Under the pieces are notes generated by a model that did no database searches, was not told the origin of the DNA, and saw only the letters and a program-made list of their open reading frames with translations. DNA of 32,000 bases from contig NC_006908.1 in NCBI RefSeq assembly GCF_000008365.1, forward strand, positions 720,001 through 752,000, in the 5' to 3' direction. A program made the translations under genes and the position numbers. The first letter of the stretch is position 1, and each line of letters opens with the position of its first letter. Below, piece by piece: positions 1-32,000 of the stretch. The stretch is from Mycoplasma mobile 163K. GTDB taxonomy: Bacteria > Bacillota_I > Bacilli_A > Mycoplasmatales > Metamycoplasmataceae.

Positions 1-242
1 GCTATTGCTTTTCTTATTGGTGTTACTTTTTCTCTCTTGGCAACTGTTTGAGAAGTTGGATCAAATTGAGATTTAGCTAGTTGTAAATTGCTATTACTTG
101 TAGCTGAATTTTTACTAAAATTCAAAACATCTTCTTGATAAATTCTTAATTTATTTTTTGATGGTTTTAATTTAGTAATATCAATTTTTAATTTCAGTGC
201 TAAATTTTTTGCAAGTGGCGTGATTATGATTTTGTTTTCCAT
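1..242 (-). CDS. pdhC: 2-oxo acid (pyruvate) dehydrogenase E2 dihydrolipoamide acyltransferase, 5' part; gene continues beyond window start
   Basis: Minus-strand ATG at 242-240 preceded by AAAGGAG. Translation MENKIIITPLAKNLALKLKIDITKL... looks like a peripheral subunit-binding domain. A Ser/Asn/Gln linker follows, then ...REKVTPIRKAIA, the typical start of the acyltransferase catalytic domain. Confidence 0.7.
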   Translation of the reverse strand, partial: MENKIIITPLAKNLALKLKIDITKLKPSKNKLRIYQEDVLNFSKNSATSNSNLQLAKSQFDPTSQTVAKREKVTPIRKAI

Positions 243-292
243 AATTAAAACTCCTTTCTAGTATAGTTTTACTTTTAATATTTATAATAAAA

Positions 293-322
293 AATAAAGT
301 TTATTTTAAATAAAACTTTATT
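293..322 (-). terminator. Weak AT-rich hairpin between pdhB and the E2 gene
   Basis: Arms AATAAAGTTT (293-302) and AAACTTTATT (313-322), followed on the minus strand by a T run. Only one G-C pair, so weak. Confidence 0.35.
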
Positions 323-339
323 TTCAATAGATTATTAAA

Positions 340-1319
340 TTATTCAGCTTTCAGTTCTCTTAATTTTGCAATGATTTTTTCTTTTGAAATAACAAAGAAG
401 TTTTCACCTTTAGCAAGAGGAACTGTAATGTCATAACCTGTTAATCTTACTGGTGCTGCTGATAAGTATTCAAAAAGTTCTTCATTAACTCTTGTAATAA
501 TTTCTGCTGAAACTGAAAATGATTTTACAGCTTCATGAACAACAATAAGTTTTCCTGTTTTTTTAACAGATTCTAAAATTGTATCAATATCAAGAGGTTT
601 AATTGTTCTTAAATCAATTAATTCAACACTCATTTCACTTCCTAATTCTCTAATTGCTGCTAAAGAATCATGAACTTGTGCTCCATAAGTAACTAATGTA
701 ATATCTGTTCCTTCTGTTAAAACATTAGCTTTACCAATTTCTACTTCATATTCTTCTGCAGGAATTTCTTCTTTAAAAGCACGATAGATTTTTTTAGGTT
801 CAAAGAAAATAACAGGATCTGGATCTTTAATTGCTGCAATTAATAAACCTTTTGTGTCATAAGGAGTTGAAGGCAAGATAACCTTTAATCCTGGAATGTG
901 TGCATATAAAGCTTCTAAAGCTTCTGAGTGATGCTCTAAAGCTCTAATTCCTCCACCCATAGGAATTCTTACAACCATAGGAACTGTAAAACGCCCTCTT
1001 GATCTATTTCTATATCTTGCAGCATGCGTGAATAGTTGCATCATTGCTGGGAAAGAAAAACCTGAAAATTGAATTTCTACAACTGGTTTTAATCCATAAA
1101 TTGCTGCTCCTACTCCTACTCCTGCAATTGCAGCTTCTGAAATAGGTGCATCAAAAATTCTTTTATCTCCAAATTTTGCTTGAAGTCCTTTAGTTGCTCT
1201 AAAAACTCCACCTTCATATCCGGCATCTTCACCTCAAAGAACAACATCTTTGTCTTTTTCCATCATAATTTCTAAAGCATTTGTAACTGCTTCGATATTA
1301 TTTACTTTAATTTTTGCCA

Positions 1320-1320
<1 letters not shown>
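340..1320 (-). CDS. pdhB: Pyruvate/2-oxo acid dehydrogenase E1 beta subunit
   Basis: ATG at 1320-1318. MAKIKVNNIEAVTNALEIMMEKDKDVVLWGEDAGYEGGVFRATKGLQAKFGDKRIFDAPISEAAIAG... joins track ORF 340-1044 in frame across TGA codons. 326 aa, typical E1-beta length and motifs. Confidence 0.93.
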
Positions 1321-2432
<1,112 letters not shown>

Positions 2433-2661
2433 TTTCTCTCCTATTAAATTTGTAAGAACTTATAAGCAATTTCTTGCATTCTAACTTCTTCTTACTTAAT
2501 TATTATATAACATATATATGAATATATAAAAGATTTATGTCCAATTTATTCAAAAAATATGCTTTTTTTGAAATATTTCTAGGCAAAATTTGAAAAAATA
2601 TAAGAAATGAAAGTTTAAAAAAGAAGAAGAAAAGCCTTTTACTAGACTTATTAACAATTTA

Positions 2662-2690
2662 TTAACAACTTATAAACATTTTGCTATAAT
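2662..2690 (+). promoter_or_regulatory. Sigma-70-type promoter (TTAACA, 17-nt spacer, TGcTATAAT)
   Basis: TTAACA at 2662-2667, a 17-nt spacer, and extended -10 TGCTATAAT at 2682-2690. Confidence 0.45.
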
Positions 2691-2865
2691 AAATTTGGTA
2701 TTAAATTTTTTTTAATACCAAGGTTTGTCGATTGTATAAATTTTTATTGTTTTGTTTTCATTGGTTTTATAGCTGATTTTTTTCAATTAATAGATTTAAT
2801 CATTTTTTTATTGTCTTATATGCTAGGTTTACTAGTCTATAAATTCTGGATTAATAAACAGAAGT

Positions 2866-2893
2866 AAAAGCATCTTAATTAGATGCTTTTTTT
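2866..2893. terminator. Rho-independent terminator hairpin, potentially bidirectional
   Basis: AAAAGCATCT (2866-2875), loop TAATT, AGATGCTTTT (2881-2890), then a T run. Lies just below the stop of the minus-strand yaaA-like gene (2897). Confidence 0.6.
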
Positions 2894-2896
2894 AAT

Positions 2897-3496
2897 TTAT
2901 AGAGATTTTTTTAATAAAATTTCATGAAATTTTTGACCTCTTTGTTTTTTTGTTTTTAAATTAAATTTTTCTAATAAATTAACATATTTTGATTTTTCTA
3001 ATAAATTGGTAAATTCTTGCGAGGCAAGAGAATAAATTTCAAATTCATTTAAGTAATTATTAATACTTTCTTTTCAAAAATCATACAAATCAAAAGAAAG
3101 ATTCTTATATTTAAAATCTAATCTATAAGGAGATATTAGATCAAAAGGCTTTAAAATTCCATAAAAAGCATCGATAATTAAAACATGTTCGCTCAATCAA
3201 CTTAAATCATAACTATTTAAATTTAATTGTTTAAAAAATGTTCCATCGTAAATTTTTATAGCAGGATAAAGCTTTTGATTATATTTTTGAAAATATTCAA
3301 AAGTTTTTTTAGCAACTTTTTCGCTAATCTTGAAATTTTTTGAAATTTGCTTTTCAGATAAATAAATTAATTCTTGGGCAATTGTTAAATTTTTTTCAAA
3401 GAAAAATGGAATATCAAAATTCTCTTTTTTATCTACCATTTCATTAATATTTAAAGTTTTTGATGAATTAATTAAAATTTTGAAGTTTTTTTTCAT
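2897..3496 (-). CDS. yaaA: YaaA/UPF0246 (DUF328) peroxide-stress family protein
   Basis: Track ORF 3197-3496 (MKKNFKILINSSKTLN...YDGTFFKQLN) continues across TGA into ...WLSEHVLIIDAFYGILKPFDLISPYRLDF..., matching the family's YGLLRPLDxIxPYRL core. True stop TAA at 2899-2897. 199 aa. Confidence 0.75.
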
Positions 3497-3503
3497 AAAA
3501 AAA

Positions 3504-3532
3504 TTGTATCATTTTAAATTTTGAACTATAAT
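3504..3532 (+). promoter_or_regulatory. Candidate promoter for the SemiSWEET pair
   Basis: TTGTAT (3504-3509), a 17-nt spacer, TATAAT (3527-3532). AAGGAG RBS at 3549-3554. Confidence 0.45.
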
Positions 3533-3558
3533 AAAGGTAATTAAAATTAAGGAGAAAT

Positions 3559-3954
3559 ATGTTTGTTGCGTTAACTGTTTTTTCTCTTATAGGTTCAATT
3601 GGTTTAGTTTTTGGTTTTATGCCTCAGGCTTGAAAAACTTGAAAAACAAAAGATGCTAGGCACTTAAGTTTGATAATGTTTATTTTAGTTAATATTGCTG
3701 CAGTCTTTTTTATTATTTATGGAATTTCATTTTTAGGTAGATTTGCAAGCCCTGATGTTAGTATGGATCAAAAAATAAGTAGTGATTTAATCCCAGGTTT
3801 ATCATTATTGCTTTCAAATTTAATTGTTTTATTTGGATCTTTAGTAATCACATATGTAAAAATTAAAAATTTAAAAGAGGAAAAATTTACTAAAAAGAAT
3901 TTAAATTTAGGTGACTTAAATAAATCAAATATTTTAGAAGGAGACAAAAAATAA
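3559..3954 (+). CDS. PQ-loop / SemiSWEET-type small membrane transporter
   Basis: ATG at 3559 after AAGGAG. MFVALTVFSLIGSIGLVFGFMPQAWKTWKTKDARHLSLIMF... carries the PQxxKxxKTKDxxxxSL signature and three hydrophobic helices. In frame with track ORF 3670-3954 across TGA codons. 131 aa. Confidence 0.75.
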
Positions 3955-4352
3955 TGCAGTGATTTGATATTTTAGCTTTAATTGGCTCATGAATTGCTAC
4001 TCCACTAATTTTTTTGGCTTATTTACCTGGATCAATCAAAACAATAAGGACTAAACAAACTTCAGGGATTGGACTACTTGCTTTTTCAATTTTAACTATT
4101 GCTTTAACTTGTTTATCAATTTTCGGATGGATAAATGTTGTTGTTTCAAGGGACATTACTCAAGCTATTGCCTTTGCTATTTTTCAAACAGGTTCTTTAA
4201 TTTTTGCAGCTACTATGTTGGGAGTAAAATTAATTAATATCTTTAAAGCTAAAAAATCTGGGCTTTCAGAAGAAATCTATTGTAAAAATTTGAGTAAAAC
4301 TCAAGAATTAAATATTGAAGAAAAAACTCAATATAAAAAGAAAAAATACTAA
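3954..4352 (+). CDS. Second, divergent PQ-loop / SemiSWEET-type membrane protein (PQ replaced by PG)
   Basis: ATG at 3954 overlaps the upstream TAA (ATAATG). MQWFDILALIGSWIATPLIFLAYLPGSIKTIRTKQTSGIGLLAF... parallels the motif of the upstream gene. In frame with track ORF 4014-4352. 132 aa. Confidence 0.65.
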
Positions 4353-4416
4353 TAATTAATTTAAACAAATTTGATTTTTTAAAATATATTATAATTATTT
4401 AAATAAAGGAGTACAT

Positions 4417-4632
4417 ATGTATCAATATAAAGCGGTCTTGAAATCAACTCAAGAAATCATTGCTGAAGGACATACAGTTGAAGATATAGAGCACCAAATT
4501 GTAGCTTTTAGAAGAGCAGCAAAAAAAGGTGATCATACAAGATCAAATGAGCAAGTTCAAATCATACACGTAAAAAGAGCGCAAAAAGAAGGTGCTAATT
4601 TAGCTAAAGAAGAAGTTGTTAAAATTGTTTAA
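4417..4632 (+). CDS. Small hypothetical protein (71 aa, charged, no recognisable domain)
   Basis: Intact ORF with AAAGGAG 7 nt upstream of the ATG and a strong terminator directly downstream. Confidence 0.6.
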   Translation: MYQYKAVLKSTQEIIAEGHTVEDIEHQIVAFRRAAKKGDHTRSNEQVQIIHVKRAQKEGANLAKEEVVKIV

Positions 4633-4637
4633 TAATT

Positions 4638-4666
4638 AAAAACACACTTAAAAGTGTGTTTTTAAT
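4638..4666. terminator. Bidirectional rho-independent terminator
   Basis: AAAAACACACT (4638-4648), loop TAAA, AGTGTGTTTTT (4653-4663). Sits between convergent genes. Confidence 0.7.
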
Positions 4667-4670
4667 TACC

Positions 4671-5210
4671 TCAAAGATTTTTAGAAACTCTTTCTGATTC
4701 TTGTTTACTTTTTAAAACCTCTATTACTTTTAAACCTAATTCAATTGAAAAAGCTGCTGATTTTGCGCTAAAAAAATTTTTGTAATAAACAACATTATCT
4801 TCATTTCTTTGTATAGGCTTTAGTTTTAAAATACTTTCAACTGGATAAGAGGTAAATATAATATCCTTTTTCAAAAGATTACTTTCATAAATAGCATTTG
4901 GAGCATCACAAATCATGATAATTATTTTATTTTTCTTAATAAAACTTTCAATTAAGTTTAAAGATTTTGAATCTTTTCTTAGATGTTGGGCTGCTTTTCC
5001 TCCTGGAATAAAAATAGCATCATAATCATTTTCGTTTATTTGAGTAATAGTATTTACATTAGCAATATTAAATTGGCCTGTTACTACTTTTTTATTATGT
5101 GGATTATAAAAATCATTTTTTTCTAAAAAATTTCCTCTTTGTAAAGTTGCATTTACATTAATCAATTCAATATCTTGAAATTCATCAAGAACTAAAGTTA
5201 GCAGTTTCAT
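4671..5210 (-). CDS. DJ-1/PfpI (ThiJ) family protein
   Basis: 179-aa intact ORF. ...DAIFIPGGKAAQHLRKDSKSLNLIESFIKKNKIIIMICDAPNAIY... has the GG-loop and nucleophile-elbow Cys arrangement of the DJ-1/PfpI fold. Confidence 0.8.
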   Translation of the reverse strand: MKLLTLVLDEFQDIELINVNATLQRGNFLEKNDFYNPHNKKVVTGQFNIANVNTITQINENDYDAIFIPGGKAAQHLRKDSKSLNLIESFIKKNKIIIMICDAPNAIYESNLLKKDIIFTSYPVESILKLKPIQRNEDNVVYYKNFFSAKSAAFSIELGLKVIEVLKSKQESERVSKNL

Positions 5211-5224
5211 TTTCTCTCCTTATT

Positions 5225-5854
5225 TTAATTGCAAATTTTTGAATTTTCTGTATCTTTTATCAAAATTAAACCATTTTTTTCAAATACTTTGTATAAAATA
5301 AAAAGCGGATTCATTAAAATTAGCGCAATGATTATTTCTAAAATAAAATTAGAATAAATTAAGGTTAGTCAAACAATAATTGTTCTATTTTTAAAAGCTG
5401 GAATTTCTATAATTGCATTATGTGAAAAAATCGTCACACTTACTCAAAAAGTATTAAAAAAAACCGATAGTGGAGCAAGAATAAAAAATTTTCAATGTTT
5501 TTTTTCGCCCATAATTTTAAAAACAAAATATACTGACAATCCCATAAGTAATCTTGATAAAATTGAAATATCTGGAAATAGCAAAAGCTGTGAAGGTTCA
5601 CCAATAGAAAGAGCTCTTAAAAATGACCCTATTCCAAATCCTAATGAAGATGTGCAAGATCCAACAAAACCTAAATGATAAGTTGCAAAAACCACTAAAA
5701 TTGGTAAGGTTGTAACATTAAATACACTAATGGAAAGATAACCTGTAAAAGGTACAAAAGTTAACACTGTAAAAATACTTAAGTAAAATGAAATTGTAAC
5801 TAAAATTCTTATAAAATTATTATTTCCATAAGAGTAATTATTTAAAAATTTCAT
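5225..5854 (-). CDS. ECF-transporter S (substrate-capture) component; pantothenate (PanT-like) suggested by context
   Basis: Track ORF 5492-5854 continues across several TGA codons to TAA at 5227-5225. 209 aa and about 6 hydrophobic helices. Its start overlaps the coaX stop by 17 nt. The substrate is inferred from operon context only. Confidence 0.55.
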
Positions 5855-6569
5855 AATAATCTTTTAATCCTAAAATAACCATATTATCTACATATTCATA
5901 ATCTTTTAAAACATCTTTTAGCATCCCATAATTACCACCAGTAATCAAAATTTTACTTTTTCCCTTTGGATCTAATTCATTGATAAAACCATTTATCAAA
6001 TGAAAGTTTCCTTTTAAAATTCCTAAAGAGATAGCTTCTTGAGTATTACCACCTAAATTTTTTCTAGGTAATTTTAAAATTACTTCACTAAGTTTTTTTG
6101 CAGATTGGATTAAACTTAAATATGAATTTTTAACTCCTGGAGCAATAATAGCTCCTTCTAAGCGTTTTGAAACAACATGAAAAATTACTGTTGCAGTTCC
6201 TAAAGAAATAACAATTGCATCTTCATATCTACTTGATACATATAAAGCATTTGCGATAATGTCGCTCCCAATAGAACTATGTTCACGTCCATTTAAATTC
6301 AAAATTTCTTTTTTTATTTTATCAATAAACATAACTTTGGATTTTAAATGAATTGAAGCAAAATCTTTTATTACTAAATTCAAAGAAGGAACAACGCTTG
6401 AAACAATTAAATAATTAAATTTTTGCTTTTTAATAAATGATTCTAAATTTTTGCTAAGCATATCACATGTATAATTCTCTAAAGTTGGTAATGTATAAAA
6501 ATGAAATTGATTTTCAATTTCATAGCCAAATTTTAAATTCGTGTTACCAATATCTAAGTATAAATTCAT
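5838..6569 (-). CDS. coaX: Type III pantothenate kinase
   Basis: MNLYLDIGNTNLKFG... (DxGNT phosphate-1 motif), ...ISLGTATV..., ...ILITGGN... 243 aa, intact ORF. Confidence 0.88.
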   Translation of the reverse strand: MNLYLDIGNTNLKFGYEIENQFHFYTLPTLENYTCDMLSKNLESFIKKQKFNYLIVSSVVPSLNLVIKDFASIHLKSKVMFIDKIKKEILNLNGREHSSIGSDIIANALYVSSRYEDAIVISLGTATVIFHVVSKRLEGAIIAPGVKNSYLSLIQSAKKLSEVILKLPRKNLGGNTQEAISLGILKGNFHLINGFINELDPKGKSKILITGGNYGMLKDVLKDYEYVDNMVILGLKDYYEIFK

Positions 6570-7636
6570 TTTGCTACCTCTTTTGCAATTATTTTCGCTA
6601 ATTCATATTTTGCTTTATTTTGAAATTGAATTTCTTGATTATTAATAAATAAAGTTCCATTTATTTTAGAAGTATTCATTGAATTTATTTGATTATATAA
6701 AATTCCATCTAAATTTAATTTTTGCATTTTATCTTTTGCATTTTGAATGTCTTCATCTAGCTTAAATCCTAAAATTTTAATGTTCTTGTTCAGCTTTCTT
6801 AGCTCTGTTAAAACATCTATGTTATTTTTTAATTCAAGAGTTTTAATTGAGTTTTTTTTGATTTTTCTTTCTGATTTTTCAACTAAAAAATCGCTTATTG
6901 CAGCACTTGAAATATAAATATCATAATCTTTAACTTTATCCAAAATTTGTTGATTAGAATTTTTTGATGCATCAACATAATCAACATAAAATCCTAAAAG
7001 TTTTAGTTCTTTGATAATTAATTTCCCAAATAAACCACTACTATCATTTGAAATGAATCTAATTGGATCTAAATAAATTTTAGATGCTCCATAACTTACA
7101 ATTACTTTTTTTGATGTTTTTTGATTATTTAAAATATTTGAAGCAAAATCTGCAATTTCTTCAGGTTCTGCCATTCTTCCAATTGCATCATATCCTTCAC
7201 TTAACTTTCCATACATTGGGCCAATTATATAATGTCCTCAATTTTCTAAAGTTTCAATGTGATTTCTTTTTAAAATAGATTCATACATTAAGTCATTCAT
7301 AGAAGGGGCAAAAAGAATTGGTTTATTTGTTGCCATTAACATTGCTAGAGCCATATTGTCACAAATTCCATTCACAAATTTTGAAATACTATTTGCACTT
7401 GCTGGAGCCATTATAAAAAGATCAATTCGTTTAACAAAAGCAATGTGTTCAGATTGTTTTGTTAAGTCTTGATTTAACAAAACAGGATTTAATTCCTGAA
7501 TATTTTTGTAATGAATTAAAGCATTAGTCGTTAGAATGATAAAGACTTCGAATCCTTTTAAAAAAAGAATTTCTTTTAAAGTCTTTATTTTAATAATGGC
7601 TACACTTGATGTAACAATAATTCCAATTTGTTTCAT
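6554..7636 (-). CDS. coaBC: Bifunctional phosphopantothenoylcysteine decarboxylase / phosphopantothenate-cysteine ligase
   Basis: Track ORFs 7238-7636 (flavoprotein CoaC half: ...IMAPASANSISKFVNGICDNMA...APSMN) and 6566-7216 (CoaB half: ...GRMAEPEEI...DPIRFISNDSSGLFG) join in frame through TGA at 7240-7238. The TGA at 6568-6566 is also read through, to TAG at 6556-6554. 360 aa. Confidence 0.88.
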
Positions 7637-7781
7637 ATTTTGCCTCTTCTAGCAATGTGAATTTCATCACAATATATTTTAAAAATTATATAACAAATTC
7701 TAAATTTAAACATAAGTAACTAATTAATATTAATTTTTAAGATTGTTTTAAATATATTTTTCAAAGTGGTATTATTTTTTT

Positions 7782-8522
7782 ATGAAAAAATATATTGAAA
7801 TTGGATTTACCAATAAAAGTTATACTGAAAATGGTTTTTTTTATCAAGAAAAAATAAGTAATAATTTTAATCATAAAATTGATTATTCAATTTTAAAAAA
7901 ACTAGATTTTGTCCCAAAATTTTTAGGACAAAAAAATAATATTAACAAGTGAGAATTGATTGATGTTATTCCTCTTGAATTAAATAAAGAAAATATTTCA
8001 AGAATAGCAAAAAATTTCAGAAAAATTCATGAATCTAACTTAAAATTCCCACCTTTTAATCTTGCAGGTAGAATAAAAGAATATCGAAAAATAATGAATG
8101 ATAAAAAAATTTCTTATCCTGAAATGGAAAAATACTATAAAAAAGTAAATACTATTTTAAGAAATATGGATAAATTAACCCCTTGTCATAATGATTTATA
8201 TTCAGCAAATATTTTGATAGAAAAAAATACTAATAAAATGTTTTTTATAGATTGAGAATATTCATCTTGTGGGGACAAACATTTTGATTTGGCTTATTTT
8301 ATTGAAAGCAATTTAAAAACAGATAAAGAAGAAAGTATACTTTTAGAAGCTTATGAAGCAAATTATGACTATTCATTTATCTTATTGCAAAGATTATTAG
8401 TGAATTATCTTATTGTACTTTGATTGCATACTTTTGAAACTCCTCCTTTTGATCCAAAGCCTTTTTTAAAAAAGATGATTGAATTAGATTTAAAGCATCA
8501 AGAATGAATAAAGAAAAATTAA
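7782..8522 (+). CDS. licA: Choline/ethanolamine kinase family (LicA-like) phosphotransferase
   Basis: ATG at 7782. In frame with track ORF 7956-8255 across TGA. ...TPCHNDLYSANILIEKNTNKMFFIDWEYSSCGDKHFDLAYFI... matches the Brenner (HNDL..N) and IDWEY choline-kinase motifs. 246 aa. Confidence 0.75.
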
Positions 8523-8530
8523 TATAAAAT

Positions 8531-9223
8531 TTATTCTTCAATTTTATCTAATTTGTAAATTTTAAAAATTTTGGCCTTTTCAAGCGCTTTAACAATTGTT
8601 CAATCCAAAATATAATCGGGGTATAATCCTCTTCCTTTTGAAATAAAAATAGTTTCTTCTGTTTCTTCTTTAAGATTATTTGGTTCACTATAATTTGAAC
8701 TAACTTTTATATTTTCTTCAGAATCAATGACAATTTTATTGAAACTTAAATTTCTATTGATTTCAATTTCTCTTGTTGTTTTTATTTCTTTGCTTAAATC
8801 TTGTTCAAAATAGTCCGAGCTTATTTCTACATTTGAAGCAGAATTTTTTTCTGTTGTTTTAGCAATTGATTCTTTTTCTTCTGCTATTCACTTTGAAAAT
8901 TTATAAATTGCAATGAATTGAAAAATAAATCCAATTCTAAAAAAGAACCCTATAACAAGTCCTAATAAAAGAAAAATTGAAATTTCACTTGGTAATTCAG
9001 AAGATTTTGCTAAAGATAAAATACTTAAAATAAATCATACTATTGCTAATATTAATGTAAAGGAAAAAATGGTAATATTTAAAAATATGTTAGGTATTTC
9101 AACTATAAATATAATTGCTAGGACAAAAAAAATAAATAATAAAATGTCAAAAAATGCTGCTCATTTTGCAAATAGTCGAGATTTTAGCAATGTATTTTCA
9201 TTGTATTCTAAGTTAAAAATCAT
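8531..9223 (-). CDS. Membrane protein, paralog 1 of the GFIFQFIA family
   Basis: Hand translation (ATG 9223-9221, TAA 8533-8531, 3 internal TGA): N-terminal helices including LLLGLVIGFFFRIGFIFQFIA, an acidic/Ser-Asn linker, and C-terminal ...GRGLYPDYILDWTIVKALEKAKIF... Absent from the track because of TGA codons. Confidence 0.65.
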
Positions 9224-9285
9224 ATTTTAATTATAAACAAATTTAACTCCAAATTGTAAATGTATTTTTAAATACATTGTTAATT

Positions 9286-9963
9286 TTATTCTTGTTTATT
9301 TATTTTAAAAATTCCTGCTTTTTCAAAAACTTTAAACGATGTTCAAGTTAAAATGTATTCAGGATATGAATTTTTGCCTGATTTAATTAATAAAGTTTCT
9401 TCTATTTCAGATGAATTATTTAAATTTGATGTTATCTTTACATTTTCAGTAGATTCAACTTCAATTTTTTTGTAACTATTATTATTTTCTAAAATAATAG
9501 GAATAGGTAGTGATCCCTTTTTCAAGTTTTCTTCACTATTAAAATTAGAACTATTATTTTGATTTTTAATGTCATTGCTATTCTCTTTTGGAAATTTATT
9601 ATGATCTGAATAATTTAAATTATCTAATAAAATGGAAATTTTTGCACTTGCAATAAATTGGAAAATAAACCCAATTTGGAAAAAGAAACCAAGAATAAGT
9701 CCTAAAAGCAACATTGTTGAAACATCATTAGGAACTGAATCTGAATTTATAACACTCATTATACTCAAAACTAATCAACTAATACTTGTTACTATTGCAA
9801 CAAGAAACAAAATAATTGATAAAATTATTAATCCGGGAATAAAAAAAACAGAAGCTACCAAAAAGATTGCTAATATTAATGAAATAAAGGAAACTATTTC
9901 AAAAATGGCTGCTTTTCTTGCACAAGATCTTATCTTTAATAATTGAGAAATTTTATGATTCAT
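9286..9963 (-). CDS. Membrane protein, paralog 2 of the GFIFQFIA family
   Basis: Track ORFs 9775-9963 and 9343-9768 join across TGA. Read-through of TGA at 9345-9343 extends to TAA at 9288-9286. Contains LLLGLILGFFFQIGFIFQFIA, a low-complexity Asn/Ser linker, and C-terminal ...NSYPEYILTWTSFKVFEKAGIF... Confidence 0.65.
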
Positions 9964-10058
9964 AGTGATATTATAGCAAAATTCTAGAAATATAAATTCT
10001 CATTTTTAAAAATAAAATCACTACTTTAAACTATTAAAATTTAGTTCATTTGATAATA

Positions 10059-10934
10059 TTAATTTTTTAGCCTTTTAATTTCATTTTTCATTTTAATAGA
10101 TGCTATAAATTGAAAAACAAACCCTATCTTAAAAATAATTCCTAGAAATAGTCCTAATCCAAGCATTAATTGTATAAATGATTTATTACTATTTTTAGAT
10201 AACGTTAATCAATTTACAAAAATTCAAATACTAAAAAATAATCAAACTATCGAACTAATAAAAAATAAGGACATAAAAAACATAACAAGAATAAAAGCAC
10301 TATCTAGTGAGCCATTTATGAAAATATTTATTAGTAAAAAAATTGTCGAAAAAATTATAGAAACAATAGAAACAAGTTCAAGAATTACTGTAATAACTGA
10401 AATTTTAAAATTAAATTTGTAAACTTGTAAATTGGAACGAGGCTCAATTTTTTTAATATTAAAAGAAATAAAAATACTTGCTATAAATTGAAAAATAAAA
10501 CCTATCCCAATAAAACCTAAAATTAAACCTAAATTCAACATTAAAACAATTGATGATTTTCTATTTTCAATTATTGTAGAGGAAAAATGAGTTGCTTTTT
10601 TTAAAGCAAGAATACTATATGTGAATCAAAATGGAACACTAAAAAATAAAGAAAATAAAATAATAAATGCTGTATGCCAAAAAGTATAAATAATATGTAT
10701 TAAAAAAAACTCAAGTGAAAACTTAGATGAAAGTGGGTTGAGTGAAGTTGAAAGTGAACTAGAAAGTGAACTAAATACCAAACGAAAGAAAATTCCTAAA
10801 ATAATTGATAGAAAAACAGTTAAACCTAGAATTGATGCTTTAGAAGAAAGGTTAAAAACTTGTTTATATAATTCTAAAGATAATTGATTGTTTATAATCT
10901 TTTTTTGGTCTTCATTTACTTGTAAGTTATTCAT
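10059..10934 (-). CDS. Polytopic membrane protein, paralog 3 (two clear copies plus one possible degenerate copy of the family helix)
   Basis: Track ORFs 10626-10934 and 10242-10541 are in one frame and join across TGA. The frame continues to TAA at 10061-10059. Contains ILGLTVFLSIILGIFFRLVF, MLNLGLILGFIGIGFIFQFIAS and MLGLGLFLGIIFKIGFVFQFIAS. 291 aa. Confidence 0.6.
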
Positions 10935-11039
10935 TTAAACATTATACAAAATAATGAATAAAAAATAAAATTTTCAAATCAAACTTTGAATATTTCTTAA
11001 ATGTAAAAAAGTAATTAATAAATAAGGTATTTTTATATA

Positions 11040-11113
11040 TGGCAGGGGCTACAGGAATCGAACCCGTGCACATGGGTTTGGAATCCATTGTACTACCACT
11101 ATACTAAGCCCCT
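11040..11113 (-). tRNA. trnW: tRNA-Trp (anticodon CCA)
   Basis: Reverse complement is AGGGGCTTAGTATAGTGGTAGTACAATGGATTCCAAACCCATGTGCACGGGTTCGATTCCTGTAGCCCCTGCCA. Acceptor AGGGGCT/AGCCCCT, D arm GTAT-AGTGGTA-GTAC, anticodon loop TTCCAAA, T arm ACGGG-TTCGATT-CCTGT, discriminator G, encoded CCA. 74 nt. Confidence 0.9.
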
Positions 11114-11180
11114 AATAATTTTTATATTATAGTTAAATAAAAATAATTTAAAAATAAAATTTATTTTCTTTATAATAAAC

Positions 11181-11306
11181 ATGTTAGCCAATTGACATGA
11201 TAAAGATTATTGAAAAGCAAGGCAAATTGCTGATCAACTCTTTTGTGAATTAAATTCATGACTCATTCAATTAATTATTATGCTAACAATGATTTGGCAT
11301 GATAAT
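11181..11306 (+). repeat. Two imperfect direct repeats about 100 nt apart upstream of the GTP cyclohydrolase II operon
   Basis: ATGTTAGCCAATTGACATGATAA (11181-11203) versus ATGCTAACAATGATTTGGCATGATAA (11280-11305). Shared ATGYTARC and TGRCATGATAA cores. A small hairpin AGCAA-GGCAAA-TTGCT lies between them. Confidence 0.5.
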
Positions 11307-11338
11307 TAACTTTAATTTATTTTATTAAAATAAATTGC

Positions 11339-12370
11339 ATGCCTTTTCATTTTATGAAGGGACTTATGATTATAAAAGAGAATAATTTCAAAAAATTTTT
11401 TTTGAAATTATCACTTAATGAAAAATATTCTGATTTAGTTTTCACAGAATTAAAAAAATATGAAAATCAAGAATCTGAAAAAACAGCTACTTACAAATTT
11501 AAAATAAGTAAAAAAATCATTTTAATAGAAGGAAAAGAAGATAGAATTCTTCTAAGAACACTGAAATGAATTGACGATATTGTTGATAAAATTCTTCGTG
11601 AATTTAATTTGAGTTTTGGAATCAATATTAATTTTAAAAACAGATTTACTAGCAATGAAAATAATAATTTAATTATTTTTAATTTTTATAGCAATGATTT
11701 GAAAATTGCTTTGGAAGAATTAGATGATCTAATTTTGGATTTAAATATTTCTGAAAAGCAAAATTTAATTTCATTTAGATTTGACTTTGATTCTGTTTTT
11801 CAAGAAAGTAAAAGTATATTAATGGAAACATCTGATGGATTTTTCAACATGAAATCTTTTGAAGTTCCATCGCACAATAAAGAATTTGTAATCAAATGAA
11901 ATGGGGACTTAAAAAAAATAGTTAATGCAAGAATCCACTATAAATGTATGACTTCAGAGGTTTTTGGTTCAATTATGTGTGATTGCAAAGATCAATTGGA
12001 AAGCTTTAATGAATTAATGAAAAAAGAGGGTGGACTTTTACTTTATGCTTATGAAGAAGGAAGAGGATTCGGAATGTTACATAAATTAAATGCTTATTAC
12101 AACACTGAAAAAGAAGGTTTAGATACTGTTGATGCCATGATAAAAGAGACAGGAAAAACAGAAGCAAGGAAATTTGATATGGCAGGAGAAATAATAAGAA
12201 AATTAGGAATTAAAGAAGTCAATTTATATACAAATAATCCAAGAAAAATAATTCCTTTATTAGATAGAAGAATCAAAGTAAATAGGAAAAAACATTGAAC
12301 TGAAACAAAGTCTAAAGAAGCAAAGAAATATACTGAAGATAAAATTAAAAAAATGGAGCATTTAGAATAA
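11339..12370 (+). CDS. Fusion protein: unknown N-terminal domain of about 170-200 aa plus C-terminal GTP cyclohydrolase II (RibA-like) domain
   Basis: Track ORFs 11339-11569, 11609-11899 and 11948-12298 share one frame and join across TGA. Stop TAA at 12368-12370. C-terminal half ...ARIHYKCMTSEVFGSIMCDCKDQL...LLYAYEEGRGFGMLHKLNAY...GLDTVDA...LYTNNPRK matches RibA, including the three Zn-ligand Cys. The start is uncertain (ATG at 11339, 11354 or 11366). Confidence 0.8.
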
Positions 12371-12371
12371 T

Positions 12372-13943
12372 ATGAATGATGAAAAAAAGAAAGGACTCAT
12401 AATTAATTTTTCTAATTATGAATCAGAAAAAATTGATGTTTTAATTGATAAACACAAAGTAGAAAAAAATAATTGAACTCTATTATCTTCTTTTAAAGGA
12501 GAGAAAAAGAGATTCGAAAACAAATTAGAGCATTATTATTTACCTTGAGGGTATCATTCTTCTATTACTTTTAATAATGCTATTTGACTTTATAGAATGA
12601 AATTTAAAGAAAATTTAGCTCATGTTAAAAAAATTATTTTTATTAATGTCCATGAAGAAATTAAAAAATTCCTTGAAGAAACTGAGCAAGAAATAATTGT
12701 TGATGAAACCAAAAAATTTTTGATAAAAATAGAAAAAGAGATAGAAAGTGAAAAATTTTACATCATTATTGAATCAGAAGACAATAAATTGATAAATAAA
12801 ATTATGTCTTATTCTGCAATTTCTCATTTTAATAAAAGTAGGGAAAAATTTTACAACAATTTTATAATTGGTTGGCTTTTTGAGATGAGAAAAATTTTTA
12901 AAAAAACAAATTATTCATTAGCATATGAATATGCTTACAAATTTTTTACAGAAGAGAAAATTAAGAAAAATTTTGAAGAAAAAAGGAAGTTTATTTATTC
13001 AAATCAAAAGAGTAATAAGGATAATTTGAAAAGCATTAATTTAGGCAATGAAGGAAGAATTTATTTAAATTTAAATTTAAATAAATTAACAAAAAAATCT
13101 AATCTTTCTAGCATGAAAAACAAGAAGGATTCCTCTGAAAAACAATTTGCCTATGAAGAAATGATAAATCATGAAAAAGATTTAAAAATTTGTGCTTCAG
13201 ATGATCAAAATTTAAAAAAAAATCTTTCAATTCAATATGAAGATATTGTCTATCCTACTAATACATTAAAGTTTTCAGATGCCATTCACTCTTTAAGAAA
13301 GCAATACAAAGATAAATATTTTATTGATGATAATAAATTGGAAAATTTTGGAAAAATAAACAAAATAGGTCCGATTTGGAAAATAATTTACAATGATTTT
13401 GGTTCATCTTTTTTAAAAATGAAAATTTTTGATGAAACGGAATTCAAAAAAAATTTTTATGGAATAATAAGAGATAATTATTATTTAGTTAAGAATTTTA
13501 GAAATGTAAATTCAAGAGAAATAATAAGATCAATGAGATCTTACATTACAGAAAAGGATTTTGAAGAACTGAAAAAACAGGACCCACAATTCAAATTATT
13601 TTACGATGCTGTGTTTGAAGAATCAAAAAATAATATAATTTATTTATGTCATGAAGAAATTGAATTGGAAAAAATTGCAGAATATCATTCTATTCATATT
13701 TGTGAAAAAAATATTTCTACTTTAAAAATAAGAAGAGAAACTGAATTTAATAATGACAAAGAAGTGCATTACATTTATGATTTCGAAAAAGATTTATCGA
13801 CTAAATGTGATTTTAATAAAGCTGAAGAATTTTTAAAGAAAATTCAGGAAGATACACCCTTAGAAAATTTAGAAAATCATTTTGAAACAAGTGAAAATTT
13901 AGTTAAAGAAAATGAATCAAAAAAATGAATAATCATAAAATAA
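12372..13943 (+). CDS. Hypothetical protein, 523 aa, Lys/Glu/Asn-rich, no recognisable domain
   Basis: ATG at 12372, 1 nt after the upstream stop. In frame with track ORF 12597-13928. The terminal TGA is read through to TAA at 13941-13943. No hydrophobic segments. Confidence 0.7.
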
Positions 13944-14671
13944 TTGGTCTAATAACAACTACAGGGAAAAGGGACTTAACAAAAAGTTTAAACTCAATGA
14001 AACAGCAAACAAAAAAATTACATGATATTTATATTGCTTCTGAAAAGCAAATTAATATAAATGAAAATATTTTGATTAACCCTTTTACAAAAGGTCTTGC
14101 AAATAATACAATGCAAGCATTAATTAGAATAAAAGAAATTTATAAAAATGAACAAATTTACATTGCTACTTTAGATGATGATGATGAATGAGATTTAAAT
14201 TTTATTAAAAATGGAACTAAATTAGTTCAAAAAAATTTTAATTTTATATCAGGATATTTGCAATATAAAAGCAATCATAGAATTTTGGATACATTAGAAT
14301 TTGAGAACACTTTAACATATAATGATTTTTTATATGGTAACCCGGGAGTGGAAGGATCTAATAAAATTTTTTGTCTTGATTTAGCTTTAGAATCTGGCGG
14401 AATGCCTAAAAATATTAAGACGGCAACAGATCGAGCTTTTAATATCAATTTGCTAATGCACCCAGAAGTTAAATTTGGTGTGATTGAGAAAGTAGTTGCT
14501 TATCACTATGTTGATTCAAAAGACCGTCTTACAAATAAAAAAGATAAAAAAGAAGAATTAAGAAAATTTTACAAGCATTTTTGACATTTAATAGATAAAA
14601 ATAAAATTAATGATATTAATAAAAGACATTTAGATTTGCATCAGATTGAAGAGGTGATAAATTGAAAATAG
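13925..14671 (+). CDS. GT-A fold glycosyltransferase (family 2-like)
   Basis: Track ORFs 13925-14191 and 14258-14584 share a frame across TGA. Stop TAG at 14669-14671. N-terminus IIGLITTTGKRDLTKSLNSMKQQT resembles the GT2 ...PTYNR...L.S...QT start. DxD motif ATLDDDDEW. 248 aa. Overlaps the upstream gene by 19 nt. Confidence 0.6.
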
Positions 14672-15687
14672 TTTATGCTTTAACAATTACAAATCAAGAA
14701 AGTGAACAAATTTTATTAAATAATCTTGCTCATTTGAAAAAGATGAATCTTAATTATTTTTTATTAATTAATACAACAAAAGAAGATCTTATAAATAAAT
14801 TTAAGACTAATAAAAATACTTTAATAATCAACAAAGTAAGTGATATGAGAAATTCAAGAGTCACTTTACATCAGGAGGCATTTAAACTTGATGCAGATAT
14901 GTATTGAATTTTAGATAGTGATATTGATTTTACAAATTTGAATGTAGAGGATTTTTTAAAAATTAAAAAATATTCTAAAATATATGATTTTATTTCTTTA
15001 TATTATAAAAAAGATTCTCCTATTCCAGCATTTTATACATTAGCATCTTCTTTAACTGATTTTTATTTTCATAAACAAAACTTAATAGGATTTGAAAAAA
15101 ATTGATTTGATGATAGTGATTTTAATAGTTCAGATTATCAAAAGTATACTTTTATAGAGAATTATAATAATTTAAAAGAAATTTTGTCAGGCAAATCTTA
15201 TGCTAGAGATATTTGAGAATTTACAGACAAAGAAAATAGTAATGATACGACAACAGGAGGAGCAAGTATTTACTTTAATAAAAATATTTTATTAGAAGAA
15301 TTTGAATGAAAAAAATATAAAGGCAAATCTTTAATATGATACGATTCATATCGAACATTTAATCTAAGCAAAAAATATAGATTTTCTAAGGTTCCAATTT
15401 TTGTAAATCATCTACGCCACTTTGGATCAATTCAACTAAGCTGAGAAAGTGTACAAAGATACATTATTGGTTTTAATGAATATATGAGTTTTAAAGATAA
15501 ACAATGAAATAAAGAATCTTTAATTATTCATACATTAGAATTGTATTTTTACATTAAGGGAATGTGAAAAAAAATAACAAAATTAAATCTTAATATAGAT
15601 GAAATAGTAAAAACAGAAATAAATAATTTCATGAATTGTAACATTTACGAAATCATAGAAGAGGTAAGAAAATGAAAATATCAATAG
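14662..15687 (+). CDS. Second putative GT-A glycosyltransferase
   Basis: TTG start at 14662, 4 nt after GAGGTGA. Track ORF 14662-14907 continues across many TGA codons to TAG at 15685-15687. WILDSDIDF (DxD) and ...TTGGASIYFNKNIL... 341 aa. Overlaps both neighbours. Confidence 0.5.
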
Positions 15688-16430
15688 TTGGTTATGGTCA
15701 TGTTGGACAAGCAATGCATAAATTATTCAAAGAAGCAATCATATATGATATACATAAATCTAAATATAATGATATAGAAAAAATTAAAAATAGCGATGTT
15801 GTTTTTGTATGTGTTCCAACACCTATGAAAAAAAATGGATCTTGCGATACATCATTTGTAGAAGATGTAATATCAAAAATTGATTCTAAATTATTTATTA
15901 TTAGATCAACAGTTTGAATTGGATTTACAGATTATGCTTCAGAAAAATACAAAAAAAATATTGTTTTTCAACCTGAATATTATGGGGAAACTACAAACCA
16001 CCCTTTTTCTAATTTGGAAAATCAAAATTGAATAAGTTTTGGTGGTGAACAAAAAAATATTGATAAAGCAATTGAAGTTTATCAAGAAGTTAAAAATTCT
16101 AATGTGAAAATAATTCAAAGTTCAGCAAAGGAAATTGAACTTGCAAAATATATGGAAAATGCGTTTTTAGCCTTAAAAGTTACTTTTGTTAATGAAATGT
16201 ATGATTTAGCTGAAAAAATGAATATTAATTATAATCTTGCAAGAGAAGCTTGAATTAGTGATCCAAGAATTGGTTCTTCTCATACATTTGTTTATAAAAA
16301 TAATAGGGGTTTTGGAGGTAGTTGCCTACCAAAAGATATAGCTTCTTTAATTTATCAAGCAGATGAAAATGGAGAAGATTTAGATTTAATAAAAGCTGTT
16401 GTTCTAAAAAATAAAAAGTATCAAAAATAG
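15672..16430 (+). CDS. UDP-glucose/GDP-mannose dehydrogenase family protein, short form lacking the C-terminal nucleotide-sugar-binding domain
   Basis: MKISIVGYGHVGQAM (Rossmann GxGxxG), central helix ...AKEIELAKYMENAFLALKVTFVNEM..., catalytic-Cys motif GFGGSCLPKDI. The protein ends about 35 aa later at TAG 16428-16430. 252 aa. Confidence 0.8.
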
Positions 16431-16443
16431 ATACTTTTTATTT
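16414..16443. terminator. Rho-independent terminator at the operon end, shared with convergent ychF
   Basis: AAAAGTATC (16414-16422), loop AAAAATA, GATACTTTT (16430-16438), then T-rich sequence. The hairpin includes the TAG stop. Confidence 0.6.
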
Positions 16444-16480
16444 GCAAAAATTTCATACAAAACTATTAATTAATAATAAA

Positions 16481-17581
16481 TTATTTTCCAAAGTGAAAAT
16501 AGCAAATATCTCCATCTTTCATTAAATAAGTTTTTCCTTCAAGTTTCATTTTTCCGTTTTCTTTAGAATTTTTTTCTCCGCCATGTTTAACATAATCTTC
16601 ATAAGAAATAATTTCAGCTTTAATAAATTTTTTTGCAAAATCCGTATGAATAATTCCGGCACATTCTTGTGCATTCATATTTTCTTTAAAAACTCAAGCT
16701 CTTAATTCTTGAACTCCTGCTGTAAAATAAGTTCTTAGCCCTAAAGTATGAAAAGTTGTTTGAATTAATATGTCTATATTTAATTTTTCCATTTCAAACA
16801 TTTCTAAAAAATCTTGTTTTTCCTCTTCAGATTTTAATTGTGAAGCTTCAAGTTCAAATTGCACACTTAAAGGAATTAAAATTTGATTCAATTTAGTTAA
16901 ATAATTTTGTAAAGATAATAAAAAATTATTAGGGTTTTTTAAATCTTCCATTCCAACATTTGCTACATAAATTATTGGTTTAATACTTAAAAATTGATAA
17001 AGTTTGACAATTCTTAATTCATTTTCAGAAAAATCAATATCTCTTAAAGAAAGGCTTTTTTCTAAAGATTCTTTAACCCTTAATAAAGTGATGTATTCAA
17101 ATTTTAGTGCCGCATCACCTGTGTTTAAGGCTCTTTTTTGAATTCTTTGAATAATTTTTTCTACGCTTTGTAAATCAGCAAGAATTAATTCTAAATTAAT
17201 TATTTCTAAATCCCTAATTGGATCTAAAGAATTAGCAACGTGGATAATGTTTTTATCTTCAAAACACCTTACAACATGAACAATTAGATCAACTTCTTTA
17301 ATATTTGCTAAAAATTGATTACCTAAACCTTCACCTTTTGAAGCTCCTGCTACTAAGCCTGCAATGTCTACAAATTCAAAAGTTGCATGAACAATTTTTT
17401 TAGGTTTAACAATATTTGCTAAAACATCTAAACGTTTATCTTTTACTTCAACAACACTAATATTAGGTTCTATTGTGGTAAAGGGATAATTTGCCATTTC
17501 AATATGTAAATTTGTTAATGCTGAAAATAAAGAAGATTTTCCAACATTAGGTAATCCTACAATTCCTGCTTTTAACGCCAT
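16481..17581 (-). CDS. ychF: Ribosome-binding ATPase YchF (Obg-family)
   Basis: MALKAGIVGLPNVGKSSLFSALT... (P-loop). Track ORFs 16694-17581 and 16481-16678 join in frame across TGA at 16696-16694. C-terminal TGS-like ...GIIHTDFAKKFIKAEI... 366 aa. Confidence 0.93.
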
Positions 17582-17878
17582 AAGACCTCCAAATACTTTA
17601 AAAGTAAATATTTATTATAGAAATTAATTTTAAAGATTTTTATTAATTTAATTTAAAACTAATAAAAAAACCAGTATCTTTTAAAATGAATTTAGTAAAA
17701 AGTAAGAAATGTATTGATGATTCTTGAAAAAAGTCAGATTTTTGAGTTTGAATTAATTTTTAAAAGAAAAATCTATTTTCTATTTTAAGTTTTGCCATTT
17801 TCAAAATATACAATGATTCTATTATATAATTAGTATGTTTTATAACAAAACAAATAATTCAAAATAAATTTTTAAAGG

Positions 17879-19249
17879 ATGAAAATGAAAAAAAATACAA
17901 AAATTTTAATTAGTTCTTCAGCAGCAATTTCTGCTTTAGGAATTATTCCTGCTGCGGTTATTGCTTGTGGAACAACTACAGAAACAACTGAAAGCATTAC
18001 ATCAACTTCAATTGTAAATGGTGTTTTAGGAAAAAAATTTGGAGCTGCTAATGATAATGGCCCATTAAGAGCTGAAACACCTCAATTAAGTTTTAAATCT
18101 GTTACTGGAGCAACTTCGTATGCTTTAGTTATTTTAGATAATGAAGCAACAAATGTAATTGGTGTTCCATTTATTCATTGAGCAATTGCTAATATCAAAA
18201 TTAAGGCTGATGCAAATGGGATGATTAACATTCCGGAAAATATTGCTTCAGAAGCAAATGCTGCTGCAAGAGCTCTAATTACTCAAGGAAGAAATTCAAG
18301 TTTTATGAATGCTAATAGTGCAATTCCAGGAGGATTTCAAAGACCAGATTCTGTTGGATATTTTAGTCCGTTTCCTCCTAATGCAGGACATTATTACCAA
18401 ATTTCTGTATTAGCTTTAGATAAAGAAGTTACAGGATTAGCAGAAGGATTTACTTTAGCTGATCTTTATTCAGGAATTCAAACTCAAGGAATAAAAATTG
18501 TAGATAGAAAGTATGGTGATTTTTTCTATAATCAAGTTGTTCAAAGACAAGGAAGTGATTCTTTATTTGAACACCCAGCAAATTCACTTACAACTGCACC
18601 AAGATTATACAGAGGTGTAGTGCCTAATATTGCAAATATTGCTTCAACTTCTGTAACAAATGGAAACTTACAAGCTAACTTTTTCAATGCTAGAACAAAT
18701 GGAGTTAATGCTACTGCTGATACACTTGGACAAAATAGCACTATTCCTAATTTAAGTTGAAATGCTGTAAGTGGAGCAAATTCATATTTAGTTACAATTT
18801 CTAATTACAGTTTTTCTAATATTAATCAAGCTCCATTTACAAATTTTGTTGCTGTTGTTCCAGCTGAAGCCAATACAACAAATAATAAAGTGACTTTACC
18901 GTCTCAATTAGCAAATGCTAATTCAACAAATGGTGTAATTTATGGAAAAAATAGTAGTTCAACTGACAATGTTATTGCAACAGGAGGAGCTTCATTAATT
19001 AATGTTATGTTAAAACAAAATGCTAATTACTTTATGCCTCAAGGGCGTGCTAATTGAATTATTGTGGTTAATGTTTATGCTTTAAAAAGTAATATTACAA
19101 CTGCTAGTGGTACAAATCCAGTTCTTACAAATGGATCTCATTTCTTAAATGAATTTACTACTAGAGCTGCTAATCGTGATGGAATTATAGCTGCTGGAGA
19201 ATTTGTTTTTAACTTACCAGGTAGTGGTACAACAAATGCTACTATTTAA
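17879..19249 (+). CDS. Lipoprotein with two tandem PEBP/YbhB-like domains
   Basis: Signal peptide plus lipobox ...AAVIAC|GTTTE. Track ORFs 17879, 18221 and 19064 share one frame and join across TGA. Domain 1: ...TPQLSFKSVTGATSYALVILDNEA...FIHWAIANI... and ...YFSPFPPNAGHYYQISVLALD, matching the PEBP signature GPxPPxGxHxYxFxxYALD. Domain 2 (NLSWNAVSGANSYLVTI...IIVVNVYAL) is a degenerate repeat. 456 aa. Confidence 0.8.
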
Positions 19250-19284
19250 TTAATTTAATTAAATAAAGTAAAAATAATAATTTA

Positions 19285-19310
19285 AAAATTACCATTAATC
19301 TGGTAATTTT
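19285..19310. terminator. Bidirectional terminator hairpin
   Basis: AAAATTACCA (19285-19294), loop TTAATC, TGGTAATTTT (19301-19310). Lies between convergent genes. Confidence 0.6.
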
Positions 19311-19376
19311 TAAATTTTCTTTTATTTGTAAAATGAATCATTAATCGAATTTTTAATTCTTATTAACTATATTTAT

Positions 19377-19973
19377 TTAAAATGCTCCAACTCATTCAAA
19401 ATCTCCATTATCTCTTAAATACAATCTTGCATGGAATGTAAATGAATTATCAACACTACTTGGGAATAAATCTTTATTTTCTCATGTTCATTTACCATTA
19501 TTAAAACTAGGCATAGTATCTTTAGTTACAATTTGAGAATAAATATTTGTTAAAGGAGTCTCACCACCTTCAGGAGCATAATATTTTGATAAAGGAATTA
19601 CGATAAATTTAGTTTGTGTTTTATTTATTGGTAATTGAACTACCATTGCATTTCTTGTATCAAAATTTGATCATTGTCAATCTCAAAGTTCATTTTTAGA
19701 ATCTATTGAATGAGGGTATCATTTATTTATTCCATCATCAGTATAAAAATAAGTAATTTCAGAACTTGATTGATTTATAAGATTTATAGCAGTACTAGGG
19801 TGATTTAAAAAAGTATAATAATCAACAGTAGTTACATTTGTATTTTTATTAACAGGACCATTACCATTTTTAAGTAAATTTCTTTTCTTAAAATTTTCAG
19901 CTAATTTTTGATTGAATGATTCTAAAATTTTTTGTTCATCTTCTTTTAATTTAAGATTTATTTCTTTTGCCAT
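19377..19973 (-). CDS. Trp-rich hypothetical protein, WDWQWSNF family, paralog A
   Basis: Track ORF 19719-19973 continues across 7 TGA codons to TAA at 19379-19377. ...DDGINKWYPHSIDSKNELWDWQWSNFDTRNAMVVQLP...PLTNIYSQIV...PSFNNGKWTWEN...FHARLYLRDNGDFEWVGAF. 198 aa. No signal peptide. Confidence 0.7.
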
Positions 19974-20425
19974 TATTTGTCTCCTAAAGATTTATGTTTA
20001 AATATATTTGCAATAATTATTTTATGAAATATACAAATAAATTATAAGGAATTGTTCTTATTTGTTGCTTATTTTTTAAAAATTTTGACTAATTAAAAAA
20101 TTAAATCTATTTAAGAGGATAACGTTTAAAACAACTCTATTTTTAATATTAAGTTTTAGCAAATACTAAATTATAAATAGAATGATCAATATTCTAAGAA
20201 TATTTCAATTTTAAATAAGAAATTTTTTTGATAATTTTTATAATTTAAATAGTTTTTATTTGAAACATTAAGAAAAATAAGTCAAATGTGAATCTATTTT
20301 TATAGAGAGAAATTTATGAATCATTTGTTTAATAATTTAGCTAAAATGAATACAATATTTTTCTTTCTTTTGGAATCATTATCTAATAATTTATAGATTT
20401 ATATTAAGAAAATTGAGCCGAAAGG

Positions 20426-21960
20426 ATGAAAGTGAAAAAATTCAGAAAAAATTTAATTGATTCTTCAACTGCAATTTCTGCTTTAGGAATTATTCTTGTT
20501 GCAGTTCTTGCCTGTGGAACAAATACAACAACAGTGCCCACAACAACACAATCTACAACCCAAAGAATTAGTTCTACTTCAATTATTAATGGAGTCTTGC
20601 AACCTAAATTTGGAGCTGCTAATGATAATGGGCCTTTAGGCGCTATTACTCCTCAAATAAGTTTTAAAGCTGTTTCTGGAGCAGTATCATATGCTTTAGT
20701 AATTATAGATAATGAAGCAACAAATGTAATTGGGGCTCCATTTGTACATTGAGCTCTAGCAAATATTAAAATTGCTCCTGATGCTAATGGAATGATTAAT
20801 ATTCCAGAAGATTTAGCCGCTCAAGCTAATAGTGCTATTAGAGAATCTTTAACAATCGGAAGAAATTCAGGTCATCGATATTTTAATGATTTTAGCGATT
20901 TTAACGATCCATTTGAAGGAAGGAATTTTTGAAATTCACAAATTCCAAATAATTTTAGACTATTGAATCCTAATAAGTGAAGTAGTTCAGATTTAAGTTT
21001 TGTTAGGACTCAAAGTGGATATTATAGCCCATTTACACCTAATGCAGGACATTATTATCAAATTTCTGTGCTTGCTTTAGATGCAGATGTGCCAGAAATA
21101 CAAGAAGGATTTGCTTTAGGTCATTTATATGAAAGAATAAAAACTTTAAATATTAAAGTTTTAAATAGAATGCATGGTGATTTTTTCTATAATCAGGTTG
21201 TTCCAAAATCAAAAATAAGAGGGACAGGAAGTGAGGAATTTTTCCTTTCATGAGACAATATTATTGATTGATCATTTATGCATCCTGAAAATTCTCCTGT
21301 AACTGCACCGAGATTATATTCAGAAAATATTCAAACAATTTCAAACATTAAAAGTACTTCAGTAGATGCTAATGGTAATTTATTTGGTAAATTTTTAAAC
21401 GATAGAAAAAATGGAGCAAGTGGATATGGTGATTGAATTGTAACAACAAATAGTACAATTCCTAATTTATCTTGAAACTCAATAAATGGAGCAAATTCAT
21501 ATTTAGTTACAATTTCTGAATACCGGAATGTATTTAATCAGGTTTATACTAATTTTGTAGCTGTTGTTCCATCAGCAAAAAATACTGTAAAAGGTGTTGT
21601 TTCTTTACCTTCTCAATTAGCAAATCTTGCTCCTAAAAATGGAATTATTTACGGATTGAATAATAGCACAACAGAAAAAACACTTGGACCAAAGAAAAAG
21701 ATTTTCTTTGAAGTCCTGAATCTCCAATTACAAATCATCAATATTTTATGCCACAAAAACGTATTAATGCAACAATTGTTGTGAATATTTATGCTTTGAA
21801 TAGTAATATCATAAATGCTGTTGGAGATGTTCCTGCAATTACAAATCACACTTCTTTTTTAAGTGAATTTACAACTAGAGCTGCAACTCGCGGAGAAATT
21901 ATTGGTGTTGGGGAATTTGTTTTCAAACTACCTAGTAGTGATGAATTCATTTTTACTTAA
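20426..21960 (+). pseudogene. Paralog of the PEBP-like double-domain lipoprotein with a broken reading frame near its 3' end
   Basis: Lipobox ...AVLAC|GTN. The frame of ORFs 20426 and 21068 runs to TAA at 21812-21814. The conserved C-terminal 70 aa (YFMPQKRINATIVVNIYAL...GEFVFKLP) are in a different frame (track ORF 21748-21960). Confidence 0.6.
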
Positions 21961-22024
21961 TAAAATTGTCTTCTTCAAGATTATCTTCAGTTCTTAAATA
22001 TAATCTTGAACAAGTATTAAAAAT
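21953..22024 (-). pseudogene. 3'-terminal remnant of a WDWQWSNF-family gene
   Basis: Minus-strand translation IFNTCSRLYLRTEDNLEEDNFIK* aligns with the C-terminus of paralog A (SFTFHARLYLRDNGDFEWVGAF*). DNA core TCTTAAATATAATCTTG matches TCTTAAATACAATCTTG at 19413-19429. Bounded upstream by an in-frame TAA. Confidence 0.4.
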
Positions 22025-22109
22025 TTATAACTTCAAAAGAAAATAAATTTTTGTCCTTATTTTTAGTTTCAAAAATAAAAGTTTTATAATTTAAATAAGG
22101 AGATTAAAT

Positions 22110-22610
22110 ATGGAGAAAACCGGAAAATTAAAAAATAATAATGACATCAATAATGTTGAATTGAACCCAATAAAAACAGCTGGTAAGCCTGGAAATGCTC
22201 TTGCATTAAAAAATAATACAAATCAATCTATAAATTATTGATATTCTGATAATGGTATAAATAAATGATATTTGCATACAATTCCAGCTAGTTCATCTAC
22301 TTGAGATTGGCAGTGATCAAATTTTTGAACAGGATATGCAATGGTAATTGAAATTCCTCTTAATGATAAAGAATCAAAATATATTGTCCCTGTTTTTGTA
22401 GAGTATAAAAATGAAGTGCAATTATTAAGTGAATTTCCTCTAACAAACATTTACTCTCAAATTGGTGCTAAAGGACAATGTCCTTCATTTAAAAATGAAA
22501 AATGATATTGAGAATATATGTACTTATACCCTGGAAAAATTGATAGTTTTGCTGTATTTCATACAAATCTTAACTTAGAAAAAGATGGAACTTTTTCTTG
22601 AAATAGTTAA
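22110..22610 (+). CDS. Trp-rich hypothetical protein, WDWQWSNF family, paralog B
   Basis: ATG at 22110 after AAGGAG. Hand translation across 9 TGA codons: ...SDNGINKWYLHTIPASSSTWDWQWSNFWTGYAMVIEIP...PLTNIYSQIGAKGQCPSFKNEKWYWEY...FHTNLNLEKDGTFSWNS*. 166 aa. Invisible in the standard-code track. Confidence 0.7.
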
Positions 22611-22629
22611 AATTACTAAATTTAAAGGT

Positions 22630-22665
22630 AAACAACAACTAGAGGTTACTCTGGTTGTTGTTTTA
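22630..22665 (+). terminator. Strong rho-independent terminator
   Basis: 15-bp stem AAACAACAACTAGAG / CTCTGGTTGTTGTTT (one G-T pair), loop GTTA, then a T run. Confidence 0.75.
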
Positions 22666-22842
22666 TAATTAAAATGCTCCTAATTATTTATAAGTATTGA
22701 ATTAAAAAATTTTGTGCACTAGACTATAAATTAAATAAAAAAACAAGGAATAATTTTTTAAGCTCAGTTTATCTTTTGTTTGGGATTAGAAAGAAAAATC
22801 GCAAAATAAAGAATATAATTTATATATAAATAAAAGAAGTAA

Positions 22843-25020
22843 ATGATGTTAAAAGATATGTTTAGACAAAATTTAATTTTCATAAATGAAGAATTAAATG
22901 ATAAAAAAGAAGTAATAAAATTTATCTCTAATAAATTAGCTGAAAATGATTATGCTTCTAATAGCGAAATTTTATATAATGAATTTAATCAAAGAGAAGA
23001 AGAAATTTCAACAGGAATAGGTAACAAAATTGCTATTCCACATATAAGAAATGAATTAATGAAAGAAAATGTCATTGTTTTTATTAAGAATAAGGGAATT
23101 GATTGAAATTCCTTAGATAATTTAGAAGTTGAATATATTTTTGCAATTGCTATTACTAAAAAAGATGAAGAAAATAATTTACATCTTCTTACTTTACAAA
23201 AATTAGCAAATTTATTTTCTAATTTAGATTTTAAAAATAATTTAGCTAAAATAAATTCTTCAGAAGAATTTTTAGACTTAGTAAGTCTTTATGAAGATAA
23301 ATTGAATAAAGAAGCTATTGAAATAAAAGAAAAAAATTATAAGAAAAAAGAAGATGAATATATTCTTGCTATTACTTCTTGTCCTACAGGAATAGCTCAT
23401 ACTTATCTTGCTGCACAGAAACTAAAAAAAGCTGGTAAAAAATTAGGAATTAATTTAAAAGTTGAAACTCAAGGAGCAAATGGCATTGAAAATAAAATTA
23501 GTTCTGAGGAAATTCAAAAAGCCAAAGGACTAATTTTAGCAATTGATCGTAATATTGAAACAATTCGGTTTAAAAATTTAGATAACATAATTGAGACTTC
23601 TACATCTAAAGCAATTAAAAATAGTGAAGAATTAATAAAAGAAATTCTTGCTAAAAAAGGAACCAAATTACAAAACATCACTGGAAAAATCAATGAAAAT
23701 AATAATACTGATGATAATGAAGAATTTACTTTGAAAAATTTTGGTAAAAAATCTTATAAAGCTTTATTAACAGGTATTTCATACATGTTGCCATTTGTAG
23801 TATTTGGTGGAATTATGATTGCGATTGGATTCTTAATTGATTCTTTTGCAGGAGCTCCTGCAGGTAATGACTTTGGTAAAACTCATGTTGTTGCTCACTG
23901 ATTCAATTCTTTAGGTGGTATTAGTTTTAGTGTTTTTATTGCCATTCTTGCTGCTTATATTAGTTTTGCTATTGTTGGAAGAGTTGGTTTACTTCCTGGT
24001 TTTGTAGTTGGTTTTATTTCTACAGGAGCCTTTAATCCTGTTTATGTAAGAATTTTTAATATACCTTTATTTGCTTCTAGTTCTTCAGGATTTTTTGGGG
24101 CAATTGTTGGTTCTTTTTTTAGTGCTTTTATGATTATTATTTTTATGAAATACGTGCTGCATAAATTTCCTAAATCACTAAATGGAATTAAACAAATCAT
24201 TATTGTACCATTTTTTGGAACTTTAATTATTGCTTCACTATTTGTGATTATTAATATTCCTTTATTGTATTTGAACTTTGGTTTTTCACAATTTTTAAAT
24301 CTTTTTACAGGAAGAATTGAATTAGCATGATTATTAGGTTTAATTGCAGGAATCATGATGGGAGTTGATTTAGGAGGACCAATTAATAAAGCTGCTTATG
24401 TTTTTGCAGTTTCAACTTTATCTATTGCTACTCAAGGACAATCACAAGTTATGGCAGCAGTTATGGCAGCTGGAATGGTTCCTCCAATTATGCTTGCTCT
24501 TTCAACTTTAATTAATCATAAAATTTGATCAAAAGAAGAAAGAATTGAATCCCAAGCAAATTGAATCTTTGGTTTTAGCTTTATCTCTGAAGGAGCAATT
24601 CCCTTAACTGCAAAATATCCCAAAAGATTAGTCCTTGCAAATTTAATTAGTGCAGGTTTAACAGGAATGATTTCTTCACTTTTAGGTGTAACAATAGCAG
24701 CTCCTCATGGAGGAATTTTTGTGGCACCACTTTTAAGAACAACTTTAATATCTAATTTAAATTTGGGTTTAATTATTTTCATTGCTTTTATTTTTTGAAT
24801 GTTAGCAATTTTTATTGGAGCTTTAGCAGGGGTTTTAGTAATTTGACTAATGCATAAATATAACAAAAATCAACCAACTAAAGAAAGAAAATATTGCTTA
24901 ATAAAATATGCAAAATCAAAATTGAGATCTTCAAAAAAACAAGAAAAATTTAATGTTCAAAAAATTAGATGGCAAGATGTAAAAATTCACAAACTAAATG
25001 AAGTTTTTAAAAAAATTTAA
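22843..25020 (+). CDS. fruA: PTS fructose-specific EIIA-EIIB-EIIC component
   Basis: Track ORFs 22843-23106, 23302-23901 and 24130-24330 share one frame across TGA. EIIA (…GIGNKIAIPHIRN…), EIIB (…ITSCPTGIAHTYLAAQKL…), polytopic EIIC (…GVDLGGPINKAAY…FISEGAIP…). 725 aa. TAA at 25018-25020. Confidence 0.9.
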
Positions 25021-25812
25021 TAGAATTTAAAAATTGTTAATATTTCATCTTGGTAGAAATAAAAGTATTAAGATATTATTTTAATTTTTATCTATCATCT
25101 TTTTCTATTTTTTTATCAAAGAACATAATTTTGTAAAAATTAGTTTCTCAGGGACAATATAAGCATTTTTTTAACCTAAGAAGTAAATTTTGTATTGCTT
25201 TTTCTGATAGATAATCTTTTCTGTGATGATTGAAATATTCTGTGTTTTCTTTTTGTTTCAAATTCATATCATATGCTTTTTTATTTGCAATTGAATCCAT
25301 TTTTAACTAAAAATTATATAAAATTGTTTGGGGAGATGTTTTAACATAAAGTCGTTTTTACCTTTTAAAAATAAGCTTCTTGTCATTTTTAGAATTATTA
25401 TTTCCATTTTTAATTTTAAATCTTTTGAATGTTCATTTTTTTAAAATGAAAATATATAAAAATCTTTAAAAATTTCTAGTATAGATTTTTTTAGTTTGTT
25501 TATTGATTTATTTAAATTTTCATTAGATGACTTGTTCAAAGATTAATATTTTCAACAAAAAAACAAATTTGTTTATTTAGGAGTTTTTAATTGTTTCTTT
25601 TAAGAGTTTTCTCAAAAAATAGTCTCTTTGATTGTTTTTTGAGTTCTTCATGTATTTTATTTATTTTTTGATTTTAAAAAAATCTTACTAAATTACAAAA
25701 GATATTTGTATTTTTAGTTATTAGTTTTAGAGGAATGAAATAAAAAATAAACAAGGAGACAAAGAAAATATTATTTTTCTACAATTGAATAATATTATAA
25801 AATATAATAAAA

Positions 25813-25998
25813 ATGATTAAAAAAACTCAAGAGGAATTAAAAAATTTAATGAATATTTCAAAAATTGAAGTTTACGAAATTTTACACAGTGGAAAGCAAT
25901 GAGAATATAAAGTTAGTGGGGGAAATTATGGCTGAATCAAATACAACTTTAAAGAGCTTAGAAAAACTTATTTTGAGCATGAAAACTGATATAAGTAG
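25813..25998 (+). CDS. Small putative excisionase/MerR-type helix-turn-helix protein (61 aa)
   Basis: Code-4 translation MIKKTQEELKNLMNISKIEVYEILHSGKQWEYKVSGGNYGWIKYNFKELRK... resembles HTH_17/excisionase proteins (L..IS...VY.l..sG.....k.gg.w.i). Contains 3 TGA codons, so it is absent from the track. Confidence 0.4.
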
Positions 25999-26134
25999 CA
26001 TTAAAGAAGATGTTAGTATTTTAAAATCAGATGTTAAATCTATTGATACTAGATTAAGTAATGTAGAAAAAGATGTTGCTTTAATAAAATCACTTCCTAC
26101 AATTCAAAAAGAACTTAAAGTTAAAAATATTTAA
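25928..26134 (+). CDS. Small coiled-coil protein (68 aa)
   Basis: ATG at 25928 after GGGGGA. MAESNTTLKSLEKLILSMKTDISSIKEDVSILKSDVKSIDTRLSNVEKDVALIKSL... has heptad-like periodicity. The upstream extension of the track ORF (25865) is probably not translated. Confidence 0.5.
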   Translation: MAESNTTLKSLEKLILSMKTDISSIKEDVSILKSDVKSIDTRLSNVEKDVALIKSLPTIQKELKVKNI

Positions 26135-26211
26135 TTTAAATACCTGTTGATATTTTGAGTATAAATAAATTGTAAATGTAAAAAAATTAAAATTAAATAT
26201 TTATTATATTT

Positions 26212-26269
26212 CTTAAAAAATTTAAATAACAAATTAAAATCTTAAAAAATTTAAATAACAAATTAAAAT
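26212..26269. repeat. Perfect tandem duplication, 2 x 29 nt
   Basis: CTTAAAAAATTTAAATAACAAATTAAAAT occurs at 26212-26240 and again at 26241-26269. Confidence 0.9.
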
Positions 26270-26293
26270 CATATAAATTTTAATATTCAATAT

Positions 26294-26327
26294 AAAACCC
26301 ACAACAAGAGTTTTTGTTGTGGGTTTT
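26294..26327. terminator. Strong bidirectional terminator
   Basis: 14-bp stem AAAACCCACAACAA / TTGTTGTGGGTTTT, loop GAGTTT, with A/T runs on both sides. Confidence 0.75.
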
Positions 26328-26364
26328 ATTTAAATTTTTATGACAATTAATGATATCTATTTAT

Positions 26365-27093
26365 CTAGTTTCTACCAGGAAATCCTGTAACTACAATAGT
26401 TTTTTCGAGTATTCTTCCGTTTTTAGAACCTATTAAGACAACACTTAATCTTCCTTCACCAAAATGCACACTACTCTGTACATATCTTAATGAGAATTGA
26501 ACTCCATTTTGAGGATTAGGAGTATTAACAATTTTATCAATACTTCATACATCATTTGATCAAGCTGGAGTTTTTCCAAAATCAGTTATACTTAGACTTG
26601 AAATTGTGTTTAATTCATTTTGAATATCTCTATCTACTGCAATATTAATTTGCTCTTGAATTTCTTCTGGACTAAGAACTCTAAACCCATTTACAATAAT
26701 TGTTTTTTCTTGAGTTAAATCACCAATAGAACCTACAAGAGTTACAACAACAAATCCACTTGTGTCACTACCACTAGCTGTTTCACTAATTTTTATAGAA
26801 AAACTTACACCATTAGAAGAAACTGGCACTTTAATAAAATCTGTAATATTTTGATTATTTACTTGTGAAGGTAAAGTATTTTTTGCAACTTCAAAAATTT
26901 CTAAAGTATTAATTTTTTCAAGTTCATTTCCTAAAATATTTTTTTGTTGCTCAATTGTGATAATAGGATTAATTGGACCAACTGGACCTACTTCTTTAGG
27001 GGTTTTTGTTGCTACAATGCTTACTGGAACTATAATAACTGTGCTTCCTAAAACTGCTGCTGCTGTTCCTAAAAATAAATTTGCTTTTTTCAT
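26365..27093 (-). CDS. Modular surface protein, one-module member (S module plus C-terminal module)
   Basis: ATG at 27093 after AGAAAGTG (the track start at 27105 is a GTG inside the RBS region). N-terminal hydrophobic anchor MKKANLFLGTAAAVLGSTVIIVPVSIVA with no Cys. Pro-rich linker. Module ...NGVSFSIKISETASGSDTSGFVVVTLVGSIGDL...IIVNGFR. Read-through of TGA at 26562 to TAG at 26367-26365 adds ...NGVQFSLRYVQSSVHFGEGRLSVVLIGSKNGRILEKTIVVTGFPGRN. 242 aa. Confidence 0.8.
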
Positions 27094-27129
27094 AATAATG
27101 TACACTTTCTATATAAATAATTATATAAT

Positions 27130-27135
27130 TACTAA
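27130..27135 (-). promoter_or_regulatory. -10 box (TATAAT on minus strand) of the one-module surface gene
   Basis: Minus strand reads ...AAAAATTTTTAGTAATTATATAATTATTTATATAGAAAGTG...ATG. Confidence 0.4.
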
Positions 27136-27334
27136 AAATTTTTGCTTTTAAAATAATGTTTTTAACTATCCTTTAAAAGGATTTTAAAATTTAAGCTTAT
27201 TTATATTGTCTAAATTTTAAAATTTTTATTTGTAATTAAAATAACAATAAAATTATAATTCTTTTATATTTAAATAGTTAAAATATTTATTTTTTTCTTA
27301 TAAATTCACCTTTTAAGATTTGATACACTAAATA

Positions 27335-27368
27335 AAAAATTACAGCAAGAATTTTTGCTGTAATTTTT
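27335..27368 (-). terminator. Terminator of the two-module surface gene
   Basis: AAAAATTACAGCAA / TTGCTGTAATTTTT 14-bp stem, loop GAATTT, 20 nt beyond the stop. Confidence 0.7.
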
Positions 27369-27388
27369 TAAATTAAGATTTTGTGTTT

Positions 27389-28456
27389 TTAAACAGGGAA
27401 TCCTGTAACTACAATAGTTTTACTAATTGTTCTTCCATTTTTAGAACCTGATAAAATAATACTAAATCTTCCTAAACCAAGATGAACACTACCATCTACA
27501 TATTTTATTGAGAATTGAACTCCATTTTTACTTTGCGGAATATTAACAAGGCTTGTAGCGTTTCCTGATAAAACAGCAGTTTGTCAAGCAAGATTATTTG
27601 CAAGAGATGTTTTTTCTAAACTTGAAATTGAGTTTAATTCATTTTGAATATCTCTATCTGCTGCAATATTAATTTGTTCTTGAACTTCTTCTGGGCTAAT
27701 AATTCTAAAACCATTTACAATAATTGTTTTTTCACTAGTTAAATCGCCAATAGAACCTGCAAGAGTTACAACAACAAATCCACTTGTGTCACTACCACTA
27801 GCTGTTTCACTAATTTTTATAGAAAAACTTACACCATTAGAAGAAACTGGCACTTTGATAAAATCTGTAATATTTTGATTATTTACTTGTGAAGGTAAAG
27901 TATTTTTTGCAACTTCAAAAGTTTCCAAAGTATTAATTTTTTCAAGTTCACTTCTTAAAATATTTTTTTGTTGTTCTTTAAGTTGAGCTCTTTCTTGCTC
28001 TGTTTGGAATCCATCAATAGTAATTTCTTTTTGAACAATAACATTTCCAATAGAACTAGTTACAATAATTACTAATTCTCCGGTAACATCATTTGCTCCA
28101 TTTGGTTTTAAAGACACTTCAAAATTTACACCATTCACATTATCAATTTGAATAAAATCTTTAAGATTAGTTTCATTTACTTCAGATGGTAAAGTATTAG
28201 GAATCTTATCTACATTAAGCATGATATTATTAGGTAAATTAGTTGTGCCAACAACTATAATACTTGGAATATTTCCTAATTCTTTTTCTATTTGTTCTTT
28301 AATTTGTTGCTCAATTGGACTAATAGGATTAACTGGATCAACAGGACCTACTTCTTTAGGAGTTGTTTTTGTTGCTGCAATACTAGCTGGAACTATAACA
28401 ACTGTACTAACTAAAGTTGCTGCAGCCCCTGCTAAAAATAAATTTACTTTTTTCAT
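27389..28456 (-). CDS. Modular surface protein, two-module member (E + S + C-terminal module)
   Basis: ATG at 28456 after AGAAGGTG. Anchor MKKVNLFLAGAAATLVSTVVIVPASIAA. E module ...NGVNFEVSLKPNGANDVTGELVIIVTSSIGNVIVQKEITIDGFQTEQERAQL, then the S module. TGA at 27586 is read through to TAA at 27391-27389 (…NGVQFSIKYVDGSVHLGLG…TGFPV). 355 aa. Confidence 0.8.
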
Positions 28457-28478
28457 ATTTAACACCTTCTCTACTATT

Positions 28479-28487
28479 ATTATATCA
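28479..28487 (-). promoter_or_regulatory. Extended -10 (TGATATAAT on minus strand) of the two-module surface gene
   Basis: Plus-strand ATTATATCA at 28479-28487, 23 nt upstream of the ATG at 28456. Confidence 0.45.
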
Positions 28488-28815
28488 TTATTAATAAGAA
28501 CTTTTTTTAATACAAGATTTTTAACAATGTTTTAAAATAGTTTTTAAATTTAGAATCTTTATACTAATAATCAAAATATATTTTTTGAATTAAATTATAA
28601 GAATATTTGCTTTTTGTTAAATTTATTATTTTCTTAAAATAAAATCTAAAAATTTTTATGTAATTAGAGCTACTCACAAAATTTCAATTAGTAATAATCA
28701 AGATATTTCTACTATTAGATTTACATAAAATCTTATTTAATAAGAAAAAATATATTAACTTTTTGAGTAAAAATTAAAAGTATTTTCAAGATCAAAAAAA
28801 TTTGATATGTTCATT

Positions 28816-28849
28816 AAAAAATACAACAATAATTTTTGCTGTATTTTTT
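28816..28849 (-). terminator. Terminator of the three-module surface gene (one mismatch in the stem)
   Basis: AAAAAATACAACA / TGCTGTATTTTTT. Homologous in sequence and position to the 27335-27368 hairpin. Confidence 0.5.
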
Positions 28850-28868
28850 AAATTAAGATTTTATGTTT

Positions 28869-30245
28869 TTAAACAGGAAATCCTGTAATTTCAATAATTT
28901 TACTAATTGTTCTTCCGTTTTTAGAACCTATTAACTCAATTCTGAAATTTCCTAGACCAAAATGAACACTTCCATCTACATATCTCAATGAGAATTGAAC
29001 TCCATTTTTGCTTTGTGGAATATTAACAAGGCTTGTAGCATTTCCTGATAAAACAGCAGTTTGTCAAGCAAGATTATTTGCAAGAGATGTTTTTTCTAAA
29101 CTTGAAATTGAGTTTAATTCATTTTGAATATCTCTATCTGCTGCAATATTAATTTGTTCTTGAACTTCTTCTGGACTAAGAGCTCTAAACCCATTTACAA
29201 TAATTGTTTTTCCTTGATTTAAATCACCAATAGAACCTACAAGAGTTACAACAACAAATCCATTTGTATCGCTACCGCTAGCTGTTTCACTAATTTTTAT
29301 AGAAAAACTTACACCATTAGAAGAAACTGGCACTTTGATAAAATCTGTAATATTTTGATTATTTACTTGTGAAGGTAAAGTATTTTTTGCAACTTCAAAA
29401 ATTTCTAAAGTATTAATTTTTTCAAGTTCACTTCTTAAAATGTTTTTTTGTTGTTCTTTTAATAATTGAGCTCTTTCTTGCTCTGTTTGGAATCCATCAA
29501 TAGTAATTTCTTTTTGAACAATAACATTTCCAATAGAACTAGTTACAATAATTACTAATTCTCCAGTAACATCATTTGCTCCATTTGGTTTTAAAGATAC
29601 TTCAAAATCTACACCATTAGAAGAAACTGGCACTTTGATAAAATCTGTAATATTTTGATTAGTTACTTCTGAAGGTAAAGTGTTTTTTGCAACTTCAAAA
29701 ATTTCTAAAGTATTAATTTTTTCAAGTTCACTTTTTAAAATGTTTTCTTGTTGTTCTTTAAGTAATTGGGCTCTTTCTTGCTCTGTTTGGAATCCATCAA
29801 TAGTAATTTCTTTTTGAACAATAACATTTCCAATAGAACTAGTTACAATAATTACTAATTCTCCGGTAACATCATTTGCTCCATTTGGCTTTAAAGATAC
29901 TTCAAAATCTACACCATTTACATTATTAATTTGAATAAAATCTTTAAGGTTAGTTTCATTTACTTCAGATGGTAAAGTATTAGGAAACTTATCTACATTA
30001 AGTATGATGTTATTAGGTAAATTAGTTGTACCAACAACTATAGTGCTTGGAATATTTTCTAGTTCTTTTTCTATTTGTTCTTTAATTTGTTGTTCAGTTG
30101 GATTAATAGGATTAACAGGCCCAACAGGATTAACAGGTCCTACTTCTTTAGTATTTTGGTTTGCTACAACACTAAGTGGAACTATAACAACTGTACTTGC
30201 TAAAGCTCCTGCTGTTACTCCTAAAAATAAATTTGCTTTTTTCAT
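28869..30245 (-). CDS. Modular surface protein, three-module member (E + E + S + C-terminal module)
   Basis: ATG at 30245 after AGAAGGTG. Track ORF 29064-30245 shows two near-identical E modules then an S module. TGA at 29066 is read through to TAA at 28871-28869 (…NGVQFSLRYVDGSVHFGLGNFRIELIGSKNGRTISKIIEITGFPV). 458 aa. Confidence 0.8.
29311..29918. repeat. Intragenic tandem repeat, period 300 nt, about 2 copies, near-identical
   Basis: 29311-29618 matches 29611-29918 at offset 300 with only scattered substitutions, for example ACACCATTAGAAGAAACTGGCACTTTGATAAAATCTGTAATATTTTGATTA in both copies. Confidence 0.9.
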
Positions 30246-30268
30246 AATATTACACCTTCTCTAATATA

Positions 30269-30277
30269 ATTATAGCA
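30269..30277 (-). promoter_or_regulatory. Extended -10 (TGCTATAAT on minus strand) of the three-module surface gene
   Basis: Plus-strand ATTATAGCA at 30269-30277, 24 nt upstream of the ATG at 30245. Confidence 0.45.
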
Positions 30278-30567
30278 TTACTAAAAATTTTTTATGATTT
30301 AAAATTAGTTCTTGTTTGTTTTTAAAAATATAATATAACTTTTAAAAAACTTAGAAAATTTGATATTAATGTTTAATTTATAGTTTGTCTTGCATGTATT
30401 TTTTCACAACAAAAACAATTAAAGTTTTTAAAAAATAGATAGCAAATTTCATCTAATTAAAATGTTAATTCATCTTAATCTTATTTTGAATCAACTCAAA
30501 TTTTAAATTTAGAGAATTAGAGAAAAAGGGACTAAAAGAATTCAAAAAAATATATAAAATTATAATT

Positions 30568-32000
30568 ATGAATCTTGAAGAAAAATATGAAAATAAAACA
30601 AAAGAAAAATTTCAAACAAAGAAAATTCAAATAAATGTACATTCTGAGGAAGAATATTTAAAAAAGCAAAAAGAATTTCTTGAAGAATTGGAACTTAATT
30701 GAGAAAAATTTGAAAAAGAGAACAAATTTCAATTTGATTATGACAACAAATATAAAGAAAAAATGAAAGATGAAAAATTAGGTTTTTATGAATTTGAGCT
30801 TAGTTTTAAAAGATCTCCATTGACAATTATTCATGCACCTTGAGGAACCGGAAAAACTTATTTTTTAGATTCTCTTGTAAAAAATTTTGTAGACAAAAAA
30901 TTCGAAAATACAAAAATTGAAAGAATAATTTTTATCGATTTATGAAAATATTCTTATAGTGAATCTATAGATTTAGATATTTCTAAGTCTTTTTACAAAA
31001 ATGCTCCAATGTCTAGAAGAAAATTTAGGCAAAATGCCACAAAAGGGTTAGGATACGTTTCAAAATTCATTAATAATGCCTTGAATATTGTTGAAGCCAC
31101 ACCTGGTATTCCTAAACTAAACGGATTAAGTCAAGTACTAGATTTTAGTAAAATAGGTGATTATTTTTTGAAAGAAAAAGTTGTAAAACTTTTTTCTGTT
31201 GATGAAACAAGAAAATTAGTGATTCTTGACAATATTGAAAGACTAGGAGAAAATATTTGAGAAATATTTAAATTTATTTTTGAATTGCAAAGTTTAGAAA
31301 ATAATATTTATCTATTACCAATGAATAAACAGTTTTTAATACACAAAAAAAATGAAAGTGGTGGAGAATATCAAATTCAAAAATTCATTGATATTTCTCC
31401 TTTTGAATTTAAACAAAACTATTTGGGTATTTTAACAAAATTTTTTCAAAGAGAAGGTAAACATTTTGAACATCTTAAAAATGACTTAAATAAGATATTA
31501 GAAATGGAAATAGAAGGACAAAAATTATCTATTAGAGAATTGGAACAAAATTTAAATTTAAACAAAGATTTATTGTTTAAGCAAGAAAGTAGATATAAAT
31601 TTCTAAAAGCTTTTAACGAAACTATTTGAAATAATTGAAATTGGTTAAAAAAAATAATAAAAGAAGATTTTGAATTCATTTTAAAAAATGAATTGGATTG
31701 AGCAAACAAAGTAGCTACAGTTAAAAATGAATACTTTTTAAATGATTTTTTTGTTTTTAATGATCACAATGATTTTTTTGCAAATTCATTTAATCGTTAT
31801 TGTTTTGCAAATTCAAAAAATAATTTTTACAAAAAATTAGAAAAAGATATTTGTTCGCTTGACAATCTTAGATCTAATAATTTCAATGAAGGGTTCAAAA
31901 AACTAGGAGAAATTTTAAATTCATATTTAGAACTATCAAATGAACAAGAAATTTCTATAAATGATTTTTTAGAAAGTAAATGAAATGAAAATTTTAAATA
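30568..32000 (+). CDS. KAP-like P-loop NTPase, 3'-truncated by the window end
   Basis: ATG at 30568. Track ORFs 31009 and 31285 share its frame across TGA codons. Walker A ...LTIIHAPWGTGKTYFLDSL (KAP-type WGxGKT). Walker B-like ...RKLVILDNIERLGENIW. The rest is Lys/Asn/Glu-rich and helical. Still open at 32000. Confidence 0.6.

Follow-up and report, generated by a model that had tools for sequence, protein, structure and literature searches.

A compact, soluble five-gene cassette of Mycoplasma mobile that may direct GTP into a glycosylated pyrimidine

Mycoplasma mobile 163K carries, within the 32,000-nucleotide stretch of DNA analyzed here (the window), a block of five plus-strand genes, g1 to g5, that judged by its sequence conservation is an indivisible module under selection. 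The block corresponds to no described pathway and serves neither riboflavin nor capsule synthesis; it is characterized by its operon structure, its conservation as a module, the identities of its domains and the catalytic residues these have kept. We propose, with a probability of roughly 0.35, that it is one translationally coupled operon and a self-contained soluble biosynthetic module that would make from GTP a phosphorylated pyrimidine derivative that is glycosylated and carries a uronate. The original prediction for this DNA had likewise read the genes as a coupled, soluble, non-riboflavin system with no described precedent, and a literature search also finds no description of this gene combination. 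That much stands, while its view of g2 does not, and the defense genes beside several copies had not been considered.

The region has a GC content of ~23% and in-frame TGA codons inside its open reading frames. All five frames were translated with table 4, in which TGA is read as Trp; under table 11 the region falls into fragments. The features are as follows.

11114 to 11365, plus strand: 5' intergenic region and leader, from tRNA-Trp (minus strand) to g1
11339 to 12370, plus strand: g1 reading frame, 343 aa
11366 to 11803, plus strand: g1 N-terminal orphan domain, aa ~10-155 of the 343-aa frame, from an alignment of nine cassette copies
11813 to 12370, plus strand: g1 C-terminal GTP cyclohydrolase II (GCH-II) domain, PF00925, aa 159-342 plus stop
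12372 to 13943, plus strand: g2 reading frame, 523 aa
12372 to 13016, plus strand: g2 N-terminal alpha/beta domain, aa 1 to ~215, from AF2 secondary structure and alignments A1 and A5
13017 to 13631, plus strand: g2 predicted protein-kinase-like catalytic core, aa ~216-420, from Foldseek and motifs
13632 to 13943, plus strand: g2 C-terminal beta-rich domain, aa ~421-523 plus stop, from alignment A5, pLDDT ~82-95
13925 to 14671, plus strand: g3, 248 aa, probable small soluble GT-A (GT2-like) glycosyltransferase with a D84-D-D-D87 motif
14662 to 15687, plus strand: g4, 341 aa, TTG start, predicted soluble GT-A-fold glycosyltransferase with a C-terminal helical bundle, from AF2 and Foldseek
15672 to 16430, plus strand: g5, 252 aa, truncated nucleotide-sugar 6-dehydrogenase with NAD-binding and central catalytic domains
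16409 to 16443, plus strand: intrinsic-terminator-type hairpin, A+T-rich, 14-bp stem, 7-nt loop, U-rich 3' side

The packing of the genes was reproduced as originally described: a 1-nt gap separates g1 from g2, and overlaps of 19, 10 and 16 nt join g2 to g3, g3 to g4 and g4 to g5, with the Shine-Dalgarno sequences of the operon genes located within the preceding genes. The frame of g1 is also as described, although its start is probably at 11366 rather than at 11339, since the ATG at 11366 opens the 334-aa NCBI model, is preceded by an AAGGGA Shine-Dalgarno sequence and is where homologues begin. In the leader, promoter-like -10/-35 matches occur at background level only (consensus comparison), and an Rfam search returned tRNA only, with no riboswitch, even at E ≤ 1; no conserved leader element was found across the 14 cassette loci compared. 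The terminator first placed at 16414 to 16443 is a real hairpin that lies between the convergent g5 and ychF and folds at -13 kcal/mol (z = -7.5), a stability that none of 200 shuffles reached, though it was not called by a G+C-biased terminator scanner. As had been claimed, none of the five proteins has a TM-like segment (maximum KD19 ≤0.91, versus 2.61 in the adjacent membrane ORF), and all five are predicted to be soluble.

At least 12 loci, representing ~9 independent contexts and all in Mollicutes, carry these five genes in an identical order (complete in L001, L006-L012, L016, L017 and L019). Gene order and overlapping junctions are kept in every locus long enough to show them, and long contigs showed no incomplete cassettes, so that the co-localization in related genomes on which the original prediction depended is borne out. 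Purifying selection acts on all five genes (dN/dS 0.07-0.40), with the highest values in g2 (0.28-0.40). Because the whole block is kept in so many loci and every gene is constrained, the cassette represents more than a chance assembly. Its distribution across mycoplasma lineages is patchy and its flanks are variable, which suggests movement by horizontal transfer; among the sequences compared it appears rare and restricted to a handful of mycoplasmas. In one variant (L009), g2 and g3 are fused (P0041) and a GalE-type UDP-hexose epimerase is added, which points to UDP-hexose donors for the transferases.

The GCH-II domain of g1, always intact and always in the first gene of the cassette, matches PF00925 at E 2e-36 and scores 148.6 bits against the NCBIfam RibA subfamily. 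Its zinc triad (C203/C214/C216), EGRG, Y253, R277 and TNNPxK are invariant with respect to stand-alone RibA, and the domain is predicted to be catalytically competent, in agreement with the original assignment. The N-terminal domain carries motifs conserved in the nine aligned copies (LKKY, T-KWIDD and F-FDFYS) and has no Pfam or PDB match. A RibB-like identity for it was rejected by hhalign, and comparison with g2 shows no relationship.

The ordinary interpretation would make g1 the organism's ribA, engaged in riboflavin or flavin supply and lying beside unrelated sugar-metabolism genes by chance. GenBank calls g1 a 'riboflavin biosynthesis protein', its domain scores within the RibA subfamily, and the genome paper on Ca. 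M. liparidae includes ribA among its riboflavin genes (PMC6965317). We nevertheless regard this explanation as exceedingly improbable, given that every locus keeps g1 together with its four partners in a block with overlapping junctions, and that g1 bears a conserved extra domain not known in RibA proteins. What the riboflavin operon (ribD-ribE-ribBA-ribH with an FMN riboswitch) has in common with the cassette is a genuine GCH-II/RibA-type domain whose catalytic residues are all present. However, no cassette locus contains ribD, ribE, ribH or ribB, the RibB domain is absent by Pfam and hhalign, no FMN riboswitch was found in six cassette loci, and the invariant partners are different. In Ca. 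M. liparidae, the cassette exists in addition to a true, separate ribD-E-BA-H cluster that already provides ribBA, so riboflavin synthesis there does not depend on the cassette GCH-II as its only ribA (PMC6965317). For riboflavin synthase (ribE), the same paper reports that no homologue exists elsewhere in the Tenericutes (PMC6965317), a statement that would cover M. mobile.

The second gene, originally described as a 523-aa orphan of unknown fold, instead encodes three domains around a core that is protein-kinase-like in its predicted structure and motifs. Every one of the top 50 PDB matches in Foldseek is a protein kinase (E 3e-4 to 3e-3, probability 0.97-1.00), and the top BFVD matches are nearly all Ser/Thr kinases; the model has a pLDDT of 80.6, with kinase TM-scores that are low (0.15-0.25, normalized to the query). 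The core carries a Gly loop (G225-N-E-G228), the beta3 K241, D320-x-K322-x-x-N325, D342-F-G344 and an alphaF R367-D368, of which the Gly loop, β3 Lys, DxKxxN and DFG are invariant across the 11 members of the family, its only representatives among 1.84 billion. By sequence, the kinase fold went undetected by hhalign and all HMM libraries. The N-terminal domain, with a variable beta-hairpin insert and conserved N12, NNAFW (68-72) and W168, has no sequence match in Pfam, NCBIfam or PDB. The C-terminal domain has invariant C426, C444 and C479 and a near-invariant H427, possibly a structural metal site. The M. mobile record annotates g2 as 'Expressed protein', which we take to mean proteome detection in axenic culture.

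With eukaryotic-like Ser/Thr protein kinases, g2 would thus share the fold and the Gly-loop/Lys/D-x-K-x-x-N/DFG set, while differing from known kinase families in its lack of sequence-profile similarity and in the alpha/beta and Cys/His domains, both unique to it, at its N and C termini. Since a D-x-K-x-x-N catalytic loop characterizes Ser/Thr protein kinases rather than kinases of small molecules, the substrate of g2 could be a protein. Kinase-fold enzymes can also be directed at glycans, as are WaaP, POMK and Fam20B, and g2, which is tied to a glycosyltransferase and once fused to it, resembles kinases acting within glycan assembly lines. A kinase-like core means that the chemistry to be explained differs from that first envisaged.

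Two GT-A glycosyltransferases had been predicted, of which g4 is supported by its predicted structure and g3 is probable. For g4, the AF2 model (pLDDT 89.7, pTM 0.89) has as its top PDB matches in Foldseek exclusively GT-A/GT2 enzymes (E 7e-7 to 1e-4), with the polymerizing or wall-glycan enzymes TarS, hyaluronan synthase, chondroitin polymerase and GlfT2 as neighbors. It carries D85-S-D87, FDDSDFN, TTGG-IYF and WYDSYRT motifs and has 16 homologues; by sequence it belongs to no family and finds no match in Pfam, NCBIfam or PDB. The assignment of g3 draws on weak profile matches to TuaG (E 6e-6) and WcaA (E 3e-3) in NCBIfam, to Pfam GT2 (E 0.05, or 9e-4 in the g2-g3 fusion) and to a PHROG glycosyltransferase (E 4e-3), together with its DDDD motif, which aligns in register with the DxD motif of g4.

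The last gene was aptly called a mini nucleotide-sugar dehydrogenase, being a UDP-sugar dehydrogenase core that matches PF00984 (E 3e-25) and PF03721 (E 4e-13) and keeps the catalytic Cys of GGSCLPKD, K-x-x-x-N and PE-x-x-x-E. The Pfam search found no PF03720, the C-terminal UDP-binding domain. Accordingly truncated alignments cover positions 69-295 of 413 in TIGR03026, residues ~75-300 of 400-480-aa UGDH structures and 13-291 of 382 in the phage UGDH PHROG. The length of g5 is 251-258 aa in all cassettes, and the UDP-binding domain has been missing since the origin of the cassette. Loss of this domain with retention of the catalytic residues would fit a sugar substrate that is not nucleotide-bound.

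These enzymes might alternatively carry out cytoplasmic glycoconjugate or oligosaccharide synthesis, which we consider unlikely. In such a scheme g5, perhaps with a partner domain for nucleotide binding, would make UDP-uronic acid; g3 and g4 would take turns in extending a teichuronic-acid- or glycosaminoglycan-like chain, or would glycosylate protein or lipid at the membrane surface; g2 would phosphorylate the acceptor or glycan, as LPS-core or O-mannose kinases do; and GCH-II would contribute only on the side, for instance to priming, regulation or the sensing of GTP. The best named matches are indeed teichuronic-acid enzymes (TuaG for g3, TuaD/UGDH for g5), and the structural neighbors of g4, the epimerase of L009, the Ser/Thr-type loop of g2 and the surface lipoprotein or membrane-protein arrays that adjoin several copies point the same way. 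Against this, the scheme leaves the selected GCH-II fusion without a role and g5 without a domain to bind the UDP of its presumed substrate, and neither the cassette nor the genes beside it supply an initiating phosphoglycosyl transferase, a flippase, a polymerase, an exporter or a TM segment. A soluble GT2 of Ca. M. liparidae, encoded outside the cassette, makes hyaluronan oligomers from UDP-GlcA in vitro (PMC12036578), so that the cell should require a supply of UDP-GlcA; snHAS, however, lies outside the cassette neighborhood. Teichuronic-acid and glycosaminoglycan loci (B. subtilis tuaA-H; hasABC) share with the cassette a UGDH-family enzyme and GT2-type GT-A transferases, whereas a membrane-embedded initiating transferase, synthase, flippase or exporter is missing from the cassette, the cassette dehydrogenase lacks the UDP-binding domain, and GCH-II and the kinase-fold protein are integral to the cassette.

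Three to five of the ~9 independent contexts are rich in restriction-modification or defense genes, which is unexpected for a purely metabolic role. The cassette could instead be a defense or nucleic-acid/nucleotide-modification module, carried as accessory cargo of defense islands against phages or mobile elements, a proposal we find doubtful. GTP might be converted into a modified glycosylated nucleotide analogue or depleted, or DNA or RNA might be hypermodified via a kinase-activated, glycosyl-decorated base, with the fast-evolving g2 as sensor or regulator. Known DNA hypermodification routes employ kinases and glycosyltransferases, but to our knowledge those derived from guanine use GCH-I, not GCH-II. 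L001 has a phage-type integrase upstream and GmrSD and a C5 DNA methylase downstream; L006 and L007 have a directly adjacent KAP NTPase, two GmrSD genes and methylase/MutH-like or Abi_2 genes; L009 has N4/N6 methylases, GIY-YIG, type I R-M and an AAA_11/12 helicase; and in L010-L012 the ORF directly downstream contains DUF4145. The patchy distribution, variable flanks and elevated dN/dS of g2 would be compatible with this. However, L006, L007 and L020 form a single syntenic context, so the association rests on few independent events, and restriction-modification genes make up so much of the accessory DNA of mycoplasmas that their presence nearby may be no more than a sign of variable regions. 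Four of the ~9 contexts, M. mobile included, are housekeeping or surface-protein regions. PADLOC matched none of the five proteins, none of them has a recognizable nuclease, transglycosylase, polymerase or other effector domain, no copies were found in phage, plasmid or IMG/VR collections, the window holds no integration scars, and g2 is apparently expressed without infection. The copies among defense genes still keep a non-metabolic reading alive.

In the GTP-to-pyrimidine pathway that we favor, the GCH-II of g1 would open the imidazole ring of GTP, releasing formate and pyrophosphate and leaving 2,5-diamino-6-ribosylamino-4(3H)-pyrimidinone 5'-phosphate (DARP), to which M. mobile would offer no riboflavin pathway. 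The g3 and g4 transferases would then move sugars from UDP-hexoses onto the GTP-derived pyrimidine/ribotide scaffold. Since g5 keeps the Cys/Lys/Asn/Glu set for four-electron C6 oxidation and lacks the UDP-binding domain, it might oxidize the hexose to a uronic acid after transfer, on the glycoside rather than on a UDP-sugar. Finally, g2 would phosphorylate the sugar or scaffold, working physically with g3, as their fusion in L009 suggests. The end product would be a phosphorylated, uronate-containing pyrimidine glycoside; here we infer all substrates, the order of the steps and the product. The scheme assigns no role to the N-terminal domain of g1 or to the N- and C-terminal domains of g2, and no exporter or resistance gene is linked to the cassette.

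A bacterial operon with its own GCH-II is known from toxABCDE, in which ToxB is a dedicated GCH-II for toxoflavin, a non-riboflavin, GTP-derived heterocycle. The cassette differs in having no homologues of the RibD-like ToxE, of ToxD, of ToxC or of the methyltransferase ToxA, and we know of no glycosyltransferase, kinase or sugar dehydrogenase in toxoflavin synthesis. A GCH-II paralogue of Vicia faba, VC1, channels GTP into pyrimidine glucosides (bioRxiv 10.1101/2020.02.26.966523). In this vicine/convicine route, a RIBA1-type GCH-II acts apart from riboflavin supply, and hydrolysis, deamination and glucosylation lead from GTP through DARP(P) to a glycosylated pyrimidine. Similarly, the cassette pairs an intact GCH-II with glycosyltransferases in hosts without riboflavin synthesis or with a separate ribBA. 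The plant route has no operon, and VC1 retains a DHBP-synthase half where g1 carries its unrelated orphan domain instead. Counterparts of the COG3236 N-glycosidase and the deaminase proposed for that route are absent from the cassette (no PF08719 or other match), which in turn adds a kinase-fold enzyme, a second glycosyltransferase and a truncated sugar dehydrogenase. The module would have moved horizontally among a few mycoplasmas, and by analogy its logic, a dedicated GCH-II paralogue followed by glycosylation, would make it a bacterial counterpart of the plant vicine/convicine route.

The five genes studied here (g1-g5) share the forward strand of the Mycoplasma mobile 163K window, where they form the following block.

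Genes of the block, as ORFs called with translation table 4
11339-12370 (+): g1, 343 aa, predicted GTP cyclohydrolase II (GCH-II) with an extra N-terminal domain
12372-13943 (+): g2, 523 aa, predicted protein-kinase-like fold
13925-14671 (+): g3, 248 aa, probable GT-A glycosyltransferase
14662-15687 (+): g4, 341 aa, TTG start, predicted GT-A glycosyltransferase
15672-16430 (+): g5, 252 aa, core of a UDP-glucose dehydrogenase (UGDH) family enzyme

These ORFs reproduce exactly the block of the original prediction, including its 1-nt gap and subsequent overlaps of 19, 10 and 16 nt, and exact matches link them to M. mobile proteins AAT28083-AAT28087. The window DNA has ~23% G+C and TGA codons occur in frame within the ORFs; since M. 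mobile reads TGA as Trp, table 11 is unsuitable, and ORF calling with it at 11.3-16.4 kb was rejected because all genes fall into many short ORFs. The NCBI model of g1 begins at M10 (11366), an AAGGGA Shine-Dalgarno sequence lies upstream of this ATG and all g1 homologues start nearby, so 11366 is the likelier start. The anticipated terminator was recovered as an A+T-rich hairpin at 16409-16443 (14-bp stem, -13 kcal/mol, z = -7.5), which a G+C-biased terminator scanner did not pick up. An Rfam scan of the window and five loci at the gathering threshold, and of the leader at E<=1, returned tRNA only and neither an FMN nor any other riboswitch, and a comparison of the leaders of this block (hereafter the cassette) across genomes revealed no common element. 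A tRNA-Trp gene with anticodon CCA occupies the opposite strand at 11040-11113 (-), ending 225 nt before the operon, although the organism also reads UGA as Trp. Integration linked to this tRNA was considered and rejected, since no tRNA fragment or att-like repeat was found at the other end of the M. mobile cassette.

The g1 protein consists of an N-terminal region of ~145 aa followed by a complete GCH-II domain (PF00925, E 2e-36; 125.4 bits against a cutoff of 23.3, model positions 5-162 of 165), which also passes NF001591 (148.6 bits, cutoff 148). Across nine cassette g1 proteins and three stand-alone RibA proteins, C203, C214, C216, E240-G-R-G243, Y253, R277 and T298-N-N-P-x-K303 are invariant. 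These residues, mapped onto E. coli RibA, comprise the C-x10-C-x-C zinc triad C203/C214/C216, the catalytic tyrosine Y253 and the catalytic arginine R277. The intact GCH-II motifs reported earlier are thus confirmed by an above-threshold profile and by invariant zinc and catalytic residues, and g1 is predicted to be active. Its N-terminal domain showed no similarity to any Pfam family, PDB chain or RibB in Pfam and PDB sequence and profile searches. A degenerate RibB was rejected as its identity (hhalign against a RibBA protein, probability 0.25%), as was kinship with g2 in a profile comparison. Outside cassettes, the nearest GCH-II is an ordinary stand-alone ribA of an unrelated bacterium. 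In locus L010, one of the cassette loci in other genomes, the g1 ORF (7215-7913) encodes only 232 aa, without the N-terminal domain, although g1 of its close relative L012 is full-length at 327 aa; a frameshift, a pseudogene or faulty assembly may explain the short form.

GCH-II converts GTP to the ring-opened product DARP, the first riboflavin intermediate, with release of formate and PPi, and the simplest role for g1 would be plain riboflavin supply. We consider this exceedingly improbable. The RibB domain (PF00926) is absent from g1 by Pfam, and ribB, ribD, ribE and ribH were found neither in the window, as the original prediction had stated, nor in any cassette locus. The genome of the snailfish gut symbiont 'Candidatus Mycoplasma liparidae' carries a ribA besides a ribD-E-BA-H cluster (PMC6965317), which indicates that a riboflavin pathway, where it exists, has its own GCH-II. 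Riboflavin synthase (ribE) is reported to be without homologue in other Tenericutes (PMC6965317); from this report, M. mobile should have no riboflavin pathway. The cassette g1 homologue of Ca. M. liparidae (RHHX01000001.1, loci L007/L013, 6870-7859) is a GCH-II-only gene, and it may be the stand-alone 'ribA' counted in the published pathway reconstruction (PMC6965317). If so, it should probably not be credited to riboflavin synthesis.

The original prediction had described g2 as an orphan of unknown fold, a description that no longer holds in view of its predicted structure and invariant motifs. An AlphaFold model of acceptable quality (pLDDT 80.6, pTM 0.85) was compared with the PDB using Foldseek, and the best 50 matches are protein kinases throughout (probability 0.97-1.00); among viral protein models (BFVD), the top matches are nearly all Ser/Thr kinases. 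Owing to the multidomain architecture of g2, TM-scores for these matches to the predicted model are low. The order of secondary structures fits a kinase N-lobe (beta1-5/alphaC) and C-lobe (alphaE/catalytic loop/DFG/alphaF), and the hallmark residues occur with normal kinase spacing. Invariant in all 11 family members are G225 and G228 of the Gly-rich loop (G225-N-E-G228), the beta3 lysine K241, the catalytic-loop residues D320, K322 and N325 (D320-x-K322-x-x-N325), and D342 and G344 of the DFG motif (D342-F-G344). The core is preceded by an alpha/beta domain and followed by a C-terminal domain in which C426, C444 and C479 are invariant and H427 is nearly so. None of the 11 members matched Pkinase, APH or any other kinase family in Pfam or NCBIfam, hhalign of the family against PKA gave a probability of 0.05%, and sequence and profile searches of the PDB with g2 returned nothing significant. 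Since the sequence profiles are negative, the kinase call is drawn entirely from fold and motifs. The model strongly supports a protein-kinase-like fold, from which we infer that g2 may catalyze phosphotransfer.

Two GT-A glycosyltransferases had been proposed for g3 and g4. The assignment stands for g4 by its predicted fold and DxD motif: its confident AlphaFold model (pLDDT 89.7) has 97 PDB matches at E<=1e-3, the best 50 of which are all GT-A/GT2 enzymes, and D85-S-D87 is invariant in the family (16 homologues), for which Pfam, NCBIfam, PHROG and PDB sequence searches with g4 gave no match. For g3 the assignment is probable, being based on weak profile matches and an invariant DDDD motif. 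The g3 match to PF00535 (E 0.05) is below cutoff, while that of a fused homologue reaches E 9e-4; the match to TuaG (E 6e-6) is far under the family cutoff, that to WcaA is also sub-threshold, and a PHROG glycosyltransferase matches at E 4e-3. Sequence and profile searches of the PDB with g3 found nothing significant. The 'snHAS' hyaluronan synthase of the snailfish symbiont was considered as a candidate for g3 or g4 and rejected, as its length and motifs differ and the locus contains no DGSTD ORF.

The mini nucleotide-sugar dehydrogenase of the original prediction proved to be a complete catalytic core that lacks its UDP-binding domain. The g5 protein matches the NAD-binding domain PF03721 (E 4e-13) and the central domain PF00984 (E 3e-25), and its GGSCLPKD, AKYMEN and QPEYYGE segments align with UGDH structures such that the catalytic Cys, Lys/Asn and Glu are kept. 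By Pfam, the C-terminal UDP-binding domain PF03720 is absent, and the protein ends at ~295 of 413 positions of the NCBIfam model, ~300 of 450 in PDB chains and 291 of 382 in PHROG. Since g5 is 251-258 aa long in every cassette copy, this truncation is ancestral.

On every contig that is long enough, the five genes follow one another in an identical order and their junctions overlap (loci L001, L006-L012, L016, L017 and L019; the cassette of L020 is cut by the contig end). This constant order is the opposite of the lack of co-localization in relatives that would have spoken against an operon. The hosts are exclusively Mollicutes, comprising M. mobile, Ca. M. liparidae and uncultured Mycoplasma and Ureaplasma MAGs, and no copies were found in phage, plasmid or IMG/VR collections. 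Identities between the window and L001 are 36-66%, and dN/dS, estimated from two cassette pairs, is 0.07-0.40 for each gene and highest for g2. In L009, g2 and g3 are fused into a 707-aa protein (7887-10010) and a GalE-type UDP-hexose 4-epimerase gene follows g5 (11821-12801); L016 carries an extra weak alpha/beta-hydrolase ORF.

The M. mobile cassette is flanked by tRNA-Trp, three paralogous membrane proteins, coaBC/coaX, ychF and PEBP-type lipoproteins. The surroundings elsewhere are as follows.

Contexts of the cassette in other genomes
L001: integrase, GmrSD, C5 methylase
L006 and L007: KAP NTPase, two GmrSD genes, methylases, MutH-like and Abi_2 genes
L009: methylases, GIY-YIG, type I R-M genes
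L010-L012: lipoprotein arrays and a DUF4145 protein
L008, L016 and L017: housekeeping genes

With syntenic loci collapsed, there are ~9 independent contexts. Defence genes are clearly abundant in three of these, the signal is weak in two more, and in the other four there is none. This distribution marks the cassette as accessory DNA of variable regions, and it hints at a link with defence. A defence or nucleic-acid-modification module, all of the support for which lies in this neighbourhood and in the fast-evolving g2, appears unlikely. PADLOC-DB v2 gave no match for g1-g5 at E<=1. In PHROG, g1-g5 have no membership other than generic glycosyltransferase and UGDH matches.

Several neighbouring genes merit separate mention. 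A dense defence island adjoins the cassette in Ca. M. liparidae and in the Ureaplasma-like locus (L006 2856-5982 and L006/L007 11747-19423). It comprises an AAA ATPase and S8 peptidase pair, a KAP NTPase, a C5 methylase accompanied by a MutH-like nuclease, and two divergent GmrSD genes in convergent orientation. Two further cassette neighbours resemble defence or toxin genes by motif alone and have no precomputed Pfam match: a Doc/Fic-like gene (L001 14161-14805 (-), ..GNKRTA..) and a 562-aa P-loop protein resembling OLD/PrrC-type ATPases (L019 234-1922 (+), GNNGNGKS). The following features lie within the M. mobile window.

7782-8522 (+): choline/ethanolamine-kinase-like (APH-fold) gene, a neighbour of the cassette in M. 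mobile alone
8531-9223, 9286-9963 and 10059-10934 (all -): tandem array of three paralogous multi-TM proteins, immediately upstream of the cassette
17879-19249 (+) and 20426-21814 (+): two paralogous lipoproteins, each with a signal peptide, a lipobox Cys and a PEBP domain
26365-27105, 27389-28465 and 28869-30245 (all -): three paralogous ORFs with near-identical N-termini (MKKANLFLG...VIIVP) and a common ...ITGFP ending, overlapped by long antisense ORFs

The multi-TM paralogues, which have no Pfam match, share an LLLGL-LGFFF-IGFIFQFIA motif, present in multiple copies in the third, and are a small membrane-protein family expansion. The PEBP (phosphatidylethanolamine-binding protein) domain is unusual for mycoplasma surface lipoproteins, and the three paralogues at 26365-30245 probably form a family of variable surface lipoproteins.

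A different explanation is a cytoplasmic pathway for glycoconjugates that resemble teichuronic acid or GAGs. This would suit g3, g4 and g5 well and leaves GCH-II with no role, and we regard it as improbable. The doubt expressed earlier about a membrane-embedded capsule synthase or exporter was justified: g1-g5 are predicted to be soluble, with a maximum KD19 hydropathy of <=0.91 compared to 2.61 for an adjoining membrane ORF, and the locus tables show no Pfam family of membrane-embedded initiating transferases, synthases, flippases or exporters conserved beside the cassette.

We tentatively favor, with a probability of roughly 0.35, a soluble small-molecule pathway leading from GTP to a glycosylated product, because this explanation uses all five genes. 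The GCH-II domain of g1 would make DARP from GTP, and the GT-A enzymes g3 and g4 would glycosylate the DARP scaffold or a derivative. The attached hexose could then be oxidized to a uronate by g5, a substrate proposed because the enzyme is catalytically complete and lacks the UDP-binding domain. The g2 kinase, working together with g3, would then add a phosphate to the product. There is a precedent in plants, where the faba-bean GCH-II paralogue VC1 channels GTP via DARPP to the pyrimidine glucosides vicine and convicine (bioRxiv 10.1101/2020.02.26.966523). The cassette resembles this route in combining a dedicated GCH-II with a glycosyltransferase, and in the existence of a separate ribBA in Ca. 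M. liparidae, but differs in that a COG3236-type N-glycosidase and a DARP deaminase were not found in the cassette proteins or the g1 N-domain.

More speculatively, the cassette might represent a GTP-derived glycoconjugate system of a type not known before, a long shot that could take either of two forms. In the first, the product may belong to a novel class of diaminopyrimidine metabolites, phosphorylated and glycosylated with a uronate, which mycoplasmas would use against competitors or mobile elements. In the more radical form, the cassette may operate an 'orthogonal' sugar-carrier chemistry, with a non-UDP carrier for the GT-A enzymes and g5. The kinase would make a sugar phosphate, which GCH-II guanylyl-enzyme chemistry would couple to a ring-opened guanine nucleotide, and the divergent g3/g4 and the UDP-domain-less g5 would then act on this carrier. 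Such a carrier would account for the loss of the UDP-binding domain from g5, for g4 and g2 having no sequence family and for an indispensable GCH-II. The probability left over by the favored pathway, its two rivals and riboflavin supply falls to some function not yet imagined.

Our literature search agreed with the original prediction in finding no pathway with the gene combination of the cassette (the M. mobile genome paper lay outside its scope), and the public annotations of g1-g5 are generic. Defining features of riboflavin operons, capsule and teichuronic-acid loci, known defence systems and the vicine and toxoflavin routes are lacking, and g2, g4 and the g1 N-domain belong to no sequence family. 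Since those features are lacking and two proteins and an extra domain are without a sequence family, we rate the cassette as outside every described kind of system, with building blocks from known enzyme superfamilies and a function that we infer. Three of these building blocks are of enzymological interest by themselves: the fusion of GCH-II to an orphan domain in g1, the g2 kinase-fold family with 11 cluster representatives in 1.84 billion proteins, and g5 as a naturally 'headless' UDP-sugar-dehydrogenase core.

Mycoplasma genomes are among the smallest known. An operon of 5 kb that selection has preserved intact in several such lineages should therefore do something important. If its product is a GTP-derived glyco-pyrimidine, the cassette would be the first counterpart in bacteria of the vicine route of plants and would give the first riboflavin intermediate a new destination. 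Moreover, the 'ribA' calls in fish-associated mycoplasmas, which have been used to argue for vitamin B2 supply to the host, may partly be cassette g1 instead.

What the first reader, a model, noticed from the sequence alone, without database searches (positions are those of the whole stretch)
26365..30245. Three tandem surface-protein genes forming a 1-, 2-, 3-module series
All three minus-strand genes share five elements: a conserved RBS (AGAARGTG), an N-terminal hydrophobic anchor without a lipobox Cys, a Pro-rich (GPVxP) linker, a variable number of modules of about 100 aa, and a related C-terminal module ending TGFP. Module content is S, E+S and E+E+S. E is ...NGV(D/N)FEVSLKPNGANDVTGELVIIVTSSIGNVIVQKEITIDGF and S is ...NGVSFSIKISETASGSDTxGFVVVTLxGSIGDL...IIVNGFR. 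Long stretches are identical between genes; for example 27601-27660 equals 29081-29140 at offset 1480. The terminators and upstream regions are also homologous. This is the signature of cassette duplication plus unequal or homologous recombination generating size-variable surface antigens or adhesins. The module itself (a LPSxV...I.DFI...NGV.F......G.L.V......K.I.I.GF pattern) is not a domain I can name.
Basis: partly seen in the sequence, partly recalled or inferred. Interest (0 to 1): 0.65.

Follow-up and report, generated by a model that had tools for sequence, protein, structure and literature searches.

The report
Mycoplasma mobile mvspM, mvspN, mvspO genes
These are the already described surface-coat genes mvspM, mvspN and mvspO of the gliding fish pathogen Mycoplasma mobile; they are built from 2, 3 and 4 copies of a known mycoplasma surface-protein domain (Pfam Lipoprotein_17), so the finding is real but ordinary.

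Summary
With TGA read as Trp, three minus-strand genes lie at 26365-27093, 27389-28456 and 28869-30245. They encode proteins of 242, 355 and 458 aa. All three share a ribosome-binding site, a Cys-free N-terminal anchor, a Pro-rich stalk and repeated modules of about 100 aa, and long DNA stretches are identical between them.

It occurs 2, 3 and 4 times, because the C-terminal "TGFP" module is also a copy.

Published coordinates and domain tables identify the genes as mvspM (MMOB6070), mvspN (MMOB6080) and mvspO of Mycoplasma mobile 163K. The window is genome positions 720001-752000. The family ("mobile variable surface proteins"), its Lipoprotein_17 repeats and the idea of length adjustment by repeat number are already published.

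The recombination reading is partly supported:
- mvspO carries an exact 300-nt tandem duplication with junctions in the conserved NGV motif.
- mvspM differs from mvspN by a 113-codon indel bounded by EQQ codons.
- Synonymous divergence along the genes is mosaic.
- Five SNPs published for a laboratory strain all change a gene to its paralog's state.

Ongoing size variation remains untested, because no other strain or close relative was found. Novelty: already known. Interest is low.

The parts
26365..27093 (-). mvspM (MMOB6070) CDS, 242 aa, code 4. It has a Cys-free signal anchor, a Pro-rich stalk and 2 Lipoprotein_17 domains (S type and C type).
   Evidence: Translation. Pfam PF04200 E=7e-28 with 2 stretches. 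Published genome coordinates 746365-747093 (-) equal window coordinates plus 720000. Published domain positions 57-139 and 144-239.
27389..28456 (-). mvspN (MMOB6080) CDS, 355 aa. It has 3 Lipoprotein_17 domains (E, S, C).
   Evidence: E=1.5e-44, 3 stretches. Published coordinates 747389-748456 (-). Published domains 70-152, 170-252 and 273-355.
28869..30245 (-). mvspO CDS, 458 aa. It has 4 Lipoprotein_17 domains (E, hybrid S-head/E-tail, S, C).
   Evidence: E=3e-64, 4 stretches; best stretch 173-254. The published MvspO domains 52-154, 173-254, 273-355 and 376-458 end at residue 458.
29310..29918 (-). 300-nt tandem duplication inside mvspO, 2.0 copies at 96% identity. The unit is out of register with the protein domain: E-tail, then linker helix, then S-head. 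Copy boundaries fall on the AATGGTGTA (Asn-Gly-Val) motif at 29910-29918, 29610-29618 and 29310-29318.
   Evidence: Tandem Repeats Finder, offset-300 comparison and direct-repeat families D2 and D3.
26944..26952 (-). Junction in mvspM (GAGCAACAA = Glu-Gln-Gln) where the 113-codon E module of mvspN is absent. mvspN has the same motif twice, at 28304-28312 and 27968-27976, flanking the extra segment.
   Evidence: DNA alignment of the three loci and protein alignments.
27561..27694 (-). 134-nt run identical between mvspN and mvspO (29041-29174). It covers the linker helix before the C-terminal domain and is a candidate recent conversion tract.
   Evidence: There are no differences in 38 codons, while flanking segments have dS 0.16-0.22.
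27103..27125 (-). mvspM ribosome-binding site AGAAAGTG (27103-27110) and -10 box TATAAT (27120-27125). There is no TG extension.
28463..28487 (-). mvspN ribosome-binding site AGAAGGTG (28463-28470) and extended -10 box TGATATAAT (28479-28487).
30253..30277 (-). mvspO ribosome-binding site AGAAGGTG (30253-30260) and extended -10 box TGCTATAAT (30269-30277).
26292..26329 (-). Hairpin terminator downstream of mvspM (17-pair palindrome followed by T/A runs).
   Evidence: inverted repeat I8.
27333..27370 (-). Hairpin terminator downstream of mvspN.
   Evidence: inverted repeat I25.
28816..28843 (-). Weaker hairpin plus T-run downstream of mvspO. It is homologous (74%) to the mvspN terminator region.
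   Evidence: Repeat family D8 and the sequence read.
29064..29066 (-). In-frame TGA (Trp394) in mvspO. The equivalent codons are 27584-27586 in mvspN and 26560-26562 and 26545-26547 in mvspM. These codons make a code-11 reading truncate all three genes before the last domain.

Best explanation
The three genes are mvspM, mvspN and mvspO of Mycoplasma mobile 163K. They form a tandem paralog cluster within the 'mobile variable surface protein' family.

Each gene has its own -10 box, ribosome-binding site and terminator, so each is probably transcribed on its own. Each encodes a protein with these parts, in order:
- a basic N-terminus and a hydrophobic segment of about 24 residues with no lipobox Cys. 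I infer this is an uncleaved signal anchor or a signal-peptidase-I-type signal with V/I-x-A at its end;
- a short Pro-rich stalk;
- a chain of 2, 3 or 4 Lipoprotein_17 (PF04200) domains. Each domain is a three-stranded beta-meander preceded by a linker alpha-helix.

The proteins are part of the cell's surface coat, as antigens and spacers of graded length. They are not enzymes.

The size series arose by tandem gene duplication followed by in-frame gain or loss of ~100-113-codon segments. These events happened by recombination at short conserved motifs: EQQ codons in the linker helix and NGV codons in the first long strand. The copies continue to exchange short tracts by gene conversion.

Shown here: gene identity, domain content, the junctions and the mosaic divergence. 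Taken from the literature: surface location and the 'variable' label. Inferred: membrane topology, independent transcription and ongoing conversion.
For: Identity:
- Window coordinates plus 720000 equal the published coordinates of MMOB6070 mvspM and MMOB6080 mvspN.
- Protein lengths and Lipoprotein_17 domain positions match published Table S3 for MvspM, MvspN and MvspO.
- The source contig is 777,079 bp.
- The nearest relatives in 1.84 billion representative proteins are named Mvsp A, B, C, D, E/F, H, J and L of M. mobile, plus one M. pulmonis 'lipoprotein 17-related variable surface protein'.

Domain:
- PF04200 scores 97-214 bits.
- A profile built from Mvsp domains puts PDB 2KRT and 3JVC/3K63 ('conserved hypothetical membrane lipoprotein') at the top of the list, at E about 0.01.
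- AlphaFold2 models show a linker helix followed by three long antiparallel strands per module. pLDDT is 79 for a single module. This agrees with the published description.

Recombination:
- Exact 300-nt tandem duplication with junctions at AATGGTGTA.
- The mvspM/mvspN indel is bounded by GA(G/A)CAACAA.
- A 134-nt identical run lies within sequence that is otherwise about 93% identical.
- dS between mvspM and mvspN is 0.11 in the S module but 0.26 in the C domain.

Published SNPs:
- Five of the nine SNPs reported in a laboratory MvspI- strain fall in mvspM and mvspN. The chance of at least five of nine landing there is 8e-12.
- All five are codon changes that exist as differences from a paralog at aligned codons. 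The joint chance given codon type is 2e-4.
- Three of them (AAT>AAC, TTG>TTA, ACT>ATT) are exactly the set of mvspN/mvspO differences between mvspN codons 160 and 219.

Surface role: Mvsps are described as surface proteins responsible for antigenic variation.
Against: - Surface exposure and localisation of MvspM, MvspN and MvspO themselves were not checked in a text I could open. The primary papers (Jaffe 2004, Kusumoto 2004, Wu & Miyata 2012) are not held. I recall from Kusumoto 2004 that MvspN and MvspO sit at the cell head, but that rests on memory only.
- The locus tag MMOB6090 for mvspO is inferred from gene order and was not read anywhere.
- The SNP positions in the published table are not given, only the codon changes. 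The match to paralog states is therefore inferred, and short-read mis-mapping among 93-100% identical paralogs could give the same pattern.
- Foldseek did not recover 2KRT or 3JVC from my models, and the PDB profile hits are marginal.
- Independent transcription rests on consensus motifs only. The promoter scan as a whole is not enriched over shuffles.
Confidence: 0.93

Rival explanations
1. This is an active, high-frequency size-variation system of the Vlp/Vsa/Vsp kind. Module number would change within clonal lineages by slipped or unequal recombination, giving antigenic size variants on a short time scale.
For: - The family is named 'variable'.
- mvspO holds a perfect-register 300-nt tandem duplication at 96% identity.
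- The three genes offer many 50-134-nt identical tracts as substrates for unequal exchange.
- The published SNP pattern suggests that recombination between the copies happens in culture.
Against: - There are only two tandem units, and they already differ at 15 of 300 positions. This does not fit rapid turnover.
- No homopolymer or other simple-sequence tract, and no convincing inverted repeat, flanks the promoters.
- The proteins have no lipobox, unlike Vlp, Vsa and Vsp.
- The resequenced laboratory strain was reported with SNPs only, though short reads would miss copy-number change.
- No second strain is available.
Confidence: 0.15
2. The proteins are fibrillar adhesins. The Lipoprotein_17 chain would be a stalk presenting the divergent C-terminal domain as a ligand-binding tip, and the graded lengths would tune reach.
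For: - Lipoprotein_17 is used as a 'stalk domain' marker in a survey of fibrillar adhesins.
- The same domain occurs in the gliding leg protein Gli349 and in Gli123.
- The distal C domain is the fastest-evolving part between mvspM and mvspN/mvspO, with dN/dS about 1.3 on small counts.
Against: - The C-terminal module is just another Lipoprotein_17 copy, not a distinct adhesive domain.
- Binding to glass and cells in M. mobile is assigned to Gli349 (title of reference 15 listed).
- An MvspI-deficient mutant glides normally, and an antibody against the abundant relative MvspI does not affect gliding.
- No binding data exist for MvspM, MvspN or MvspO in anything I could read.
Confidence: 0.08
3. 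One or two of the genes, mvspM especially, are silent donor cassettes. They would serve mainly as sequence reservoirs for gene conversion into an expressed copy, as with the MgPa repeats of M. genitalium or the vlhA pseudogenes of M. synoviae.
For: - Mosaic dS and conversion-like SNPs.
- mvspM lacks the TG extension of the -10 box that mvspN and mvspO have.
Against: - All three are complete ORFs with a start codon, ribosome-binding site, TATAAT box, signal anchor and terminator.
- The apparent conversions go in both directions, into mvspN and into mvspM.
Confidence: 0.07

Closest known systems
Mvsp family of Mycoplasma mobile 163K (MvspA-MvspP), described with the genome (Jaffe et al. 2004) and by the Miyata laboratory
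   Same: The three genes are members M, N and O of this family. Coordinates, lengths and domain maps coincide. The next-closest proteins are the other Mvsps, at 31-39% identity.
   Different: Nothing differs in kind. Within the family, M, N and O form a tight subgroup (77-89% identity to each other) that uses a Cys-free anchor. MvspA, H, J and L have a lipobox (V-A-C). MvspB, C, D, E and F share the Cys-free type.
Pfam PF04200 Lipoprotein_17 ('lipoprotein associated domain'). Solved examples are PDB 2KRT and 3JVC/3K63; from memory these are a Ureaplasma parvum lipoprotein fragment.
   Same: All nine modules score as this domain. The predicted fold of helix plus three long strands agrees with what the Gli123 preprint reports for NMR and crystal structures. 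A profile of Mvsp domains finds 2KRT and 3JVC as its top PDB hits, sharing the LPS...G-T-L...K...V-S-G-F motifs.
   Different: Sequence relation to the solved examples is remote (E about 0.01). Foldseek with my shallow-alignment models did not retrieve them. No function has been assigned to the domain.
Gli123 and Gli349 gliding-machinery proteins of M. mobile
   Same: They contain weaker Lipoprotein_17 repeats. The authors proposed that they share an origin with Mvsps and that repeat number adjusts molecular length and flexibility.
   Different: They are far larger (1128 and 3183 aa), with low-scoring repeats (10-30 bits versus 30-70 bits for Mvsps). They are essential for gliding and encoded at a different locus (MMOB1020 and MMOB1030).
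Size- and phase-variable lipoproteins of other mycoplasmas: Vlp of M. hyorhinis, Vsa of M. pulmonis, Vsp of M. bovis (from established knowledge)
   Same: They are clustered paralogous surface-protein genes with in-frame repeats and conserved 5' ends. Recombination between repeats changes protein length.
   Different: Those are lipoproteins with short (roughly 12-90 nt), many-copy, near-perfect tandem repeats encoding low-complexity regions. They are switched by promoter poly(A) tracts or site-specific inversion. Here the repeats are folded 100-aa domains and at most two units are in tandem. There is no lipobox and no switch element.
Stalk-repeat surface proteins of Gram-positive bacteria (Rib/alpha-like proteins, SasG) (from established knowledge)
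   Same: They have chains of near-identical folded domains whose number differs between alleles and sets the reach of the protein. Very high DNA identity between repeats is maintained by recombination.
   Different: The fold is unrelated, anchoring is by sortase, and repeat numbers are much higher.

Membership tests
Pfam PF04200 Lipoprotein_17 | Match to the family HMM at or above the gathering score (22.4 bits) | tested here: met
   Scores are 97.2, 150.6 and 213.8 bits, with 2, 3 and 4 matched stretches.
Pfam PF04200 Lipoprotein_17 | Domain fold as in the solved members (2KRT, 3JVC) | tested here: inconclusive
   The AlphaFold2 module model (pLDDT 79) shows a helix plus a three-stranded meander. 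The profile search puts 2KRT and 3JVC at the top at E about 0.01. Foldseek found no significant PDB match.
Mvsp family of Mycoplasma mobile (mvspM, mvspN, mvspO) | Same genomic position and strand as the annotated genes | tested here: met
   mvspM is at 746365-747093 (-) and mvspN at 747389-748456 (-) in Table S4 of the Gli123 preprint. These equal window 26365-27093 and 27389-28456 plus 720000. The mvspO coordinates are not in that table.
Mvsp family of Mycoplasma mobile (mvspM, mvspN, mvspO) | Protein length and positions of Lipoprotein_17 repeats as published | tested here: met
   MvspM 57-139 and 144-239. MvspN 70-152, 170-252 and 273-355. MvspO 52-154, 173-254, 273-355 and 376-458. My best stretches are 57-138, 170-251 and 173-254, and my protein lengths are 242, 355 and 458 aa.
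Mvsp family of Mycoplasma mobile (mvspM, mvspN, mvspO) | Closest homologues are other Mvsps on the same 777,079-bp genome | tested here: met
Mvsp family of Mycoplasma mobile (mvspM, mvspN, mvspO) | Exposure on the cell surface | not testable with these tools
   The literature states this for Mvsps as a group. The papers specific to MvspN and MvspO are not held.
Bacterial lipoproteins (Lgt/LspA substrates) | Lipobox with an invariant Cys at the end of the signal peptide | tested here: not met
   None of the three proteins contains any Cys.
Vlp/Vsa/Vsp-type phase- and size-variable lipoprotein systems | Lipoprotein signal peptide conserved among paralogs | tested here: not met
   The N-termini are conserved but have no Cys.
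Vlp/Vsa/Vsp-type phase- and size-variable lipoprotein systems | Multi-copy, near-perfect short tandem repeats in the coding region | tested here: not met
   The only tandem array is 300 nt x 2.0 copies at 96%. The other modules are diverged types at 31-35% aa identity.
Vlp/Vsa/Vsp-type phase- and size-variable lipoprotein systems | On/off switch: promoter homopolymer or simple-sequence tract, or invertible DNA with a site-specific recombinase | tested here: not met
   There is no homopolymer tract between the -10 box and upstream sequence. Inverted repeats are AT-rich, low-complexity and at most 86% complementary. No recombinase appeared among the ten window proteins scanned against Pfam, but not all window ORFs were scanned.
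Vlp/Vsa/Vsp-type phase- and size-variable lipoprotein systems | Observed length variation between clones or strains | not testable with these tools
   No second strain or close relative was found in genome or metagenome collections.

The most novel reading that the evidence does not exclude
The mvspM-mvspN-mvspO cluster may be undergoing short-tract gene conversion on a laboratory time scale.

The five 'point mutations' reported in mvspM and mvspN of the MvspI-deficient strain would then be two or three conversion events:
- mvspO donating a tract of 43 to about 180 nt to mvspN, covering codons 165-179;
- mvspN or mvspO donating to mvspM at codon 87.

The authors did not recognise them as conversions. 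If this is right, paralog exchange is a working mechanism of Mvsp sequence variation, and the same substrates could change module number.
Probability: 0.4. Interest if true: 0.3.

Novelty: already known. Interest (0 to 1): 0.1.

Why it matters
It matters little beyond bookkeeping. The genes, their family, the domain, its predicted fold and the idea that repeat number tunes surface-protein length are all in the literature on M. mobile.

Two small points are new here.

First, the recombination junctions can be read directly. Module gain in mvspO happened at the NGV codons inside the domain, which created a hybrid domain. The mvspM/mvspN difference happened at EQQ codons in the linker helix. So new in-frame domain chains can arise from microhomologies of only 9-10 nt.

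Second, SNPs published for a laboratory strain look like conversion between these paralogs. If confirmed, that would give the 'variable' in Mvsp a concrete mechanism.

The case also shows that reading a mollicute with code 11 truncates all three genes at an in-frame TGA, just before the last domain.

Tried and rejected
Searches that found nothing:
- Word-indexed homology search with MvspO returned only MvspN. The same search with a module alignment returned nothing.
- Exact look-up of MvspN's encoding contig: not on record.
- Two scans of species-representative genomes and one scan of metagenome contigs found no relative. No strain or species comparison of module number was therefore possible. 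The source genome appears to be masked in these collections.
- Single-sequence and 9-module profile searches of PDB sequences found nothing credible. Only a 34-domain Mvsp profile reached 2KRT and 3JVC.
- NCBIfam gave no hit above its cut-offs.

Structure work that led nowhere:
- Foldseek with the full-length MvspN model (pLDDT 66) gave meaningless matches with TM about 0.1.
- Foldseek with the single-module model (pLDDT 79) gave no match better than E=0.14.

Papers not available:
- Jaffe 2004, Wu & Miyata 2012 and Adan-Kubo 2012 are not held.
- The supplement of the 2018 resequencing paper is not held.

Readings rejected:
- Lipoprotein: there is no Cys.
- Phase-variable promoter: there is no simple-sequence tract or credible invertible repeat.
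- The long + strand ORFs that mirror each gene (26369-27151, 27393-28535, 28873-30264) are not genes. That antisense frame stays open because its stops require sense-strand TTA or CTA in phase 2. This occurs only once in mvspO, because these proteins have a single Tyr codon.

Full report
**Observation**

The window has about 24% G+C. Its long-ORF content doubles when TGA is read as Trp (12,749 versus 6,186 codons in ORFs of at least 100 aa). It therefore comes from a mollicute that uses genetic code 4.

Under code 11 the three genes appear truncated, at 181, 293 and 393 aa. Under code 4 they run 26365-27093, 27389-28456 and 28869-30245 on the minus strand and encode 242, 355 and 458 aa.

- AGAARGTG lies 6-9 nt before each ATG, with a TATAAT box 22-26 nt upstream of the ATG.
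- Each protein starts MKK followed by about 24 hydrophobic residues. None of the three proteins contains any cysteine.
- Each has a GPVxP-type Pro-rich stretch, the quoted E and S modules, and a C-terminal module ending TGFP.
- The identity of 27601-27660 with 29081-29140 is exact. It is part of a 134-nt identical run.
- Repeat families of 160-300 nt at 89-97% identity link the genes.

**What the module is**

It scores 97, 151 and 214 bits against a cut-off of 22.4, with 2, 3 and 4 matched stretches in the three proteins.

The C-terminal "TGFP" module is a further copy of the same domain. The true series is therefore 2, 3 and 4 domains. My own profile places them as follows:
- 242-aa protein: residues 47-141 and 150-242.
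- 355-aa protein: residues 49-154, 160-254 and 263-355.
- 458-aa protein: residues 51-156, 163-256, 263-357 and 366-458.

**Which genes these are**

The only database hit of the largest protein was the middle protein, on a contig of 777,079 bp. I remembered that figure as the genome size of Mycoplasma mobile 163K.

The literature search led to the Miyata laboratory's Gli123 preprint (bioRxiv 10.1101/2022.09.07.507039). Its Table S3 lists these Lipoprotein_17 positions:
- MvspM: 57-139 and 144-239.
- MvspN: 70-152, 170-252 and 273-355.
- MvspO: 52-154, 173-254, 273-355 and 376-458.

These match my lengths (242, 355 and 458 aa) and my best Pfam stretches (57-138, 170-251, 173-254).

Its Table S4 gives genome coordinates:
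- mvspM = MMOB6070, 746365-747093 (-).
- mvspN = MMOB6080, 747389-748456 (-).

These are my window coordinates plus exactly 720000. The window is therefore M. mobile 163K positions 720001-752000. The third gene is mvspO. I infer the tag MMOB6090 from gene order, and I did not read it anywhere.

An exhaustive HMMER scan of 1.84 billion representative proteins gave independent confirmation. It found only 14 proteins at E ≤ 0.001. Apart from MvspM and MvspN themselves, the eight looked up are named as follows:
- variable surface proteins MvspA, B, C, D, E/F, H, J and L of M. mobile;
- one M. pulmonis "lipoprotein 17-related variable surface protein".

**What is already published**

The same preprint makes these statements:
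- Mvsps carry up to 16 copies.
[quoted passage not shown] This is consistent with NMR and crystal structures.

Another paper from the group describes Mvsps as surface proteins responsible for antigenic variation. The gene family, the domain, the fold and the length-tuning idea are thus all in print.

From memory only: Kusumoto et al. 2004 raised monoclonal antibodies that recognise MvspN and MvspO and localised them to the cell head. I could not open that paper, Jaffe 2004 or Wu & Miyata 2012.

**Structure**

AlphaFold2 on MvspN with the paralogs as a shallow alignment gave mean pLDDT 66. The first 43 residues were disordered. Each module showed a long helix followed by three long antiparallel strands.

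A single E module with a nine-module alignment gave pLDDT 79 and pTM 0.73, with the same topology.

Foldseek against the PDB gave nothing significant for either model. Sequence searches of the PDB with one protein or with the nine modules also failed.

A profile of 34 domains from the Mvsp relatives placed 2KRT and 3JVC/3K63 ("conserved hypothetical membrane lipoprotein") at the top, at E about 0.01. The alignment shares the LPS...GTL...K..V.GF motifs. I recall these entries as the Ureaplasma parvum Lipoprotein_17 structures. The link is weak but consistent with the preprint's statement.

**How the size series arose**

The junctions are legible in the DNA.

mvspO versus mvspN:
- mvspO carries an exact 300-nt tandem duplication at 29310-29918 (2.0 copies, 96% matches, no indels).
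- The unit is out of register with the domain. It runs from the Asn-Gly-Val codons (AATGGTGTA) of one domain to the same motif in the next.
- The second module of MvspO is therefore a hybrid, with an S-type head up to NGV and an E-type tail after it.
- This is what unequal exchange between the NGV motif of an S module and that of an E module in an mvspN-like gene would produce.

mvspM versus mvspN:
- mvspM lacks a 113-codon segment that in mvspN is bounded on both sides by GA(G/A)CAACAA (Glu-Gln-Gln). mvspM keeps a single copy at 26944-26952.

Both events are in frame and use 9-10 nt of microhomology in conserved motifs.

**Evidence for exchange between the copies**

Divergence along the genes is mosaic:

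| Pair | Segment | Result |
|---|---|---|
| mvspN-mvspO | 38 codons before the last domain | no differences |
| mvspN-mvspO | flanking segments | dS 0.16-0.22 |
| mvspM-mvspN, mvspM-mvspO | S module | dS 0.10-0.11 |
| mvspM-mvspN, mvspM-mvspO | C domain | dS 0.26, dN/dS about 1.3 |

All of these rest on small counts.

A second line comes from published data. In the MvspI-deficient laboratory strain, five of nine SNPs lie in mvspM (ATT>ATC) and mvspN (ACT>ATT, TTG>TTA, AAT>AAC, CTT>TTT).
- The chance of at least five of nine landing in these 1.8 kb of a 777-kb genome is 8e-12.
- Each change corresponds to an existing difference from a paralog at an aligned codon. Given the codon types, the joint chance is about 2e-4.
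- mvspN has a single TTG codon (177), and its paralog state is TTA.
- Together with ACT179>ATT and AAT165>AAC, it forms exactly the complete set of mvspN/mvspO differences between codons 160 and 219.
- One conversion tract of 43 to about 180 nt with mvspO as donor would explain all three.
- The mvspM change is the only difference from mvspN and mvspO within 120-160 nt.
- The CTT>TTT change would need a tract under 18 nt and fits less well.

The authors call these changes mutations. The table gives no positions, and mis-mapping of short reads among near-identical paralogs is a live alternative. I therefore rate real conversion at about 0.4.

**What is not supported**

- There is no sign of a rapid switch. 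No homopolymer or other simple-sequence tract lies near the promoters.
- The inverted repeats in the region are AT-rich, low in complexity and at most 86% complementary.
- The two tandem units in mvspO already differ at 15 of 300 positions.
- No other strain or close relative was found in species-representative genomes or metagenome contigs.
- The adhesin idea rests only on the use of Lipoprotein_17 as a "stalk" marker in a fibrillar-adhesin survey and on the faster-evolving distal domain. In M. mobile, binding is assigned to Gli349 (reference title). An antibody against the related MvspI does not affect gliding, and an MvspI-deficient mutant glides normally.

**Verdict**

Novelty: already known. 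Interest: 0.1. The only mildly new items are the explicit junction anatomy and the conversion-like reading of the published SNPs.

Noticed in passing
window 20426-21990 (+), compared with 17879-19249 (+): There are two paralogous lipoprotein genes with a lipobox (A-C-G-T) and a PEBP domain (PF01161). The second changes reading frame near 21690-21710, around an AAAGAAAAAGA stretch. The paralog-like C-terminus ('YFMPQKRINATIVVNIYALNS...') continues in another frame. So it is a frameshifted pseudogene, a sequencing error or a slippage site.
   Followed up: partly
window 19377-19973 (-) and 22110-22610 (+): Each PEBP-lipoprotein gene has a small paralogous gene next to it (198 and 166 aa). The two share motifs such as 'GINKWY..H.I......WDWQWSNF' and have no Pfam match. 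This suggests a duplicated two-gene module of unknown function.
   Followed up: no
window 26369-27151, 27393-28535 and 28873-30264 (+): Under code 4, each mvsp gene is mirrored by an antisense ORF as long as the gene itself (260, 380 and 463 codons). These are artefacts. Stops in that frame need sense-strand TTA or CTA in phase 2, i.e. a T/C-ending codon followed by a TAN (Tyr) codon. This occurs only once in mvspO, because the proteins have a single Tyr.
   Followed up: yes
window 26211-26283: A 29-nt tandem repeat (2.5 copies, 93% matches) lies in the AT-rich spacer just downstream of the mvspM terminator. Its purpose is unknown.
   Followed up: no
window 8531-10934 (-): Three tandem paralogous genes encode multi-pass membrane proteins of 230, 225 and 291 aa. 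They share the motif 'LLLGL(V/I)(I/L)GFFF(R/Q)IGFIFQFIA'. The one scanned against Pfam gave no match.
   Followed up: no
window 11040-11113 (-): The window contains a tRNA-Trp gene with anticodon CCA, which reads UGG. The mvsp genes encode all their Trp residues with TGA, so a UCA-anticodon tRNA-Trp must lie elsewhere in the genome.
   Followed up: no
window 11339-16430 (+): This is a run of co-oriented genes. It includes a GTP cyclohydrolase II domain protein, three proteins with no Pfam hit (523, 248 and 314 aa) and a short (252 aa) UDP-glucose/GDP-mannose dehydrogenase-like protein that lacks the C-terminal domain. It may be a surface-glycan locus.
   Followed up: no
window 27120-27125 compared with 28479-28487 and 30269-30277: mvspN and mvspO have an extended -10 box (TGnTATAAT). 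mvspM has TTATATAAT, without the TG. This might mean weaker transcription of mvspM.
   Followed up: no
window 30568-32000 (+): The gene upstream of the cluster, divergently oriented, encodes a P-loop NTPase (motif 'APWGTGKTYF', weak AAA_22 hit). It runs off the end of the window.
   Followed up: no
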